Source: Halarcobacter sp.
GTDB taxonomy: Bacteria > Campylobacterota > Campylobacteria > Campylobacterales > Arcobacteraceae
DNA length: 64,000 nt
Direction of reading: 5' to 3'
Assembly: GCA_963676565.1 (NCBI GenBank)
Contig: OY781089.1
Coordinates: forward strand, 1,440,001-1,504,000
Shown one piece after another: positions 1 to 64,000 of this stretch. Below the pieces are notes generated by a model. It was not told where the DNA came from. It worked only from the letters and a program-made list of their open reading frames with translations, and did not search any database. The position numbers were made by a program, and so were the translations under genes. Numbering within the stretch: the stretch's first letter is position 1; the number at the start of each line of letters is the position of its first letter.

Positions 1-107
<107 letters not shown>

Positions 108-554
108 CTAACCTTCAATATTTGGTGGCCATTCATTATCATCAATCTTTGATGTCCAAATTAGAAAATCTGAAAGATTGTCTACTTCTTCTGTTGACAG
201 GTTAAACTGTGGCATTTTTCTTCTATTTGGGGCATGTAATGGTTGTGCTGCCATCCATCCTTGCATATAACTTTTAAATGTTGCTTCATCAGAATTTCCT
301 CTTCTGTTAAATACATTTGCTAATTCAGGTGCATAATAAGCTCCTTCACCCATTAAGGTATGACAACCTACACAGTTATTAACTTCCCATAAGTTTTTAC
401 CCATGGCAACAGATTCTGTTATATTTTGGGCATTTGATCTTTTTGGAACTTGTTTTACAGTGTCCATTGTTAATCCTGCAAAAACTAAAATAGCAAAAAG
501 ACCTCCACCAAAGTATATGTTTCGTGCCATACTTTTGGTAATTCTTTCTTCCAT
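108..554 (-). CDS. norC: Nitric oxide reductase cytochrome c subunit NorC
   Basis: N-terminal TM (ARNIYFGG), CVGCH, EGAYYAPEL, RRKMPQFNL, C-terminal WPPNIEG. Confidence 0.96.
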   Translation of the reverse strand: MEERITKSMARNIYFGGGLFAILVFAGLTMDTVKQVPKRSNAQNITESVAMGKNLWEVNNCVGCHTLMGEGAYYAPELANVFNRRGNSDEATFKSYMQGWMAAQPLHAPNRRKMPQFNLSTEEVDNLSDFLIWTSKIDDNEWPPNIEG

Positions 555-641
555 ACATTTCTCCTTTTATATTTCTACTTTGAAGTAGTATTTTGGAATC
601 ATAACTTATGTTTTATTAATTCTACCTTTAGATAGAATACA

Positions 642-884
642 TTAAATCAAAAAAGCCATTCCTATTAAAATAATTACTATAGACAACCATAACGAAACAA
701 TCAATCTATATTTTAACTTCACATCTTTCAAACCCATGAAAAAGTCAATTATTAACTGTCCTTTTACAAATGTAGTTAAAAGAATTAACGCAATAAAAAA
801 ATAAGGTGAAAGCTCAACTTTTCCCAATATAAAAGTAAGTGTTGTTAAAAAAATAAGAAATATCCATATTGTTTTTAATTTCAT
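642..884 (-). CDS. Cytochrome c oxidase subunit IV-like membrane protein (NorF-like)
   Basis: 80 aa, 3 TM, KGQLIIDFFMGLK motif; follows norE. Confidence 0.75.
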   Translation of the reverse strand: MKLKTIWIFLIFLTTLTFILGKVELSPYFFIALILLTTFVKGQLIIDFFMGLKDVKLKYRLIVSLWLSIVIILIGMAFLI

Positions 885-887
885 AAT

Positions 888-1469
888 TTACCTCATAATA
901 TAAATTAGTGGAAATAAAATTATCCAAACCAAATCAACCATATGCCAGTATGAAGCACCTGTCTCTAACCCCTTATGATTTGTTTTCGTATAAATGCCTA
1001 ATTTAGTATTTTTATACATAACTAAAAGAATAAAAACTCCTAAAACAACATGCAAAAAATGAAAAGAGGTCATGATAAAATAGAACATAAAAAATTTGTT
1101 AGTGCCTAGATTTATACCTTCGCTAAACTTTTGATAAAACTCAATACACTTTAATATCAAAAATAATGAACCTAAAGAAATTGAAACTAAAAGATAATCT
1201 GAAGCTTTAGAAGTTTTTTCTAAATTCTCATCTAATTTAATCAGCTCAATTGCTTTAACAACAAAAAAACTGCTAGTTATGAGTGCCAGTGTATTTACAA
1301 AACCAAACCCTTTATTTAATAGTTGTTGTGAATTATTAAAAAGGTCTATATCTAATCGTCTAGTAAATGCATAGCCAATAAAAAAGGCTCCAAAAGTAAG
1401 TAATTCTATGTGTATTACTAACCAAATTCCAAAATCTCCTGGAGGATAGTTATTCTTTGAACTCTCCAA
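888..1469 (-). CDS. norE: Cytochrome c oxidase subunit III-like protein NorE
   Basis: PPGDFGIW, NTLALITSS, FHFLHV, YWHMVDLVWIILFPLIY; TTG start; next to norCB. Confidence 0.88.
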   Translation of the reverse strand: MESSKNNYPPGDFGIWLVIHIELLTFGAFFIGYAFTRRLDIDLFNNSQQLLNKGFGFVNTLALITSSFFVVKAIELIKLDENLEKTSKASDYLLVSISLGSLFLILKCIEFYQKFSEGINLGTNKFFMFYFIMTSFHFLHVVLGVFILLVMYKNTKLGIYTKTNHKGLETGASYWHMVDLVWIILFPLIYIMR

Positions 1470-1533
1470 ATATTCCCCTTTTTATAAAATTATACTTATA
1501 AGTAGAATTATATTTAAAAATTTGTTTATTTTA

Positions 1534-1547
1534 TTGACTTATGTCAA
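1534..1547. promoter_or_regulatory. Crp/Fnr-family (Nss/Dnr-type) box serving divergent promoters
   Basis: TTGAC-TTAT-GTCAA palindrome. -10 TATAGT (+, 1570-1575) and TATAAT (-, 1512-1507) both begin about 29 bp from the box centre. Confidence 0.8.
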
Positions 1548-1598
1548 TGAGAAACATTATCAGTATTGCTATAGTTACAAAAAACAAAAGGAATTATC

Positions 1599-1922
1599 AT
1601 GGAAAAAATAGAAGTTTTAGGTGCTACAGTTGATTTTTTCAAAGAGATTAAAGATGGTTTAACTACTTATCAATTTGACACAAGTATGTGTGGGCCACCA
1701 GATCCAATGGTAAATGCTATGGCTGGTTTACAATTATTGGATGAAAATTCTCAATTAGTTATGATAAATCATAAATCACCAGGGGGATTATTCCCAAAAG
1801 TTGAAGAAGATTTTAATTTTTCAGAAGAAGATACAGATGATGGGAAAATAAAGATCATTTTTACAAAAAAAGTAAATGCTTTAAATTCAACAGATTTTAC
1901 ACAAAATAGTTGTCACGGATAA
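1599..1922 (+). CDS. DUF2249/TusA-like protein
   Basis: FDTSMCGPPDPM...INHKSPGGLFP resembles the DUF2249 (SirA/TusA-like) signature. Confidence 0.65.
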   Translation: MEKIEVLGATVDFFKEIKDGLTTYQFDTSMCGPPDPMVNAMAGLQLLDENSQLVMINHKSPGGLFPKVEEDFNFSEEDTDDGKIKIIFTKKVNALNSTDFTQNSCHG

Positions 1923-1925
1923 AAA

Positions 1926-3158
1926 ATGAATATCTCTCAGCAGTTTGCTCCACCATTTAAACTTATATCTCCATATTTTATTATTGGGATATTTGTTTTA
2001 ACATTTAGTACATTTTTATTATTTGGAATGGATATATCAACTGCACATAGTTTAAATAGTAGTATTCTAGCTTGGGTACATATTTTTTTACTTGGTTTTG
2101 TGATGATGATAATCTTTGGGGCTATGGCACAATTAGTGCCAGTTGTACTTGAAGTAGGACATTTTGCTGTTGATTTGTATTATATAATATATCCTTTATT
2201 ATTTATTGGGACAGTTTTAATGGGAATAGGTTTTTACTATTTCCCTACACTTTTACCTTTTGGTGGAGTAATAGCATTTGTAGCTTTTTCAATATTTTTA
2301 TTTGAGACTTTTTTGACAATTTTGAAAGTGAAAAAATTAAATTTTATAATTACTACAGTTTTAATTGCAAATATATTTTTACTTTTTGGTTTGATTATTG
2401 GAATTGTTCTAGCTTTAGGTTATAGTGGAGTTTTAGATGTAGAAATCTATAAGTTTCTTAAAGCACATGTTTTTTTGGTACTAGTTGGTTATGTAGGCAT
2501 AACTATTATGGGAATGTCGTTAGTTTTATTACCTATGTTTTGGCTAAGTCATAGTTTTTCTTGGATTTATGTAAAAAGTGCATTAACAATTTTATGTTTT
2601 GGAGTTCTACTTATTGTTTTGTCTTCATTTATAAATATAAAATTTATAGAATATTCAGGATATATTTTAAGTTTTATTGCCTTGATTTTATATTTTTTCC
2701 AAATATTCATAATTTATAAAACTAGAGTCAGATTAGAAGTTGATATTTATTTTAAAAGTATGGTTTTTTCATATTTTTGTCTATTGATTTCAATTATTAT
2801 AGGAATAATTTATATTTTTAATCCTTATCACAATTTATTATTAACTTTATCATGGCTTGCTATTTTTGGTTTTATCACTTTTGTCATAACAGGACATATG
2901 TATAAAATAGTACCTTTTTTAGTGTGGTTTGAAAGATTTTCACCTTTTGTTGGAAAGAAAAAAGTACCTATGCTTTCAGATATGATTCCAGTAAAAAGCT
3001 CAAATATGCAATTTTTCTTTTCAACATTGGGCGTTATGCTTTCTGCAATTGGTATATTATTTGGTGTGGATTCAATCTTTAAAAGTGGAATTAGTTTATT
3101 AAGTATTGGTGCAATTTTTTTGTTAAAAGATATTTTATATATGATAAGGTTTAAATAA
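1926..3158 (+). CDS. Polytopic membrane protein with repeated His motifs (heme-copper oxidase subunit I-like / NnrS-like)
   Basis: About 12 TM; HIFLLG...GAMAQLVPV, HVFLVLVG...LLPMF, GHMYKIVPFLVW; lies between DUF2249 and DUF59 genes. Confidence 0.6.
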   Translation: MNISQQFAPPFKLISPYFIIGIFVLTFSTFLLFGMDISTAHSLNSSILAWVHIFLLGFVMMIIFGAMAQLVPVVLEVGHFAVDLYYIIYPLLFIGTVLMGIGFYYFPTLLPFGGVIAFVAFSIFLFETFLTILKVKKLNFIITTVLIANIFLLFGLIIGIVLALGYSGVLDVEIYKFLKAHVFLVLVGYVGITIMGMSLVLLPMFWLSHSFSWIYVKSALTILCFGVLLIVLSSFINIKFIEYSGYILSFIALILYFFQIFIIYKTRVRLEVDIYFKSMVFSYFCLLISIIIGIIYIFNPYHNLLLTLSWLAIFGFITFVITGHMYKIVPFLVWFERFSPFVGKKKVPMLSDMIPVKSSNMQFFFSTLGVMLSAIGILFGVDSIFKSGISLLSIGAIFLLKDILYMIRFK

Positions 3159-3467
3159 ATGTATAGTAAAGAAGAGATTTTTAAAGCAGTATCAACTGTA
3201 AATGATCCAGAAGTTGGTTTTAATCTTGTAGAAATGGGACTTATTTATGATGTTTTTTGTGATAAAAACATGAAAGTAACTGTTACAATGACACTTAGTA
3301 CAAAAGCTTGTCCTCTTCATCAAATGATTATACAATGGGTTGAAGAGGCGGTTTTAAGAGAATTACCAAAGGTTCAAATCGCAAGTGTAGATTTAGTTTG
3401 GGAACCAGCTTGGAATATCAGTATGGCATCAGATGAAGTTAAAGCAAAACTTGCAGGTTCCCTTTGA
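3159..3467 (+). CDS. DUF59/SufT-like metal-sulfur cluster assembly factor
   Basis: DPEVGFNLVEMGLIY, TLSTKACP, VWEPAW. Confidence 0.9.
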   Translation: MYSKEEIFKAVSTVNDPEVGFNLVEMGLIYDVFCDKNMKVTVTMTLSTKACPLHQMIIQWVEEAVLRELPKVQIASVDLVWEPAWNISMASDEVKAKLAGSL

Positions 3468-4054
3468 AAACATTTTTTAAACAATTTAAAAAAATAAATA
3501 CAGAGCCTCTTGAAAGATCAAATATAATTTGGTCCTGGATAGGTTCTTTTGTAGGAATATTAAGTATAGCTTTATTTCATAGAGGAGTTTTAGGAGATGA
3601 AGATTTAGGTTTAGTTATTGGTTCTTTTGGTGCAAGTGCTGTTTTAGTGTATGGAGCAATACACTCACCTCTTGCACAACCTAGAAATCTTATAGGAGGA
3701 CATATTTTATCTGCTATAGTAGGAGTTATCTCTTATAAACTTTTTTTTGATAATCTCTTATTGTGCTCTGCATTTGCAGTAGCAACTTCCATTCTAGTTA
3801 TGCAGCTTACTTTAACTTTACATCCTCCAGGAGGAGCAACGGCATTAATAGCAGTTTTAGGAAGTGAAAATATACATGAACTGGGTTTTCTTTATGTTTT
3901 ATATCCTGTTGCAACAGGTGCTTTTATCCTATTTATTATTGCACTTTTAGTTAATAATATTTCTAAACATAGACACTATCCAGATGGAGTAAAATTTAAT
4001 AAATTTATAATAAACCCAAAAAAAGGTTCTAAAAAAAATGAAGACATGTTTTAA
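3464..4054 (+). CDS. HPP family membrane protein (possible nitrite transporter)
   Basis: SFGASAVL, SPLAQPRN, HPPGGA. Confidence 0.92.
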   Translation: MKTFFKQFKKINTEPLERSNIIWSWIGSFVGILSIALFHRGVLGDEDLGLVIGSFGASAVLVYGAIHSPLAQPRNLIGGHILSAIVGVISYKLFFDNLLLCSAFAVATSILVMQLTLTLHPPGGATALIAVLGSENIHELGFLYVLYPVATGAFILFIIALLVNNISKHRHYPDGVKFNKFIINPKKGSKKNEDMF

Positions 4055-4096
4055 AGTATTAATGCAAATTATTGATAAATCTAGAAAGGAAATTTT

Positions 4097-4516
4097 TTGA
4101 CATATTTAATTATAAAAATTCTTCATATTTTTTCAGTATTAATTTATGGGGGTTTCTTATTTACAGACAATCTTATTTTAATGCGTATGCAAAAAACATT
4201 ATCAAAAGAAAAGTATGATGAAGTTAGATCTTATTTTAAAGAATTTACAAGAGTTTTAGTCCCTAAAGCTCTAGTTGTTGCAGTGATTAGTGGTATTCTT
4301 TTATTCCAGAATAGTTTTGGAAGTGTAGGGGAAAATGGGTTTTCAAATTTTCAAATACTATTGTCAATCAAAGGTATTTTAGGCCTTTGGTTAGGTGCTA
4401 GAGGTATTCTCCAGGTTTTTTTTGGAATACAGCCTTTTGTTTTTAAAAGTCATATATTACCATTTATGTTAGTGATAATTATTGTATTTTTATCACAATT
4501 TATGTTTTACATTTAA
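4097..4516 (+). CDS. Four-TM membrane protein, CopD/DUF2269-like
   Basis: KILH in TM1, 4 hydrophobic segments, H near C-terminus; TTG start with AAGGA RBS. Confidence 0.5.
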   Translation: MTYLIIKILHIFSVLIYGGFLFTDNLILMRMQKTLSKEKYDEVRSYFKEFTRVLVPKALVVAVISGILLFQNSFGSVGENGFSNFQILLSIKGILGLWLGARGILQVFFGIQPFVFKSHILPFMLVIIIVFLSQFMFYI

Positions 4517-4524
4517 GGAAAAAT

Positions 4525-5697
4525 ATGCACTTCTCAACAAATCAAAATGGTTTTACACCAAAAATAGAAGAGATATGGTGGGATAGATTTACTTCCCAAT
4601 CTCATCAATTATATTTTACAAGTTCAATATTTTTTGCAATAGTAGTAATGATATTAACTTTTGTATCCTTTCTTGGAAAATTACATCTTGATTTTTCTTT
4701 GATTCATGGGTTTGGATTAAATTATGCAGTTTTTACTAATGCATTTTTAGGTTTTTTAATTACTGTTATACCTAAATTTAATGGGGCAAAAGTTATATCA
4801 AAAGAAAAATATTTAAAACCTTGGTTTATTTTTCAAGGGGGTATAGTTTTATCTTTTTTGGGTGCAAGTTTTTTAGGAAAACTTTTAGTTTCTTTTATAA
4901 TGTTATATTTTGTTAAAGTTTTTTATGAAACTATAAAAGAGGGCAAAGCTTCTTACAAGAAAGATAGCATATTTTTAAATTTAGTATTTTTATTTGGAGC
5001 AATATTTTTGCTCATGGAAGTACTTTTTCAAACAAATTTATCTTTATTAATATTTTTTGGATATTTAATAAGTTTAGTATTTTTAGTTGCCCAAAGAATG
5101 ATTCCTGCTTTTTATAGTTCGTATATGAAAGTTATGGCGTGGGAAAAGCCTAAATATATAAGAGAAATTTCTGTTATGCTATTTTTAGGTTTAGGTATTG
5201 CTTTAGAGTTTGAATTATTATTACTATTAAAATTAATATCTTTTGTTGCTATGTTATTTTTTGGATATATAGTGATGAATCTAAATATTTATAAAAAAAC
5301 ACCTGCTATTATCTCTATTTTAGTGGTATCATTTATTTGGCTTGAAGTAGGCTTTATAGCTTTATTTTTAGAGTCTATTTACGAAGTATATTCATTAAAG
5401 TTAGCACTTCATATTTTTGCTTTAGGATTTGTGGCTACTTTATTAATAGGTTTTGGAAGTAGGGTTGTTATGGGTCATGCAGTTCCTGCTCAACAAATTG
5501 TTGCAGATAAAATCACAAAATTTATATTTGTATTAACTCAAGTTTTAGTTGTATCAAGAATTTGTGCTTCAATTTTGTTTTTAAATGATTCAACTGTTTA
5601 TATGGGAATTTTACATTTAAGTTCTTGGCTTTGGATAGTTATGATTATTATATGGACGATTCGTTATGCTAAGACTTTAATAAGAATAAAGTCTTGA
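4525..5697 (+). CDS. nnrS: NnrS family protein (NO stress)
   Basis: HGFG...FLGFLITVIP, RMIPAF, ALHIFALG, SRVVMGH. Confidence 0.85.
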   Translation: MHFSTNQNGFTPKIEEIWWDRFTSQSHQLYFTSSIFFAIVVMILTFVSFLGKLHLDFSLIHGFGLNYAVFTNAFLGFLITVIPKFNGAKVISKEKYLKPWFIFQGGIVLSFLGASFLGKLLVSFIMLYFVKVFYETIKEGKASYKKDSIFLNLVFLFGAIFLLMEVLFQTNLSLLIFFGYLISLVFLVAQRMIPAFYSSYMKVMAWEKPKYIREISVMLFLGLGIALEFELLLLLKLISFVAMLFFGYIVMNLNIYKKTPAIISILVVSFIWLEVGFIALFLESIYEVYSLKLALHIFALGFVATLLIGFGSRVVMGHAVPAQQIVADKITKFIFVLTQVLVVSRICASILFLNDSTVYMGILHLSSWLWIVMIIIWTIRYAKTLIRIKS

Positions 5698-5708
5698 TAG
5701 GATGAAAA

Positions 5709-6053
5709 ATGACAATAGAAAAGTTTCAAACAGAAGTAGCGACTTTAAAAAAGTTCTTTACTAAATTTTGTAAAGAAAAACATGAAAATCAGTATTCTAA
5801 AACTTATGATTTAGAATACAAAGAAAGTAATATAAATGTTGAATTAAATTTATGTGAAGAATGCCATAGTTTAATCTCTTATTCTTTTGACAGATTAAAA
5901 GGATGTCCCCATGAGATTAAACCTAGATGTCGTCAATGTCCTAATCCATGTTATGAAAAACAAGAATGGAAATCTTTAGCAAAAATTATGAGATATAGTG
6001 GAATTAGACTTGGATTAAGTAAAATTAAAAATAAATTAAAAAGAAAAAAATAG
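5709..6053 (+). CDS. YgbA family ('nitrous oxide-stimulated promoter') Cys-rich protein
   Basis: FCKEKH, LCEEC, RLKGCPHEIKPRCRQCPNPCY, IMRYSG. Confidence 0.88.
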   Translation: MTIEKFQTEVATLKKFFTKFCKEKHENQYSKTYDLEYKESNINVELNLCEECHSLISYSFDRLKGCPHEIKPRCRQCPNPCYEKQEWKSLAKIMRYSGIRLGLSKIKNKLKRKK

Positions 6054-6057
6054 TTTT

Positions 6058-6071
6058 TTGACCTAAGTCTA
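6058..6071 (+). promoter_or_regulatory. Imperfect Nss/Dnr-type box upstream of cytochrome c553
   Basis: TTGAC-CTAA-GTCTA; TATACT at 6094-6099, the same 29.5-bp spacing as the other boxes. Confidence 0.6.
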
Positions 6072-6129
6072 TTTTTCTTTTACAATTATGATATATACTT
6101 TTCATTACAATTTAAACAAAGGGGGGAAA

Positions 6130-6405
6130 ATGAAAAAAGTTTTACTTTTAACTTCAGTATTAGCATGTGTTGCTTTTGCAAATCCTTATGCAAAGTGTGT
6201 TGCATGTCATGGAGCAAATGGTGAAAAGGTTGCTTTAGGAAAATCGAAAATTATTAAAGATATGACTAAGCAAGAGATTGTAGATTCCTTAAAAGGCTAT
6301 AAAGATGGATCTTATGGTGGAGCTATGAAAGCTCTTATGAAAGGACAAGTTGCCTCTTTATCAGATGGTGATATTCAATCAATTGCTGAAAAAATTGGTA
6401 AATAA
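6130..6405 (+). CDS. Periplasmic monoheme cytochrome c553
   Basis: Start moved to ATG 6130 (G-rich RBS); Sec signal, CVACHG, YGGAMKALMKGQ. Confidence 0.93.
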   Translation: MKKVLLLTSVLACVAFANPYAKCVACHGANGEKVALGKSKIIKDMTKQEIVDSLKGYKDGSYGGAMKALMKGQVASLSDGDIQSIAEKIGK

Positions 6406-6481
6406 ATTAAGTAGTAAGAGCTAATAGGTGGTCTTTTAGATCTAACAAATTTAAAATTAAAATAATTAAAATTAAATCACT

Positions 6482-6506
6482 AAGCCTCTTCTATAGAGGC
6501 TTTTTT
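6482..6506. terminator. Intrinsic terminator between convergent c553 and RND genes
   Basis: AAGCCTCT-TCTAT-AGAGGCTT followed by a T-run. Confidence 0.75.
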
Positions 6507-9500
6507 ACTTTTTAACTATCCAAACAAAAAGTAATGGAATAAAAAGCAGTGTTAAAAATGTACCTACAATTAGTCCTCCTATAACAACAGCGCCTAGTGG
6601 AGCTAATCTTTCCATCCCTATTGCCCAACCAAAGGCAACTGGTATCATTCCAACACTTACACTAATTGCAGTCATTAAAACAGGTCTTGTTCTTACTTTT
6701 ATACTTTCTATCATTGCTTCTTTCGAGCAAGTTCCAATTTTAAGTTTTTGGGATGCAAAGTGAATTAGTAAAATTGCATTATTTACAATAACTCCTGCAA
6801 GAAGTATAAAGCCAACCATAGCACTCATTGAACTATGATAATCTAAAAGTAATAAAATCCATGAAGCTCCAGCAATAGTTAATGGAATTGAAAAAATTAT
6901 TACTAGTGGAATTTTTAGTGATTCAAACATTGGAACCATTACTAAGAAAATTAAAACTAAGCCGATTGCAACACTTTTTATAATACGTTTAGAAGAATCT
7001 TCAAACTGTTCAATATCTCCTGTGTGCTTCATTTTTATATCATTTGGCAAAATGATATTTTGTGAAGCTTTTTCAAAATTATCCATAAGTTTTGAGATAC
7101 TTTGATTTTGTCTAAACCCAAATATATCAATAGTATAATAAAGGTTTTCCCTTGTAATAATATTTGGTTGTTTTACTGTTTCAATCTTAGCAATAGCACT
7201 TAAAGGAATACTCATTTTTGGCGTATGTATTAACATGTTTTCTATTTTTTTAGGAGTATTTATTTGTGAATTTTCTACTAAAATACGTATGGGAAGAGGA
7301 GTTTCATTCTTTCTTTTATATGAAGAGATAATTCCACCTCTTAAAATTGATTGTAAAGAGTTTACTAAATACTCATTTGAAATACCATATTCTAAAGCTT
7401 TTTGCGTATCTATATTTAGTTTGTAAATTTTAGAATCCATATGCCAACTTTTTGAGGCAGTTACTATTCCCCTTGTGTTTTTCATAGCCTCTTCATACTT
7501 TAAGGCTTTTTCATAAAGTTTTTTAAAATCTTCACCATATAGTGTTACATCAATATTCGCTTTTATACTAGCCATTGCAGTTGCTCCTGCATCACTTATC
7601 TCTAAAGTTTTAATCCCCTTTATTTTTGAAATCTCTTTTTTTAATTTTTCTTCAATTTCCCAAATTGTTTCGTCTCTTTCAAATCTATTTATATAATTTA
7701 CAGTAATTAAAATATCATTTATTCCTCCACCACTTCCTAGTGTTAAAACACCTGCTTCTGAACCAATTGAAGCTGAGATAGTGTCAACTTGAGCAGTTTC
7801 ATAAGATATCTTTTCAATTTTTTGCAGAATATTTTTTGTCTCTTTTATAGAGATATTTGGAGTTGTAGCAACTTTTATTTTAACAGCTCCTGTATCCATA
7901 GCAGGCATAAGCTCTTGACCAACTAAAGGCATAACAACTTTCGCACTAACTACAAATAAAGCTAATAAAGCAAAAATATAAGAAAAAAGTACAAGCTTAC
8001 TTTTTAAAGCATTTTTAAATGCTTCAATAAAAAAGGCTACAAAAATCCTATTTATAAAATCACTTATTTTTTTAAACTGTTTTTCTATATAAATTATCCA
8101 TTTAAAGTCTAATGCTAAAACTTTTTTTGAGATAAGAGGAACAAAAGTAATTGATACAAAATATGAAGCAGTTAATGCTAAAAGAAGTGTAGTAATTAAT
8201 GGACCAAAAATAGTTTGAGGATAATCCCCTACAAATAAAATAGGGAAAAGTGCAATCATAGTTGTTAGTGTTCCTGAAAAGTCTGCAAACATAATCTCAC
8301 TTGTACCATTTTGCACAGCTTCTTCCATATCCTCATGGAACTGTTCATAATGTCTTTGAATATTTTCAACAACTACAACAGTATCATCAAGTAATAAACC
8401 AAGAGCTAAAATAACACCTGTAAGGGTGATAATATTAAACTCTAATCCAAAAAGCCACATTAAAGCAATTGTAGAAAGATATACAATGGGAATTGTAAAA
8501 AGTACAATAAAAATTTGTCGAATAGAAGCTAAAAACAAAAATACAACAAGGGTTGACATTATGATTGCATCCCTTAAAGATTCAATCATATTTTCATTAC
8601 TTTGAACAATTGTAGTTTTTTGAGTATCTGTTATTTCAAAATTTAAATATGGATATTGTTCTTTTAAAACTTTTAATTTATTTTCAACAGTCTCAATAGT
8701 TTTTACAACATCAGTATTTAGATTTCTTTGAATTGCTAAAGCAATAGAATCTTTGCCATTTCCTCTATATATTGCACTATTGCTAAAATGGTTGAAATCA
8801 ATTTTTGCAATATCTTTAAGTCTTATATTTGGAGCAATTAATAGATTTTCTAGTTCATTTATATATAGTTTTTTATTTGTACTTTTTAATAAAATTTTTG
8901 AGGAATTGCTTTCAATATTTCCAATTGAAAAATCTTTATTGTTTGAATCAATTATATTAATAACTTCATTTAAATTAAGATTTAAAGAGTTTAATTTGTT
9001 TATATCAAAAACAATTTGAATCTCTTTTTTATATCCACCAAAGATATCAACATTTGCAATTCCGTCAAGTTTTAGAAACTCCTCTTGTATATTTGTCTCT
9101 ATTAGTTCACGTAAATCAATAAGAGTAAGATTTTCTGAGCTTACTCCAAGAGTTATAATTGGAGCAGTTGCTGCAGTGATTTTATTGATTTGAGGTTCTT
9201 GAATATCTTTTGGAAGTTGTGAACGAACCTTATTTAAAGCATTTGATACATCATTTGCAGCATCATTAATATCTTTCTCATAGTTAAATTCAACTCTTAT
9301 CACACTTACTTCATCTATTGTTGAAGAGGAAACTCTTCTTACATAATCAATTGTATATAACTCTTTTTCAACAACTGTTGCAACATCTGTTGCCATATCT
9401 TGTGCACTTGCACTTGGTTTTACAATAACCACTGCGATTTCTGGTCTATTTGAGTTTGGAAACAGTTTTTTATCAAGCTTGAAATAAGCATTTATTCCCA

Positions 9501-9576
9501 AAAAAACAAAAAGTGCTAAGAAAGAGAAAATAAAAAATGGTCTATGCAAAATTGTTTTTACTAATTTATCAATCAT
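6505..9576 (-). CDS. RND efflux transporter permease (AcrB/AcrD/AcrF family)
   Basis: 1023 aa; GLLLDDTVVVVENI, GVIVNNAILL, RTRPVLMT. Confidence 0.95.
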   Translation of the reverse strand: MIDKLVKTILHRPFFIFSFLALFVFLGINAYFKLDKKLFPNSNRPEIAVVIVKPSASAQDMATDVATVVEKELYTIDYVRRVSSSTIDEVSVIRVEFNYEKDINDAANDVSNALNKVRSQLPKDIQEPQINKITAATAPIITLGVSSENLTLIDLRELIETNIQEEFLKLDGIANVDIFGGYKKEIQIVFDINKLNSLNLNLNEVINIIDSNNKDFSIGNIESNSSKILLKSTNKKLYINELENLLIAPNIRLKDIAKIDFNHFSNSAIYRGNGKDSIALAIQRNLNTDVVKTIETVENKLKVLKEQYPYLNFEITDTQKTTIVQSNENMIESLRDAIIMSTLVVFLFLASIRQIFIVLFTIPIVYLSTIALMWLFGLEFNIITLTGVILALGLLLDDTVVVVENIQRHYEQFHEDMEEAVQNGTSEIMFADFSGTLTTMIALFPILFVGDYPQTIFGPLITTLLLALTASYFVSITFVPLISKKVLALDFKWIIYIEKQFKKISDFINRIFVAFFIEAFKNALKSKLVLFSYIFALLALFVVSAKVVMPLVGQELMPAMDTGAVKIKVATTPNISIKETKNILQKIEKISYETAQVDTISASIGSEAGVLTLGSGGGINDILITVNYINRFERDETIWEIEEKLKKEISKIKGIKTLEISDAGATAMASIKANIDVTLYGEDFKKLYEKALKYEEAMKNTRGIVTASKSWHMDSKIYKLNIDTQKALEYGISNEYLVNSLQSILRGGIISSYKRKNETPLPIRILVENSQINTPKKIENMLIHTPKMSIPLSAIAKIETVKQPNIITRENLYYTIDIFGFRQNQSISKLMDNFEKASQNIILPNDIKMKHTGDIEQFEDSSKRIIKSVAIGLVLIFLVMVPMFESLKIPLVIIFSIPLTIAGASWILLLLDYHSSMSAMVGFILLAGVIVNNAILLIHFASQKLKIGTCSKEAMIESIKVRTRPVLMTAISVSVGMIPVAFGWAIGMERLAPLGAVVIGGLIVGTFLTLLFIPLLFVWIVKK

Positions 9577-10478
9577 TTTATTCTCACCTTAATAGAGATT
9601 AATGAATTTATAGGATTAGATAAGTTTTTATCTAATTTAATGTTTGCTTCTTTCATATAGTTTTTTGCACTTATATTGATAGATTCAATTACACCTATTT
9701 TTTTATTATCTATATAAACTTCTTGATTTTGTTTTATATCTTCACTTGCAAATAAAAAACTAAGTTTCTGCTCTTTTGAAACTAATGATAAAATAGGTTT
9801 ATTTACAGAACTTAAATCTCCAATATCAACAGAAATCTCTTCAATAAAACCATCAATAGGAGATTTTAAAGAGTAATATTCTTGAAGATTATTCTTAGAG
9901 TCTAGAAATGCTTGTTGTGAATTTAGTTCATTTTTCTTTGATTCTATTGTTTTTAGAGTTGAGTCATATTTTGCCTTTTTTTGCTCATAAATCACTTCAG
10001 AAAAATTTAACTTATCTTTTGAAATACCACCAATTTTATATAATTTTTTATTTGTTTCAAACTCTTTAAGTGATAATTGCATATCAAGTTTTAAAGAGTT
10101 TAAAGAACTTACAAAAGAATCAACTGATGATTTTAATGCATTAATTGAATAACTAAGTTGTAAAAGAGTTTGTTTATACTCCAAATCATCTATAGAAACT
10201 AGTTTTTGTCCTTTTTTTATCTCTTGATTCTCTTCTACAAATATCTTTGTAATATGTCCTGAAATTTTTGTAGAGATTTTTGGATTTTGCACTGCTTCAA
10301 GCTTTGCACTAAAAGTTTCAAATTTATCCAAACTTTCTTTTTGTTTTGTTTCTAATGGTTTATATACATGAACAAAGGCTTTTTTCTCATTTGAAATTTC
10401 CTCTTTTTTTTCTTTTATTAGTTTAAAACCACCAGTTATAAGTAAAGCCATAATTATAAATAAAGCTATTTTTTTCAT
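9573..10478 (-). CDS. RND periplasmic adaptor (membrane fusion protein)
   Basis: N-terminal TM, lipoyl halves (ISGHITKIFVEENQEIKKGQ; KSPIDGFI) flanking a coiled hairpin. Confidence 0.9.
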   Translation of the reverse strand: MKKIALFIIMALLITGGFKLIKEKKEEISNEKKAFVHVYKPLETKQKESLDKFETFSAKLEAVQNPKISTKISGHITKIFVEENQEIKKGQKLVSIDDLEYKQTLLQLSYSINALKSSVDSFVSSLNSLKLDMQLSLKEFETNKKLYKIGGISKDKLNFSEVIYEQKKAKYDSTLKTIESKKNELNSQQAFLDSKNNLQEYYSLKSPIDGFIEEISVDIGDLSSVNKPILSLVSKEQKLSFLFASEDIKQNQEVYIDNKKIGVIESINISAKNYMKEANIKLDKNLSNPINSLISIKVRIK

Positions 10479-10483
10479 GAATA

Positions 10484-11719
10484 TTATTCCTTAGTTAGAT
10501 ATTGGTAATAGAATCTTGATTTAAAAAGATTGTTATTAGCTTGAATTTGATTTGCAAATATTTGTTGCTCATTTGAAAAGGCTAAAAGATAATCATTTAT
10601 ACTTATTTGATCCTCTTCATATCGTATTTTTTCTATTTGAGTTGTTTTTTGTGCTAGTTTAAATTGTGATATTGCACTATTTAATAGACTCTCATTTTGT
10701 TTTATTAATTCTTGTGATTCTATAATCTTATTTTCATAATCATTTTTTAGTTTTTTATATTCTAATGATGCTTTTAACTTTTCAATTTTTGCTTTTTGCA
10801 GATTTTTTTCTCTTACATTAAAATCAAAAATATTCCAGTTAAGTTGTAAACCTATATTTGAAACAGTCTCTTTTTCACCTTCGCCATAAGTGTTGGAATA
10901 TGCTGCTTCTAAGTTTATTGTTGGATAATATGAAGATAAAGCTTTTTTATAACTCTTATTTGATTTTTTTTCTAAAGATTTGGCAACTTTTATTTGAGAT
11001 AAATTTTCTAAATCATACTCTTTATCCTCATCTTTTAAAGATATATTTTCTAGCTTCTCTAGATTTTTATTTTCCCCATAAATCAATAGAGACAAACTAT
11101 TTTTTAGTATATTTATTTTTGATTTTAGTTCAATTATTTTTGCTTCATTTTTTTTAATATCTGATTGGATTTTAAAAATATCAACTTGAGCTTTTTTACC
11201 ATATTCAAACTCTTTTTCAATAATTTTTTCTAGAGATATTAAAGTTTTTTGGTACTTTTCATAGGATTTTTTAATATTTTGCAAAGATAAAATATCACTA
11301 AATAGACTTTGAGTGTTATATCGCATTTGATTTAAAGTCATTTTCTCTTTTTCTTGTGAAACAAAACTATTTAATTTGGCTATATCAATCTCATTTGTTA
11401 AAGCAAAACCATTAAATAGCGTGACTTTATAAGAAACTCCTATTGTAGATAATTTATCACTTGTAACCACATCACTTGAAATAGGAGGTGCTAAGGGAGC
11501 TAGGGTTCTTTTTTCATTATATTTTGTGATTGAACTATTTAAATTAAATTTTCCAAATTGTGAAGCTTTTTTTTCCTCTTTTGATAAAGATGAAATTTCA
11601 TTTTCATTTTTAGAGATTTTTATATCAAGATTGTTTTGTTCTAAAACTTCTAATGCTTTATCCAAAGTAAGTGCATAAGTTGATGCTAAAAAAGTCAAAG
11701 TTAAAATAATTATTTTCAT
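10484..11719 (-). CDS. TolC family outer membrane efflux protein
   Basis: Signal peptide, LTLDKAL, SSYYPTINL, LNWNIFDF. Confidence 0.92.
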   Translation of the reverse strand: MKIIILTLTFLASTYALTLDKALEVLEQNNLDIKISKNENEISSLSKEEKKASQFGKFNLNSSITKYNEKRTLAPLAPPISSDVVTSDKLSTIGVSYKVTLFNGFALTNEIDIAKLNSFVSQEKEKMTLNQMRYNTQSLFSDILSLQNIKKSYEKYQKTLISLEKIIEKEFEYGKKAQVDIFKIQSDIKKNEAKIIELKSKINILKNSLSLLIYGENKNLEKLENISLKDEDKEYDLENLSQIKVAKSLEKKSNKSYKKALSSYYPTINLEAAYSNTYGEGEKETVSNIGLQLNWNIFDFNVREKNLQKAKIEKLKASLEYKKLKNDYENKIIESQELIKQNESLLNSAISQFKLAQKTTQIEKIRYEEDQISINDYLLAFSNEQQIFANQIQANNNLFKSRFYYQYLTKE

Positions 11720-11816
11720 TGAATCTTCCTATATATTTTTTGGAATCTTAAATAAGAAGTGTTAATAAAGTATAAATATAAACACTTCATTAACAAAACT
11801 ACTCTAAAATTAAATT

Positions 11817-12470
11817 ATGAAAAAGATATTATTGGTTGAAGATGACACTATTTTAGGTGAAACTATTGTAGATATTTTAGAAGATAAAAACTATGAAGTG
11901 ATATGGGTAAAAGATGGAAAACAAGCACTTGATAAAAGTTTTTGCACTAAATATGATTTATATCTATTAGATGTAAATGTACCTTTTATAAATGGTTTTG
12001 AGCTTTTAAAAGATTTAAGACAAAGTGCAGATATGACACCTGCAATATTTATAACTGCATTAGTTGATATAAATAGTTTAGAAAAAGGTTTTGATGTTGG
12101 AGCTGATGATTATATTAAAAAACCTTTTAATGAAAAAGAATTACTAATAAGAATAAATGCTCAAATAAAAAAGAGTTTTAATTCGTATGAAGATATCTTA
12201 AAATACAAAGATTTAGAATATGATATAGGTTCAAAAATATTAAGAAAGAATGGAAAAATAGTACATTTAAGTCCAAGTGAAAGTGAACTTCTAGAACTTT
12301 TTTTAAAAAACCAAGGTAAAATCATCTCAAAAGATGAAATTCTTTTTACTTTAAAAGATGGAGAAATAGGAAGTGATGCCTCACTTAGAGTTCAAATCTC
12401 AAAACTAAAAAAAATTGGTCTTGAACTATCAAATATAAGAGCAGTAGGATATAGATGTGAAAAATTATGA
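11817..12470 (+). CDS. OmpR-family response regulator
   Basis: ILLVEDD, LLDVNVP, GADDYIKKPF, wHTH ending NIRAVGY. Confidence 0.95.
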   Translation: MKKILLVEDDTILGETIVDILEDKNYEVIWVKDGKQALDKSFCTKYDLYLLDVNVPFINGFELLKDLRQSADMTPAIFITALVDINSLEKGFDVGADDYIKKPFNEKELLIRINAQIKKSFNSYEDILKYKDLEYDIGSKILRKNGKIVHLSPSESELLELFLKNQGKIISKDEILFTLKDGEIGSDASLRVQISKLKKIGLELSNIRAVGYRCEKL

Positions 12471-13533
12471 AAAAAAAGCTTTAATAAAATTTACCTCTAT
12501 CTACTTTTTTTTAGTTGCTATTTTAGTTTTAATACTTGGATTTTTATATTATTGGCAGCAACAACATCTAATAATGAAAAAAAGTGTGATGCAGATGCTT
12601 CAATACTCTCAGGTTTTAGTTAAAACAGATTTTAAATATTCTCAAGAAGGTTTTTCTTATGAATTAAAGAAGAACCAAAAAATAGTTTTTGATATACCAA
12701 CTAAAGAAGGGAAGTACTATACAAAAGTATTCCCTATATCAAAGAAAGAGGGTTTTATAAAAGTAAGCACTTTAGCAAAACCAATTGATGAGGAAATTTC
12801 TAAAGTTAAAAAATTTACAATATCCTTGCAAATTATACTTTTAATAGTTTTTCTTACAGTAAGTTATTTTCTTGCAAAGCTCTCTATAAAACCCATGAAA
12901 GAAACAATTTCACATCTTGATAGGTTTATTCTAGATATTATACATGATTTAAATACTCCATCAACTGCTATTATTCTAAATAGTAATTTACTTTTAGAAA
13001 AAGAAGATGATGAAAAAAAAATCAAAAAGCTAAATAGAATAAAAATGTCTGCTGATACAATATCTTCTTTATATAAAAACTTAGAAATAATTTTAAATCA
13101 AAAGTTGTTAAAAGAAAAGATTGATATTGAAAAAATAGTTAAAAATAAAGTTGAAGATTTTAAACTTCTTTTTCCAAAAATAAAATTTGTAATTGATATA
13201 AAACCAAATAGTTACATAAAAACAAATGAAAATGCATTAATTAGAATTTTAGATAATCTTTTAACTAACAGTTGCAAATATTCTAATGAACAAAATCCTG
13301 AAATATATATAGTCTTTGAAAAACAAATATTAAGTGTTAAAGACAATGGTAAAGGTGTAAAATATCCTAAAAAAATCTTTGAAAGATATTATAAAGAGGA
13401 TAATTTAGGCTATGGAATAGGAATGCATATTGTTCATAGACTTTGTGATAATTTAGATATAAAATTATTTATTCAGTCAATTGAAGACTATAAAGGCACT
13501 GAAGTAATATTAAATTTTGACACAATTAATTAG
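12457..13533 (+). CDS. Sensor histidine kinase
   Basis: 2 TM, IIHDLNTP, NLLTNSCKY, DNGKG, GYGIGM; overlaps the regulator gene. Confidence 0.93.
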   Translation: MKNYEKKALIKFTSIYFFLVAILVLILGFLYYWQQQHLIMKKSVMQMLQYSQVLVKTDFKYSQEGFSYELKKNQKIVFDIPTKEGKYYTKVFPISKKEGFIKVSTLAKPIDEEISKVKKFTISLQIILLIVFLTVSYFLAKLSIKPMKETISHLDRFILDIIHDLNTPSTAIILNSNLLLEKEDDEKKIKKLNRIKMSADTISSLYKNLEIILNQKLLKEKIDIEKIVKNKVEDFKLLFPKIKFVIDIKPNSYIKTNENALIRILDNLLTNSCKYSNEQNPEIYIVFEKQILSVKDNGKGVKYPKKIFERYYKEDNLGYGIGMHIVHRLCDNLDIKLFIQSIEDYKGTEVILNFDTIN

Positions 13534-15125
13534 TGAGGAAGACTAATAGTGAATTTTGCTCCATTTGCTATATTTTTTGCGTTTATTGTCCCATTAAATT
13601 GATTTTTAATTATCATTTCTGACATATATAAACCAATTCCCGTTGATGTTTCTTCTTTTTTAGAATTAAAAGGTTTAAAAATATCATCAATAGGGTCAAC
13701 TTTAATTCCTCCTGCATTGTCACTGATAGTTAAAATAATATTATCTTTTGTATCTTTTAGTGTAATTTTAATAAAAGGGTTATCTATTTTTTTTGCTCTT
13801 ATAATATCTATGGTATTTTGTATTATTGATAAAACTATATGTGCTAAACTATTTGAATTACCATAGATTTCTATTTTTGAGTCAATCTCTTTTTTTAATT
13901 TAACTTGGTTAAGTTCTAAAATTGAATCAACTATTTTAAGTGCTTGATTGATTGAAACAATTGGATTAAAAACTGTATTATCAGTTTTTTTATAAAAGTC
14001 TTGAAAGTTAGTAATTGTTTCAGACATAAATTGAATTATCTCTTCATTTTCAATACTCTCTTTTTTTATCTCCTCATCTTTTGTTTTTTTCTTTATATAC
14101 ATGTTATTAAAACTTAGTTGTGTAAGTGGTTGCCTCCATTGATGAGCAATTATAGCAATCATCTCTCCTAAAACTGCAAATTTAGATTGTTGTTCAAGAA
14201 GTTTACTATTTAGTTTTTCATTGGATATATCTTGGATATTTGCAACAATTGCAATATCTTTATTTTCTCCACTTGAGCCAAATGATATACGAATTGGAAA
14301 ATTAATTCCTTCTTTATTAACTGCAACAATCTCTTGAACTTCTCCAATATTAGGATTTTTAGAAATATCAAAATTGGGAATTAGTCTTCCAAAAAGAGGC
14401 TTATTTAACATCTCTTCTTTAGTATAATGAAAAATATTTTGAGCTTCTTTGTTAAATGTTCTTATTCTTAAATTACTATCTAAAGTGATAATAGCATTTG
14501 TACTTGATTCAATTACTGCATTTGAGAACTCTTTTTGAGCAATTAACTCATTGGTTCTTTTATTAATTCTTTTATTTGCTGGCATAAAGATAAAAATAGC
14601 TTCAAAAAGCAATGTTGTTAGTGTCATTATTAGAATGTAAGATTCTACTTGCTGTACTTTTTTTGTATTTTCTTGAGCTTCATTTAAATAAATTAAAACA
14701 GCTTTTTCTAAATCTAAAATAAGATTTTCTGAGTTTTTTAATACATAGTTTTGACTTCTTCCATCTCTATTTATATAAAACCTTTTAGCATGAAATAAAT
14801 ATTTTTTAACTTTTTTATCTAGATTAGTTTCTGAACCATAATAAATTTTAGATAACTCTTTTGACATATTAAATGAAGTTAACTTTTTGTGTGTTTCTTC
14901 CATTTCTGTAATTTTATTTTTTAATCTATCAATCTTATAGTAAATTGCAAAAAAAGCAATCTCCCTTGTAATAATTTTTTGATTACCACTCATGTTTACA
15001 ACTTTTGCATCATTTGATTGTATAGTTAAAAGTTTACTAAGGTTAAAAAATGCAAGTATTGATAAAATAGCAATAATACTTAGTGCTAGTATATATCTTT
15101 TTGTAAAACTAAAATTTTCAAACAT
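13530..15125 (-). CDS. PAS histidine kinase with NarX/PilJ-like periplasmic domain
   Basis: NDAKVVNMSGNQK (P-box-like), PAS, IAHQWRQPL, DNAGG, TGIGL. Confidence 0.88.
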   Translation of the reverse strand: MFENFSFTKRYILALSIIAILSILAFFNLSKLLTIQSNDAKVVNMSGNQKIITREIAFFAIYYKIDRLKNKITEMEETHKKLTSFNMSKELSKIYYGSETNLDKKVKKYLFHAKRFYINRDGRSQNYVLKNSENLILDLEKAVLIYLNEAQENTKKVQQVESYILIMTLTTLLFEAIFIFMPANKRINKRTNELIAQKEFSNAVIESSTNAIITLDSNLRIRTFNKEAQNIFHYTKEEMLNKPLFGRLIPNFDISKNPNIGEVQEIVAVNKEGINFPIRISFGSSGENKDIAIVANIQDISNEKLNSKLLEQQSKFAVLGEMIAIIAHQWRQPLTQLSFNNMYIKKKTKDEEIKKESIENEEIIQFMSETITNFQDFYKKTDNTVFNPIVSINQALKIVDSILELNQVKLKKEIDSKIEIYGNSNSLAHIVLSIIQNTIDIIRAKKIDNPFIKITLKDTKDNIILTISDNAGGIKVDPIDDIFKPFNSKKEETSTGIGLYMSEMIIKNQFNGTINAKNIANGAKFTISLPH

Positions 15126-15200
15126 TGATTTACCTCAATTCTTTTTTGAAGTAATAATGCTATCATAATTTTCTAAATAAAATTTCTTGGGAATTGGAAA

Positions 15201-15887
15201 ATGATAGAAAAATATGAAATAAAATTAAAAAAATCATCTATTCTTTTGGCTGAAGATGAAGATAAGTTAAGAGAAAGTTTTAAAAGAATTTTATTGCTTT
15301 ATGTGGATAAGGTTTATAGTGCTTCAAATGGGGAAGAAGCTTTAGAATTATATAATAAATATAATCCTAATATTTTAATTACAGACCTAAAAATGCCTAA
15401 ATTAAATGGTTTAGATCTAATTAAAACTATAAGAAAAGAAAACGAAGCTATACCAATTATTGTAACAAGTGCTTATACTGATCAAAACTTTTTATTAGAA
15501 TCAATTAAATTATCTTTAATTGAATATGTAGTTAAACCAATAGCAGAAGCTAATCTTTCAAAATTATTAGAAAATTGTGCAAAACAATTGTTAAAGAATT
15601 CGAAGACTATTATTACTTTTACTGATGAATCTTCATATGATTATGATAATAAAAGCTTTAAATTTAAAAATGAAACGGTTCTTCTTACTAATAAAGAAGT
15701 AGAATTTATTGAAATATTACTAGCTCATAGAGGTTCATTAGTAACTAAACATGAGATAGAAGATAAATTATATATTTATGAAGAAGCCCCTTTAAGTGCT
15801 CTAAAAAATCTTGTTTTTAAACTTAGAAAAAAACTAAAAGTTGACATAATTCAAACTGTATCAAAACTTGGATATATGATTAAATAG
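15201..15887 (+). CDS. OmpR-family response regulator
   Basis: LLAEDE, TDLKMP, YVVKP, wHTH; divergent from the kinase and upstream of nosZ. Confidence 0.93.
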   Translation: MIEKYEIKLKKSSILLAEDEDKLRESFKRILLLYVDKVYSASNGEEALELYNKYNPNILITDLKMPKLNGLDLIKTIRKENEAIPIIVTSAYTDQNFLLESIKLSLIEYVVKPIAEANLSKLLENCAKQLLKNSKTIITFTDESSYDYDNKSFKFKNETVLLTNKEVEFIEILLAHRGSLVTKHEIEDKLYIYEEAPLSALKNLVFKLRKKLKVDIIQTVSKLGYMIK

Positions 15888-16008
15888 AAAATTTTATAAA
15901 AAAAAACTACAGCGACTCAAAAGAAACTCAACATAATATACAATTCATTTAAGATTGATAGTTAATAATATAGATTAAGTAAATATTAAATTTACAATAA
16001 TTTATTTA

Positions 16009-16049
16009 TTGATTTTAATCAATTAAAAAGTTTATCAACTTGGTAAACT
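16009..16049 (+). promoter_or_regulatory. nosZ promoter: Nss/Dnr box plus extended -10
   Basis: TTGAT-TTTA-ATCAA (16009-16022), TTTATCAA (16031-16038), TGgTAAACT (16041-16049). Confidence 0.8.
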
Positions 16050-16091
16050 TTTAAGTGTCATCTGACAAATAGTATAGAAGGAGAAGTTAAG

Positions 16092-18689
16092 ATGAAGAAA
16101 TCACAAAGTAAATTTTCTTCAATGCTTTTAGGTACTGCACTTGTAGCTTCAGTTGCTTCTGGAGCTACAAATGAATTATCTAAAGTAATGAAAGAAAGAG
16201 GCTTATCTGAAATTGATGTTATCAGAGCAGCTAAAACTTATAACCCTACAGGGGTAAAAGATAAATATGTTGTATTTTCATCTGGTGGACAATCTGGACA
16301 AGTAATTGTTTATGGTGTACCATCAATGAGAATTCTAAAATACATTGGTGTATTTACACCAGAACCATGGCAAGGTTATGGTTTTGATAAAGACTCTTTA
16401 GAAGTTCTTAGACAAGGTAATATTAGAGGAAGAGAGATTAACTGGGGTGATACTCACCACCCAGCACTTTCTGAAATTGATGGAAAATATGATGGTAAAT
16501 GGCTAGCAATTAATGATAAAGCTAACCCGAGAATTGCAATTATTGATTTAGCAGATTTTGAAACAAAACAAATTGTTCCAAATCCAGTATTTAAATCAGA
16601 TCATGGTGGAGCATTTTTTACTCCAAATTCAGAGTATATTATTGAAGCATCACAATATGCAGCTCCATTTGATAACAATTATCACCCAATTGAAGAGTAC
16701 AAAGAGACTTATAGAGGTGGAGTTACAATGTGGAAATTCGACAATAAAATTGGTCGAATTATGCCAGATGATTCATTTACAATAGAGTTCCCTCCATATC
16801 ACCAAGATTTATCTGATGCAGGTAAAGGTATAAGTTACGGTTGGGGATTTACAAACTCATTTAATACAGAGATGTATACAGGTGGAATTGAAGTTGGTAT
16901 GCCACCAAATGAAGCTGGTATGTCAAGAAATGACACTGACTTCTTACATGTATATAACTGGGAAAAATTAGCTAAATTAGCTGAAAATCCCAAAAATGTA
17001 AAAGTTATAAATAATCATAAAGTTGTTCCTATGGATATTGCAGTTAAAAATAATGCTTTATTTTTAATTCCAGAACCAAAATCACCTCATGGTGTTGATG
17101 TTGATCCAACAGGTCAATACTTAGTTGTTTGTGGTAAATTAGACACTCATGCTTCAGTTTATGATTTTAAAAAAATCAAAAAATTAATTGATAATAAAGA
17201 ATATGCTGGTAAAGACCCATATGGTATTCCAATTTTAGATATGAAAAAATCTTTACATGGACAACTAGAATTAGGTCTTGGGCCTTTACATAACCAATAT
17301 TCTCCAGTTGATGGTGAAATTTATACATCTTTATATGTTGATTCACAAGTTGTAAAATGGAACTTTAAAGATCTGAAAGTTATTGATAAAGAAAACGTTC
17401 ACTACAACATTGGACACTTAGCTGGTATGGAAGGTAAATCTGCGGATCCTCAAGGGGACTATATTATTGCATTAAATAAATTAGCAATTGATAGATTCCA
17501 AAATGTTGGTCCTTTACATCCTCAAAATCACCAGTTAATTGATATTAAAGGTAAAACTATGGATTTACTTGTTGACATGCCACTTCCTTTAGGTGAACCT
17601 CACCAAGCGGTTGCAATTAGAGCAAGTAAACTTCATCCTCATGTAAGATATAAAATGGGTACAAACTCAAAAACTGGTAAAATTCATAAAGGTAAAACAC
17701 TTGCAGGAGAAGAGAGAATTGAAAGAGATGGTAAAAATGTAACTGTTTATGCTACTCTTGTTAGATCTCATATTAATCCTGAAAGAATTACAGTTAACAA
17801 AGGTGATAAAGTTACAATTCATATGACAAATCTTGAAAGAGCTCAAGATGAAACACATGGATTTACAATTGATAACTATGATATTCATGGCTCTCTTGAA
17901 CCAGGTGAAACTACAACATTAGAGTTTACTGCTGATGTTGAGGGTGTTTTCCCTTATTATTGTACAGAGTTCTGTTCTGCACTTCACTTAGAAATGATGG
18001 GTTATATGATGGTTAAAGACCCAGACAAAAAATATGTAAGCGCTCAAAAACTTAAAATGAAAACAATGTCTCCTGAAGAGTTAAAAGCTGAATATGATAA
18101 AACAGTTGCTGTAAATAATGCAACTGATGCAGTTATTCAATCAGTTGTTAAGTTCTTAAAAGACAACAAGTTCCAAGATCATAAAGTTGTAGCAAATCTT
18201 GTTACAGATGCACTTGACCAATATAATAAAATTCCTGAGCAAAAGAAAAAAGCAGATGAAGCATTAAAAGCAGGTGATACTGAAAAAGCAATTTTATTTG
18301 AAAATATGATTTGGCAATTAATGGTTAAAACTGCGGATGTTGGTATTAGAGCAAAAGATACATTAGTAAGAAAAATATCAACAAAACAAAGTGCTGCTGC
18401 TGCAAGAGGTGAAGTAGCATTTGCCGAAGGTGGTTGTAATGGTTGTCACGTGATTGGAAAAGTGTCATCTGGTCCAGATTTAACAGGTGTACTTCAAAGA
18501 CATGAAAATGGTGAACAATGGGTAAGTAACTTTATTTTAGATCCAGAATCTATGTATGATGATCCATATGTAAAAGGTATGATAGATTATTTCAATTTAA
18601 AAATGCCTAATCAACATATGAGTGAAGAAGAAACTAAAGATATTATTGAATATCTAAAATGGATTGAAGAGAACGCTAATCTTTTCTAA
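16092..18689 (+). CDS. nosZ: Clade II (Sec-dependent) cytochrome c nitrous oxide reductase
   Basis: Sec signal; FSSGGQSGQ, WGDTHHP, PKSPHG, GPLH; CuA CTEFCSALHLEM; C-terminal monoheme domain CNGCH...MP. Confidence 0.99.
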   Translation: MKKSQSKFSSMLLGTALVASVASGATNELSKVMKERGLSEIDVIRAAKTYNPTGVKDKYVVFSSGGQSGQVIVYGVPSMRILKYIGVFTPEPWQGYGFDKDSLEVLRQGNIRGREINWGDTHHPALSEIDGKYDGKWLAINDKANPRIAIIDLADFETKQIVPNPVFKSDHGGAFFTPNSEYIIEASQYAAPFDNNYHPIEEYKETYRGGVTMWKFDNKIGRIMPDDSFTIEFPPYHQDLSDAGKGISYGWGFTNSFNTEMYTGGIEVGMPPNEAGMSRNDTDFLHVYNWEKLAKLAENPKNVKVINNHKVVPMDIAVKNNALFLIPEPKSPHGVDVDPTGQYLVVCGKLDTHASVYDFKKIKKLIDNKEYAGKDPYGIPILDMKKSLHGQLELGLGPLHNQYSPVDGEIYTSLYVDSQVVKWNFKDLKVIDKENVHYNIGHLAGMEGKSADPQGDYIIALNKLAIDRFQNVGPLHPQNHQLIDIKGKTMDLLVDMPLPLGEPHQAVAIRASKLHPHVRYKMGTNSKTGKIHKGKTLAGEERIERDGKNVTVYATLVRSHINPERITVNKGDKVTIHMTNLERAQDETHGFTIDNYDIHGSLEPGETTTLEFTADVEGVFPYYCTEFCSALHLEMMGYMMVKDPDKKYVSAQKLKMKTMSPEELKAEYDKTVAVNNATDAVIQSVVKFLKDNKFQDHKVVANLVTDALDQYNKIPEQKKKADEALKAGDTEKAILFENMIWQLMVKTADVGIRAKDTLVRKISTKQSAAAARGEVAFAEGGCNGCHVIGKVSSGPDLTGVLQRHENGEQWVSNFILDPESMYDDPYVKGMIDYFNLKMPNQHMSEEETKDIIEYLKWIEENANLF

Positions 18690-18700
18690 AAAATTCAAAA

Positions 18701-18740
18701 AAGAGAGGGAAAAAAGTCTTAAGCTTTTTTCTTCTTTCTT
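18701..18740 (+). terminator. Probable stem-loop/terminator after nosZ
   Basis: Purine arm AAGAGAGGGAAAAAAG pairs imperfectly with CTTTTTTCTTCTTTCTT. Confidence 0.5.
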
Positions 18741-18780
18741 GATTACCATCAATGAGTAAATTTATCAATTTTGGTAATCT
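18739..18780 (+). promoter_or_regulatory. Internal nosB promoter: Nss/Dnr box plus extended -10
   Basis: TTGAT-TACC-ATCAA (18739-18752), TTTATCAA (18761-18768), TGgTAATCT (18772-18780). Confidence 0.78.
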
Positions 18781-18793
18781 TTTAAATAAGAAA

Positions 18794-18833
18794 TTTTAAA
18801 CTATAAATTATAAAAATAATTTATAGTTTAAAA
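18794..18833. repeat. Perfect 18-bp inverted repeat in nosB leader
   Basis: TTTTAAACTATAAATTAT-AAAA-ATAATTTATAGTTTAAAA. Confidence 0.9.
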
Positions 18834-18852
18834 CTTAAAATGAAGGACAAAA

Positions 18853-19647
18853 ATGCATACTAGTTTTATTAAATCAAAAATTTATGCATCTTTAGCATTA
18901 ATATTGCTAACACTGGCATTTACTTTTCCTATGATTGCATTTCATGGAACATTAAATGCAATTGATGAAGATAGAATTGAAGAAATTTCTCCTCTATCTA
19001 TAAAAACTTGGAATTTTTATAATCAAGGAAGATATAAAAGTACTACTACTCCTTTAGAAGCGCATAATGATTTAGAAAAGATGATAGAAAACTCTGCTGA
19101 AATTGGTGTTGCTTCACTTCCCATTTGGTCTTGTTCTTTAGAAGCACCTAACTACCCTAAAAAAGCATTTCCTGAAGGTATCCCAGTATTTTTCCATTTT
19201 GATGGTTTTAGTGGAGAAGTTCATGAAATGAATACAATTAATCATTATGTAGGAATGGACCCAATGTGGGCAGGAGGTCAAATTGAAAGAGAAATAGGTA
19301 TTTATGCGCTTTTAGGACTTTCTTTATTTATGATTTATTTTATTTTATTTCATAAAAAGATATTAACTTATATTATGTATATTCCAGCTGCATTACCTCT
19401 TCTATTTATTGCTGATTATTCTTATTGGCTTTATTGGTTCGGACACAACTTACATGATTGGGGAGCATTTAAAATAAAACCTTTTATGCCAACAGTTTTT
19501 GGTGATGGAAAAATTGCACAATTTACAACACACTCTTATCCAACAATTGGATTTTATGTAATTTTAGCAATTGGATTTTTCTCATTATTATCAATTCTTT
19601 CTAAAAATAAAGCAATGAAAGAAACAGGTATTAACTATAAGGTTTAA
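18853..19647 (+). CDS. nosB: Clade II nos membrane protein NosB
   Basis: LEAPNYP..EGI, EMNTINHYVGM, WLYWFGHNL, PFMPTVFG.KIAQFTTHSYP. Confidence 0.92.
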   Translation: MHTSFIKSKIYASLALILLTLAFTFPMIAFHGTLNAIDEDRIEEISPLSIKTWNFYNQGRYKSTTTPLEAHNDLEKMIENSAEIGVASLPIWSCSLEAPNYPKKAFPEGIPVFFHFDGFSGEVHEMNTINHYVGMDPMWAGGQIEREIGIYALLGLSLFMIYFILFHKKILTYIMYIPAALPLLFIADYSYWLYWFGHNLHDWGAFKIKPFMPTVFGDGKIAQFTTHSYPTIGFYVILAIGFFSLLSILSKNKAMKETGINYKV

Positions 19648-20861
19648 TGATGTTTAGATTTTTTGTAGCCATTTTCTTATTATTTGTTAATTTTTCTTTT
19701 GCAAACCTTTTACAAGAAGCAATTAATAAAGCAAAAGCTGGTTCGATTTTAAAACTTCCAAAGGGAGTTTATAAAGGACGAATTAAAATTGATAAACCTT
19801 TAACTATTATTGGAAAAGAAGAGGGGGTTATAATTGATGGACTAGGTGTTGGAACTGTTGTTTCAATAAACAGCCCTTATGTAACACTTAAAAACTTAAC
19901 CATACAAAATAGTGGAAGTAGACATGAAAATTTAGACTCAGGTATTAAAATTGAAAATTCTAAGCAATCAGAAATTTCAAATTGTATTATAAGAGATTCA
20001 TTATTTGGAATTGATATGTCTACAACAAATAACTCTATTATCTCAAATAATTATATAACTTCAAAGGATCTGTCTCTTGGATTAAGAGGTGATGGACTTA
20101 GAATTTGGTATTCAAATGACAATATAATCAAAAAAAATAAACTTGTTAAATCAAGGGACATGGTTGTTTGGTATTCCCATGGTAATCAAATAGTTGAAAA
20201 TTATGGTGAAAATAATAGATATTCTCTACATTTTATGTATGCGGGTAAAAACTATGTTCACAATAATACTTATAAATTTAACTCAGTTGGAATATTTTTT
20301 ATGTATAGCAAAGATACTATTGCAACTGGAAATGTTATAAAAAGTTCATTGGGAGCTACTGGTATGGGCATTGGACTTAAAGATGTTTCAAATTTTACAC
20401 TTAAAGACAACACGGTTATTTATAATGCAATTGGAGTATATATTGATAGATCTCCTTTTGAGCCAGATACAAATAATTGGATAGAAAACAATAAAGTTTT
20501 ATATAACTCTGAAGCACTGCATTTTCACTCTTTATGTGAAAATAATATTATAAAAGGAAACTCTATTATAGGAAATATTGAAGATATTGTAAACGATAGT
20601 AGGGGTGCAAAAACATATGAAAATGAGATAGTAGGAAATTATTGGGATAATTATGAAGGATTTGATAAAAACGCAGATAATATAGGAGATACTCCTCATA
20701 AAGTTTATCAGTATGCTGATCAATTATGGGTTTATAATACAGATGTAAAATTTTTCTACGGTTCTCCTGTTATCTCATTACTAAACTTTCTTGCAAAATT
20801 GGCTCCATTTAGTGAACCAGTTTTTTTAATGGAAGATTTAAAACCGAAGTTAAAGTTATAA
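19647..20861 (+). CDS. nosD: N2O reductase maturation protein NosD
   Basis: Beta-helix repeats; RGDGLRIW, RYSLHFMY, GNYWDNYEGFD..GD.P. Confidence 0.96.
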   Translation: MMFRFFVAIFLLFVNFSFANLLQEAINKAKAGSILKLPKGVYKGRIKIDKPLTIIGKEEGVIIDGLGVGTVVSINSPYVTLKNLTIQNSGSRHENLDSGIKIENSKQSEISNCIIRDSLFGIDMSTTNNSIISNNYITSKDLSLGLRGDGLRIWYSNDNIIKKNKLVKSRDMVVWYSHGNQIVENYGENNRYSLHFMYAGKNYVHNNTYKFNSVGIFFMYSKDTIATGNVIKSSLGATGMGIGLKDVSNFTLKDNTVIYNAIGVYIDRSPFEPDTNNWIENNKVLYNSEALHFHSLCENNIIKGNSIIGNIEDIVNDSRGAKTYENEIVGNYWDNYEGFDKNADNIGDTPHKVYQYADQLWVYNTDVKFFYGSPVISLLNFLAKLAPFSEPVFLMEDLKPKLKL

Positions 20862-20871
20862 GGATTTAATA

Positions 20872-21615
20872 ATGGCAAGTATAAAAGAAGATAGAAGAGA
20901 TTTTATTAAGTTTTCAACATTAGGAATATTGGGATTAACTCTTGGAGCAGGGGTAGTTATAAGCCCTTATGCTTTAAATGCAGAGATGAGATTAAGACCA
21001 CCTGGTGCAGTAAATGAAAAAGAGTTTTTAGCATTATGTATCAAATGTGGACAATGTTTGCAAGTATGTCCTTATCATTCTATAGAATTAGCAGATATGG
21101 CAAAAGGTCATGGAGTTGGAACACCATATATTGATGCAAGAGAAAGAGGATGTTATGCATGTAGTGCTGTTCCTTGTGTTTTAGCATGTCCAAGTGGTGC
21201 ACTCGATCATAAAACAGAAAAGCCTGCAGATATAAAAATGGGAATTGCGGTTTTAGAGTTTCCTTACAGATGTTTAGCACGAACAAATACACCTGTTCCA
21301 AAAGGGCATAGTAAAAGAATACATGATTTTACAAATGCTCAAAATAATGTAACCCAATTAGAACTAGATATGCTTGAAAAACTTGATGAGTTTGAAGGAA
21401 AGCAGTGTACCATATGTGCGGATATGTGTCCAATTCCTAATCCATTAAGTGCAATTTCTATGGTTGGTGACGGTGTTGGTAAAAAGCCTGAAGTTTATGA
21501 TGGTTGTATTGGATGTGGTGTATGTGAAGAGTTATGTCCAGCAAGTGAAGCAGCAATTGTAATAAAACCTAGAATGTTATATGAAGACTATTATGAAAAA
21601 GGAAACAAATCATGA
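20872..21615 (+). CDS. nosG: NapG/MauM-like 4Fe-4S protein NosG
   Basis: Tat RRDFIK, LRPPGA, CIKCGQCLQVCP and further CxxCxxC motifs. Confidence 0.93.
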   Translation: MASIKEDRRDFIKFSTLGILGLTLGAGVVISPYALNAEMRLRPPGAVNEKEFLALCIKCGQCLQVCPYHSIELADMAKGHGVGTPYIDARERGCYACSAVPCVLACPSGALDHKTEKPADIKMGIAVLEFPYRCLARTNTPVPKGHSKRIHDFTNAQNNVTQLELDMLEKLDEFEGKQCTICADMCPIPNPLSAISMVGDGVGKKPEVYDGCIGCGVCEELCPASEAAIVIKPRMLYEDYYEKGNKS

Positions 21616-22208
21616 TAAAAAAATTATTATTACCATTAGTAATTATTCTATTAGTTTCAGGATGTTCTGAAAAAAAAGAAGAGAAAAAAGTAGAACAAAA
21701 AGTTACTCAAAAACAAGAATCTCTCAAAATAGAAATAGAAGAAAATGAAAATGCAAAAGAGATTAAAGTAGCTGAAAAAAATGAAAAATCAGATAAAAAT
21801 GAAACATATTATTTTAATTATGGTGTAAAAAGCGAATATGATCCAAATTCAAAACCAGCGAATGAAGATGCCTCAGTTAGAGTTAAACCTAGAACTTCTA
21901 TTGATGCAAATATGCATGTTAGAAGTCCCTATGAAAAAGTTAAAATTTCAATGTTAGTAAAAAGACTTAGTAAAGAGTTTATTGTTAAGTGTTCAGCTTG
22001 TCATAATGATTATGCTAATGGGATTATTGGTCCATCATTACTTGATAAAGATGATAAATTTATTTATGAAAGTATTCTTAAGTTTAAAAATAATAAAGAT
22101 GCAAATGTTTTAATGACGGGTTTAGTTAATCAAATGGATGAAGAAACTATTAAAAGAATTGCAAAAGAGATATTTGAATTTAATAAGCAAGTTAAGGAAA
22201 TGCAATGA
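21612..22208 (+). CDS. nosC1: Monoheme cytochrome c lipoprotein NosC1
   Basis: Lipobox LVSGC, CSACH, IIGPSL; position as in the Wolinella nos cluster. Confidence 0.85.
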   Translation: MIKKLLLPLVIILLVSGCSEKKEEKKVEQKVTQKQESLKIEIEENENAKEIKVAEKNEKSDKNETYYFNYGVKSEYDPNSKPANEDASVRVKPRTSIDANMHVRSPYEKVKISMLVKRLSKEFIVKCSACHNDYANGIIGPSLLDKDDKFIYESILKFKNNKDANVLMTGLVNQMDEETIKRIAKEIFEFNKQVKEMQ

Positions 22209-22690
22209 AAAAAGTAATAGCCTTAATTTCTACAGCTATTGTTTTGGGTCTTATGGTTTTAACATTTTTTAAGGGACCAGCATATCAAGGTGGTAAAGCA
22301 GGTCATATAATTGAAGACTTAAAGGCTTTAGAGCAAAAAGCTAAAATTGAACCAATTAAAGAGAAAGATGTAGGGGCCGAAAAATTAAAAGCCCTTAGAG
22401 ACAAAGCTGGTAATACCTCTAGTTTTGAAGTTAGTGATGCATATAAAAGTAAATGTGCTTCATGTCATGGAGTTGATGGAAGTGGAACTCAAAATGGTAA
22501 AAAACTTATGGGACCTGGTTTAATTGGCCAAAGTGAGGATAAGCTTTTAAAAGATTTAGTTGATTTTAAAGCAGGTAGAAAAGAGAATTTTATTATGAAA
22601 GGTTTATTAATGAATCTTTCAGAAGAAGATTTAAAAAGTTTTGCAAAAGAGATTTCACAGTTTGAAGCACGAAAAAATGCTTTAAAGTAA
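22205..22690 (+). CDS. nosC2: Monoheme cytochrome c NosC2
   Basis: N-terminal anchor, CASCHG, distal M; position. Confidence 0.85.
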   Translation: MKKVIALISTAIVLGLMVLTFFKGPAYQGGKAGHIIEDLKALEQKAKIEPIKEKDVGAEKLKALRDKAGNTSSFEVSDAYKSKCASCHGVDGSGTQNGKKLMGPGLIGQSEDKLLKDLVDFKAGRKENFIMKGLLMNLSEEDLKSFAKEISQFEARKNALK

Positions 22691-22700
22691 GGATTAAAAA

Positions 22701-23606
22701 ATGGATAAATGGAATAATAGAGAAACAATAAAAAAATCAAGCTTTATATCGACATTTTTTGATAAAACAAAAGATGGAAAAACAATAATTTCATATAGAA
22801 TGAAGAGGTGGATAGTAATTATTTCAATTCATTTATTATTTTTCTTATCTTTTGCTATTGATATTCAAACATTAGAAGGAACATTAAATGGTTCAAGATT
22901 CTTAGGGTTTCACTTAATTGACCCTTTTACAACTATTCAAATGTATCTTGCAACATATCATATGCCTGTAAATATTGTAATTGGTACGGTTACAATTTTA
23001 TTTTTTTATCTACTTATAGGGGGACGAACTTATTGTTCATGGGTTTGTCCTTATGGATTATTAAGTGAAATTGGTGAGAAGATTCATAATACACTAGTTA
23101 ATAAAAAAATTATTAAAGAGAGAAAATTTGACCATAGAGTAAGACATGTCTTTTGGGCAATGTTTATGGTTATGGCATTTACAAGTGGATATTTAGTATT
23201 TGAAACTTTTAATGTAGTTGGAATTTTAAGTAGATTTATTGCTTATGGATGGAGTTTAGCTTTATCATGGGTTTTAATTGTTTTTTTAATTGAAGTATTT
23301 TATTCAAGACGTGCTTGGTGTACATATATTTGTCCTATTGGAACAACATATGGGTATATAGGAAAAGTAAGTGGTCTTAGAATAGAGTGGAATGATAGTT
23401 GTGATCATTGTATGGTTTGTCATGATGTTTGCTTTGAAAGTCAAGTTTTAGAGTTGACAAAAGGTAAATATGATGAAGAAAGAAAAGAAAAAGGAATTAA
23501 AAAGCAATACGTAACAGGTGCAGATTGTACTTTATGTGGAAGATGTATTGATGTTTGTCACTCTGATGCTTTAAAATACGACTTTAGGTTAAAAGGTTTA
23601 ATTTAA
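22701..23606 (+). CDS. nosH: NapH/MauN-like polyferredoxin membrane protein NosH
   Basis: GRTYCSWVCP, RAWCTYICP, two CxxCxxC clusters. Confidence 0.93.
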   Translation: MDKWNNRETIKKSSFISTFFDKTKDGKTIISYRMKRWIVIISIHLLFFLSFAIDIQTLEGTLNGSRFLGFHLIDPFTTIQMYLATYHMPVNIVIGTVTILFFYLLIGGRTYCSWVCPYGLLSEIGEKIHNTLVNKKIIKERKFDHRVRHVFWAMFMVMAFTSGYLVFETFNVVGILSRFIAYGWSLALSWVLIVFLIEVFYSRRAWCTYICPIGTTYGYIGKVSGLRIEWNDSCDHCMVCHDVCFESQVLELTKGKYDEERKEKGIKKQYVTGADCTLCGRCIDVCHSDALKYDFRLKGLI

Positions 23607-23607
23607 A

Positions 23608-24252
23608 ATGATTAAAATAGATAATTTAACAAAAAGATTTGGCTCTCACATATCTTTAGATAATGTAAGCATACAATTTGATAAAAATGATCATATTGCA
23701 ATAATGGGACCAAATGGTGCTGGAAAAACAACTTTAATTAGATCAATTATGGGATATTATCATCCAAATTCAGGGGAGGTTCTTATAAATGGATTGAATC
23801 CAATTAAGAATAGAACAAAAGTTTTAGATTCTATTTCTTTTGTTCCTCAACTTCCACCACCTATTAAACTTAGCTTAAATGAGTTAATGAAATATATTCA
23901 AGCTAGTTCTAATGTAGATATTGCAGAGATTATTCATTATGCAAATGAGATGAAATTAGATATTAATGCAAATTTAAATAAATCTTTTTTCAAATTATCA
24001 GGTGGTATGAAACAAAAAATGTTAATTGCAATAAGCTTAGCAAAAAAAAGTGAAATCATAATTTATGATGAACCAACGGCAAATTTAGATCCAAAGGCAA
24101 GGGATGATTTCTATAGATTATTAGAAAAGAATGAAAAAGAAAAAATTTCACTTTTTGTAACCCATAGACTTGATGAGGTTAAGGATATCGTTAATAGACA
24201 GATTTATATGGATTTAGGGAAAGTTATTTCTGATGAAAGAGTAGGAAATTAA
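23608..24252 (+). CDS. nosF: ABC ATPase NosF
   Basis: GPNGAGKT, LSGGMKQK, DEPT; position. Confidence 0.9.
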   Translation: MIKIDNLTKRFGSHISLDNVSIQFDKNDHIAIMGPNGAGKTTLIRSIMGYYHPNSGEVLINGLNPIKNRTKVLDSISFVPQLPPPIKLSLNELMKYIQASSNVDIAEIIHYANEMKLDINANLNKSFFKLSGGMKQKMLIAISLAKKSEIIIYDEPTANLDPKARDDFYRLLEKNEKEKISLFVTHRLDEVKDIVNRQIYMDLGKVISDERVGN

Positions 24253-24253
24253 T

Positions 24254-24712
24254 ATGAATAATATATCGCGTCGAAATTTTATTTTATTATCTGGTCTTGG
24301 TATCCCATTATTCTTTAGTGCTTGTGAAAAAGAGAGTTCAGGAGAAATACAAGAAATTAAATGGGATAGAGATATGTGTGATAGATGCAAAATGGTAATT
24401 AGTGATAGAAAGCATGCTGCGCAAGTTATAAATATGAAGAATGGAAGAGTTTATAAGTTTGATGATATAGGCTGCGTTCCTTTATGGTTTAAAGAAGAAA
24501 ATATCACGTGGAAAGATAATGCAAAAATTTGGATTACAGATGTTGACACAGGAAAATGGATTGATGCAAGAAAAGCATTTTATGATGGTATGACTATAAC
24601 ACCAATGGGATATGGGTTTGCAGCTCATGAAACAAAAAAAGCAATAAAGCCTGACCTTGAAGTTTTTACTTTCAGTGATATGGAAAAAAGAGTTTTGGCT
24701 AGGGGACGATAA
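24254..24712 (+). CDS. nosL: NosL-family copper chaperone, Tat-lipoprotein
   Basis: SRRNFI, FFSAC lipobox, CDRCKMVI, FDDIGC, TPMGYG. Confidence 0.88.
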   Translation: MNNISRRNFILLSGLGIPLFFSACEKESSGEIQEIKWDRDMCDRCKMVISDRKHAAQVINMKNGRVYKFDDIGCVPLWFKEENITWKDNAKIWITDVDTGKWIDARKAFYDGMTITPMGYGFAAHETKKAIKPDLEVFTFSDMEKRVLARGR

Positions 24713-24713
24713 G

Positions 24714-25541
24714 GTGAAGAATTTATTACTAATAGCTTATTTAGATCTAAAAGAATCGATTAGAGCAAAATGGTTTATTGTTTATTCTCTTGTTTTTGGA
24801 GGAATGATAGCTTTATTTTTTGTAGCAGGTGTTACACAATCACAGGTTATGGGATTTAGTGGATTAAGTAGATTATTACTTATGTATATACAAGTTACAA
24901 TTGTAATTTTACCTATATTTATATTAATAACAACAGTACGGTCTATTTCTGGAGATAGAGATACTCATATTTTAGAATATATGTTATCTTTTCCAATTTC
25001 ATTAAAACAATATTATTGGGGTAAAATTTTAGGAAGATTTATTACAGTTTTTTTACCTGTATTTTTTGCAATGGTTTTTGCAATAATCTATGGAATCTTT
25101 ATCGGCGCTGATATCCCTTGGGATATATTTATTTTGTATACAGGTTTATTGTTTTCACTTACTTCAGCATTTTTAGGTATAGCATTTTTTATCTCTTCAT
25201 TTGTAAAAACAAGTGAAATTGCTTTAGGAATATCATTTTTTATATGGATATTTTTATTAGCCTTTTTAGATATTGCTTTAATCTCTTTAATGATGCAAAA
25301 TAGATTTGATGAGTCACTTATTATTACAATTGCTCTTTTAAATCCTATGGAGATTTTTAGAGTTGCAGCAATCTCTTTATTTGATCCATCCTTAACCGTA
25401 ATGGGACCAGTAGCATTTTATATTTTAGATACGTTTAAACAAACTACTTTTGTATTGATTTCTATAGCTTACCCAGTTATATTAGGATTAGTTTTTGCCT
25501 TTTTAGGTTATTTTATATTTGCGAAAAAAGATTTAGTTTAA
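24714..25541 (+). CDS. nosY: ABC permease NosY
   Basis: Start moved to GTG 24714; 6 TM; LSFPIS, GK..G, LLNPMEIFR. Confidence 0.9.
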   Translation: MKNLLLIAYLDLKESIRAKWFIVYSLVFGGMIALFFVAGVTQSQVMGFSGLSRLLLMYIQVTIVILPIFILITTVRSISGDRDTHILEYMLSFPISLKQYYWGKILGRFITVFLPVFFAMVFAIIYGIFIGADIPWDIFILYTGLLFSLTSAFLGIAFFISSFVKTSEIALGISFFIWIFLLAFLDIALISLMMQNRFDESLIITIALLNPMEIFRVAAISLFDPSLTVMGPVAFYILDTFKQTTFVLISIAYPVILGLVFAFLGYFIFAKKDLV

Positions 25542-25550
25542 AGGATATTC

Positions 25551-26039
25551 ATGAAAAAATTATCGACAATTATATTAAGTTGTATGTTTGGCTTTCTAGC
25601 TCTTAATGCAGAAGTTACGTACTCTATGAATTTTGACAAAGAAACAAAAAGTTTAGTTAGAAAAATGTATGTTTATAAAAATCCTGCTTGGGTTTCAAAG
25701 GTTGTAAATAAAGACTTTAAAGAACTTTATTTTGTAAGTCCTAAATCTATGTTTGAATTCTATTTCAATCCTGAAAAATGGGAAGAAGCTAATACCAAAG
25801 ATTCAACAGAATTAAAAGAACTTATTGTAACAGACTTTAAAACTCACAAAGTAATAAATGCTAGGGGTGCTTTTTATGTATATGGAAGTAATAAAATCTC
25901 ACCAGCAGGGGATGATTTACCAGCATTTGAAAGCTATGATGATGCCGAATCATTTGCAAAAAGTAATAATGGTAAAAGAATTTTTTCATTTAAAGAAATG
26001 AAAAAAGGTTTGATTGAATTATTAAATGGAGACATTTAA
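25551..26039 (+). CDS. nosL: NosL-family protein (lacks N-terminal CxxC)
   Basis: YKNPAW, FVSPKSM, VTDF, AFYVYGS...PAGDDLPAF...AESF. Confidence 0.8.
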   Translation: MKKLSTIILSCMFGFLALNAEVTYSMNFDKETKSLVRKMYVYKNPAWVSKVVNKDFKELYFVSPKSMFEFYFNPEKWEEANTKDSTELKELIVTDFKTHKVINARGAFYVYGSNKISPAGDDLPAFESYDDAESFAKSNNGKRIFSFKEMKKGLIELLNGDI

Positions 26040-26067
26040 TAATTCATAAAGTTTTAAAGGAGTAATT

Positions 26068-26790
26068 ATGAAAAAATTGTTAATCATATTTGTAATGGGA
26101 TTATTGTTGTTTTCTTCATCCTCTTTTGCTAAAGATATGGAAAAAAAATTTAGTAAAGTTGCTTCAGGGAAACCTGAATTAATCCAAGAAGGTGCAGAAA
26201 AAGGTTTTTGTCCAGTATGTGCAATGTCTATTAAGCACAACTACAAAACGAGTCATGGAGTTGTTGCAAAAAAGGCTAAAGATAATAGACAATATTGTTC
26301 TGTACGATGTGTTCTTGTTGATGGGAAGCATGCAAATGAGGGGAATAAGCATGTTGTAGTAGATGCAAAAACTGAAAAAATTATCGATGCCAAAACGGCA
26401 TATTATGTATTAGGAAGTAAAGCACCTGGAACTATGTCAAAGATTAGTAAGTATGCATTTGCTTCAAAAGATGATGCTAAAGCTTTTAATTCTAAATTTG
26501 GTGGAAAAATTGTTTTATATGATGAAATGATAGCTAGTGCAAAAGAGTCGTTAAATAGTGATATTGCAATGGTAAATATGAAGAAAAATAAAATGATGTA
26601 CCCAATGGGCAAAAAACTTTATAAATCAAATTGTAGACCAATTAAAGATTTTTCTTCTTATAAAAGAATCAATGAGTTAAAAACTGACATTATGAAAAAT
26701 AAAATATGTGATGACTCAATTAAGATGAAAAAACTTCAAGCAGTGACTTTATATCTATGGGAAATTAAAAGATTAGGTAAATCTTTATAA
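26068..26790 (+). CDS. NosL-fold periplasmic protein with cytochrome-c-like tail
   Basis: Sec signal; CPVCAM...TSH, QYCSVRC, AYYVLGS..PGTMS.ISKYAF; tail GKKLY..NC...LQAVTLYLW. Confidence 0.78.
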   Translation: MKKLLIIFVMGLLLFSSSSFAKDMEKKFSKVASGKPELIQEGAEKGFCPVCAMSIKHNYKTSHGVVAKKAKDNRQYCSVRCVLVDGKHANEGNKHVVVDAKTEKIIDAKTAYYVLGSKAPGTMSKISKYAFASKDDAKAFNSKFGGKIVLYDEMIASAKESLNSDIAMVNMKKNKMMYPMGKKLYKSNCRPIKDFSSYKRINELKTDIMKNKICDDSIKMKKLQAVTLYLWEIKRLGKSL

Positions 26791-26796
26791 AAAGTA

Positions 26797-26830
26797 AAAA
26801 AGAGATGTGTCTTACCTTCTCATCTCTTTT
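26797..26830 (+). terminator. Stem-loop between NosL-like paralogues
   Basis: AAAAGAGATG...CATCTCTTTT. Confidence 0.55.
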
Positions 26831-26854
26831 ATCAGCATTTTGAGGAATACTATT

Positions 26855-27991
26855 ATGAAAAAACTATTACTAAGTGCCTTAATTATACAGTTTCTATTAA
26901 TAGGCGTGAGTCAAGGAAATAATTTTAATAAAACAGTTAAAAAAGATATAGAGCTTGTACAAAAAGAAGATATAAAAACTTGGTGTGCAGTTTCAGGTGA
27001 AGAACTTTATAAAAATTATAAAACTTCTCACACTGCCCATGACTATGATGGTAAACCAAGACAATATGCTTCCCTTAGTTATTTAGTTTTTGATGTAGAG
27101 GAAAACCATGTAAAGCTTCAAAATTCTAAAGTAGTAGATGTAAGTTCCAATAAATTAATTCCCACAAAAGATGCATATTATGTAATGGGGAGCAAAGTAA
27201 AAGGAACAAAAAGCAAGATAAGTAAACTTGCTTTTGCAAAAAAAGAAGATGCAAAGATATTTGTATCTAAAAATGGTGGTAATATTGTAAGTTTTGAAGA
27301 AGCTTTTGCAGAAGCAGAAAAGAGTTTAAAAGAAGATATGAAACCTTCAAATCCAAAAAAAATACAAAGAGAATATCGTAAAGGCAAAAAGATTTATGAG
27401 GCCAAATGTAGTAATAAAGAGATTGATTTAAAAGCCTATAATTGGATTAATTACTTAAAAGCAGATTTAAAAAATCAGTGTAAAAAACTTAAGGAAAATC
27501 AACTTCATTCTGTAGCCTTATATCTATGGAATGTTAAGCGTATTGAAAATAGACTAGTTAATAAAATAGTAGAAGTAAGAAAAGAGGATAAATGTCCAGT
27601 TTGTGGAATGTTTGTGTATAAATATCCAAAATGGGCAGCTAAACTAGAGTTTGTAAAACATGAGCATAAGCACTATTATGTTTTTGATGGGGTTAAAGAT
27701 ATGATTAAATTTGTTCATAATCCTAAAAAATATAATGAACACGAAAAGATGACCGAGCAAAAGCTGTTAGTAACAGATTATTATACTCAATATGCAATTG
27801 ATGGGAAAGAGGCTTTTTATGTAGTTGGGAGTGATACTTTAGGTCCTATGGGAAATGAATTAATACCTTTTAAATATGAAGAAGATGCAAAAATTTTTTT
27901 AAAAGATCATCAAGGAACTTCAATTTTTAAGTTTAGTGAAATTACTTCAGAATTAATATGTAAATTAGATGGCCTAGAAACATGCGAATAA
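26855..27991 (+). CDS. Two-domain NosL-fold periplasmic protein
   Basis: Start moved to ATG 26855 (GAGG RBS). Degenerate first NosL domain (CAVSG, QYASL), cytochrome-like linker, intact second domain (CPVCGM, FDGVKD, GPMG). Confidence 0.8.
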   Translation: MKKLLLSALIIQFLLIGVSQGNNFNKTVKKDIELVQKEDIKTWCAVSGEELYKNYKTSHTAHDYDGKPRQYASLSYLVFDVEENHVKLQNSKVVDVSSNKLIPTKDAYYVMGSKVKGTKSKISKLAFAKKEDAKIFVSKNGGNIVSFEEAFAEAEKSLKEDMKPSNPKKIQREYRKGKKIYEAKCSNKEIDLKAYNWINYLKADLKNQCKKLKENQLHSVALYLWNVKRIENRLVNKIVEVRKEDKCPVCGMFVYKYPKWAAKLEFVKHEHKHYYVFDGVKDMIKFVHNPKKYNEHEKMTEQKLLVTDYYTQYAIDGKEAFYVVGSDTLGPMGNELIPFKYEEDAKIFLKDHQGTSIFKFSEITSELICKLDGLETCE

Positions 27992-28263
27992 GTTCAAAAA
28001 AAATTTTCTACTGTTTTGTTAGTGTAGTAATTGCTTCTTTAATATTTCAATTTGTGTTTTTATCCTCAAAAACACAAGACAATGAGACTAAAGTGCTTTT
28101 TGTCAAATTAAGTGGAATACCTGACTTAGCATTTAATAGTAATGTTCCATACCTAAGACACAGATCATTAAGTGTAGTGAATGATTTATATTTTTTACAT
28201 CCTGGAATTGAACCCCTTGGTCTTGGAATATTTATTCAACAAACTTCTTTACAAGTGAGGTAA
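27982..28263 (+). CDS. Small single-TM hypothetical protein
   Basis: N-terminal TM then FVKLSGIPDLA..YLRHRSLS; tightly packed with both neighbours. Confidence 0.7.
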   Translation: MRISSKKIFYCFVSVVIASLIFQFVFLSSKTQDNETKVLFVKLSGIPDLAFNSNVPYLRHRSLSVVNDLYFLHPGIEPLGLGIFIQQTSLQVR

Positions 28264-28264
28264 T

Positions 28265-29434
28265 ATGAATACAATATTTGATTACACCTTACGTTCTTTA
28301 AAACGATTTGGGATGAAAAACATTTCTATAGCTTTAATTTTTATGATTTTAGTTTGGCTTTTATCTTCAGGAATGATGATTAGCCATTCTTTAAATCATG
28401 AACTAAAAACTCTGTCAAAAGGTCTACCTGATATAGTTATACAAAACTATAAAGGTGGAAAAGTAAAACCTTTTGATGAAGAAATTGTTGAGCAACTGTG
28501 GGATATTAAAGGAATAAGTAATGTAATGGGACGTATTTGGGGACAATACTACTTAGAAGATGCAAATATTTATGCCTCTATTGTAGGTGTTACTGCTTTT
28601 GAAGAACAGTATAAAAAAAGCCTAACAAAAATTGTAGAAGATTTCCCAGAAAGTGATGATGCTATTCCTTCAATGATGATATCAAAAAATCTAAAAGAGT
28701 TATTGTTTAAATATGATATGCAGGAGTATGTAAGCTTTAAGCAAAATGATGGAACTTATCTTAAAATGAAACTTGGCGGAACTTTCAAAGCAGATACCCA
28801 AATGGAAAGTAATGATATTATCTTAATTCCTACAGAAATTGCTAGAAACTTATTAGCTATTGAAGAGGGAAGTTTTACAGATGCAGTAATAAGTGTAGCT
28901 AATCCTGAAGAAGTAGAAACGATAGCAGCAAAAATTGCTTTTGAATATCCAAGTCTAAGGGTTATTACAAAAGCTGATATTATTAAGGGTCATCAAATTT
29001 TATATGATTATAAAAGTGGTTGGTTTTTAGCTTTACTTATTACTACATTTATTACCTTTGCAATTATACTTTATGATAAAGCAAGTGGACTTAGGAGTGA
29101 AGAAAAGCAAGAAATAGGTGTTTTGAAAGCTTTAGGTTGGGAAATTGATCATATTATTAGACATAAACTAACTGAAGCTTTAATACTTTCCCTTTCAGCT
29201 TTTTTTGTAGGTGTTAGTTTAGCAATCTTCTATGTTTTCATTTTAGATGCACCAATCTTAAAATATATATTTACTGGATTTTCTAATTTAAAACAACCTT
29301 TTGATTTAGTTTTTGTATTAGATATAAAAATGATTGCACTACTATTTTTTACAACTGTACCCCTTTATTTAGCAGCATCAATTATTCCATCTTGGAAAGC
29401 AGCAGTTGAAGATGCTGGAGAGGTAATAAGATGA
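28265..29434 (+). CDS. LolC/E / MacB / FtsX-type ABC permease
   Basis: 1 TM + large periplasmic domain + 3 TM; EIGVLKALGW, IIPSWKAA. Confidence 0.9.
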   Translation: MNTIFDYTLRSLKRFGMKNISIALIFMILVWLLSSGMMISHSLNHELKTLSKGLPDIVIQNYKGGKVKPFDEEIVEQLWDIKGISNVMGRIWGQYYLEDANIYASIVGVTAFEEQYKKSLTKIVEDFPESDDAIPSMMISKNLKELLFKYDMQEYVSFKQNDGTYLKMKLGGTFKADTQMESNDIILIPTEIARNLLAIEEGSFTDAVISVANPEEVETIAAKIAFEYPSLRVITKADIIKGHQILYDYKSGWFLALLITTFITFAIILYDKASGLRSEEKQEIGVLKALGWEIDHIIRHKLTEALILSLSAFFVGVSLAIFYVFILDAPILKYIFTGFSNLKQPFDLVFVLDIKMIALLFFTTVPLYLAASIIPSWKAAVEDAGEVIR

Positions 29435-30090
29435 TTCAAGTTAAAAATGTTTCAAAAATATTTAATGAAGGAACACCAAAAGCTTTTAATGCTTTAGAAG
29501 ATATTTCATTACATGTAAAAAAAGGTGAAGTTGCATTACTTAAAGGAATTAGTGGTAGTGGGAAAAGTACTTTACTATCTTTGTTTGCAGCACTATATCA
29601 ACCATCAAAGGGAGAAATTTTAATTGATGGAGAAGCAATTTCCCAATATCCTGAAAATTTTGCAAGTAGATTTAGACGTAATAATATTGGATTTATCTTT
29701 CAAAAATTTAATTTGATTTCTACTCTAACAGTTCTTGAAAATGTACTTCTTCCAACTTTACCTGATGATATTGATAAACTTGAAGAGGCAATGGAACTTC
29801 TAGAGTTATTTCATATTTCGCCAAAAACGAATGTTGAAGTTAAACATCTTTCAGGTGGTGAACAACAAAGAGTTGCAGTTGTAAGGGCTCTTATTAATGA
29901 TCCAAAACTAATTCTCGCTGATGAGCCAACTGCAAATTTAGACCAAGCTCTAAGTATTAAGATATTAGATTATTTTGAAAAAATAATTAAGCAGGAAAAA
30001 ACACTTGTTATTGCAACCCATGATCCACTATTATTAGAATGGGGAATGTATGAGACTTGTTTTGAAATGAAAAATGGGAAATTATTATGA
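29431..30090 (+). CDS. LolD-like ABC ATPase
   Basis: GISGSGKST, IGFIFQKFNL, LSGGEQQRVA, LADEPTANLD. Confidence 0.93.
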   Translation: MIQVKNVSKIFNEGTPKAFNALEDISLHVKKGEVALLKGISGSGKSTLLSLFAALYQPSKGEILIDGEAISQYPENFASRFRRNNIGFIFQKFNLISTLTVLENVLLPTLPDDIDKLEEAMELLELFHISPKTNVEVKHLSGGEQQRVAVVRALINDPKLILADEPTANLDQALSIKILDYFEKIIKQEKTLVIATHDPLLLEWGMYETCFEMKNGKLL

Positions 30091-31046
30091 TTTTACTCTC
30101 TCCATATATTCAAAGTGTTTTGATTGTTGAATCTATAATTTTTCTTTTATGCTTAGTTGGACTCTTCTGGGCAGTTAAAATATCATTATATTTTAATCCA
30201 AAGTTAACAATTTCAAAGCAGTATAACCTTAATAAAAAGAGTTATTTAGTTGCTACAATTATAAAATTTGCTATAACTGTAAAGCTTCCACTTTTCTTGT
30301 TTTACATCTGGACTATGGATACCATTTCAGAAATAGTGCCAGGTGCAATGTGTGCAGCTGGAATTGTGAGTGCTACAAAGTTTGGACCAGAACTTTTAAT
30401 GATTAAAGTGTTGATTTTATTTGGTTTATTTGCTTGGTTATTACTTCACTCTCTTGATATTAATGAAGTAGATTATCCATATACGAAATTAAAGTTTATA
30501 ATATTTCAGCCTATTTGTATTCTAATAGGAATTGAGCTTTTTATGGAAGTTTATCATTTTATGCAAATAAGTACTGATGTTCCTGTTCACTGTTGTAGTG
30601 TTGTATTTGAACAAAGTTCTGCTGGAACTGCTTCTTTGATGCAAAATGAACCTTTACTATTAGTTCTATTTTACTCTATATTTATTGCAAGTTTAATATT
30701 TGGACTATTTAAAAAAGCGATATTATTTAGTATTTTTTCTCTTGCTTTTATGTTTGTAGGAATTCAAACTTTGATTAGGTTTTTTTCTTCTTATGTATAT
30801 GAACTACCTACGCATAAATGCCCTTTCTGTTTACTTCAAAGTGACTACTATTATGTGGGATATCTAATCTACATATTATTTTTTATAGGTGCTGCACTGG
30901 CCGTAAATGTATTTATTCTTTATTTATTAAAAAAAACACCAAAGAAAAGCTTTTACAAAATATCAATAATAGCAAATACTTTACTAGTAGTAATCTTGAG
31001 TCTCTATCCAATTATATACTATATAAAAAATGGTGTGTGGCTTTAA
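30087..31046 (+). CDS. Cys-rich polytopic membrane protein of unknown function
   Basis: About 8 TM; loop motifs PGAMCAAG, VHCCS, YELPTHKCPFC. Confidence 0.75.
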   Translation: MILLSPYIQSVLIVESIIFLLCLVGLFWAVKISLYFNPKLTISKQYNLNKKSYLVATIIKFAITVKLPLFLFYIWTMDTISEIVPGAMCAAGIVSATKFGPELLMIKVLILFGLFAWLLLHSLDINEVDYPYTKLKFIIFQPICILIGIELFMEVYHFMQISTDVPVHCCSVVFEQSSAGTASLMQNEPLLLVLFYSIFIASLIFGLFKKAILFSIFSLAFMFVGIQTLIRFFSSYVYELPTHKCPFCLLQSDYYYVGYLIYILFFIGAALAVNVFILYLLKKTPKKSFYKISIIANTLLVVILSLYPIIYYIKNGVWL

Positions 31047-31056
31047 AGGGGAGATG

Positions 31057-31605
31057 ATGAAAAAAAACTTTTTATTACTTATATCTTTTATTTGTTTTTT
31101 GCAAACAATAAGTTTTGCACAGAATTTTCAGAAATATACAAAAAACATTAAGCTTTTACAGAAAGGGAAACATTCTGACATTTGTCCAGAGTGTGGAATG
31201 AAGCTATCAGTGTTTGGAAAAACAAATCACGCAGTTAAGCTTAAAAATGGAAAATATATTCAGTTTTGCTCAATAAGAGATTTAATTAAAGCTGAGAGGG
31301 AAAAAGGTTTCCCTATTGAACAATACTTAGCAGTAGATGCAAAAAATGAAATTTTTAAAGATGCTACAAAAATGTGGTACGTTGTAGGAAGTAGTATAAA
31401 AGGAACAATGTCGACTGTAAGTAAAATATCTTTCAGTGAGAAAAAAGATGCTATAGAATTTAAAAAAGAGTTTGGAGGAGAAGTTATGTCATTTATAAAA
31501 GCAAAAGAAATTTCAGAAAAAATTCTTGATAAAGATATGAAAGAAATAAATAGAAAAAATGCACTTAGTTCTAAATTTCATGGAAATATACATTTAAATT
31601 ATTAG
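31057..31605 (+). CDS. NosL-fold periplasmic protein
   Basis: Start moved to ATG 31057 (AGGGGAG RBS); CPECGM..TNH, QFCSI, YVVGS..GTMS.VSK. Confidence 0.8.
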   Translation: MKKNFLLLISFICFLQTISFAQNFQKYTKNIKLLQKGKHSDICPECGMKLSVFGKTNHAVKLKNGKYIQFCSIRDLIKAEREKGFPIEQYLAVDAKNEIFKDATKMWYVVGSSIKGTMSTVSKISFSEKKDAIEFKKEFGGEVMSFIKAKEISEKILDKDMKEINRKNALSSKFHGNIHLNY

Positions 31606-31899
31606 TTAAAGAGATTTATATTGATTTCTATAATTTTTTCTAAGAATAAGTTTATTTTTATATCATTAAAAAAAGGGGCTAAAATGATGATTGGCACCAT
31701 AAATCTTTTAAATGGTATTATTACATATGAAAATATTTTATTAAAAAACTATGGTGAAAAAAATAAAACTCTATACATATAATTAAAATGAATTGAAAAT
31801 TTAAATATTTAACTACAATATTAATATTGCAATTTGTAATATTTTTAATATTTACTCTTCGAAAAGTATATAATAACTACATATAAGGAAAATTTTTTA

Positions 31900-31918
31900 A
31901 CGGTACTTTATACGGTAC
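31900..31918. repeat. 12-bp-period direct repeat upstream of dinB
   Basis: ACGGTAC-TTTAT-ACGGTAC in an otherwise extremely AT-rich spacer. Confidence 0.8.
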
Positions 31919-31967
31919 ATATTAAAAAATAACTTTTAAAATCCTCATAAAATAGGAGTTTTTTTAA

Positions 31968-33257
31968 ATGTTTATCCATATTGATATTGATTGTTTTTTT
32001 GTATCAGCCCATAGAATCAAAGATAAAAATCTAAAAGGTATTCCAGTTGCAGTTGGAGGAAGAAGCAACTTAAATATCTTTTCAGATAAAAAAGAGATTC
32101 GAAAAATAAGTGAAAATAGTGGTGCCTTTGTAAGTACCATCTTAACAAATGAGGGTGAAAAAACCTTTAATGACTATTTTGTAGATAAAGATGGAAGAAT
32201 TAGAGGCATTATAACAACTTGCTCATATGAAGCAAGGGGATATGGTATTAAAACTGCCATGAGTGTAAATGAAGCTTTAAGATTATGCCCACATCTAAAA
32301 ATGGTTCCTCCAAACTACCCTTTATATCACGAACTCTCCCATAAAATGCTACTTATCTTAAAAGAAGAAATACCTTTAGTTGAACAGTTTTCCATAGATG
32401 AATTTTTTGGCGATTTAAGGGGATATATAAGTAAAGATGAGATTGTAGATTTTGCTACAAAAATAAAAAAAAGAATAAAAAATGAATTAGATTTACCTGT
32501 ATCAATAGGAATAGCCCATTCTAAATATCTTTCAAAACTTATGACAGAATTTGCAAAACCTGATGGAGTGAAATATGTTTCTAAAGAGCATATGAAAAGT
32601 TTTATAAAAGATATTCCCATTGAAGAGTTTCCTGGAATAGGGAAGGGATATCAAAAAAGACTTAAAGGTTATGGGATAAAAACTTTAGGGGATATTGAAA
32701 GAAGAAAAGCATTGTTTTTTTCTTGGAAAAAACCTGGAATTGAACTTTACAATAGAATTGTTGGTGAAAACGATACTAATATTGTTGAACATAGGGATAA
32801 AAAATCTATTGGTATTGGAAGAACTTTTGATTGTATTTATGAAAGGGAAGAGTTAAAAAGAAGAGTTATGATTCTCAGTCGTTATCTTTGCTTTTTGGTT
32901 AAAAAAGCTGATGTAAATCCACAAACATATCATATAAAAATAAAATATGATTCAAATATAAAATCAAAAGATTATGTAAATGTTAATAGAATATTTAATG
33001 AAACTGATTTTAAAAAAGCTATGGTTGAACTTTTTAAAAAAAACGATATACATATGAGTCATGGGGTTGTACAATTAAACCTTACTGTTTCAAATTTTGC
33101 AGATAAAAATAGTTTTGTTTCCGATATTTTTGAATATGAATCAGATATTAAAAAAAGAAAGCTAACACAAAGTTTGCAAACCCTGAGGGAAAAGTATGGA
33201 GTTGATATTATAAAGAACTTTAGCGAGCTTCAAAGTAAAGATAAAAATAACCATTAA
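31968..33257 (+). CDS. dinB: Y-family DNA polymerase IV
   Basis: HIDIDCFFVS, CSYEAR, SIDE, KPDG, PGIG. Confidence 0.93.
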   Translation: MFIHIDIDCFFVSAHRIKDKNLKGIPVAVGGRSNLNIFSDKKEIRKISENSGAFVSTILTNEGEKTFNDYFVDKDGRIRGIITTCSYEARGYGIKTAMSVNEALRLCPHLKMVPPNYPLYHELSHKMLLILKEEIPLVEQFSIDEFFGDLRGYISKDEIVDFATKIKKRIKNELDLPVSIGIAHSKYLSKLMTEFAKPDGVKYVSKEHMKSFIKDIPIEEFPGIGKGYQKRLKGYGIKTLGDIERRKALFFSWKKPGIELYNRIVGENDTNIVEHRDKKSIGIGRTFDCIYEREELKRRVMILSRYLCFLVKKADVNPQTYHIKIKYDSNIKSKDYVNVNRIFNETDFKKAMVELFKKNDIHMSHGVVQLNLTVSNFADKNSFVSDIFEYESDIKKRKLTQSLQTLREKYGVDIIKNFSELQSKDKNNH

Positions 33258-33301
33258 TCTAAAGATGATATAATACTCCAAATTTTAATTTTGGAATAAA
33301 A

Positions 33302-33583
33302 ATGGGTTTAAAAAATAGAATTAAACAAAATACAACTAAGTTATTTGATTATCCTTCTTTAAAAGGGAAAGAATTAAAAGCAGCAGTTAAAAATAAGATA
33401 AGAGAAAAAGCTATATTAAGAACTAAAGCAAGACTTGCAGAACACCATAAAACTTTTGATGATTATACAGATGAAGAGCTTGAGATAATAATTGTTGATG
33501 AAGAGAATAAATTAAAAGATGATTTAAAAACAAAAAGTTTAATTGGTGCCTTGGCTATTTTAGGTTTAGATTTTTTTATATAA
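33302..33583 (+). CDS. Hypothetical protein with C-terminal hydrophobic tail
   Basis: 93-aa charged ORF, co-oriented with its neighbours. Confidence 0.65.
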   Translation: MGLKNRIKQNTTKLFDYPSLKGKELKAAVKNKIREKAILRTKARLAEHHKTFDDYTDEELEIIIVDEENKLKDDLKTKSLIGALAILGLDFFI

Positions 33584-33592
33584 GAATAGAAT

Positions 33593-33997
33593 ATGTTTAA
33601 ACAAATAAAATCAGCGCTATTTTGGTATTACTTATATAAGTTTAGAAGAAAAGTTATATTTATTGCATTTTTATGGATAATTGCAATTTCTGCAAATGCA
33701 ATATACTCTGATGTTGTAGAATACTTGACTTTAAAAGAAAAATTAGAGTTTTTAGAGATGGCATTAATCTCAAAATGGATAATAATAATTTTTAGTATTT
33801 TGGCTTCAATTTATTTAATTGTTTCGATTTTTAGTATCTTTAAACCTAAAGAAGAGAAGTTTAAAAAACAAGAGAATCAGAAAAATAATGATATACTTTC
33901 AGCCAAAGAAAGCAAAAATTCTAAATTTTCTAAAAGAGAAGAGGAGTTTTTAAAAAAAGATTTAAAAAGTAAAGCAGATTTACTTGTTGAAAGATAG
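33593..33997 (+). CDS. Hypothetical 2-TM membrane protein
   Basis: Two hydrophobic segments and a charged tail. Confidence 0.65.
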   Translation: MFKQIKSALFWYYLYKFRRKVIFIAFLWIIAISANAIYSDVVEYLTLKEKLEFLEMALISKWIIIIFSILASIYLIVSIFSIFKPKEEKFKKQENQKNNDILSAKESKNSKFSKREEEFLKKDLKSKADLLVER

Positions 33998-34000
33998 TTA

Positions 34001-35557
34001 ATGTCAAACGATTTTGAAAATTTAAATACGATTATAAAAGAACAAAAAAGTGTAATAGATAATCTAGGTAGACACTATAATAATTTATTTGAAGGTTCAA
34101 AATTAGGTATTGCTTATCTTAACAAAAAAGGTGGCTTTATAGATGTAAATGAAAGATTTTGCAAAATTTTTAAGTATGAAAAAAACGAACTATTAAATTT
34201 AAGTTTTCAAGAAGTAACCCACAAAGATGATAGGTTTTATGATATTGAAACAATTAATTCCTTATCAATTACAAACTTTGAAAAAAAATGTGTAAGAAAA
34301 GATTCTAAACTCATATGGATAGAGATTTTTATAAACCACATAAGTGATAAAAATGGAGAGTATTTATACTCCCTTGTCTTTATAAATGACATATCTAAAA
34401 GAAAAAAAATACAAGATACAATTTTAGAACAAACAAAAACAATGCAATTATATTTAGATATTGTTGATGTTATTATAGTAGCCCTTGATATAAATGGTCA
34501 TGTAACTTTAGTAAATAGAAAAGCTTGTGAGATATTAGGCTTTGAAGAGTATGAAATTATTGGTAGGAACTGGTTTAAAAACTTTTTATTTGAAGAGGAT
34601 AGTCTAGGTGTTCTTGGACATTTTAAAAATCTTTGTAGTAAATCAAGAGAATTTGAAGATAAGTATACTAATAGAATTAAATGTAAAACAGAAGAAAGAA
34701 CAATATCTTGGCGAAATAAAATATTATTAGATAGTGATAAAAAAGTTATAGGGATGCTTTCTTCAGGAGAAGATATTACGGATATCTTAAGATTAGAACA
34801 AGAGAATAAAAGAACAGAAGAAGCTTTATATAATCAATCAAAACTAGCTTCAATGGGTGAAATGATAAGAAATATTGCCCATCAATGGAGACAACCACTA
34901 AGCACAATCTCAACAGCAGCCTCAGGCCTAAAAATTCAAAAAGAATTAAGTGTTTTAAAGGATGAGGATTTAACAAACTCATTGGGCGTGATTATTGATA
35001 CAACAAAATACCTTTCACAAACAATTGATGATTTTCAAAACTTTTTTAAAATAGATAAAAATAGTTCTATTTTTGATTTATATGAGTTTACTAGTAGAAT
35101 TAACAATCTAATCACAAGTAGTTATAAATCAAATAATATAGAACTAAAAATTGGAATTAAAAGTAAAAGAAATTTTACAGGCCCTTATAATGAAATCTTG
35201 CAGACAACTCTAAATATTTTGAACAATGCAAAGGACGCTTTTAATGATAAGCCTTTTGATGAAAAAATTGTTGAATTAATAGTGGATATAACAAAAGAAA
35301 ATAATTTAGAAATTCAGATAAGAGACAATGCAGGGGGAGTCCCTGATGATATTATAAATAGAATATTTGAACCGTATTTTACAACAAAACATGAATCATT
35401 GGGAACAGGAATAGGGCTTTATATGGTAAAAGATATTGTAGAAAATAGGTTAAATGGAAAAGTAGAGTTTAAAAATGACCTTTTAGAGTTTAATAATATA
35501 ACAAGAAAAGGAGCTTTTTTTAAGCTCACTATCCCAAGTACTTTATTTGGTGATTAA
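34001..35557 (+). CDS. Cytoplasmic PAS-PAS histidine kinase
   Basis: Two PAS/PAC domains, IAHQWRQPL, DNAGG, GTGIGL; no TM. Confidence 0.93.
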   Translation: MSNDFENLNTIIKEQKSVIDNLGRHYNNLFEGSKLGIAYLNKKGGFIDVNERFCKIFKYEKNELLNLSFQEVTHKDDRFYDIETINSLSITNFEKKCVRKDSKLIWIEIFINHISDKNGEYLYSLVFINDISKRKKIQDTILEQTKTMQLYLDIVDVIIVALDINGHVTLVNRKACEILGFEEYEIIGRNWFKNFLFEEDSLGVLGHFKNLCSKSREFEDKYTNRIKCKTEERTISWRNKILLDSDKKVIGMLSSGEDITDILRLEQENKRTEEALYNQSKLASMGEMIRNIAHQWRQPLSTISTAASGLKIQKELSVLKDEDLTNSLGVIIDTTKYLSQTIDDFQNFFKIDKNSSIFDLYEFTSRINNLITSSYKSNNIELKIGIKSKRNFTGPYNEILQTTLNILNNAKDAFNDKPFDEKIVELIVDITKENNLEIQIRDNAGGVPDDIINRIFEPYFTTKHESLGTGIGLYMVKDIVENRLNGKVEFKNDLLEFNNITRKGAFFKLTIPSTLFGD

Positions 35558-35565
35558 AGTACTTT

Positions 35566-38115
35566 TTAGTTTCCTTTTCTTTTTTTAAATTCTAAATCAC
35601 AGTTAAACTCTTTTATATCATCTAATAAAGTAAATACTTTTTGTACATGTTTTTCAAGATTTTCTGTTACAGAAATAATTTCATCATTTTCGCTCTCATC
35701 TGCATATAAATCAACTACATCTTTTATCTTTTGATGAACTAAGACATGTTCCTCTTTCATTTTTTTCCATGCTTCACATTGAGCGAATTCTGAATTTTCA
35801 TTCTCAATTATCCATTTACCCATATCACATTCTGTATGTGATTTAACAGCAAACTTATCTCCTGCTTTACAACATGAGAAGTTATGAGCTTTGAAGTTAA
35901 TATGGTCAGTTTTTAATTTATTTAAATCAAAAATCATATTTGCATTACAAACTCTTCTTTTTGCTTCAGGGCTAAAAGTTGTTCTATCAACTGCACTTTG
36001 AAGTTGAAGAGCAAGATCTTTTGTGTGTTTTGCAATATCACTTAAATTTGTAGCTTCAAGGGCATTTTTTTGTGTCTCTCTATCTAGTGAGTTAATAGTA
36101 TCATTAATTTGAATCATTGCATGTTGTTGCTCTTTTGAAGCATTTGTAACATCTTCAATAATCTCCATTGTCATAGCAATATCATCATCAAGACCTTTAA
36201 ACCCTTCAATCATTTGATCCGCAACTTCTTTACCAGCTTTTGCTTTAACTGTTGCACTTTCAACTAATTCTTTAATCTCTTTTGCTGCATCAGCACTTCT
36301 TGCTGCTAGATTTCTAACTTCTTGAGCAACTACTGCAAAACCTTTACCCGCTTCTCCCGCAGTTGCAGCTTCAACTGCAGCGTTAAGTGAAAGAATATTT
36401 GTTTGGAAAGCGATTTGGTCAATTATTGTAATTGCTTCATTAATAGTATTAACCTCTGTACTTAATTCATCCATTGATTTTGTTGTTTGGTTTGCAAGGG
36501 CAACACCTGTTTTAGATGAATCAGAAACACTTTTTGCAAATTTAGCCATTTTTACTGCATTTTCATTGTTTGATTCAATAGTTGAAGTAACCTCTTGTAC
36601 TGCTGCAGCTGTTTGCTCTAATGCTGCTGCTTGTTCATTTGCAGAGATACTTAAACCATTTGCAGATTCTGCCATATCTTGTGCTTGGAAAGTAAGTCTT
36701 TTATTGGCATTATCAATTAAAGCTAAAACTTCATTTGATGTTGATTGAACAACCCTTGTCCCATCAAGTAATACTGCAACTAAACCTGTAACTCCTTCTA
36801 GTCTTGGAATTTCAGTGTCATATTTTGCATTTGAAAGTTCATTTAATACTTTTGAGATTGATTGCATGTTTTTTTGTGATACTTCAATCATACTATTAAT
36901 TGAACTAATTAGTGTATTAACTGCTTCTGAACTTCCTTTAATGTTAATTCTGTCATTAAATAAACCAACACTAACTTTACCCATAACTTTTCTTGCTTGA
37001 ATAATCGCTTTTTCATCAAGGATTTTTCCTTCTTGAATTTTGTCAATGTAGGTATTAAAGTTTGTAGAGATTCTACCAATCTCATCATTTGTATTGATAT
37101 TAACTTTTGTTTCAGAGTTTGAATCTAATAATCCAGCAACACCAATATCAAGTTTTTGGATATTAGACAATATCCCTTTAATAATAAATGCTAAGAACAC
37201 AACTGCTATAAAGAAAACAACTCCAAGGATAAATAAAATATTTCCAGCCATATCAATTGTTTTAATATCTTCTTTGATACTAATGTTCATTAATTTTTCG
37301 ATATTATTTACCGCTTTAATGGTATGTTCTTCTATAATTTCATTCTTTTTATCTACAATTTCCATATTTTTTCTAGTAAGTTCAATTTGAGAATGGAATA
37401 TTTCACCTTTAGAAGCCATTTGTTTACCAGTACTAATCATATTAGTAATATTGTTTGAAAGCTTATCAATTTTAGATTTTAGTTGTGGAAAAGCATTTGA
37501 AATTTCAGCAAAGATTGTAGATGTTTTCTTTTGTAGTTCATCAACTTCACTAAATCCACTTGTATCTCCAACAGCTAAAGCATCAGTTAAAATCTCTTGA
37601 ATAGATACAATATAATATTTTAGTTCAAAAATATTAGCTAAATTAAGTTCTTCCAATGAATTTTCAATATCCTGCACAGATTTATCGAAACTTGTCATTT
37701 GTGTTTCAGAATCTTCTCTAGATTTTACTCTAGTTATACCTGCTTTTGCCATGTTTAAAAGTGCATTTGAGTATTCTTCAAAATTTACATCTATTGTTTG
37801 AAGATGTTTTTTATTCTCTTCACTAATTTTAAATTTAGAAATTTCAATACGTTGTTTTTTATAATCCTCAACTATATTGTTTATCTCTTTAATTCCTTCT
37901 TCATCACCCATTAATGCAATATCAGTTGAAATTTCTTGTAACTGTTTAATCTTATATTGTAAGTGTAGAAAAGATTTTGTTAGATTAGCTTCTTCAATTA
38001 GATGTTCATTTGCTTTTTTAATTTTATTTAGTGAAATAAAAATTCCCGCACCATTTAAAATCAATAGTCCAACAAATGAAATTACTAAGAAAAGGGACTT
38101 GTTTTTTATGCTCAT
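35566..38115 (-). CDS. Methyl-accepting chemotaxis protein with C-terminal CZB domain
   Basis: [17 protein letters not shown]...[16 protein letters not shown] ligands [14 protein letters not shown]. Confidence 0.95.
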
Positions 38116-38261
38116 GCACCGCCTTTGATTAATTTTTTTTATAAGAAAAAAATATTATAACCAAAAAAATAAAATAATTTTTTTAAAATCTCATTATTTT
38201 GAAAAAATTATTAATTAAGTTTCAAATTATATTAAAAAAAGTAACAAAGGCTATATTCATG

Positions 38262-40139
38262 CTATTTTCTAAGGTGTAATGTTTGTGTTGGATATGCAAA
38301 GTCACAATTATTTTTTTCAAATAATTGATGAATTTTTACAATCACATCCTCTTTTACAGCTAACCAATCTTCCCAGTCTGGACTTCTGGTAAAACAATAA
38401 ACCATAATATTTATAGAACTAGCTCCATATTCATCAACATATACCATAAGGTTTCTTTTTACACCATTTAAATCATCCCTAGATATACCTTCAAATCTTT
38501 TACTTTTTCTTACAATATGTTCTTTTTCTGTTGCAATACCTGGGTGGTTTGTAAGCATTTCATAAATATCATGTTTTAAATTTACTATATCTTCAATTTT
38601 ATTTTCATAGGTAGCCCCCAAAGTCATTTTTATTCTTCTACCAATTTTTCTTTTAGTATAGTTTTTAATATGGGCATTTGCTATTTCTGAATTTGGAACT
38701 GTAATCATTGCATTATCAAAGGTTCTTATTCTTGTAGTTCTCATTCTTATATCAACAACTGTCCCTTCAATATCATTTACAACTATCCAATCTCCTTGAG
38801 AAAAAGAGTTATCAATCATAATACTAAGGGAACCAAAGAAATTAGCTAAGGTATCTTTAGATGCTAAAGCAATAGCAATACCCCCAACTCCAAGTGAGGC
38901 TGCAATAGCTTTTATATCAATTCCCAACTGAGTAAATAAAAATAAAATCACAAGTAAAATCAAGATGATTTTTATAATTCTCATTATAAAAACAATCATT
39001 TCACGTCTTACATTTGGGTGGGTTTCAACTAAATGTTGAGCATAGTTACTAATACTATTTGTAAGAAGTGAATAAACTGCCCAAGTTGCAATACCTAAAT
39101 AAAAAGTGTTTAACCATGGGATTATTTTGTTTAAAACTTCAGGATCTTTTATAAGAATATATATTGAAATATGAATTGATAAAGTATATAAAGCTATAAG
39201 TAAAGGTTTTTCAATAGATTCTTCTAAGTATGTTTCTAATCCAAGACTCTCATCATCATCTGCATCTTCATCATCCTCATTATCATCTTTTTTATTTTTT
39301 CTACTTTTGACAATTATATAATTTATAATAGTAATTAATATATGAATAATTTTTGCAATAAATAATTTAAATATTAGTAATATTGCTAACACAATAACAA
39401 TATCACCAATAGAAACTTTAAAATAATAAGAACTAAAATCTGTAATTGTAGATATTACAGGGTATGAGTCTATTATTGAACTTAAATATTGAAGGTTGAA
39501 TTTATCAACAAAAAAGTTTGAAACTCTAATTGACGATAGGTTTTCTTTTAGAAAATTTAGTGTAAAAAGTTGCTGTGCACTTTGTTCTTGTAGTTTAAAA
39601 TAGTTTTTAATTAGTTCATTTGAGATATAGTTATTACTATCTTTTTCACTCTCATAATATGTTTTAAATTTATCAGCTGAATTTTGTTTTAGAAGGTCAA
39701 TATTGTTGTTTAAAACGTTAATAAAATATTCTCTTTCCTTAAAAAGTTTTTTTGCATTTGTTAATTCTTTTAAAGTGTTGTAAAAAAATCGTTCCTCTTT
39801 TATTTTTAAAACAGCAATCATATCTCTTATCATGGCAAGTTCATTATTTGCACTTTGGTTTGCATTGATTTTTGTTTCAAGGTAGTTTATTTGTGATGAA
39901 TAATTTATTTCATTAAAATTTGAACTTAAATAAAACTCATCATTTATATTTTTTAAAACATTTTTAGCAAATTCAATTTGCTCATTGAGTTTTTCTTCTC
40001 CACTATCTAATGGCTCTGAAATATTTTTAGTATTTTCAATATTACTATTTTCAGGTGCTTGTGCAGTATTTGTATTTTCTTGAGAAAACATAAATAAAGG
40101 TAATAAAAGAAGTAAAAATAGTATTTGTCTAGTTTTCAT
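38262..40139 (-). CDS. Mechanosensitive channel, MscS family, with large periplasmic N-terminal domain
   Basis: ASLGVGGIAIALA, GDWI, GTVVDIRMRTTRIRTFD, VPNS, FAYPT. Confidence 0.93.
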   Translation of the reverse strand: MKTRQILFLLLLLPLFMFSQENTNTAQAPENSNIENTKNISEPLDSGEEKLNEQIEFAKNVLKNINDEFYLSSNFNEINYSSQINYLETKINANQSANNELAMIRDMIAVLKIKEERFFYNTLKELTNAKKLFKEREYFINVLNNNIDLLKQNSADKFKTYYESEKDSNNYISNELIKNYFKLQEQSAQQLFTLNFLKENLSSIRVSNFFVDKFNLQYLSSIIDSYPVISTITDFSSYYFKVSIGDIVIVLAILLIFKLFIAKIIHILITIINYIIVKSRKNKKDDNEDDEDADDDESLGLETYLEESIEKPLLIALYTLSIHISIYILIKDPEVLNKIIPWLNTFYLGIATWAVYSLLTNSISNYAQHLVETHPNVRREMIVFIMRIIKIILILLVILFLFTQLGIDIKAIAASLGVGGIAIALASKDTLANFFGSLSIMIDNSFSQGDWIVVNDIEGTVVDIRMRTTRIRTFDNAMITVPNSEIANAHIKNYTKRKIGRRIKMTLGATYENKIEDIVNLKHDIYEMLTNHPGIATEKEHIVRKSKRFEGISRDDLNGVKRNLMVYVDEYGASSINIMVYCFTRSPDWEDWLAVKEDVIVKIHQLFEKNNCDFAYPTQTLHLRK

Positions 40140-40195
40140 AATCTCTCCAATTTAAAAACGACATTATATAAAAAATGAACTTATTTGTAGTTTTA

Positions 40196-40262
40196 TGATA
40201 ATAGTTATCAAAATTAGCAAACTTTAAGTTAATTTACTTTAATATACTGATATTCATTATCA
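40196..40262 (+). promoter_or_regulatory. Promoter with two Fur boxes
   Basis: TGATAATAGTTATCA (40196-40210), TTAAG-N11-TAATAT, TGATATTCATTATCA (40248-40262). Confidence 0.8.
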
Positions 40263-40275
40263 TTAAGGAGCATTT

Positions 40276-40578
40276 ATGTCAGTTTTAATAATTGGTGGGG
40301 ATAAGATTAATACGATTAAAAATATATTAGATAGTTTAGGAAATTTTTCTGTTACTCATTGGGATACAAGAAAAAAATCAAGCGCGTGTAAAAAAGAGAT
40401 TCCACATGATTCTGATTTTGTATTGATGATTACAGATTTTATTAATCACAATGCTATGTATAAATACAAAAATGAAGCAAAAAAGAAAAACATCCCTTTA
40501 ATTTGTACTAAAAGAAGTGCAAGTTCAGTTCACTGTGAAGTTTGCAAATTTTTAAAAATGAATAAATGTGAAGGATAA
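40276..40578 (+). CDS. DUF2325 family protein
   Basis: MSVLIIGGD, HWDTR, TDFINHNAM..KNEAKK.NIPLI. Confidence 0.88.
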   Translation: MSVLIIGGDKINTIKNILDSLGNFSVTHWDTRKKSSACKKEIPHDSDFVLMITDFINHNAMYKYKNEAKKKNIPLICTKRSASSVHCEVCKFLKMNKCEG

Positions 40579-40785
40579 GTGATGAGTGAAATAATAATTA
40601 ATGAAATTAATAGATTTAAAAGCTATAGATATGAACCAAGTACAAAAAGGGTTGTTAATCTAAAAGGGTGTGAAAATGCTGATTTAGAAGAGTTTCTAGC
40701 GATAGCACATATTTTAGATAGTAACTATATCAAATACAAATTTACAACAAATATAGATATTAGAATTCTAGATAGAAGAATATAA
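40579..40785 (+). CDS. Small hypothetical protein
   Basis: Abuts the DUF2325 stop codon; AAGGA RBS. Confidence 0.6.
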   Translation: MMSEIIINEINRFKSYRYEPSTKRVVNLKGCENADLEEFLAIAHILDSNYIKYKFTTNIDIRILDRRI

Positions 40786-40796
40786 AAGGAAATAAA

Positions 40797-41558
40797 ATGA
40801 AATATTTTGGTTTTTCAAGTGAAAATGAATACTTACCATCTTTTGATAAGTTTCAAAGTGAAATAAATAAAAGACTTATGTTTTTAAAATTTTTTAATCA
40901 AGAGGTTGATAAAAATTTTAGATTTTCAAAGAATGAGATGAAAGAGTGTAAGAAAAATACACTTTTCGAACTTTTTTTAAAAAAGATTATAAAAAATTTA
41001 AAATATAATGCTTATTCATTTTCACCAATAAAAAAAATAGATGTTGAAAAAACAAATAAGATAAATAAATTCGTAAAAGGTTTAAATCAAGAGCTAAAAT
41101 TTGAGTTCAAAAATTTTGATATAAAAAACTCATTGGAGTTTACAGACATAAATAAAGCATATTTTTTGATTAATATTTTAGAGAATAAAGATTTCTCCTT
41201 ATTTTTAGAGGGTGAAAAAATATTTAAAAACTTTGTTAGCAATAAAATTTTAAATGGTGGTGAAAATAGGGAGGTTTATATCAATGATGATTCTATTGAT
41301 ATTAAATCTGAACTTCACAATTTTAGTACTAAAATTTTTACATTTTGGGAATTTATTGATGCTAAAAATTTAAATATAGATTCACATATCAAAAAAGCAG
41401 TTGAGTGTATTGAAACTACAGAGTTTAAGCAAGTTTATTTGGTATATCCTAAAAATGAAAATTTTAATAAACATATACAAGTAAAAACAAATGATGTAAC
41501 TTGTGGTGAATATGAGATTAAGTTAATTCCATATTCATTACGTTCAACATTAAGATAA
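40797..41558 (+). CDS. Hypothetical protein, degenerate McrC-like
   Basis: FSLFLEGEKIFKNFV and VYLVYP resemble McrC motifs; catalytic motifs appear lost. Confidence 0.5.
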   Translation: MKYFGFSSENEYLPSFDKFQSEINKRLMFLKFFNQEVDKNFRFSKNEMKECKKNTLFELFLKKIIKNLKYNAYSFSPIKKIDVEKTNKINKFVKGLNQELKFEFKNFDIKNSLEFTDINKAYFLINILENKDFSLFLEGEKIFKNFVSNKILNGGENREVYINDDSIDIKSELHNFSTKIFTFWEFIDAKNLNIDSHIKKAVECIETTEFKQVYLVYPKNENFNKHIQVKTNDVTCGEYEIKLIPYSLRSTLR

Positions 41559-41586
41559 ATTTAGAATAAAAAAGGATTAATATATT

Positions 41587-42078
41587 ATGAAAGCAATTTT
41601 CTTTGCAACAAGTACTGGAAATACTGAAGAAGTAGCAAATAAAATACATGAGAAGTTAGATGGATTTGAGATTGTAGATATATCAAAAGATGGAATATCT
41701 AAATTAAATGATTGTGAAGTGGCAATTATTGGAACTCCAACATGGGGAGATGGGGAACTTCAAGATGATTGGGAAGATTGTTTTGATGAATTTAAAGAAA
41801 TAGATTTTAGTGGAAAAACAGTTGCCTTATTTGGTTTAGGAGATCAAGACTCTTATGGAGATGAGTTTGCAAATGCTTTAGGAACAATCTATGAAGTTGT
41901 ATCAACTAAAGGTGCAAATATTATTGGATTTACTTCTATTGAAACTTATGATTTTGAAGAATCAACAGCAGTTGTTGGTGAGGAGTTTGTTGGACTTGTG
42001 ATAGATGAAGATAATCAGCCTGAACTTACAGATGAACGAATTGATTCTTGGTGTGAAAACATCTCTTCATCTTTTTAA
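41587..42078 (+). CDS. fldA: Long-chain flavodoxin
   Basis: TSTGNTE, GTPTWGDGELQDDW, FGLGDQ, DEDNQ.ELT.ERI..W. Confidence 0.95.
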   Translation: MKAIFFATSTGNTEEVANKIHEKLDGFEIVDISKDGISKLNDCEVAIIGTPTWGDGELQDDWEDCFDEFKEIDFSGKTVALFGLGDQDSYGDEFANALGTIYEVVSTKGANIIGFTSIETYDFEESTAVVGEEFVGLVIDEDNQPELTDERIDSWCENISSSF

Positions 42079-42086
42079 TTAAACCC

Positions 42087-42129
42087 GTGCCAAAATAGAA
42101 TAATTCGTGTTTTCATCATATTTTGGCAC
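42087..42129. repeat. 11-bp inverted repeat with 21-nt spacer
   Basis: GTGCCAAAATA...TATTTTGGCAC. Confidence 0.75.
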
Positions 42130-42188
42130 CTCCTTTGAATTTTTTTGATTTTTCGCTAAAATAAACGAATTTTAATTTTAGGAAAATA

Positions 42189-43592
42189 ATGGGAAATATT
42201 AAATTTCTTTTTTTAGTGTTAGTATCTTTAATTTTTATTTCTTGTACAAAACAAGTACCAAGTGATAACTTAACAAAAAAAATAGACCAAGAAAAACAAA
42301 AAAACAATCAAACAGTAGAAAAAAAACTAATAAAAATCAATGAATATAAATTATCAAAAAATGAGTTAGAACTTTTAGATATTTTAAAAGATGACAAATA
42401 CGCTTCTTTATGTGCACAACAAGATAATTATATCTCAATTTTAAAAATGGAAAACTCAAAAGAAAAATCTAAAGCTTTGGAAAACTTATTTTTAGAATAT
42501 GTTAATAATTTAGAAAATTCATGTATTGATCAAATCTCATTTAATAGTGTTTTAAAATCACAAAAATTTAAAAAAAGAAAACAACACTATGAAATATATA
42601 ATAAGAAAATAAATAAAGAAGAGGTTTTAAAAAAGTTTAATGATAATTCAATTTCTGTAGAAAAAATTTTATCAGATTATGCTCCTAAACAACCAGTTTT
42701 TTTTCAATTGGTAGAAAAACTTGATATTGATAAATTAAGTGCTAAAAACTACAACAAACTAAGATTAAACATAGAAAGATTAAAGCTTTTAAAAGATTAT
42801 GACGATGAATATTTTATTAAGCTTAATATCCCTTCACACAACTTTACACTTTTTGAAAATGGTGAAGTCGAAAGAACTTTTGGAACTGTTGTTGGGGATA
42901 AGGATAATCAAACTCCAATTTTATCAAGTGAACTTTCGTACTTTATTATAAACCCTCAATGGAATATTCCAGATTCAATTGCAAAAAATACAATTATCCC
43001 AAGAGCATTAAAAGATAAAAACTATTTAAGAAAGAAAAATATAGTTATTAGAAAAAAAATCTATGATATAGATGCTCCTAAAGTTAGTTTCAATAGTGTT
43101 AAGTGGAAAAAATATTTAAAGAAAGATGTAAAATATATACCTTATAAGTTTATTCAACTTCCTTCACCAACTAATGGGATGGGAAAGGTTAAATATATGT
43201 TTCAAAACGATTATGCAGTTTATATGCACGATACAATTGGAACTTGGAGATTCAAAGATAATAGAGAAAAAATTAGATTTTCAAGTCATGGATGCGTAAG
43301 GTTAGAGCATCCAATTTCATTAATGAAACATCTAACAACTTATTACACACCTGAAAGTTATAAAAAAATTAGAAAAACATATCTAAAAGGGAAAATGGAT
43401 ACTGTAAATCTTAGTAAAAAAATGCCTTTACATATCACATACTTAACTGCAAATATTGATGAAAAAGGGAAATTGAAATTTTATAACGATGTTTATGAAT
43501 ATGACAAAATTCAAAAACTAAATTTTATTCCCCATAAGAATGCAGTTGAGTTAGCAAGTTTACAAAAAGAGGAAAACTTTACAAGTTTTTAA
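42189..43592 (+). CDS. L,D-transpeptidase lipoprotein (YcbB/LdtD-like)
   Basis: Lipobox FISC; NIP, VVG, TP, NPQWNIP, YMHDT, SHGCVRL. Confidence 0.93.
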   Translation: MGNIKFLFLVLVSLIFISCTKQVPSDNLTKKIDQEKQKNNQTVEKKLIKINEYKLSKNELELLDILKDDKYASLCAQQDNYISILKMENSKEKSKALENLFLEYVNNLENSCIDQISFNSVLKSQKFKKRKQHYEIYNKKINKEEVLKKFNDNSISVEKILSDYAPKQPVFFQLVEKLDIDKLSAKNYNKLRLNIERLKLLKDYDDEYFIKLNIPSHNFTLFENGEVERTFGTVVGDKDNQTPILSSELSYFIINPQWNIPDSIAKNTIIPRALKDKNYLRKKNIVIRKKIYDIDAPKVSFNSVKWKKYLKKDVKYIPYKFIQLPSPTNGMGKVKYMFQNDYAVYMHDTIGTWRFKDNREKIRFSSHGCVRLEHPISLMKHLTTYYTPESYKKIRKTYLKGKMDTVNLSKKMPLHITYLTANIDEKGKLKFYNDVYEYDKIQKLNFIPHKNAVELASLQKEENFTSF

Positions 43593-43669
43593 AAACTTAA
43601 AATATATTTAACTTAAATTTAACTGCTAAGTCTTAATGACAAAGATTATCGTTTAGTATATAATACCCC

Positions 43670-44284
43670 ATGAAAAAAATTATTTTAATTTTATTTACAA
43701 TATTTATTTATAGTGCAAATGCAAAAGAATCAACAATTCTTTTTTTAGGTGATTCATTAACTGAAGGACTTGGAGTTAGTAAAAAAGAAGCATATCCATC
43801 AATTGTTGAAGATATGATTCAAATTAAGCTTAAAAAAGATGTTGAAATCATAAATGGTGGAGTTAGTGGCTCAACTACTAGTGATGCACTTTCACGTTTA
43901 AAATGGTACTTAAGAAAAAAACCTGATGTGGTATTTATTGCCCTTGGTGCAAATGATGGACTTAGGGGATTAGATTTAAATCAAAGTCAAAAAAACCTTC
44001 AACAGATTATTGAAACTGCACAAAATGCAGGCTCAAAAGTATTACTTGCAGGGATGTTGATTCCCCCAAATTATGGGGAAGAATATTCAGAACAATTCAA
44101 AAATATGTTTAAAACTGTTCAAGAAAAGTATAAACTAAAATTTATGCCTTTTTTACTTTTAGATGTTGCTGGAGTTCAAGAACTTAACCAAAGTGATGGA
44201 ATTCATCCAAATACAAAAGGGCATAAAATTATTGCAAAAAATGTATTTGAATTTTTAAAAAAAGAGATTTGGGGAGAACTATGA
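43670..44284 (+). CDS. tesA: SGNH/GDSL arylesterase, TesA-like
   Basis: GDSL, NGGVSG, LGANDG, PPNYG, DGIHP; signal peptide. Confidence 0.92.
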   Translation: MKKIILILFTIFIYSANAKESTILFLGDSLTEGLGVSKKEAYPSIVEDMIQIKLKKDVEIINGGVSGSTTSDALSRLKWYLRKKPDVVFIALGANDGLRGLDLNQSQKNLQQIIETAQNAGSKVLLAGMLIPPNYGEEYSEQFKNMFKTVQEKYKLKFMPFLLLDVAGVQELNQSDGIHPNTKGHKIIAKNVFEFLKKEIWGEL

Positions 44285-44946
44285 TGTTACAACTAAAATC
44301 ATTAAAGAAAACATACCAACAAGGTGATGAGAAAATAGAGATCTATAATGATTTGAATTTTTCTTTAAAAGAAGGTGAACAAGTTGCCATCATGGGAAAA
44401 TCAGGATCAGGGAAATCAACTTTTCTATCGCTGGTTTCTGGAATTATAAAAGCAGATAGTGGAGATATAGTTTTAAATAAAACTTCTTATAATGATTTAC
44501 AAGAGGGGGAACTAAATGACTTTAGAGCCTCAAATATTGGATTCATCTTTCAAAATTTTCATTTGGTTTCATATTTAAATGCTTTAGAAAATGTAATGCT
44601 TCCTGCAAAGGTATGTGGTATCTCAAAGCCAAAGGAAAAAGCAATTGAATTATTAAAAGCAGTTGGTTTAGAACATAGATTAAATCATGTACCTTCTCAA
44701 TTAAGTGGAGGAGAAAAACAACGTGTCGCAATTGCAAGAGCATTAATCCATAATCCAAAAATTATACTTGCTGATGAACCAAGTGGTAACTTAGATGAAG
44801 AAACAGGCATTGCCGTTATGGATAAGCTTTTTGAACTAATTAAACAAAATAACACTACATTGATTTTAGTAACTCATTCAAAGGATGTTGCAGCAAGATG
44901 TGAAAAAACTTATCAGTTAGCCCATGGAGTTTTACGTTTATGCTAA
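44281..44946 (+). CDS. ybbA: ABC ATPase, YbbA-like
   Basis: GKSGSGKST, LSGGEKQRVA, ADEPSGNLD; between tesA and ybbP. Confidence 0.85.
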   Translation: MMLQLKSLKKTYQQGDEKIEIYNDLNFSLKEGEQVAIMGKSGSGKSTFLSLVSGIIKADSGDIVLNKTSYNDLQEGELNDFRASNIGFIFQNFHLVSYLNALENVMLPAKVCGISKPKEKAIELLKAVGLEHRLNHVPSQLSGGEKQRVAIARALIHNPKIILADEPSGNLDEETGIAVMDKLFELIKQNNTTLILVTHSKDVAARCEKTYQLAHGVLRLC

Positions 44947-47417
44947 TTTTAGAACTTGTATCAAAAGCTTTAAAAAGATCAAAGTCCTTTTCTATTATTT
45001 TTATCTTGAACTTTTGTTTGGCTATTGCTTCTTTATCATATTTACAATTTTTTAAACAAAGTGTTGATAGTTCATTAGATAGTAAGGCAAAAAGTTTATT
45101 GGGTGCTGATTTAACGGTTAATTCAAGATTTGCAATTACAGATAAACAAATTGAAGATATAAAAACTAAACTTCCAGAGATAAAAAACTTTTCAAAAGGA
45201 ATATCAACTGTTAGTATGGTAAGTTCTGGTAAAAGAGCTAGACTTATGGAGCTTGTAAAGATAAATGAATCTTTTCCATATTATGGTGGTCTAGAGTTTG
45301 AAGATAAAACTACTTATCCAAAAGGAAACCTCATACCTAAATCAAATGAAGTATGGGTTTATAAAGAGGTTTTAGAACTACTTGGCTTAAAAAAAGGTGA
45401 TAGTTTAAAAATAGGGAAAGAGAATTTTCTAATTAAAAAAGTGATTTTAGAAGATAGTTTAAAAACTGTTAGTTTTAGTGGTTTCATGCCAAAAATTTAC
45501 ATGAGTAAAGAGGCTTTACATGCAACAGGTCTTTTACAGTTTGGCTCAACAGCAAGATATAAACTAAATTATCAATTTAAAGAAAATTTTTCAAATGATA
45601 AATTAGAAGAGATAGAAAACAATTTAGAAAAAACTATTGATAAAAACTTACGAGCCCTTTCTCCTAATGATGGTAGAGATAGACTTCTTAGAGTTTTAAA
45701 CTTTATTACAAACTTTTTATCTCTTGTTTCTTTAGTATCATTTTTCCTAGGATTAGTTGGACTTATCTATTTATACTCTGGTTTTTTAAAAAAACACCAA
45801 GAGGATATAAATATATTAAATGATTTGGGATTAAAAAAATCAACAATCTCCTTAACCTATCTTAGTCATTTATTTATCCTGATTTTAATTTCCAGTGTTA
45901 TTGTTTTTTCTTTAATACTTTTAAGTGCAAACTTTTTAGCTCCAATAGTACAAAAACTAATTGGTTTTGAATTTGATTTTACTTTTGACTTTTCATTCTT
46001 TTTAAAATCTGCACTTTTACTTGTATTAGTAAGCTTAAGTGTTGGAATACCATTAATTACTCCGCTTTTAAATAGAAAAAGAATAAGCTTTTTGAAAATG
46101 ATTCTTTGGTTTATCCCTTTTATTACTTTATTATTAGTGATATCTCATTTTGTAACACCAAGTAAAAATATAGGTTTATTTTTTGCATCAGCAGTATTAA
46201 TTTTGATTTTCCTATTTTTTGTAATTGGCTCTTTTATCTTAAGAAAATTTGACTTTTCTGGTCATTTAGAAAATCTTTCTTTAAGTCTTGCTATGAAAAA
46301 TATTACAAGGGAAAATAAAACCTCTTTGACCTTATTTACTGCAATTTTATTGTGTACTATATTCTTTTCTTTAATCCCTCAAGTTGGTTCTTCCCTTTCA
46401 TCTGCTTTAACACAAAGTGCAAACGAAAGACCAAGATTTTTTGTGATAGATGCAAAAGAGGAACAATTAAAAGATATTCAAAAAAGCTTAGATAGTTTTG
46501 GTGCAAAATTAGAAAATACTGCACCAATGATAAGAGGAAGAGTTCTTAGAATCAATGATAAAAATATAGATGAAAACTCACAAAAATCAAATGAAGCAAA
46601 TAGAGCTGCTGTTAATCTTTCTTATCGAAAACAATTAAAGGAAAGTGAAACAATCATTGAGGGAAGGGCATTTAGTGGAGTATATGATTCAAGTGATTTT
46701 TCTAAACCAATTGAGTTAAGTGTTGAACAAAGATATGCTTCAAGAAGTGGAATAAAACTTGGGGATACAATTGTATTTGATGTTTTAGGATTAGAACTTC
46801 AAGCAAAGGTTGTAAATATAAGGTCTGTTAATTGGATTGAATTTACACCAAATTTCTTTTTTATCATGCAAGATGGAGCTATAAATGATGCTCCTAAAAC
46901 TGTTTTAGCAACAATCTCACAAGGTGATTATGATGCTTCTAAACTTTTATTAAAACTTACAGATACTTTCCCATCTTTAACAATTTTAGATGTAAAAAGT
47001 TTATTTGAGACCTTTGCTGGTTTAGTTAAAAATGTTACTAAAATAACTGATAATATGAGCTTTTATTCTATAATTATTGGACTTCTTATGAGTTTTATTA
47101 TTATTCAGTATCAAATGAATTTACAAAAAAACAATATACTAAGACTTAAGATGATTGGAGTTAAAAACAAGGTCATAAGAAATTCATTTTTGATTGAATA
47201 TGGACTTATCTCTTTTGCAGCAAGTTCATTAGGAATTATATTAGGAAGTGTTGCTTCATATTTTATAAGTGATATTTTATTTGAATCTTATTGGGATTTT
47301 AGAGCAGATGTTTTAATTTTATATTTTCTTTTAATACCGATTTTAACTATGTTAATAGTTGGCTTATTTACTTCAAGAATAATAGGTCAAAAGGAAAATG
47401 TTTTATTTGGGGAATAA
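44940..47417 (+). CDS. ybbP: Duplicated FtsX-type ABC permease, YbbP-like
   Basis: LLGADL, FPYYG, LLQFGS, RSVNW..F.PNFF. Confidence 0.88.
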   Translation: MLILELVSKALKRSKSFSIIFILNFCLAIASLSYLQFFKQSVDSSLDSKAKSLLGADLTVNSRFAITDKQIEDIKTKLPEIKNFSKGISTVSMVSSGKRARLMELVKINESFPYYGGLEFEDKTTYPKGNLIPKSNEVWVYKEVLELLGLKKGDSLKIGKENFLIKKVILEDSLKTVSFSGFMPKIYMSKEALHATGLLQFGSTARYKLNYQFKENFSNDKLEEIENNLEKTIDKNLRALSPNDGRDRLLRVLNFITNFLSLVSLVSFFLGLVGLIYLYSGFLKKHQEDINILNDLGLKKSTISLTYLSHLFILILISSVIVFSLILLSANFLAPIVQKLIGFEFDFTFDFSFFLKSALLLVLVSLSVGIPLITPLLNRKRISFLKMILWFIPFITLLLVISHFVTPSKNIGLFFASAVLILIFLFFVIGSFILRKFDFSGHLENLSLSLAMKNITRENKTSLTLFTAILLCTIFFSLIPQVGSSLSSALTQSANERPRFFVIDAKEEQLKDIQKSLDSFGAKLENTAPMIRGRVLRINDKNIDENSQKSNEANRAAVNLSYRKQLKESETIIEGRAFSGVYDSSDFSKPIELSVEQRYASRSGIKLGDTIVFDVLGLELQAKVVNIRSVNWIEFTPNFFFIMQDGAINDAPKTVLATISQGDYDASKLLLKLTDTFPSLTILDVKSLFETFAGLVKNVTKITDNMSFYSIIIGLLMSFIIIQYQMNLQKNNILRLKMIGVKNKVIRNSFLIEYGLISFAASSLGIILGSVASYFISDILFESYWDFRADVLILYFLLIPILTMLIVGLFTSRIIGQKENVLFGE

Positions 47418-47427
47418 TTAGATAAAT

Positions 47428-47446
47428 AAAAGGAAAAAATCCTTTT
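47428..47446. terminator. Short bidirectional terminator hairpin
   Basis: AAAAGGA-AAAAA-TCCTTTT between convergent genes. Confidence 0.5.
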
Positions 47447-49514
47447 ATTTATTCTCTTCTAAAAGATGTTCGTATCTTTTATCTGTTAGTAGTTTCATAA
47501 AGGCAACTAAAGCATCTATTTTTCTATCATTTTGTTTTTTTGCTTTTAATTCATCCAATGAAATAGTCTCTTTTACTTCAGGTTCATCCCAAGGTTTTTT
47601 AGTTTCTGGGTTGATAGTTCTATCAGAATTATTGTATTTGTCATAAAACTCAACAACAGTTCTTAAGTCTTTGAAAATACCATTATGCATATAAGGAGCT
47701 GTAACAGCAACGTTTCTAAGAGTTGGAACTTTGTGCTTACCTTTATGGATTTCCTTGCTTACTTTTGGATTTGCTAATAATCCCATATCAATATCTTTTA
47801 CACCATTTTTTGATCTTAATTCATGATTTATTGGTGTTCCAATATTATGGTACTCATGGTTTGTAAAAGTCTCACCCATTGCATCTTCTTTTTTTGATAA
47901 GTGGCAAGTTGCACAAGAGTTATTTGCTTGTGAGAAGAATAAAGACCTTCCTAAATCCTCTAAAGGTGTTAAATCGTATTCTCCTTTTAAATATCTATCA
48001 TATTTAGAATCAAAGGGTGAAAATTGTTCTGTCATCTCAAATTTTTCAATTGAGTCAGTCATTGCAAAATATGCTTTGTTAATGTTTTTAAAGATATCTT
48101 CACCATAAATATCTTTAAAAGCTTGAATATAATAAGGGTTTTCTTTTAATCTTTTAATAACTTCTTTTTTTGAACTCATCCCCATCTCAATTGGGTTTAG
48201 TGGTGGACCACCAGCTTGTCCTGCTAAGCTTGCTTCCCTTCCATCCCAAAACTGACCACCAATATATTTTTTCTTCTCTTTGTCATAATGAAATTCAGGG
48301 CTAAACATTGCATACATAGCAGTTGGAGCTTGTCTATCTCCCAATGATTTTCCATCATCACCTAATGATGCCATTTTAGAGATACCGTTATCTCTATTAT
48401 CCGTAAAAGCAGTTTCAGGGTTATGACATGTTGAACAACTTTGTGTTCTGTTTTTAGATAGGTTTTTATCAAAAAATAAAGCTTGTCCTAAAGCCTCTTT
48501 TTGTTTAGTTTGTTTTACCAAGTCTTCTTTAGATAATTCTTGGTTTGTACATCCTACAAATAAAATTAATGCTGTTGCGACAGTTGTAGCTGTTTTTAAA
48601 TATTTCAAAATAAATTTCTCCTTCTTTAAAATATTTGAAAATGGAGTGATTATTAGTTTAGTTAAACTATTATAATCTTCCATTTGTTCTTTCCTAAGAC
48701 CAAATTTTAAAACCTTCACATTTTTAGAAAGTTCTAAAGTTCCAAAAATATAATCCCAAAGAGCTAGATACCCACCAAAGTTTTTATTAAAATGTTTCTT
48801 ACTATGGTGTATTTGATGCTGTTTTGGAGATATAAATATTTTTTCTAAAAAACTAAAGTATGCTAGTGGAATATGAGAATGCCTTAAATTAGATCCAATG
48901 ATTGAAAAAACAAAGATAAAAGCATTTGCTCCTAAAATCTCAACTAATCCAATTTTTGAACCAAAAAAGTATATAAATATTCCAGTTACAAAACCAATGG
49001 CAAAAGAGTATCTTAATCCAAAAAGAATATTTTCAATTGGATGAACCCTATAAAATGTTAATGGGTTTAAAACTTTTGCACTATGGTGTACCTTATGAAA
49101 CTCCCAAAGAAATGGGATTGTATGTAAGAATCTATGTAACCAATATCTTGTAAAATCACTTACAATGAATAAAGATATAGTATATAAAATCAATATATTC
49201 TCATATGAAATTGTTTGAATTTGATTAAAACCAAATTGGTAATAGATGTTTTTACTAACAAAAAATGCAATTGTTTTTGCACTAATTATAATTGGAATAA
49301 TCATAACTGTTTTTATAAAATATGAAAGGATAAAGTAGTAATAGTCTAACATGGCACTTTCATGAAGCCAAAGTTTTGAACTAAAATTTACCCTTGAGGC
49401 TTTTTTATTAAAATAAATATATATAAAAGCTATAAATATTGATGATAAAATATAAACCCAGTATGTTCTTTTTGATGGGTTAATTATATATTCCAAAAAC
49501 AGTAGATCTTCCAA
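47445..49514 (-). CDS. Fatty acid hydroxylase/sterol desaturase domain fused in frame to MauG/CCP-type di-heme protein
   Basis: His boxes YWLHRFLH, FHKVHH, RVHP, LRHS, HQIHH; then LFFDKNLS..SCSTCH, GQFWDGR, CATCH, KVPTLRNV..TAPYMHNG. Internal RBS, TTG at 48608 and lipobox. Confidence 0.88.
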   Translation of the reverse strand: MEDLLFLEYIINPSKRTYWVYILSSIFIAFIYIYFNKKASRVNFSSKLWLHESAMLDYYYFILSYFIKTVMIIPIIISAKTIAFFVSKNIYYQFGFNQIQTISYENILILYTISLFIVSDFTRYWLHRFLHTIPFLWEFHKVHHSAKVLNPLTFYRVHPIENILFGLRYSFAIGFVTGIFIYFFGSKIGLVEILGANAFIFVFSIIGSNLRHSHIPLAYFSFLEKIFISPKQHQIHHSKKHFNKNFGGYLALWDYIFGTLELSKNVKVLKFGLRKEQMEDYNSLTKLIITPFSNILKKEKFILKYLKTATTVATALILFVGCTNQELSKEDLVKQTKQKEALGQALFFDKNLSKNRTQSCSTCHNPETAFTDNRDNGISKMASLGDDGKSLGDRQAPTAMYAMFSPEFHYDKEKKKYIGGQFWDGREASLAGQAGGPPLNPIEMGMSSKKEVIKRLKENPYYIQAFKDIYGEDIFKNINKAYFAMTDSIEKFEMTEQFSPFDSKYDRYLKGEYDLTPLEDLGRSLFFSQANNSCATCHLSKKEDAMGETFTNHEYHNIGTPINHELRSKNGVKDIDMGLLANPKVSKEIHKGKHKVPTLRNVAVTAPYMHNGIFKDLRTVVEFYDKYNNSDRTINPETKKPWDEPEVKETISLDELKAKKQNDRKIDALVAFMKLLTDKRYEHLLEENK

Positions 49515-49519
49515 TTTAT

Positions 49520-50506
49520 TTAGTCTCCATCTGCATCTAAAATTTTTGCATTAATTGAAAGCTCTTCAATCATCTCAACAAATAAAATAACATGAATATT
49601 TGTAACTTCTTCATATATAATATTTGCATTAGAAAAATCATCATTTTTGATTTTTTTTACTTCACTAATAGAATTGTTTATTGCTTCTTTTAAAGTATTT
49701 AAAATCTCACCATCAGTAATTGTTAATAAATAATCACCATAATCATAGATTTTATCATTATCAAAAATTTTTTTGTATGTTTGCAAGATAGATAATATTG
49801 CATTTGCAGAATTTTTACTTATGAAATATTCTGCTCTACTATTATCTGCTTTATCTTTATATTTTTTTGTTTTACCCATAACATCAGCAACTCTCCATTC
49901 TTTTAGTTTATAAGAGTTTGCTACAACTCTATTGATAATAATAGAGTTTGCCTTTTCTATTTGTTTAAAAAGTTTTTCTTTATTTTCTTTATAGCCCTTT
50001 TGTATATCACTTAAGTGCATTATGATTCTATTGATTATTGCAATTGAGATTTCATTTACTCTTTTATTTGAGATATCTTTTTTATAAATAATATATTCAA
50101 GTGCATTTATAGATTTTAGTGAGTTTTTAAATAAAGCAATTCTAAGTTCATCACTACTTTTAATAGCACGGTCTAATTGTTTAGTTATATCTTCATTTCC
50201 ATTGTGAAAAATATCGATGTATCTAGGAGTATCAATATACTCTTCATCTAAATCACCTAAAATATAAAAACTTTCAACACTTTTCCAAGAGCTAACAAGT
50301 TTAGAAAACTCCTTTTTTATTTTTTGAGTATTTTTACTTTCTAGTTGTTCTTTTAGTTTTGTTGCATCGTTTATGGCTACTTCAATATCTTTTAAAATAA
50401 CTTTTTCATACAAAGTTTCAATAGCTTCAATGTTTTTTTTATCTGTGTTAGCAATTAAACTAATTGTAAAAACAGTAAGTAAAACAATACTTTTTAATAA
50501 TTTCAT
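49520..50506 (-). CDS. Imelysin-like (peptidase M75) periplasmic protein
   Basis: Signal peptide, SINALEYIIY (GxxAxE-like), C-terminal DADGD. Confidence 0.75.
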   Translation of the reverse strand: MKLLKSIVLLTVFTISLIANTDKKNIEAIETLYEKVILKDIEVAINDATKLKEQLESKNTQKIKKEFSKLVSSWKSVESFYILGDLDEEYIDTPRYIDIFHNGNEDITKQLDRAIKSSDELRIALFKNSLKSINALEYIIYKKDISNKRVNEISIAIINRIIMHLSDIQKGYKENKEKLFKQIEKANSIIINRVVANSYKLKEWRVADVMGKTKKYKDKADNSRAEYFISKNSANAILSILQTYKKIFDNDKIYDYGDYLLTITDGEILNTLKEAINNSISEVKKIKNDDFSNANIIYEEVTNIHVILFVEMIEELSINAKILDADGD

Positions 50507-50507
50507 T

Positions 50508-51854
50508 TTATACCTCTTTTAAGAATTCTATTAATTCTTTTCTATCTTCTTTTTTTAAATTCATATATGTTTCTTTGGCCTTTTTTGCTTCACCGCCATG
50601 CCACAAAATAGCTTCTTGAAAAGTTCTAGCTCTACCATCGTGAAGAAGTCGTGGTTTTTTATTATTTATTTTTTCATGAAGTGATAATCCCCATAAAGGA
50701 GCAGTTCTCCATTCACTACCACTAGCTTTACCTTCAATTTTTCCATCAGCTAAACCCTCTCCCATATCATGTAATAAAAGATCGGTAAAAGGGGAAAACT
50801 TTATTCCAGTATTTGTTTCAAAACTATCCATATGACAATTGACACAACCAATTTTTTTGAAAATTTCATAACCTTTATTATTCTTAGTTAATTTTTGACT
50901 GTAGGTTTTTCTTTTTTCTAAATAAAATTGAATAGCTTCAAGCCTTTGATCTGTTAAATCAAATGCATCTCTTGGCTTTGGTGCTTTGTTACACTCTTCT
51001 TGAAATTTTGTACAGTTTTCATTTTGATAATAGCTTGTTGTTAAACCCATATCATTATTAGCTGCATCTGCTATTTGGTGTTTCAAGCTTGTAATATTTG
51101 CTTTCCAAGAGAATTTTCCAAGTTCATGTTGTTTTGTAATAGGTGAGTAAATAAAATTTGCACGACCTGAAATCCCATCACCATCTTTATCATTTGGGTC
51201 TTCATTTTTTAATATATCTTCATCACTAATTTGAGAAATAAGTCCAAGTCCATTTAAACTTGGAGCTAATCTAAAACTTAAAACTGTTTTTTCATCTAAA
51301 GGTCCATATTGTAAATCCTTCAAACCATAAATTGGTTTTAAAAGTGTATCAATCTCACCATCAGGAAAAGCAACTTTAATCTCTTCAAATTTTATATCAG
51401 TTTTTGCTTCATATTTAACACCATGGATCCCATTTATAGCTATTTGTGAACCATAAATAGGATCATAAGAAGGTTTTGGAATTAAACTTCTAGCAAAACT
51501 TCCATTTTTATTATAAAGGGTACCTCTTCCATTACTAGGATGACAAGAAGCACAGGTATTTGCATTATAAAGTGGTCCTAAACCATCTCTTGCTGTTGTG
51601 GCACTTGGAGCTTCAACCCACGGGATTCTAAAAAAACTTTTACCTAAGATAAATTTATCATATTGCTCATCATTTAATCCATCAATTGGTTTTAAAAGTA
51701 TAGATTTACTTTTATTTGATGTTATATCATAAGCACTACAATTAACCGCAAAAAGCCCTATAGCAAAAATTGCTACAAGGCTCTTTGTAAAAGTATTTTT
51801 AAAAGAGAAAATATTATAGTTTAGTTTCTTCAGGATCTGTAACATCATCTTCAC
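50508..51854 (-). CDS. Di-heme oxidoreductase family protein (DUF1111/DHOR); start uncertain
   Basis: RDGLGPLYNA.TCASCH, DPNDKDGDGISGR, GKFSWKA, CVNCH, TDLLLHDMG, WRTAPLWG, LHDGRART. Confidence 0.92.
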   Translation of the reverse strand: MKMMLQILKKLNYNIFSFKNTFTKSLVAIFAIGLFAVNCSAYDITSNKSKSILLKPIDGLNDEQYDKFILGKSFFRIPWVEAPSATTARDGLGPLYNANTCASCHPSNGRGTLYNKNGSFARSLIPKPSYDPIYGSQIAINGIHGVKYEAKTDIKFEEIKVAFPDGEIDTLLKPIYGLKDLQYGPLDEKTVLSFRLAPSLNGLGLISQISDEDILKNEDPNDKDGDGISGRANFIYSPITKQHELGKFSWKANITSLKHQIADAANNDMGLTTSYYQNENCTKFQEECNKAPKPRDAFDLTDQRLEAIQFYLEKRKTYSQKLTKNNKGYEIFKKIGCVNCHMDSFETNTGIKFSPFTDLLLHDMGEGLADGKIEGKASGSEWRTAPLWGLSLHEKINNKKPRLLHDGRARTFQEAILWHGGEAKKAKETYMNLKKEDRKELIEFLKEV

Positions 51855-53157
51855 TTAAAGAGATTCCATTTGCAGCTGCAACTGTAACCATTTCATCACC
51901 AAGTTTTCTCATCTCATTTTTCATTTTAACTATCACTTTTGCTTGTGGATTATCTGGCTGAATTTGATAATCAAAGTGTGCTGTTGTCATTGCAGTTTTA
52001 TTTACACTTGCAATTTTTTTCTCAATAGATTTCATAAGTGTAATAATTCTTTCTCTATCTTCACTAGATAGGGCATCTAATAAAGAAGGCCCAAAAGATT
52101 TACCCATATATGTTCCAGTTAAAACATTTCTAAATCCAAGGTAATTTGCTGTTATATCTCTATGTGTATTGTCAGAGAAGCAAGAGTGCTCATCCTCTTC
52201 TGATGGAGTTAAAACTGCAACTGCAATTCTTTCATTTGCTAATTCAGATTTAATAAATACACCCATTCCAGCAATAATTTGTTTTAATGCATCTTGTGTT
52301 GGTATATTTTTTGATTTATTCTCACCAGTTAATTTTCCTAAAAATGCGTTTTTATATAAACCATCATCTGTCCAAGCTTTATTAATAACTTCTAAATCAG
52401 CAACAATTTTACTAGAAGCGGCTTTTAAGTAAGCTAGTCTTCTAGGTGCATTTGAATCGCTTGTAAAATCACTTAGTGGTCTTTGTCCAGCAGTTAAAGG
52501 TCCATTTGTGATACTATCCTTTACAAAATTTGAATAGTCTTGATCTTGCCCCCATAAAATAAACTCAATGGCATGGTATCCTGTTGCAACATTTGCATCT
52601 CCACCATTTTCATTTAAAGCTGTGATTGCATCTACCGTAATATTTGAAACATCAACTGTGCTTGCTTCTTCTCCACCTGGATTAAAAGAACCAACTGTAT
52701 CAATAATATTTCCTGATGTCTTGTTTCCATCTGCATCAATAGTATAATCAATCATATTTTCATCTAGTGGCCAAGCATTTAATTGCCCTTCTAATGCACC
52801 ATAAGTATCTGCTACCCATCCTTCTTCTGCATCAATTGGACCATTTGAAAGTCTAAATATTTCAGTTTGACCATATGATTCTCTTGAATCTAACCATGCT
52901 TTTTTTGCATCTGCTAAAGTACTATTTGTTGGATTAGCTATAAATTTATCAATTGCAAGTTCTAAGTTTTTTGCATCTTTTAAAGCATCTGAGTAATTAG
53001 CATGTGCAATTTTTGCATAAGTAAGCAATGCAGAGTTTTCTTTTTTAATCTCCATTTTATTTGAAGTCTCTACCCCTTGGTTTGAGGTAGAACAACCTGC
53101 AAATGTTAAAGCTGCTGCTAAACTTAAACTTGAAGCGATTAATTTTGTTTTAGACAT
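51814..53157 (-). CDS. Imelysin-family iron-regulated lipoprotein (IrpA/IcmP-like)
   Basis: Lipobox FAGC; YGQTEIFR, NAWPLDE, TGYHAIEFILWGQD, EDEHSCFSDNT. Confidence 0.94.
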   Translation of the reverse strand: MSKTKLIASSLSLAAALTFAGCSTSNQGVETSNKMEIKKENSALLTYAKIAHANYSDALKDAKNLELAIDKFIANPTNSTLADAKKAWLDSRESYGQTEIFRLSNGPIDAEEGWVADTYGALEGQLNAWPLDENMIDYTIDADGNKTSGNIIDTVGSFNPGGEEASTVDVSNITVDAITALNENGGDANVATGYHAIEFILWGQDQDYSNFVKDSITNGPLTAGQRPLSDFTSDSNAPRRLAYLKAASSKIVADLEVINKAWTDDGLYKNAFLGKLTGENKSKNIPTQDALKQIIAGMGVFIKSELANERIAVAVLTPSEEDEHSCFSDNTHRDITANYLGFRNVLTGTYMGKSFGPSLLDALSSEDRERIITLMKSIEKKIASVNKTAMTTAHFDYQIQPDNPQAKVIVKMKNEMRKLGDEMVTVAAANGISLSEDDVTDPEETKL

Positions 53158-53181
53158 ATTTTTCCTTTTAGTTTTTTAAAA

Positions 53182-53288
53182 TGATACTTATTATCAATTG
53201 AATTTCGAAATTGTAATTCAATGTTCCTTAAGAGATACTTAATATTAATAATGGTTATCATTAAAATATATCTTGAGATTGATTTTCA
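53182..53288 (-). promoter_or_regulatory. Imelysin operon promoter with multiple Fur boxes
   Basis: TGATACTTATTATCA (53182-96), TAATAATGGTTATCA (53246-60), TGAGATTGATTTTCA (53274-88); minus-strand TTAAG-N11-TACAAT. Confidence 0.8.
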
Positions 53289-53300
53289 ATTTCTAAAACC

Positions 53301-53323
53301 AAGGAATGCAATTTGCATTCCTT
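53301..53323. repeat. Perfect palindrome (11-1-11)
   Basis: AAGGAATGCAA-T-TTGCATTCCTT. Confidence 0.9.
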
Positions 53324-53358
53324 AAAAGTAGTTTCTGAAAAAGATGTCATTATTAAAA

Positions 53359-53423
53359 CAATAATTGTTATCATTAATAATTAATTAAGCTATAGGTAAG
53401 TAATATACCGATATTCATTATCA
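53359..53423 (+). promoter_or_regulatory. Fur-boxed promoter of small ORF
   Basis: CAATAATTGTTATCA, TTAAG-N11-TAATAT, CGATATTCATTATCA. Confidence 0.72.
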
Positions 53424-53437
53424 AAAAAGGATAAAAT

Positions 53438-53569
53438 GTGAAAAATGTTAATACAATAGAAAATTCAGTTTTTTATAAAACTAATTTAAAAATACAAAAC
53501 AATTTATGGAAAGCATATACTATAACTCTAGCAGTAAGTTTTATGTTAGTGGGAATTAAAGGTTTTTAA
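53438..53569 (+). CDS. Unannotated 43-aa small membrane protein
   Basis: AAGGA RBS, GTG start: MKNVNTIENSVFYKTNLKIQNNLWKAYTITLAVSFMLVGIKGF. Confidence 0.6.
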   Translation: MKNVNTIENSVFYKTNLKIQNNLWKAYTITLAVSFMLVGIKGF

Positions 53570-53573
53570 TAGT

Positions 53574-54545
53574 TTAATCTTTACTCCAGATTCTTCTATT
53601 TAGTTTTAATTCTTCAACGCAACCTATTACAAGGCTTAATATCTCTATATATTCGAAGATAAGTGTTTCGTTTAACAAAGATGTAAAAACAGTAGGCTCA
53701 AATAAATCTTTTTTGTAATCAATTGCAATATGTAACTTATTTTTTGTAAATGATATATAAATATCATTTTTAGATTTTTTCTTAAAATTTAAAATCAACT
53801 CCATAAGATTTTGAGTTAAAATATATCTTACTTCAATTTGGTCATCGGAATAAACAACAAACTCTTTTTCAAAATCAACACTATCCATTTTTACAAGTTC
53901 ACCCCTTGAAGAATTTTTTGATTGAAGCCAAGAACCAATTAAATCTCCAAAACTATTTTGTGCAAAATCTGGAAGAACGAGTGTAGTTCCATAAAAGTTT
54001 TTATTAAAATCAGCAGCTATAAAAAGTCCTTGAAATATAGTTGAGTACTTTGTTCTTCCCTTGGAGTCCTTATATTTTTTTTTGGCATGAATATCAGAAA
54101 ATTGTATTTGTGTTTTATCAATTGTCCCAATTGTAAAATCATTTCCTGTGAACTTGTCAGGGTAACTAAAAAGTTTTGAATCAGTGAAAATAGTTTTAGA
54201 GATATGAAGATTTGAAGAATAATTCAAATTGGAATCAATCTGCTTTATTAAAGGTTTTATTACATATTCTTTAAATTCACTTCTATAATCTTTTTTCATA
54301 TATTTATATAAAAAAATTCCAAGTGAAACTAAAATAGCTATTGTTATGAAAATTCCATCTTCTTTATTTGAACTATTATAAAAAAAGATAAAGTAGATTG
54401 CAATTGCATTCCAAAACATTATAAAGTAGATAAAAAGAAGTTTGTTTTTTAATTTTTTTCTTTTCTCTTCAAGTTTATTTACATCTTTTACTAAAGTATT
54501 TTTATAAAACTCTTTTAGTTCATCAACACTTTTATTTTTTTGCAA
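53574..54545 (-). CDS. DUF3137 family membrane protein
   Basis: 2 TM; IFQGLF..DFNKNF.G.T.VLPD, F.KEF.VYSDDQIE.RYIL; downstream of lemA. Confidence 0.85.
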   Translation of the reverse strand: MQKNKSVDELKEFYKNTLVKDVNKLEEKRKKLKNKLLFIYFIMFWNAIAIYFIFFYNSSNKEDGIFITIAILVSLGIFLYKYMKKDYRSEFKEYVIKPLIKQIDSNLNYSSNLHISKTIFTDSKLFSYPDKFTGNDFTIGTIDKTQIQFSDIHAKKKYKDSKGRTKYSTIFQGLFIAADFNKNFYGTTLVLPDFAQNSFGDLIGSWLQSKNSSRGELVKMDSVDFEKEFVVYSDDQIEVRYILTQNLMELILNFKKKSKNDIYISFTKNKLHIAIDYKKDLFEPTVFTSLLNETLIFEYIEILSLVIGCVEELKLNRRIWSKD

Positions 54546-54562
54546 AACTTTACTTTATTAGA

Positions 54563-55123
54563 TTATTTATTGCTAAATAGCTCTTCAACAAGAATATTGT
54601 CTTTTTGTGTATCTTCTATTTCAAATAGTTCTTTTTCTTTATAGTTCATTATTTTAGCCATAAAATTTGTTGGTATCATCTCAATTGCATTATTATAATC
54701 CGTAACAGCTTGGTTGTATGCTCTTCTTGATGCTGAGATCTGTTCCTCTATTTCATTTAATGATTTTTGTAATTCAATTATATTTTCATTGGCTTTTAAT
54801 TCTGGATATTCCTCAACTGTTACCATTAATCCAGCTAAAGCTTTTGAAAACTTTTTATCAATACTCATTTTTTGTGAATTATCAATATTCTTTCTTATAC
54901 CTTGTGATCTTAATGAAGTTACTTCTTCAAGGAGTGACTTTTCATGTTCCATATATCTTTTAACACTTGCTACAATGTTTGGAACTAAGTCATATCTTTT
55001 TTTTAATTGCACATCAACTGAGGCAAAGAGGTTTTCCACTTGATTCTTTTTTGCAATAAGTGAGTTATACATTAAAACAAGTATGATTATAAAAATAATT
55101 AATATAATAATTGTTGTGTTCAT
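54563..55123 (-). CDS. lemA: LemA family protein
   Basis: Start moved to ATG 55123 (AAGGA RBS); YNSL, DVQLKKRYDLVPN, EEYPELKA, SRRAYN. Confidence 0.93.
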   Translation of the reverse strand: MNTTIIILIIFIIILVLMYNSLIAKKNQVENLFASVDVQLKKRYDLVPNIVASVKRYMEHEKSLLEEVTSLRSQGIRKNIDNSQKMSIDKKFSKALAGLMVTVEEYPELKANENIIELQKSLNEIEEQISASRRAYNQAVTDYNNAIEMIPTNFMAKIMNYKEKELFEIEDTQKDNILVEELFSNK

Positions 55124-55223
55124 TTTAATCCTTTTATTAGCTAGTAGTTTAACTAAAAAAATAAAAAATTGAAATAAAAAGTAAAAAAAGCTAGAATTCA
55201 AACAATATAATTTTGGATGTGTT

Positions 55224-57464
55224 ATGAATGAAAGAACTTTAGTAAATATTATAAAATACTCTCCATCTATATTTATACTTCTTTTGACAATTATTATTTC
55301 AATCTTAGTTTACAAAGAACACAAATCAAATATAGAAGCTGAAAAAAATCTTATAATGACAGCTCAAATAGAAGATGAAAAAGATGAAATCCAACTTTGG
55401 ATAGATTCAATTGCTCAATCTATGATTATGATGAAAGAAAATACTGAAAATGATTTAAAAAATAATTTAAGAAATCAAGTTCATAATGCATATGAAATTG
55501 CCTACAGAATATTTAATAAATACAAAAATGAAAAAACAAAAGAGGAGATTACTGATATTATAAAGGCCTCTCTTCGTTCAATTAGAAATAATGATGGAAG
55601 GGGATATTTCTTCATTTTTCAAATGGATGGTACAAACATCTTAAATAGTGATTTCCCTGAGATAGAAGGTAAATCTTTATGGAATTATAAAGATTTAAAG
55701 GGAGTTCTTTTACTTCAAGAGATGAATAAAATCTTAAGCCATAAAAGTGAAACTTTTTATGATTGGTATTGGCACAAGTCAACTGACAAGGAAAAAGAGT
55801 ATAAAAAAGTTGGTTTTTTCAAAAAATTTGAGCCTTATGATTGGTTCATAGGAACAGGTGAATATGTTGATGATTTTGAAGACAGTATAAAAAATAAAAT
55901 TTTAAATTATGTAAGAAAAATAAGATATAAAGATGATAGGTATATATTTATAACAAATGATAAAGGTAAAGTTTTATCCCATAAATATGAAAAGTTGATT
56001 GGTTTAGATATTACCAAATCAATAGAAGGTTTCAAACAACATTATGAAAATAAAGAGATGTTTGCAAATGGAAAGTTTATAGAATATGCTTTAAAAGAAG
56101 AGAATATAAACAGAAAAATCACCTATGCAAGATGGATTAAAGAATGGAATTGGGTTATAGGAACAGGTTTTAACTTTGACAAAATCAATGATAGAATCAT
56201 AGAAAGACAAAATCATTTAGAAATTAAATATAATGAATATCTAAAAGAGACTATAGTTTTAAGTTCAATTTTGATTTTTATTTTATTAGTTATTTCCCAT
56301 ATCATTTCAAGGTTTGTAGAAAAAAGTTTTTATCAATACAAATCAAGTTTAGAAGAGAAACATAAAACGTTAGTAAAAGCTCAAAGGACTGCAAGTATTG
56401 GAGACTGGAAATTAGATATAAAAACCCAAGAAGCATATTGGTCTGATGAGATTTTAAATATTTTAGGAATTGAAGAGCTAAAAGAGAAACCTAGCCCTGA
56501 ATTTTTAAAAAAACTTATGCATCCAGATGATTGGGAAGGATTTAAATCTTCACTAGAAAATACCATGAGTAAAAAAAGTGACCATGCTTGTGTTTATAGA
56601 ATAATTAGGCCTAAAGATAAGAATATTATTTGGATTGATTGTAGAGGGCAATTAAGTGAAGACAATCAAAAAATCTATGGAACAATACAAGATATAACAA
56701 AAAGAAAACTTCTAGAAGATGAAAAAGATCAAAAAGAAGCACTTCTTTTTCAACAAAGTAAATTAGCTTCAATGGGGGAGATGTTAGGAAATATTGCCCA
56801 TCAATGGAGACAACCTTTATCTTTAATAACTAGTACAGCAACTGGGGCACAAGTACAAAATAAAATAGGAGTTTTAGATAGTGAAACAATTGATAAAAAC
56901 TTAGAAAGTATCACTGAAACAGCTAAACACTTATCTCAAACAATTGAAGATTTTAGAACTTTTTTTAAGCCTAAAGATGATGAATTTAATAAATTTAGTA
57001 TAAAAGATATTATCTCAAGAACATTAAATTTAATCAATGTTCAATTCAAATCAAAAAATATTATAATTATTGAAGAAATAGAGGATTCAAATATTGTATC
57101 TTTAGAAAATGAATTAGTTCAGGCTTTAATCAATATATTAAATAATGCAAGAGATGCTTTATGCGATATAAATAATCTTGAACAAAAACTTATTTTAATC
57201 AAAACATATGTAAAAAAAGAAAATTTAATAATAGAGATTCAAGATAATGGTGGAGGAATACCAAAAAATATATTAGACAGAGTGTTTGAACCTTATTTTA
57301 CAACTAAACATCAATCCCATGGGACAGGTATTGGACTATATATGACACAACAGATTGTAGATAAACTACTAAAAGGTTCTATAAGAGTTAAAAATAAAGA
57401 TTTTAGTTTTGAAACTAAATCTTATCATGGAGCAAATTTCAAAATAATTCTTCCTCTTAAATAA
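55224..57464 (+). CDS. Cache/PAS sensor histidine kinase
   Basis: Cache (GYFFI, W.IGTG twice), PAS_3 (HPDD), IAHQWRQPL, GTGIGL. Confidence 0.93.
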   Translation: MNERTLVNIIKYSPSIFILLLTIIISILVYKEHKSNIEAEKNLIMTAQIEDEKDEIQLWIDSIAQSMIMMKENTENDLKNNLRNQVHNAYEIAYRIFNKYKNEKTKEEITDIIKASLRSIRNNDGRGYFFIFQMDGTNILNSDFPEIEGKSLWNYKDLKGVLLLQEMNKILSHKSETFYDWYWHKSTDKEKEYKKVGFFKKFEPYDWFIGTGEYVDDFEDSIKNKILNYVRKIRYKDDRYIFITNDKGKVLSHKYEKLIGLDITKSIEGFKQHYENKEMFANGKFIEYALKEENINRKITYARWIKEWNWVIGTGFNFDKINDRIIERQNHLEIKYNEYLKETIVLSSILIFILLVISHIISRFVEKSFYQYKSSLEEKHKTLVKAQRTASIGDWKLDIKTQEAYWSDEILNILGIEELKEKPSPEFLKKLMHPDDWEGFKSSLENTMSKKSDHACVYRIIRPKDKNIIWIDCRGQLSEDNQKIYGTIQDITKRKLLEDEKDQKEALLFQQSKLASMGEMLGNIAHQWRQPLSLITSTATGAQVQNKIGVLDSETIDKNLESITETAKHLSQTIEDFRTFFKPKDDEFNKFSIKDIISRTLNLINVQFKSKNIIIIEEIEDSNIVSLENELVQALINILNNARDALCDINNLEQKLILIKTYVKKENLIIEIQDNGGGIPKNILDRVFEPYFTTKHQSHGTGIGLYMTQQIVDKLLKGSIRVKNKDFSFETKSYHGANFKIILPLK

Positions 57465-57519
57465 TTAGTTTAATTTTATTATAATATTATTACAATAGTA
57501 TTACTATTAAGGATGATAA

Positions 57520-59607
57520 ATGATAACTGATAACTCGAAACTTGGATATTTTATAAAATCTTTACTTGTTATTTCATTCATTAATATAATCATCACTGGC
57601 TTGTTGTATTTATTATTGGTAAATAAAGCTAAAGATGATATCTATAATGAATTTAATACTATTGCTAATTATGAATTTACGCAAACAAAAAAATTTATAA
57701 ATAATAAATTCACATACTATAAAAATGTTTTAGATTCTTTAGAGTCTTCAACAGCTTTTTCAAACTATCTTAATACAAATGATTCAAACAATTTAAAAGA
57801 GCTTATGTCTACAATTACAAAAGCTAGCTTACCTATTTTTCAATTAAGGTTTTTAGATAAAAATGGAATAGAAAAAATTAGAATTGATAAGGATAAAAAT
57901 AATAAGGTTATTGAAGAAAAAAATCTACAAGATAAAAGTGATAGATACTATTTTAAAAAAACTATTTCGCTAAAAGAAGGGGAGTATTACATATCAAATC
58001 TAGATTTAAATATTGAACAAAAAAAAATTGAACTTCCATATAAACCAACTATTAGAATATCAAAGGCAATTTATAGAAATAATCAACTTCAAGGGGTTTT
58101 GATAATTAACTATAATGCAAAAGAGATTATAAATAGTATTAAAGAAAACAAGTTTTTCGATGTTTATTATATGGATAAAAATGGCAATTTCTTTTTGCAT
58201 CCTAATAAGTCAAAAAACTATTCATCTCAATTAAATACGAATTATAAAGTGATAGATGAAATTTCTTATATCAATGAGTTAATAAAATATAATTATTTAG
58301 ATAAAAATAAAAGATATTATGTAAATAAAGTAGTTCTAACTGATGATGATTTTTATGTAATCTATTCTTTGAAAAATTCTATTTTTGAAGAAAAACTTGC
58401 TTTAGTGGAATATGATATATTTTTACTTTTCCTTACTGTATTTATTATAACAATACCAGTGATTTTTATTGGAATATATATTCAATCAATGAATGCAAGG
58501 ATATTAGACACAATAATTGATAATACTCCTTATCCTGTGTTTTTTAAAAATTCTTCAAGAAAATTTGTAGTTGTTAACAATGCTATGGTGAAAATTCTTG
58601 GGGCAAAAAGTAAAAAAGAGGTTATTGGTAAGAGAATAGAAGATTTACTTGAACATAAATATGCTAATACTTTTAGAAAAAATATTGATAAAGCTTTTGC
58701 CCTTGGAAGAAGTGAAGAGGAGATAGAGTTTGTTGATGCAAATTCAAAAAGACATTTCTTTGATACAAAGCTAATCAAAATATCGCTATTGGGGAAATTG
58801 AATAAAACATATGTTCTTGGAATTGCTATTGATGTAACACAATTAAAATCTTTAAATCAACAATTAGAAAACTTAGTTGATATTGAAATCAAAAAAAGAA
58901 TCTCTTTAGAAAAAGATTTAATACAAAAATCAAAAATGGCAGAAATAGGAAATCTTTTAGCAAATTTAATTGATCAGTGGAAAAATCCTTTAAATATTAT
59001 AAAAGTAATATCAAGTGGAGCAAGATTAAATATAGAAGCAAATAATATAAATATTGAAGAGATAGATAATCATTTTGAGCAGATTGATACTCAAGTAGAA
59101 ATAATGGTAGAAATCTCAAATGAATTTAAATACTTTTTTAATCCAAATGAAAAAGCAAGTAAGTTTATCATTAAAAAAGTATTTGAAAGTGTTAGAAATA
59201 TTTTATCAACAAGATTAAAACATAATGAAATTGAAATTATTTATGATATGGATGAAACCTTGTCTATAGAAGGTTATACAAATAATTTTGCACAAGTTAT
59301 ATTATCTATATTAAATAACGCAATTGATGAGTTTGAAAGAAAGAAAGTAAATGATAAAAAAATATTTATAAATGCATTTAAAAGTAATTCAATTGTAATT
59401 GAAATTATTGATAATGCAGGGAAAATAGATGAATCTTTATTGCCAAATAAACTTTTTGAAGAATATGAAACAACTAAAAAAGAAAAGAATTTAGGACAAG
59501 GCTTACCTATATGCAAAAAAATTATTGAAGAAAGCTTTTCAGGAAAGATAATGGCATACAATATTAATAATAATGCTGTATTTAAAATAGAGTTACCTTT
59601 AGTTTAA
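57520..59607 (+). CDS. Cache/PAS histidine-kinase-like protein lacking the phospho-accepting His
   Basis: DKSDRYYF/KPTIR Cache domain, PAS, H-box NLIDQWKNPL, N-box NNAID, DNAG, GQGL. Confidence 0.85.
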   Translation: MITDNSKLGYFIKSLLVISFINIIITGLLYLLLVNKAKDDIYNEFNTIANYEFTQTKKFINNKFTYYKNVLDSLESSTAFSNYLNTNDSNNLKELMSTITKASLPIFQLRFLDKNGIEKIRIDKDKNNKVIEEKNLQDKSDRYYFKKTISLKEGEYYISNLDLNIEQKKIELPYKPTIRISKAIYRNNQLQGVLIINYNAKEIINSIKENKFFDVYYMDKNGNFFLHPNKSKNYSSQLNTNYKVIDEISYINELIKYNYLDKNKRYYVNKVVLTDDDFYVIYSLKNSIFEEKLALVEYDIFLLFLTVFIITIPVIFIGIYIQSMNARILDTIIDNTPYPVFFKNSSRKFVVVNNAMVKILGAKSKKEVIGKRIEDLLEHKYANTFRKNIDKAFALGRSEEEIEFVDANSKRHFFDTKLIKISLLGKLNKTYVLGIAIDVTQLKSLNQQLENLVDIEIKKRISLEKDLIQKSKMAEIGNLLANLIDQWKNPLNIIKVISSGARLNIEANNINIEEIDNHFEQIDTQVEIMVEISNEFKYFFNPNEKASKFIIKKVFESVRNILSTRLKHNEIEIIYDMDETLSIEGYTNNFAQVILSILNNAIDEFERKKVNDKKIFINAFKSNSIVIEIIDNAGKIDESLLPNKLFEEYETTKKEKNLGQGLPICKKIIEESFSGKIMAYNINNNAVFKIELPLV

Positions 59608-59686
59608 AATTTAATCTTGAGTAAGATAGTATTTTTTAATTAATTTCAAGTTAATATATCAGAGATTTTATATTTAGGAATTTTAA

Positions 59687-60085
59687 ATGAAAATAGTTTT
59701 CTCTTTACTTGTTTTATCAGTATTTAGTTTTGCACAGTTTATAGGGATAGATCCAACTACACTAAAAAATAAAATTGATGAAAATGTAGTTGTAATTGAT
59801 ATTAGAACTCCACCTGAATGGGTACAAACAGGCATTGTCCCTACAAGTAAGACTTTAATGTTTTTTGATCAAAATGGTAATTATGATGTTGAAAAGTGGC
59901 TTCAAAAATTTACATCTTACGTAAAGAATAAAGACCAAGCCTTTGTTTTAGTTTGTAGATCTGGCAACAGAACAGGTATGCTTGGAAATTTCCTATCTGA
60001 GAAATTAGGATATAAAAAAGTATTTCATTTAGAAAATGGGATAAAATCATGGATAAAAGAACAAAGACCAACTATTAAAAACTAA
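59687..60085 (+). CDS. Periplasmic rhodanese-like protein
   Basis: Signal peptide, IDIRTPPEW..G, VCRSGNRT, L.NGI.SW. Confidence 0.9.
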   Translation: MKIVFSLLVLSVFSFAQFIGIDPTTLKNKIDENVVVIDIRTPPEWVQTGIVPTSKTLMFFDQNGNYDVEKWLQKFTSYVKNKDQAFVLVCRSGNRTGMLGNFLSEKLGYKKVFHLENGIKSWIKEQRPTIKN

Positions 60086-60132
60086 TTATAAAACTACAAA
60101 TTTTATTAAAATCATTAGGTTAGGGAGAAGTA

Positions 60133-60993
60133 TTGTTAAAAGACACAAGAATACAAGGTATGATAATAGCTACCTTAGGTGTTTTTATAATTAGTTTTGA
60201 TGCATTGATAATCAGATTAGCAAACACAGATGCCAGTGTTGTAACATTTTATAGAGGCTTATTTATGGGTATTAGTATGCTTCTTTTATGGCTTGTAAAT
60301 AATAAAGGCAAAATAACATTTAAAATAAAACCAAAAGAGTTTTTAACTTTTAGTCTTGTAACAATTTTTTCTAGTGCAGGGACTTGTTTATTTGTATTTT
60401 CAATAAAATATACTATTGCTGCAAATACAGTTGTACTTCTTGCAACAGCAGCATTTTTTGCAGCGATATTTAGCTATATATTTTTAAAAGAGAAAATTAA
60501 AAGAAATACTTTAATTGCAATAATAATATCATTTTTAGGAATAGCAATTGTTTTTGGAAGTAGTTCCTCTTTTGGTTCTTTAGGGGATTTATTAGGGATT
60601 CTTTTGGCAATTGCAATTGGACTTGAATTAACATTGTTAAGAAAATATCAACATTTTTCAAAGGTTTTGATTATATCATTAAGTGGTTTTTTAATTGCAA
60701 TAATAATGTATTTTTCAAACGACAATATTTTTGATATAACATTAGAAAATCTTCAATGGCTTTTTTTGATGGGCTTTATACAAATTCCATTGGCAATGTA
60801 TTTGATTTTTTTAGCTACAAAATATATCACTTCAGCTGAGGTTAGTTTATTTTCTATTATTGAGACAGTTTTAGCCCCTGTATGGTTATGGCTTGTTTTA
60901 GGTGAATTAGTACCTAAAATGACAATTATTGGAGGAGCATTAGTTGTAATCGCAATATTTATTAATGCTATGCCAAATAAAAAGTATAATTGA
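60133..60993 (+). CDS. DMT/EamA family transporter
   Basis: 10 TM, FLKEK, ETVLAPVWLWLVLGE. Confidence 0.9.
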   Translation: MLKDTRIQGMIIATLGVFIISFDALIIRLANTDASVVTFYRGLFMGISMLLLWLVNNKGKITFKIKPKEFLTFSLVTIFSSAGTCLFVFSIKYTIAANTVVLLATAAFFAAIFSYIFLKEKIKRNTLIAIIISFLGIAIVFGSSSSFGSLGDLLGILLAIAIGLELTLLRKYQHFSKVLIISLSGFLIAIIMYFSNDNIFDITLENLQWLFLMGFIQIPLAMYLIFLATKYITSAEVSLFSIIETVLAPVWLWLVLGELVPKMTIIGGALVVIAIFINAMPNKKYN

Positions 60994-61131
60994 AAATTTT
61001 ATAAGAACATACTATTTTAGGTCAATCTTATAGTAAAAATAACTCTTTTTGATATTTAAAATCTTATATAATTAACTTTTAATTTACCACTGCCTTTTAC
61101 AATTTCATTATCACATTTAAAAAGGTTGATA

Positions 61132-62508
61132 ATGTTAGAAGAACAACTATTTGATATTGAAAGTATCCATTACTCTTATAAAAACGGTACAAAAATCGAA
61201 GATATCGTAAAAGAAGTTTATAGAAGAATTGAAAAAATTAATGATGAAGGAATTTTTATTTATCTTCAATCTTTAAATGAAATTTTAGAAGAAGTTTCAT
61301 CTTTTGATAAAATGGATTTAAAGAAAAAACCACTTTGGGGAATCCCTTTTACAGTTAAAGATAATATAGATGTAAAAGGTATTCCTACAACTGCTGCTTG
61401 TAAAGCATATGAATATATTCCAACAGAAGATGCCTTTGTTGTAAAACTTTTAAAAGAAGCTGGGGCTATTTGTATTGGAAAAACAAATCTAGACCAATTT
61501 GCTTCAGGACTAGTAGGTATTAGAACACCATTTACTCCTCCTAAAAATGCCATTGATCCAAAAATTGTTCCTGGTGGCTCAAGTTGTGGTTCAGCTGTTG
61601 CTGTATCACATCAAATAATAAGTTTCTCTTTAGGAACTGATACTGCTGGTTCAGGAAGAGTCCCTGCTGCATTAAATAATATTGTAGGATTTAAGCCAAC
61701 GCTAGGAACCTTATCAAAGCAAGGAGTTGTTCCAGCTTGTTTAACCCTTGATACTGTTTCAATTTTTGCATTAAGTCTTGATGATGCTAAAAAAATTTAT
61801 GACATCTCTGCAATATTCAATGAAGAAGATCCTTTTTCAATAAAAAGAGAAATAGAACATGTAAAGGATACAAAAGATTTAGTAGTTGGTATACCAGATA
61901 AATTTTCAAAAATATTTTATGGGGATAGTATTGAAGAGGAATCTTATGAAAAGACTTTGAAAACTATAAAAGATAAAGGCTTTAAAACTAAAGAGATTGA
62001 TTTAGAAGCATTTTTTGTCGTTGGAGAGTTATTATATGAAGGTTCATGGATAGCTGAAAGATATACTGTTGTAGGTGATATGATTGAAAATAATCCAGAA
62101 GATATGCTAGAAATTATTAGAATGATAATTTCAAAAGCTAAAAAGTTTTCATCAAGTGATGTATACAAAGATATATACAAATTAAAAGAATTAGAAAGAG
62201 AAATAGAGATTCTTATGGAAGAAGTAGATTTATTAGTTCTTCCAACTCTACCAAAACCATATAGTCTAAAAGATTTAGAAAAAGAGCCACTAGAAGCAAA
62301 CTCAAGGCTTGGCTTATATACAAAGTTCGTAAATTTACTCAATTTCAGTGCTATAGCAATTCCCGTCGAAAAAAGAACTGATGGATTTGCAAGTGGAGTT
62401 ACTGCTATGTCCGTTGCCCAAAAAGATGAGACACTAACATCTTTTTGTAAATCTTTACAAGAGGGAATGGAATTATTTTATGGAAATTCAACAGTAGTTC
62501 AAAAATAG
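61132..62508 (+). CDS. atzF: Allophanate hydrolase-like amidase (amidase domain only)
   Basis: VKDNIDV, GKTNLDQFASGLVG.R, GGSSCGS, GTDTAGSGRVPA, NSRLGLYT.FVNLL. Confidence 0.8.
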   Translation: MLEEQLFDIESIHYSYKNGTKIEDIVKEVYRRIEKINDEGIFIYLQSLNEILEEVSSFDKMDLKKKPLWGIPFTVKDNIDVKGIPTTAACKAYEYIPTEDAFVVKLLKEAGAICIGKTNLDQFASGLVGIRTPFTPPKNAIDPKIVPGGSSCGSAVAVSHQIISFSLGTDTAGSGRVPAALNNIVGFKPTLGTLSKQGVVPACLTLDTVSIFALSLDDAKKIYDISAIFNEEDPFSIKREIEHVKDTKDLVVGIPDKFSKIFYGDSIEEESYEKTLKTIKDKGFKTKEIDLEAFFVVGELLYEGSWIAERYTVVGDMIENNPEDMLEIIRMIISKAKKFSSSDVYKDIYKLKELEREIEILMEEVDLLVLPTLPKPYSLKDLEKEPLEANSRLGLYTKFVNLLNFSAIAIPVEKRTDGFASGVTAMSVAQKDETLTSFCKSLQEGMELFYGNSTVVQK

Positions 62509-62563
62509 TTATATTTGGTGGCATAGCCCAACAAAAAAATAAATTTTATATAAAGGAAAGAAA

Positions 62564-64000
62564 ATGCAAAGAAGAGATTTTATGAAAGTTGCAGCTGCAG
62601 CATCAGTTTTACCATTTTTAAGATATTTACCAGTTGAGGCAAATGCTGCAACTAGAGATGGAATTTTAGTTGTTATTTCAGGTCATACAATTAATAGTTT
62701 AGACTTACATAGAAAAGGAACAAATAGACCAAGTTATGAAGTTACAGTTAACATCTATGACAGACTTGTGAAGTTTGGAACAAAAACTTTAGCTGATGGA
62801 ACAATTGCTTATGATTCTACAAAAATTGAGCCACAAATTGCAAAATCATGGGAGTTTTCTGAAGATAGAAAATCTATTACATTTAAAATTGATGAAAGAG
62901 CAAAATTCTGGGATGGTACACAAGTTACTGCACATGATGTAAAATGGTCTTTTGATAGAGCAGTAAGTCTTGGTGGTTTCCCAACTGTTCAAATGAAAGC
63001 TGGATCAATGACTGACCCAAAACAATTTATTGTTGTAGATGATATGACTTTTAAAATTGAAACTCCTGTTGCTTCTAAATTAACACTTCCAGATTTAGCT
63101 GTTCCAATTCCTTTTATTATAAATTCAAAAGTTGCTAAAAAACATGCAACTGCAAAAGATCCTTGGGCAACTGAATATTTACACAAAACACCAGCAGGTT
63201 CAGGACCATATAAAATTGCTAGATGGGATGCTGGACAACAATATGTTTATCAAAGAAATGAGGATTATGCCGTTGGACCAAAACCTGCAATTCAAAGAGT
63301 TATTGTAAGAGAAGTACCTTCAGCTTCAACAAGAAGAGCATTACTTGAAAGAAAAGATGCTGATTTATATACTGATATTCCACCAAAAGATGTGAAAGAG
63401 TTCAAAGCCGAAGGGAAAATAAAAGTTCAAGGTGCACCAATTGATAACTGCTTACATGTGCTAGGTTTAAATGTAAAGTTCAAACCATTTGATAATAAAA
63501 AAGTAAGACAAGCTATTGCTTATGCAGTTCCATATGAACAAATTATTAAAGCTGCTGCATATGATAGAGCTGTTCCAATGTTTGGTGCAAAAAGTGCTAA
63601 GCCATCTGATATTTCTTGGCCACAAGCTTTCCCTTATGATACTAATATTGAAAAAGCTAAAAAACTTATGGAAGAAGCTGGTTTCAAAGATGGTTTTGAA
63701 ACAACATTATCATATAACTTAGGTATGGCAGATTGGCAAGAACCAACCGCATTACTTATTCAAGAAGCATTGAAAAAAATTGGTATCACTGTTAAACTTG
63801 ATAAAATTCCAGGGGCAAACTGGAGAACAGCAGCACTTGTTGAGAAAAGACTTCCAATGCACTTAGATAACTTTGGTGGATGGTTGAATTATCCTGATTA
63901 TTACTTCTTCTGGGCTTATCAATATGGACATTTATTTAATGGGTCAAATTACAAAAATGAAAGAGTTGAGGAGTTAACAAATAAAACACTTCATATGGAA
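62564..64000 (+). CDS. ABC transporter substrate-binding protein, family 5, Tat signal (runs off window)
   Basis: Not in ORF track. ATG 62564, MQRRDFMKVAAAASVL; IYDRLV, KFWDGT.VTAHDVKWSFDR, GSGPYK, KVRQAIAYA. Confidence 0.9.
   Translation, partial: MQRRDFMKVAAAASVLPFLRYLPVEANAATRDGILVVISGHTINSLDLHRKGTNRPSYEVTVNIYDRLVKFGTKTLADGTIAYDSTKIEPQIAKSWEFSEDRKSITFKIDERAKFWDGTQVTAHDVKWSFDRAVSLGGFPTVQMKAGSMTDPKQFIVVDDMTFKIETPVASKLTLPDLAVPIPFIINSKVAKKHATAKDPWATEYLHKTPAGSGPYKIARWDAGQQYVYQRNEDYAVGPKPAIQRVIVREVPSASTRRALLERKDADLYTDIPPKDVKEFKAEGKIKVQGAPIDNCLHVLGLNVKFKPFDNKKVRQAIAYAVPYEQIIKAAAYDRAVPMFGAKSAKPSDISWPQAFPYDTNIEKAKKLMEEAGFKDGFETTLSYNLGMADWQEPTALLIQEALKKIGITVKLDKIPGANWRTAALVEKRLPMHLDNFGGWLNYPDYYFFWAYQYGHLFNGSNYKNERVEELTNKTLHME

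What the first reader, a model, noticed from the sequence alone, without database searches (positions are those of the whole stretch)
26068..31605. Uncharacterised NosL-fold / LolDE-like ABC / Cys-rich membrane module appended to the nos cluster
Seen: after the canonical nosYL end come seven tightly packed genes. Three are NosL-fold periplasmic proteins (four NosL domains); the others are a 93-aa single-TM protein, a LolE/MacB-type permease, a LolD-type ATPase and an ~8-TM protein with loop motifs PGAMCAAG, HCCS and THKCPFC. Known: NosFY/NosD/NosL already cover CuZ assembly, and LolCDE/MacB-type (type VII) ABC systems do mechanical work on periplasmic partners rather than importing solutes. 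Inference: this is a separate periplasmic Cu (or Cu/S) handling and hand-off system, with CxxCxM/His NosL carriers and a thiol-rich membrane relay. I know of no functional description of it.
Basis: partly seen in the sequence, partly recalled or inferred. Interest (0 to 1): 0.8.

Follow-up and report, generated by a model that had tools for sequence, protein, structure and literature searches.

The report
Copper-handling NosL–ABC membrane gene module
Seven tightly packed genes after the nitrous-oxide-reductase cluster form a self-contained, unstudied cassette (copper-chaperone-like proteins, an ATP-driven motor and a new cysteine-rich membrane protein) that this bacterium carries three times, once beside each of two different copper enzymes, so it probably supplies copper to enzymes outside the cell membrane.

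Summary
In detail: seven same-strand, overlapping genes at 26068-31605 encode three NosL-domain proteins (four domains), a 93-aa anchored protein, an FtsX/MacB-type permease, its ATPase and an 8-helix protein with invariant periplasm-facing GAMC, CC and HxCPxC motifs. It is not a nos appendage. The same genome (a Halarcobacter) has three copies: this one, an orphan one, and one inside the gene cluster of the haem-copper sulfite reductase MccA. In 401 Campylobacterota genomes the cysteine-rich protein occurs in 168. All 100 genomes with an mccABCD-type MccA have it, and 64 of 150 listed copies lie 10-13 kb from mccA. By contrast, 27 of 149 nosZ genomes lack it, and 32 genomes carry it with neither enzyme. 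The permease is not LolE; a far better LolC/E lies elsewhere. The membrane protein has no Pfam, NCBIfam or solved-fold relative. The most likely function is an ATP-driven periplasmic Cu(I) hand-off machine, analogous but not homologous to NosDFY-NosL; this is inferred, not shown. A thiol or sulfur relay is the main rival. I found no functional description in print. This scan has flagged the same module repeatedly on other DNA; the mcc link found no match in the scan's notes.

The parts
26068..26790 (+). A: secreted NosL-domain protein, 240 aa. It has a signal peptide without a lipobox, the motifs CPVCAM...CSVRC and GTM, and a C-terminal helical extension with two Cys.
   Evidence: (PF05573, 60.9 bits). 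13 of 13 homologues in the fetched loci have CxxCxM.
26807..27991 (+). B: double NosL-domain protein, 394 aa (the true start is probably the MKKLLL at about 26855). Domain 1 has lost its metal ligands. A helical linker holds two invariant Cys. Domain 2 has invariant CPVCGM and GPMG.
   Evidence: 143.9 bits, 2 stretches; aligns to NosL 7og7 and 7osf; alignment A5; model pLDDT 91.4; NosL structures at E about 3e-7, TMt 0.70-0.74.
27982..28263 (+). C: 93-aa N-terminally anchored protein with the conserved periplasmic segment GLPDLA...RHRS. It belongs to no known family.
   Evidence: no family; alignment A4, R59 and H60 nearly invariant. Present in 41 of 57 loci with enough upstream DNA.
28265..29434 (+). 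D: FtsX/MacB-type (type VII) ABC permease, 389 aa, with a periplasmic domain of about 200 aa that has no conserved Cys or His.
   Evidence: FtsX 37 bits; MacB_PCD 24.6-25.1 bits, below cut-off. (the profile hits only LolC, MacB, LolF and YtrF, E 2e-4 to 1e-2). (not LolC/E). (A3).
29431..30090 (+). E: ABC ATPase, 219 aa, of the LolD/FtsE/MacB-NBD type.
   Evidence: LolD model 188 bits, below the 307.75 cut-off; best matches MJ0796, LolD, FtsE, MacB.
30087..31046 (+). F: 319-aa membrane protein with 8 helices. Invariant M88, C89, C169, C170, H243, C245 and C248 lie in loops that I place in the periplasm by the positive-inside rule. It is a new family.
   Evidence: no family; pLDDT 90.7, pTM 0.86; no specific fold match; 1027 clusters at E<=1e-3.
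31030..31605 (+). G: secreted NosL-domain protein, 191 aa (the start is probably at MMKKNF, about 31054), with CPECGM...CSIRD and GTM.
   Evidence: (60.9 bits). A NosL-type gene trails F in 32 of 73 loci with at least 700 nt downstream.
24254..24712 (+). Context: a NosL-like lipoprotein between nosF and nosY (RRNF motif, lipobox FFSAC, MCDRCKM). The same type is the usual last gene of the module in other genomes.
   Evidence: 28.5 bits; 61 of 72 homologues have CxxCxM.
25551..26039 (+). Context: the terminal NosL of the nos cluster, which lacks CxxC and has SPAG where solved NosL has GAMG.
   Evidence: 67.5 bits; 0 of 24 have CxxC.
16092..26039 (+). Context: the clade II nos cluster, nosZ(cyt c)-B-D-G-C1-C2-H-F-(NosL-like)-Y-L.

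Best explanation
The seven genes are one copy of an autonomous cassette whose core is a NosL-domain carrier (B), a small anchored protein (C), a MacB/FtsX-type permease (D), an ATPase (E) and a cysteine-rich 8-helix membrane protein (F), often followed by another NosL. I read it as an ATP-driven machine that handles Cu(I) at the outer face of the inner membrane and passes it to periplasmic copper enzymes.

Shown: the gene unit, its three copies in this genome, its placement beside nosZ and inside mcc clusters, the NosL fold with conserved ligand residues, the type VII ABC kinship, and the invariant Met/Cys/His motifs of F.

Inferred:
(1) F holds Cu(I) on its periplasm-facing Met/Cys/His cluster.
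(2) F sits against the D/C part of the ABC complex.
(3) ATP binding and hydrolysis in E move the periplasmic domain of D, as in other MacB-type mechanotransducers.
(4) That movement drives transfer between F and the CxxCGM/Met sites of the soluble NosL-domain proteins.
(5) The NosL proteins then load the client: NosD/NosZ here, MccA in the mcc-linked copy, unknown clients for orphan copies.

The logic is that of NosDFY-NosL, but it is built from unrelated parts.
For: Unit. Of 57 related loci with at least 4.6 kb upstream of F, the ATPase is present in 57, the permease in 54, the small protein in 41, a same-strand upstream NosL in 42, and any NosL within 8 kb in 53.

Autonomy. There are three copies in this genome: the window, C1:3080777-3085864, and C1:2855713-2860257.

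Two different copper enzymes as neighbours. The third copy follows mccA-B-C-D-ccsBA-Sel1. Its MccA scores 1032 bits to the solved MccA 4rkm. The same order is seen in G216 and G189.

Survey of 401 Campylobacterota genomes of at least 90% completeness. F is in 168, NosZ in 149 and MccA-like genes in 140. All 100 genomes with a close MccA (960 bits or more) carry F. Of the 150 listed F copies (191 in all), 64 lie 9.6-13.3 kb from mccA and 18 lie within 25 kb of nosZ. The three mcc-linked F proteins that I put in a tree form one clade across three families (SH-aLRT 99, quick tree).

NosL. The second domain of B aligns with solved NosL through CxxCGM and G(A/P)MG. These residues are invariant in 39 homologues. 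The B model matches NosL structures at E 2.7e-7 to 1.2e-6, TMt 0.70-0.74.

The terminal NosL of these nos clusters lacks these residues (0 of 24), so ligand-bearing NosL domains come from the module and from the nosF-nosY intergenic gene.

ABC type.

F motifs are kept in nos-linked, mcc-linked and orphan copies.
Against: No metal binding, transport or phenotype is shown.

The module is not needed for every client. 27 of 149 nosZ genomes lack F. A second class of MccA-like genes keeps both non-haem Cys columns but has no module nearby, and only 5 of 40 such genomes have F at all.

32 of 168 F genomes have neither nosZ nor a close mccA. Orphan copies sit among housekeeping genes that give no clue.

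F resembles no known copper transporter. Its CxxC, CC and C arrangement fits thiol-disulfide chemistry as well as copper binding. DsbD_2 genes (4 of 19 orphan loci) and a thioredoxin-like gene (L098) lie next to some copies.

Co-occurrence counts are inflated by kinship: 75 of the MccA genomes are from one genus.

Recalled, not checked: a 2019 paper on Wolinella succinogenes tested a gene named mccL, which may be one of these NosL genes. I could not read the paper.
Confidence: 0.5

Rival explanations
1. Thiol-disulfide or sulfur (persulfide) relay. F is a membrane redox or sulfur carrier whose CxxC, CC and C residues shuttle electrons or sulfane sulfur to periplasmic partners. It would keep the Cys ligands of MccA, CuA and the NosL proteins reduced, or supply the sulfide of CuZ. 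The ABC motor would reset or gate it.
For: Five invariant Cys sit in three loops placed in the periplasm, an arrangement that recalls DsbB/VKOR logic (my comparison; no tool supports kinship). DsbD_2 lies next to the trailing NosL in 4 of 19 orphan loci, and a rhodanese-like gene in 1. A thioredoxin-like gene ends the G216 mcc-linked copy. Both neighbouring enzymes work with Cu-S chemistry. The source of CuZ sulfide is still called unclear in a 2026 review (passages read).
Against: F matches no DsbB, VKOR or DsbD family in Pfam or NCBIfam. NosL, the constant companion, is a Cu(I) chaperone family. Neighbouring DsbD_2 or thioredoxin genes argue that reducing power comes from elsewhere rather than from F. 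The MccA copper site holds no inorganic sulfide as I recall the structure paper (not read here). 32 carrier genomes have neither enzyme.
Confidence: 0.2
2. Periplasmic copper defence or buffering. The module captures stray Cu(I) and removes or sequesters it, protecting Cu-sensitive periplasmic haem and Fe-S maturation. Its place beside nos and mcc would reflect shared regulation, not delivery.
For: Other MacB-type systems expel periplasmic substrates (established for MacAB-TolC). Earlier notes of this scan report the module beside CusBA and multicopper oxidases in other phyla (not checked here). Orphan copies exist without a client.
Against: No outer-membrane channel or adaptor gene and no cus or copA gene was seen among the neighbours scanned in Campylobacterota. 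All 100 mccABCD-type genomes carry F, and there is a dedicated mcc-linked clade, which fits a client-specific helper better than a general defence.
Confidence: 0.12
3. Another cargo. The NosL-like domains and F handle a different thiophilic metal (for example Zn, which solved NosL also binds) or a non-metal ligand. Alternatively, the ABC motor matures or releases the NosL-type proteins themselves.
For: Solved NosL forms a Cu/Zn heterometal site (review passages). A and the first domain of B carry a four-Cys CxxC...Cx3C pattern typical of Zn ribbons. Orphan contexts give no client.
Against: The only recurrent enzyme neighbours found are two copper enzymes. The domain that is invariant across all copies is the CxxCGM/GPMG one that aligns with the solved NosL chaperone.
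Confidence: 0.08

Closest known systems
NosDFY-NosL copper delivery complex of N2O reductase (PDB 7osf-7osj, 7znq; NosL 7og7)
   Same: It uses a NosL-type Cu(I) carrier together with an ABC ATPase whose energy acts on the periplasmic side rather than importing a solute, and its genes lie in or beside nos clusters. The B model and sequence match solved NosL.
   Different: The permease is FtsX/MacB type, not the ABC-2 NosY type. There is no NosD beta-helix partner. The module has extra parts, F and C, of no known family. Its NosL proteins are soluble multi-domain forms without a lipobox. It also serves non-nos contexts (mcc-linked and orphan copies).
MacB/LolCDE/FtsEX type VII ABC mechanotransducers
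   Same: It has the FtsX domain, a periplasmic domain between TM1 and TM2, and a LolD/FtsE-like ATPase.
   Different: It is very distant from them: E 2e-4 at best to LolC, and 17-18 bits against a 362-bit cut-off for LolC/E. The genome has its own LolC/E elsewhere. The partners are NosL proteins and F, not lipoproteins, hydrolase activators or a TolC channel.
mcc (MccA haem-copper sulfite reductase) gene cluster of Campylobacterota
   Same: One copy of the module is the 3' part of mccA-B-C-D-ccsBA in G000, G216 and G189.
   Different: The literature I could reach describes mccABCD, ccsA1 and the regulators. I recall, but could not check, a gene named mccL. I found no description of the ABC pair, the small protein or F.
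'Five-gene insertion' in the Sulfurospirillum cavolei nos cluster (Ross et al. 2016, PMC4794192; passages read)
   Same: [quoted passage not shown] Sulfurospirillum loci here show the module in that place (L028, L070, L080).
   Different: It was only noted as an insertion. No function, family or wider distribution was given.

Membership tests
NosL (PF05573) | Profile match above the curated cut-off | tested here: met
   A 60.9 bits, B 143.9 bits (2 stretches) and G 60.9 bits, against a cut-off of 24.
NosL (PF05573) | NosL fold | tested here: met
   The B model (pLDDT 91.4) matches 7osj_H, 7og7, 7znq_L, 7osf_H and 7osg_H at E 2.7e-7 to 1.2e-6, TMt 0.70-0.74. A and G were not modelled.
NosL (PF05573) | CxxCGM and G(A/P)MG residues, which align with those of solved NosL (that they are the metal ligands is my recollection) | tested here: met
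   Met in domain 2 of B (invariant in A5), in A and in G. Not met in domain 1 of B in the window (CAVSGE, GTK).
NosL (PF05573) | Lipoprotein anchor (lipobox Cys), as in studied NosL | tested here: not met
   Read from the sequences. A, B and G have signal-peptide-like N-termini ending ...SFA/K...SQG/N and ...SFA/Q, with no lipobox Cys. No predictor was run.
MacB/FtsX type VII ABC transporter | FtsX C-terminal permease domain | tested here: met
   PF02687 at 37 bits, cut-off 25.5. The A3 profile hits only LolC, MacB, LolF and YtrF chains.
MacB/FtsX type VII ABC transporter | MacB-like periplasmic core domain between TM1 and TM2 | tested here: inconclusive
   PF12704 at 24.6-25.1 bits, cut-off 27. 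The permease was not modelled on its own.
MacB/FtsX type VII ABC transporter | LolD/FtsE/MacB-type nucleotide-binding subunit | tested here: met
   Best solved matches are MJ0796, LolD, FtsE and MacB. ABC_tran scores 124 bits.
LolCDE lipoprotein release system | Equivalog-level match of the permease (TIGR02212) and ATPase (TIGR02211) | tested here: not met
   The permease scores 17-18 bits against a cut-off of 362. The ATPase scores 188 bits against 307.75. A 266-bit LolC/E-like gene lies at C1:2423226-2424410.
NosDFY | ABC-2 permease NosY and beta-helix NosD as partners | tested here: not met
   The module has neither. NosD, NosF and NosY are separate upstream genes.
DsbD/CcdA, DsbB or VKOR thiol-disulfide membrane proteins (considered for F) | Profile or fold match | tested here: inconclusive
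   No Pfam or NCBIfam hit. Foldseek finds nothing at E<=1e-3. The wide structural search gives only generic helical bundles, Z<=12.8 over half the model.
Accessory genes of the mcc cluster | Same-strand position 3' of mccA-B-C-D-ccsBA, and co-occurrence with MccA | tested here: met
   Met for the third copy of this genome and for G216 and G189. 100 of 100 genomes with a close MccA carry F. The window copy itself is nos-linked, not mcc-linked.

The most novel reading that the evidence does not exclude
The module is a general, client-dedicated copper insertase of the periplasm. F is the membrane Cu(I) donor site, the MacB-type motor pushes Cu(I) onto soluble NosL carriers, and paralogous copies are each wired to one enzyme. 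The mcc-linked copy would then be the missing copper-insertion system for the haem-copper site of MccA. The nos-linked copy, together with the nosF-nosY NosL-like gene, would do the job that the ligand-less terminal NosL of Campylobacterota cannot do.
Probability: 0.3. Interest if true: 0.85.

Novelty: new variant of a known kind. Interest (0 to 1): 0.7.

Why it matters
How copper reaches periplasmic enzymes is known in detail for only one case, NosL-NosDFY-NosZ. I found nothing in the literature I could reach on how MccA acquires its copper.

This cassette offers a second, differently built ATP-driven route. It has two protein families that nobody has described, and it always accompanies the mccABCD-type sulfite reductase in the genomes sampled.

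It matters for N2O mitigation, because clade II N2O reducers such as Sulfurimonas, Arcobacteraceae and Sulfurospirillum often carry it. It also matters for sulfite respiration in host-associated Campylobacter relatives.

One genome with three copies beside different clients is a natural experiment for testing client specificity.

Tried and rejected
1. Cytochrome-c-like reading of the linker in A and B: no Pfam hit even at E 10 and no fold match for the helical linker. Dropped.

2. Internal duplication of F (4+4 helices): hhalign probability 0.5%. Dropped.

3. Fused forms of F: none among proteins of 560-2000 aa (weak evidence by the tool's own note).

4. Complex prediction of D + C + F with F as the partner. 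The verdict was weak support: ipSAE 0.60, 0.60 and 0.63, best of three controls 0.00, partner pLDDT 77, runs agreeing in at least 78% of contacts. By the tool's calibration the mark was reached by 116 of 157 solved complexes and 2 of 215 mismatches. Scores of 0.60 or under were reached by only 18 of those solved complexes and by both mismatches that passed. My own alignments and three chains differ from the calibration. No interface was given. I do not count it as evidence.

5. Expression: no RNA holder was listed. Four oligo-dT RNA runs of a host-labelled organism laid 0 reads. This is no test.

6. Promoter and terminator scan of 15000-32500: not above shuffles (98 found against 105.6 expected; 7 against 5.3).

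7. Neighbours of orphan copies: mostly housekeeping, with no copper enzyme seen.

8. Literature on mccL, sirJKLM or the genes 3' of ccsA1: not found or not held.

9. Protein Atlas: the nearest clusters are unnamed hypothetical proteins of Nitrospirota and Thermodesulfobacteriota. This is a lead only.

10. Clade III nos clusters are said to have a MacB-type ABC in place of nosDFYL (review passage). I could not fetch such a locus to compare.

Full report
WHAT IS THERE. The window comes from a low-GC (about 28%) Campylobacterota genome. The best outside match is a Halarcobacter MAG (99% identity, L017). A clade II nos cluster runs from 16092 to 26039: nosZ with a cytochrome c domain, then nosB, D, G, C1, C2, H, F, a NosL-like gene, nosY and nosL. 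Twenty-eight bases later come the seven flagged genes. All are on the + strand with overlapping or abutting ends.

I call the seven genes A to G:
- A (240 aa), B (394 aa, two domains) and G (191 aa) carry NosL domains above Pfam's cut-off.
- C (93 aa) is a small anchored protein.
- D is an FtsX-type permease.
- E is an ABC ATPase.
- F (319 aa) matches no Pfam or NCBIfam model.

THE PARTS.

NosL proteins. The second domain of B aligns with solved NosL (7og7, 7osf, 7znq) through the CxxCGM and G(A/P)MG stretches. These residues are invariant in 39 homologues. An AlphaFold2 model of B (pLDDT 91.4) matches NosL structures at E 2.7e-7 to 1.2e-6 and TMt 0.70-0.74, while its helical linker matches nothing. 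In the window's copy and its closest relatives, the first NosL domain of B has lost these residues. A, B and G have signal-peptide-like N-termini without a lipobox. I read this from the sequence; no predictor was run.

Permease and ATPase. A profile of 66 homologues of D hits only LolC, MacB, LolF and YtrF among solved chains, weakly (E 2e-4 to 1e-2). Its periplasmic domain has no conserved Cys or His. E is closest to MJ0796, LolD, FtsE and MacB. D is not the Lol permease. It scores 17-18 bits on the LolC/E model, whereas a gene at C1:2423226 scores 266 bits.

Membrane protein F. It has at least 1684 relatives in the 5.8-billion-protein set, all unnamed. In the 50%-identity library it has 1027 clusters at E<=1e-3. 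Its length is constant, and no fused forms were found. Its model has eight helices (pLDDT 90.7, pTM 0.86). Foldseek finds no solved relative at E<=1e-3, and a wide structural search gives only generic helical bundles. Invariant residues are G86, A87, M88, C89, then C169 and C170, then H243, C245 and C248. By the positive-inside rule (KKTPKK and FKK loops inside) all three motifs face the periplasm. This is my inference.

IT IS A UNIT, AND NOT A NOS APPENDIX. A scan of one genome per species found 539 loci encoding a relative of F, and 80 were kept.

Among the 57 loci with at least 4.6 kb upstream of F:
- the ATPase is there in 57;
- the permease in 54;
- the small protein in 41;
- a same-strand NosL in 42;
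- any NosL within 8 kb in 53.

A further NosL gene trails F in 32 of 73 loci with room downstream. Only 23 of the 80 loci hold two or more kinds of nos genes. Of the 31 loci with at least 9 kb on both sides, 12 do.

The window's own genome has three copies:
- the flagged one;
- a complete one at C1:3080777-3085864 among unrelated genes;
- a third at C1:2855713-2860257.

THE MCC LINK. The third copy is the 3' end of a same-strand cluster: two-component regulator genes, a 706-aa protein, an FKBP isomerase, NrfC-like and NrfD-like proteins, a CcsBA haem lyase, two Sel1 proteins and then the module. The 706-aa protein scores 1032 bits to the solved sulfite reductase MccA (4rkm). MccA is described as a haem c-copper enzyme (title and passages seen). 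The same order is found in G216 and G189, which belong to two other families.

I surveyed 401 Campylobacterota genomes of at least 90% completeness:
- F is in 168, NosZ in 149 and MccA-like genes in 140.
- All 100 genomes with a close MccA (960 bits or more) have F.
- Of the 150 F copies listed (191 in all), 64 lie 9.6-13.3 kb from mccA and 18 lie within 25 kb of nosZ. One lies near both, and 69 lie near neither, some of these because of contig breaks.
- The mcc-linked copies are the lower-scoring class. 64 of the 69 rows under 294 bits are mcc-linked.
- The three mcc-linked F proteins that I placed in a tree form one clade (SH-aLRT 99). The nos label needs 13 changes on the same tree (quick tree, midpoint root).

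These counts are not independent. 75 of the MccA genomes belong to one genus.

RESULTS AGAINST A SIMPLE 'COPPER DELIVERY' READING.
- 27 of 149 nosZ genomes lack F, and 46 of 168 F genomes lack nosZ.
- 32 F genomes have neither nosZ nor a close mccA.
- A second class of MccA-like genes (49-54% identity, 40 genomes) keeps both non-haem cysteine columns. I recall these as the copper ligands. This class sits with a different partner gene and no module, and only 5 of the 40 genomes have F.
- Orphan copies lie among housekeeping genes.
- DsbD_2 genes (4 of 19 orphan loci), one rhodanese-like gene and one thioredoxin-like gene next to some copies keep a thiol or sulfur role open.

A POINT ABOUT THE NOS CLUSTER ITSELF. 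The terminal NosL (162 aa) has no CxxC, and it has SPAG where solved NosL has GAMG. None of 24 homologues in the fetched nos loci has a CxxC. The NosL-like gene between nosF and nosY does have the motif (61 of 72 homologues). In other genomes the same type is the usual last gene of the module.

HOW IT PROBABLY WORKS. My best reading (confidence about 0.5) is an ATP-driven Cu(I) hand-off. F holds Cu(I) on its Met/Cys/His face. The MacB-type motor, with the small protein, changes shape on ATP binding and hydrolysis. The metal then moves between F and the NosL carriers, which load the neighbouring enzyme. Only the anatomy and the neighbourhoods are shown; every step of the mechanism is inferred.

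The rivals are a thiol-disulfide or persulfide relay (0.2), copper buffering or defence (0.12) and another cargo (0.08).

KNOWN OR NEW. It works like NosDFY-NosL but is not a member. It has no NosD and no ABC-2 permease.

What I found in print:
- Ross et al. 2016 noted a 'five-gene insertion' with an ABC permease and ATPase in the Sulfurospirillum cavolei nos cluster, without interpreting it (passages read).
- A 2026 review says that clade III nos clusters carry a MacB-type ABC in place of nosDFYL (passages read).
- Full-text searches for NosL with FtsX, with MacB and with Campylobacterota, and for MccL and sirJKLM, gave no functional description.
- The key mcc papers are not held, so a partial description there, for example of a gene I recall as mccL, cannot be excluded.

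This scan has flagged the same module on other DNA at least ten times. None of those notes matched a search for MccA with NosL.

VERDICT. The feature is real. It is a widespread cassette with two undescribed protein families. The nos-specific reading is too narrow. The three copies in one genome and the constant presence in mccABCD clusters are the strongest new pointers to a role in metallating periplasmic copper enzymes.

Noticed in passing
window 25551-26039 and homologues in L017-L096: The terminal NosL of Campylobacterota nos clusters lacks CxxC and has SPAG where solved NosL has GAMG. 0 of 24 full-length homologues have a CxxC. It may not be a copper chaperone in the usual sense.
   Followed up: partly
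window 24254-24712: A 152-aa NosL-like gene lies between nosF and nosY, with an RRNF motif, a lipobox and MCDRCKM. It is conserved in that position in the other nos loci, and the same type often ends the module.
   Followed up: partly
L016 (G000:C1:2292000-2306000), about 1766-11881 on the - strand: Another NosL-containing cluster: a TonB-dependent receptor, DsbD_2, a 907-aa protein with Fer4_5 and NosL domains, a NapH-like Fe-S protein, an HgdB-like dehydratase component, a BcrAD/BadFG-type activase, ExbB, ExbD and TonB.
   Followed up: no
L102-L109 (G053, G149, G022, G185, G229, G226, G199, G282): A second class of MccA-like octahaem genes (49-54% identity) sits next to an unknown protein of about 690 aa. 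CcsBA lies in the fetched stretch in 5 of the 8 loci (L102, L103, L106, L107, L108) and was not found in L104, L105 or L109. There is no mccBCD and no module. Both non-haem Cys columns are kept.
   Followed up: partly
G255, G284, G212, G257, G146, G068, G122 (rows): Seven MccA-like genes carry exactly one in-frame TAA. All seven handles are listed under genus g21. They could be pseudogenes or something else; I did not look.
   Followed up: no
window 26807-27991; L018, L019, L024, L027, L101: In this clade the first NosL domain of B has lost CxxCGM, CSxRC and GTM, and the protein ends in an extra Cys pair (C..DG..CE) that other B proteins lack.
   Followed up: partly
L033, L045, L060, L087; L025, L071, L091: A DsbD_2 (CcdA-like) gene lies next to the trailing NosL in 4 of 19 orphan loci. 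A DUF4149 membrane protein lies directly upstream of the module in 3 of 19.
   Followed up: no
L098 (G216:C1:370000-389000), 10024-10557 and 15897-16289: In this mcc cluster a UPF0093/CopD-like membrane protein precedes the Sel1 gene, and a thioredoxin-like protein follows the trailing NosL.
   Followed up: no

What the first reader, a model, noticed from the sequence alone, without database searches (positions are those of the whole stretch)
47445..49514. In-frame fusion of a membrane di-iron desaturase domain and a MauG/CCP di-heme protein, with an internal start
Seen: one 689-aa ORF. Residues ~1-300 have complete fatty-acid-hydroxylase His boxes; the rest is a di-heme peroxidase-like domain (CSTCH, CATCH, distal PYMH). 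At the junction is AAGGAG (48623-48618), then 9 nt, an in-frame TTG (48608) and a lipoprotein signal (KYLKTATTVATALILFVGC). Inference: the locus may make both a fused membrane protein and a stand-alone lipoprotein, or the internal signal acts as a TM/cleavage linker coupling a cytoplasm-side di-iron site to a periplasmic di-heme. A recent stop-codon loss is the alternative.
Basis: partly seen in the sequence, partly recalled or inferred. Interest (0 to 1): 0.75.

Follow-up and report, generated by a model that had tools for sequence, protein, structure and literature searches.

The report
Frameshift-fused membrane di-iron/MauG-like gene
Two neighbouring genes of an iron-regulated operon, one for a membrane di-iron enzyme and one for an exported MauG-type two-haem protein, have been welded into one reading frame by a single extra base, and the old start signals of the second gene survive inside the fusion.

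Summary
In detail: a 689-aa ORF (47445-49514, minus strand) joins an FA_hydroxylase domain with all His boxes to a di-haem CCP_MauG domain. AAGGAG, a 9-nt spacer, in-frame TTG and a lipobox signal sit at the junction.

Origin: in the 80 related loci fetched, the two halves are adjacent but separate genes in 27, fused in 2, and the haem gene has no such neighbour in 51. The nearest genomes (72-80% identity) have a stop overlapping or within a few bases of the start (TAATG, ATGA, TAAAATG). The window carries one extra A (48625-48627) that shifts the first frame into the second five codons before the old stop. Proteins 98% and 85% identical share the fusion, so it is not an assembly error. The SD, TTG and lipoprotein signal are inherited from the downstream gene.

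Context: last gene of an imelysin / DHOR / imelysin-like operon with Fur-box-like sites, conserved in 25 of the 27 split loci. The haem half is about 50% identical to Paracoccus MauG and keeps its Tyr haem ligand.

Most likely the signal works as an internal export signal and is probably cleaved, giving the ancestral two proteins. This is inferred, not shown.

The fusion itself is ordinary. The conserved gene pair, not found in four literature searches, is moderately interesting.

The parts
47445..49514 (-). Fused ORF, 689 aa, TTG start at 49514, stop at 47445-47447
   Evidence: ORF list; sequence; two Pfam domains
48615..49514 (-). FA_hydroxylase-family membrane di-iron half (residues 1-300). 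Predicted TM helices at about 19-35, 52-75, 104-124, 159-187 and 190-208, followed by a Lys/Arg-rich tail inferred to be cytoplasmic.
   Evidence: PF04116, 91.1 bits; hydropathy; 14 K/R in residues 215-302; AF2 model, pLDDT 93, helices; ten His invariant in the 21 fused sequences of A2
49122..49136 (-). His box 1, HRFLH (H127-H131)
   Evidence: invariant in A2 and A3
49083..49097 (-). His box 2, HKVHH (H140-H144)
   Evidence: invariant in A2 and A3
48804..48818 (-). His box 3, HQIHH (H233-H237)
   Evidence: invariant in A2 and A3
48625..48627 (-). AAA run holding the extra A (TTTTAAAGAAGGAG here, TTTTAAGAAGGAG in L001, L004 and L011) that fuses the two frames
   Evidence: junction DNA alignment and tail translations
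48618..48623 (-). AAGGAG, the Shine-Dalgarno sequence of the ancestral downstream gene, now read as Lys-Glu codons
   Evidence: same hexamer in the tail of the upstream gene in L001, L004, L011
48606..48608 (-). In-frame TTG (Leu303) at the position of the ancestral ATG start of the haem-protein gene
   Evidence: aligns with Met1 of the stand-alone proteins; ATG in L001-L004, L011, L015, L027, L035, L037; TTG in L005
48549..48608 (-). Former lipoprotein signal peptide, now the linker (residues 303-322): K-rich n-region, 14-residue hydrophobic core, lipobox LFVG-C322
   Evidence: helix 302-323 in the full-length model
47448..48548 (-). MauG-type di-haem domain (residues 323-689), inferred periplasmic
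   Evidence: PF03150; E about 1e-107 to Paracoccus MauG chains
48423..48437 (-). Haem motif 1, CSTCH (C360-H364; H364 corresponds to MauG His35)
47901..47915 (-). Haem motif 2, CATCH (C534-H538; H538 corresponds to MauG His205)
47643..47645 (-). Tyr624, the equivalent of MauG Tyr294 (axial ligand of the six-coordinate haem)
   Evidence: alignment; Tyr in 99 of 99 family rows
49520..50506 (-). Imelysin-like gene B (328 aa), directly upstream in the operon
50508..51854 (-). DHOR/DUF1111 di-haem gene (448 aa)
51814..53157 (-). Imelysin gene A (447 aa, lipobox FAGC), first gene of the operon
53182..53423 (.). Three Fur-box-like 7-1-7 sites (53182-53196, 53246-53260, 53409-53423) in the 416-bp region upstream of imelysin A
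   Evidence: 3 of the window's 8 matches; 2.24 expected per 64 kb; the same motif at about -95 and -30 in 11 of 24 related loci

Best explanation
This is a lineage-specific fusion of two ancestrally separate, adjacent genes: a sterol-desaturase/FA_hydroxylase-family inner-membrane di-iron protein and an exported MauG-type di-haem lipoprotein. They are the last two genes of a probably Fur-regulated operon: imelysin, DHOR, imelysin-like, FAH, MauG-like.

Shown: one inserted A, five codons before the old stop, moved the first frame into the second. The Shine-Dalgarno sequence, the old start position (now TTG) and the lipoprotein signal peptide became internal.

Inferred mechanism: translation starts at 49514. 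The di-iron half inserts into the inner membrane with its His boxes and Lys-rich tail on the cytoplasmic side. The former signal peptide then acts as an internal N-in/C-out export signal and carries the di-haem half into the periplasm, where the c-type haems are attached.

More likely than not (about 0.5-0.6), the short 14-residue hydrophobic core with its intact lipobox is still acylated at Cys322 and cut by signal peptidase II. The fusion would then be a self-resolving polyprotein that yields the ancestral pair at 1:1 and is nearly neutral. Some extra lipoprotein may also start at the internal SD/TTG.

Functionally, the pair belongs to a periplasmic iron-acquisition system. The haem half is a MauG-type (His/Tyr-haem) oxidant with a substrate other than methylamine dehydrogenase. 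The role of the di-iron partner is unknown.
For: Origin:
- of 80 related loci, 27 have the FAH gene directly upstream of the haem gene as a separate ORF in another frame, 2 are fused, and 51 have no adjacent FAH.
- in L001, L004 and L011 the upstream gene ends ...ATT TTA AGA AGG AGA ... TAA or TGA, overlapping or within a few bases of the ATG (TAATG, ATGA, TAAAATG). The window has TTTTAAAG where they have TTTTAAG, and reads straight through.
- window + P0001 + P0002 form a clade (97* in the C-half tree, 99* in the N-half tree). In the N-half tree it is nested among split Arcobacteraceae (7-row clade, 99*).

Not an artefact:
- P0001 (98% identical, 26 member sequences) and P0002 (85%, 5 members, 2 contigs, two sources) are fused.
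- both show the same junction, NILKKEK.
- all His ligands, haem motifs and Tyr624 are kept.

Topology:
- 14 K/R in residues 215-302.
- split relatives end in RRRS, RRRKI or KRKQ.
- A c-type haem domain must be exported (established knowledge).

Cleavage (indirect):
- the lipobox Cys is kept in the window, P0001, P0002 and P0003.
- the same FAH subfamily is also found fused to imelysin (4 clusters), TonB-dependent receptors (3) and solute-binding proteins (2). Each has a signal peptide with a lipobox or an AxA-type site as linker. An outer-membrane barrel can work only if released.

Context:
- the three upstream genes are conserved in 25 of the 27 split loci and in fused L054.
- Fur-box-like sites.
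- FUR, FTR1 + cupredoxin, Fe-type ABC/SBP, ferritin and flavodoxin genes next to the cluster in relatives.

MauG type:
- E about 1e-107 to Paracoccus MauG.
- Tyr294 equivalent in 99 of 99 rows.
Against: - No data here show cleavage, lipidation or internal initiation; all three are inferred.
- Fused forms persist in old clades. An all-fused group of 11 rows in the C-half tree (support 84) and 10 rows in the N-half tree (support 82) spans clusters below 50% identity. A tether might therefore be useful in itself, not just tolerated.
- Some old linkers (for example P0004) have no obvious cleavage motif.
- The ancestral ATG is Leu in both the window and P0002. That fits loss of the internal start as well as a weak TTG start.
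- The fusions to receptors and binding proteins come from metagenome gene calls. Some could be indel errors in overlapping genes.
- The Fur-box consensus used was recalled, not taken from a database.
Confidence: 0.6

Rival explanations
1. The fusion is a permanently tethered, uncleaved bifunctional protein. The former signal peptide is a sixth TM helix that holds the MauG-type domain on the periplasmic face of its di-iron partner. The tether is selected because the two act as one complex, for example passing oxidising equivalents or iron across the membrane.
For: - Fusions of this pair occur in several lineages: at least 5 changes between fused and split on the C-half tree and 6 on the N-half tree, of which 3 are forced by starred branches.
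- Some fused clades are old.
- Haem proteins with an FAH partner form one side of a branch against those without: 1 change, the partner-less clade supported at 95*.
- A conserved N-terminal segment inferred to be periplasmic (Y9, R16) exists in the FAH subfamily.
Against: - The hydrophobic core is only about 14 residues and ends in an intact lipobox.
- Most relatives work with two separate proteins (27 of the 29 loci with both halves).
- The same FAH subfamily is fused to unrelated exported proteins, including outer-membrane receptors. This points to a permissive position rather than a specific tether.
- No redox cofactor is evident within the membrane span.
Confidence: 0.25
2. The frameshift is mildly harmful or silent for the upstream half. 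The haem lipoprotein is made mainly or only from the internal SD/TTG as in the ancestor, and the 689-aa product is a minor or unstable by-product.
For: AAGGAG with a 9-nt spacer and TTG is intact. The spacing lies within the 6-11 nt seen in relatives. TTG appears to serve as the start of the stand-alone gene in L005.
Against: - The upstream half keeps every His ligand, and the whole protein is conserved between clusters 85% identical, so the long frame is not decaying.
- ATG was replaced by a weaker codon.
- Ribosomes reading through the long frame would cover the internal site.
Confidence: 0.12
3. The extra A is a sequencing or assembly error in a short A/T run, and the organism really has two genes.
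For: The change is a single base in a run (AA to AAA) in very AT-rich DNA.
Against: Two other protein clusters from other assemblies (98% and 85% identical) have the same continuous frame and the same junction peptide.
Confidence: 0.03

Closest known systems
MauG of Paracoccus denitrificans (TTQ-forming di-haem enzyme; PDB 3L4M and mutants)
   Same: About 50% identity over the whole domain, E about 1e-107. Both CxxCH motifs are present, and so are the equivalents of Tyr294 (Y624), Trp93 (W423), Gln103, Pro107, Glu113, Thr275 and Pro277. Tyr294 is described as the feature that separates MauG from CCPs in PMC7567364 (passage read).
   Different: Trp199, the surface residue, is absent: Q529 aligns there and residues 526-533 hold no Trp. 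That Trp199 passes the oxidising hole to the substrate is recalled, not taken from a call. Asn66 is Gln. The protein scores 96.1 bits against the 443.85-bit cut-off of the MauG equivalog TIGR03791. It sits in an imelysin/DHOR operon, not beside methylamine dehydrogenase genes. It has a lipoprotein signal and here is fused to a membrane protein.
MauG-like di-haem enzymes MbnH (PDB 6E1C) and BthA (PDB 6NX0)
   Same: Same superfamily. MbnH is the best NCBIfam family match (TIGR04039, E 7e-43). They are accessory oxidants encoded beside metal-homeostasis genes (recalled).
   Different: Much more distant than MauG itself (E 4e-26 and 1.5e-34). The score is below the family cut-off (146.9 against 362.85 bits). 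None of the genes scanned in or beside the operon matched anything but the families listed. MbnP was not searched for by name.
FA_hydroxylase superfamily (Scs7p sphingolipid hydroxylase, PDB 4ZR0; OlsE ornithine-lipid hydroxylase)
   Same: Pfam PF04116 is met. All His boxes are present. The four best PDB fold hits of the AF2 model are Scs7p chains.
   Different: The fold match is weak (E 1 or more, TM about 0.3). OlsE scores 54.1 bits against a 475-bit cut-off. The half has an extra N-terminal TM helix with a conserved Y-x3-P-x2-R segment, sits in iron-uptake loci, and has no known substrate.
Fur-regulated imelysin operons (P. aeruginosa PA4370-PA4373, V. cholerae VC1264-VC1266) and EfeUOB
   Same: The order imelysin, DUF1111 di-haem protein, imelysin-like with Fur control is as described in PMC3143127 (passages read). 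Relatives L031 and L045 add cupredoxin and an FTR1 permease directly upstream, resembling EfeU/EfeO.
   Different: That paper mentions no desaturase or hydroxylase (0 occurrences of either word). The FAH plus MauG-like pair at the end of the operon is extra.
Bacterial polyproteins resolved at an internal signal peptide (Bradyrhizobium FbcH, cytochrome b-c1 precursor)
   Same: A membrane protein is followed in one frame by a signal peptide and a periplasmic c-type haem protein. Cleavage gives two subunits.
   Different: Recalled only: search listed no paper that holds the term fbcH. FbcH uses a type I site. Here the site is a lipobox (type II), and cleavage has not been shown.

Membership tests
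FA_hydroxylase superfamily (Pfam PF04116) | Profile match above the gathering score | tested here: met
   91.1 bits against a cut-off of 31, residues 114-259
FA_hydroxylase superfamily (Pfam PF04116) | His boxes HX3-4H, HX2-3HH and HX2-3HH that bind the di-iron site | tested here: met
   H127/H131, H140/H143/H144 and H233/H236/H237, plus H158 and H212, are invariant in A2 (21 sequences) and A3 (45 sequences)
FA_hydroxylase superfamily (Pfam PF04116) | Fold like the solved member Scs7p | tested here: inconclusive
   the four best PDB hits are Scs7p chains, but with E 1 or more and TM about 0.3
OlsE ornithine-lipid hydroxylase (NF052566) | Score above the equivalog cut-off | tested here: not met
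   54.1 bits against 475
MauG (TTQ biosynthesis enzyme) | Two CxxCH haem motifs | tested here: met
   C360/C363/H364 and C534/C537/H538
MauG (TTQ biosynthesis enzyme) | Tyr (Tyr294) as axial ligand of the six-coordinate haem, in place of the Met or His of CCPs | tested here: met
   Y624 aligns with Tyr294; Tyr in 99 of 99 rows; definition from PMC7567364. Ligation itself is inferred from the alignment.
MauG (TTQ biosynthesis enzyme) | Trp199 at the substrate interface (role recalled from the MauG literature) | tested here: not met
   Q529 aligns there; no Trp in residues 526-533
MauG (TTQ biosynthesis enzyme) | Score above the cut-off of equivalog TIGR03791 | tested here: not met
   96.1 bits against 443.85
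MauG (TTQ biosynthesis enzyme) | Encoded within a methylamine dehydrogenase (mau) cluster | tested here: not met
   the scanned neighbours are imelysin, DHOR, an ABC/FtsX transporter, LemA and others; no dehydrogenase subunit among them. The rest of the window was not scanned for mau genes.
MbnH family (TIGR04039) | Score above the family cut-off | tested here: not met
   146.9 bits against 362.85
Bacterial lipoprotein signal (type II) | Positive n-region, hydrophobic core, lipobox [LVI..][ASTVI][GAS]C | tested here: met
   KYLK, then TATTVATALILF, then V-G-C322, aligned with the MKYLK...L[FT]AC of the stand-alone homologues. The motif rule is recalled, and no predictor was available.
Bacterial lipoprotein signal (type II) | Actual acylation and cleavage by Lgt and LspA when the signal is internal | not testable with these tools
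   needs protein chemistry
Imelysin / DUF1111 Fur-regulated iron-uptake operon | Gene order imelysin, DUF1111 di-haem protein, imelysin-like | tested here: met
   description in PMC3143127
Imelysin / DUF1111 Fur-regulated iron-uptake operon | Fur box upstream | tested here: inconclusive
   three sites with 1-2 mismatches to a recalled consensus, with conserved position in 11 of 24 relatives. Binding was not shown.

The most novel reading that the evidence does not exclude
The FA_hydroxylase-family membrane protein is an unrecognised inner-membrane component of Fur-regulated periplasmic iron-acquisition systems. It works in a physical complex with the MauG-type di-haem enzyme. Its recurrent fusions to that enzyme, and to imelysins, TonB-dependent receptors and iron-type binding proteins, would then record a real partnership. 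One possibility is that a high-valent haem oxidant in the periplasm is coupled, by hole hopping or by iron hand-off, to a di-iron site at the cytoplasmic face.
Probability: 0.15. Interest if true: 0.8.

Novelty: new variant of a known kind. Interest (0 to 1): 0.45.

Why it matters
The fusion in itself is an ordinary evolutionary accident. It is still a clean natural experiment: a cytoplasm-ending membrane protein followed by a signal peptide can be fused without disturbing topology. It offers a test of whether bacterial type II signal peptides are processed when internal.

More useful is what the fusion points to. A sterol-desaturase-like di-iron membrane protein and a true MauG-type (His/Tyr haem) enzyme form a conserved pair at the end of imelysin/DHOR iron-uptake operons. 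The pair occurs in Campylobacterota and in Gamma- and Alphaproteobacteria.

Four full-text searches found no paper that links this pair to those operons. The imelysin paper whose passages I read (PMC3143127) describes the biochemistry of imelysin systems as poorly understood. A MauG-type oxidant in that system suggests either post-translational oxidation of a partner protein or Fe(II) oxidation, and either can be tested.

Tried and rejected
- Complex prediction, di-iron half (A3) against mature haem half (A4): no verdict (score 0.00, controls not run). It counts neither for nor against binding.
- Full-length AF2 model from the 21-sequence alignment: pLDDT 71.7, pTM 0.47. This is too weak to say how the domains pack. 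Only the helical linker (302-323) is noted.
- Fold search of the N-half model against the PDB: Scs7p ranks first, but no hit has E of 0.001 or better.
- Sequence search of the N half against the PDB: one chance-level hit only.
- Protein Atlas on the N half: only 'sterol desaturase family protein' clusters, no new lead.
- Promoter and terminator scan: counts at or below the shuffled expectation, so uninformative in this AT-rich DNA.
- 19-mer Fur consensus: one match elsewhere in the window, at chance level. It was replaced by the 7-1-7 form.
- Programmed -1 frameshifting in the split relatives: considered and rejected. Read in the upstream frame (ATT TTA AGA), the junction has no X XXY YYZ slippery heptamer.
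- The FAH protein as the missing iron permease: weakened, because relatives L031 and L045 carry a genuine FTR1 permease in the same cluster.
The lengths and sources of the cluster members were therefore not checked.
- Literature on PA4373: only 'uncharacterized protein'.
- Search for FbcH: none of the listed papers holds the term fbcH.
Full report
1. THE OBSERVATION

The ORF list and the sequence show one open frame on the minus strand, 49514 to 47445, 689 aa, starting at TTG five bases after the stop of the upstream gene.

Pfam finds FA_hydroxylase at residues 114-259 (E 1e-25) and CCP_MauG at 338-513 (E 2.2e-46). So are AAGGAG (48623-48618), the 9-nt spacer, the in-frame TTG (48608, residue 303) and the signal KYLKTATTVATALILFVGC (Cys322).

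2. IS THE FUSION CONSERVED?

A search with the whole protein listed the best 120 clusters.
- Twenty are fused proteins of 675-736 aa, 45-98% identical to the window.
- One hundred are stand-alone haem proteins of 378-395 aa, 68-81% identical to the C half. The named ones come from Halarcobacter, Malaciobacter, Poseidonibacter and Aliarcobacter.

In the alignment, Leu303 of the window lies on Met1 of the stand-alone proteins. The window's linker aligns with their lipoprotein signal (MKYLK...L[FT]AC).

Of these, 573 were confirmed and the best 80 loci were kept. I compared each half of the window protein with these loci:
- 27 loci have an FAH gene directly upstream of the haem gene, as a separate ORF in a different frame.
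- 2 are fused: L054, and L058, which is cut by its contig end.
- 51 have the haem gene without an adjacent FAH gene.

The closest loci (L001, L002, L004, L011) are all split. Their N halves are 72-80% identical and their C halves 77-80%.

3. THE MUTATION

The junction DNA alignment shows how the upstream gene ends in L001, L004 and L011...ATT TTA AGA AGG AGA, then one or three more codons, then TAA or TGA.
- The stop overlaps the ATG of the haem gene (TAATG, ATGA) or lies a base before it (TAAAATG).
- AAGGAG lies inside the tail of the upstream gene.
- Of the 18 junctions printed, 7 have overlapping stop and start, 4 have a spacer of 1-2 nt, 5 have longer overlaps, and 2 have gaps of more than 60 nt.

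The window reads TTTTAAAGAAGGAG where these relatives read TTTTAAGAAGGAG. This is one extra A at 48625-48627. It moves the upstream frame by one base into the downstream frame, which is open there. 'NIL-RRRS-stop' becomes 'NIL-KKEKFI-L-KYLK...'.

The ancestral ATG is TTG in the window. L005 has TTG at the start of its separate gene.

The event is therefore a frameshift fusion, not a stop-codon substitution. No slippery heptamer is present in the upstream frame, so I found no sign of programmed frameshifting in the relatives.

4. REAL OR ARTEFACT?

P0001 (98% identical, 26 member sequences) and P0002 (85%, 5 members on 2 contigs, two sources) are fused and carry the same junction peptide, NILKKEK. 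In both trees they form a clade with the window:
- C half: 97*, 99 rows.
- N half: 99*, 49 rows. This clade sits inside a 7-row clade (99*) that contains four split Arcobacteraceae.

All His ligands, both haem motifs and Tyr624 are invariant across the fused set. The fusion is real. It is shared by proteins that differ by 15% and is not decaying.

I could not see the DNA of P0001 or P0002. The codon for Leu303 in P0002 is therefore unknown.

5. HOW OFTEN DOES IT HAPPEN?

On the C-half tree, fused versus split needs at least 5 changes; starred branches alone force 1. On the N-half tree it needs 6, of which 3 are forced by starred branches.

Rows dropped from the trees were L072 and L079 (C-half match shorter than 300 residues) and L058 (N-half match too short).

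At 50% identity clustering, 4 of the best 150 representatives match across both halves in one stretch: P0026, P0014, P0010 and P0013.

Fusion, or fission, of this pair has therefore happened several times, and some fused clades are old. This is easy to understand mechanically: where stop and start overlap, a single indel is enough.

6. A PERMISSIVE POSITION

The same search, followed by Pfam on 24 long hits, showed that the FAH subfamily is also fused at its C-terminus to other exported proteins:
- imelysin domains: P0183, P0210, P0219, P0255;
- TonB-dependent receptors: P0197, P0241, P0254;
- iron-type periplasmic binding proteins: P0203, P0257.

In every one of these the linker is a signal peptide with a lipobox or an AxA-type site.

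The tail of the FAH protein is rich in Lys and Arg (14 in residues 215-302; RRRS-type ends in relatives). It follows the last His box, which in this family faces the cytoplasm (established for the family, inferred here). A signal peptide placed after it therefore keeps its normal N-in/C-out orientation, and the fusion does not disturb topology.

An outer-membrane barrel can function only if it is released. So at least those fusions, if they are real and functional, must be cut at the internal signal. Some may instead be indel errors in metagenome assemblies; I cannot exclude that.

7. WHAT THE HALVES ARE

The C half.
- It is about 50% identical to Paracoccus denitrificans MauG (E about 1e-107). 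That is far closer than BthA (1.5e-34), MbnH (4e-26) or the classical peroxidases (1e-18 to 1e-24).
- It keeps the equivalents of His35, His205, Tyr294 (Y624), Trp93 (W423), Gln103, Pro107 and Glu113.
- Tyr294 is the feature that PMC7567364 (passage read) gives as separating MauG from CCPs. It is Tyr in 99 of 99 family rows.
- Trp199 of MauG is not conserved (Q529).
- The MauG equivalog model scores only 96.1 bits against a 443.85-bit cut-off.
- No methylamine dehydrogenase gene is among the scanned neighbours.

It is therefore a MauG-type oxidant with a different substrate.

The N half.
- It meets Pfam FA_hydroxylase. It is far below the OlsE cut-off and has no PDB sequence relative.
- Its AF2 model is confident (pLDDT 93). 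The top four fold hits are Scs7p, but they are not significant.
- Helices and charges suggest five TM helices, with the N-terminus outside and the tail inside. This is inferred.

8. THE OPERON

The fused gene is the fourth gene of a tight minus-strand series:
- imelysin A, 51814-53157;
- DHOR/DUF1111, 50508-51854;
- imelysin-like B, 49520-50506;
- the fused gene, 47445-49514.

The same three genes, in the same order, stand upstream of the pair in 25 of the 27 split loci and in fused L054. The exceptions are L015 and L047, the latter near a contig start.

In the loci without an FAH gene, 24 of 51 still have imelysin and DHOR nearby, and 2 more have DHOR only. On the tree, haem proteins with and without an FAH partner separate with a single change; the partner-less clade is supported at 95*.

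Three of the window's eight matches (2 mismatches or fewer) to a recalled Fur 7-1-7 consensus lie in the 416 bp upstream of imelysin A (2.24 expected in 64 kb). The motif recurs at about -95 and -30 in 11 of 24 related loci, at 1.65 per kb against 0.115 per kb elsewhere.

Neighbours in relatives include:
- a FUR gene (L001);
- an ABC permease and ATPase (L004);
- ferritin, an ABC ATPase and a binding protein (L006);
- flavodoxin (L013);
- cupredoxin plus an FTR1 permease directly upstream (L031, L045).

PMC3143127 (passages read) describes the Fur-regulated operon imelysin / DUF1111 / imelysin-like and links it to EfeUOB. It contains neither the word desaturase nor the word hydroxylase.

Four searches found no paper that links this pair to these operons:
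- imelysin with DUF1111;
- imelysin, sterol desaturase, fatty acid hydroxylase and cytochrome c peroxidase in any pairing;
- MauG with imelysin;
- sterol desaturase with Fur regulon.

Only the library described by the tool was searched.

9. MECHANISM AND RIVALS

Shown:
- the origin by a +1 insertion;
- inheritance of the SD, the start position and the signal from the downstream gene;
- conservation of both active sites;
- the iron-uptake context.

Inferred: the topology, and export of the haem half through the internal signal.

More likely than not, but unproven, is cleavage at the lipobox, which would give the ancestral two proteins. The arguments for it are:
- the hydrophobic core is short (14 residues);
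- the lipobox Cys is retained in the window, P0001, P0002 and P0003;
- the same FAH subfamily is fused to receptors that must be released.

Rivals:
- A permanent tether with functional coupling (0.25). This is favoured by the age of some fused clades.
- Expression of the haem protein mainly from the internal start (0.12).
- An assembly error (0.03).

The complex-prediction job gave no verdict, and the full-length model was too weak to show domain packing. Neither is used as evidence.

10. VERDICT

The fusion is real but ordinary in kind: a lineage-specific frameshift that joins two adjacent genes whose stop and start overlap or nearly touch. Its 'internal start' is a remnant of the downstream gene. 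Its interest lies in two things:
- it is a natural test of whether an internal lipoprotein signal is processed;
- it exposes a conserved, apparently undescribed partnership between a membrane di-iron protein and a MauG-type enzyme in iron-uptake operons.

Noticed in passing
window 47445-53157; loci L001-L014, L017, L018, L027, L031, L034, L035, L037-L039, L045, L054, L073, L078: A five-gene cluster (imelysin, DHOR, imelysin-like, FAH, MauG-like) is conserved in order across Campylobacterota, Gammaproteobacteria and one Alphaproteobacterium. It is present in 25 of 27 split loci plus fused L054.
   Followed up: yes
proteins P0183, P0210, P0219, P0255, P0197, P0241, P0254, P0203, P0257: The same FAH subfamily is fused C-terminally to imelysin, TonB-dependent receptor or solute-binding domains. 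In each case a signal peptide forms the linker. Whether these fusions are real or are indel artefacts of metagenome assemblies is not known.
   Followed up: partly
loci L031:1565-2929 and L045:1736-3039: A cupredoxin-like gene and an FTR1 iron permease gene sit directly upstream of imelysin A in Psychromonas and Rhodalgimonas. This makes a seven-gene cluster that resembles EfeUOB.
   Followed up: partly
window 40196-42078: Two more Fur-box-like sites (40196-40210 and 40248-40262, 1 mismatch each) precede a DUF2325 gene, a 253-aa gene with no family match and a flavodoxin gene. In L013 a no-family gene and a flavodoxin gene lie directly upstream of imelysin A. Flavodoxin could be the cytoplasmic electron donor of the di-iron protein; this is speculation.
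   Followed up: partly
C-half alignment, window residue W423: The equivalent of MauG Trp93, which lies between the two haems, is Trp in only 54 of 99 family rows. The others have Leu, His, Tyr or Phe. The Tyr294 equivalent is invariant.
   Followed up: partly
proteins P0122, P0124, P0134, P0121, P0156: MauG-type domains of this family also occur fused to glucose/sorbosone dehydrogenase (GSDH) domains, a subtilase, Ig-like domains and RoxA-like cytochrome domains.
   Followed up: no
loci L015 and L058: A contig labelled Paceibacteria (L015) carries Arcobacteraceae-like genes: 75% identity to the window's C half, grouping with L027 and L035 in the trees. A contig labelled Acidimicrobiia (L058) carries a fused gene nearly identical to P0015. 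These contigs are probably mis-binned. The FAH gene of L015 matches only from residue 76 onward, and no imelysin gene lies upstream.
   Followed up: no
window 51814-51854: The listed DHOR ORF (GTG at 51854) overlaps the end of imelysin A by 41 bases. The true start may lie further downstream.
   Followed up: no
window 53574-55201: A LemA gene and a DUF3137 gene lie upstream on the same strand, separated from the operon by the 416-bp region that holds the Fur-box-like sites.
   Followed up: no
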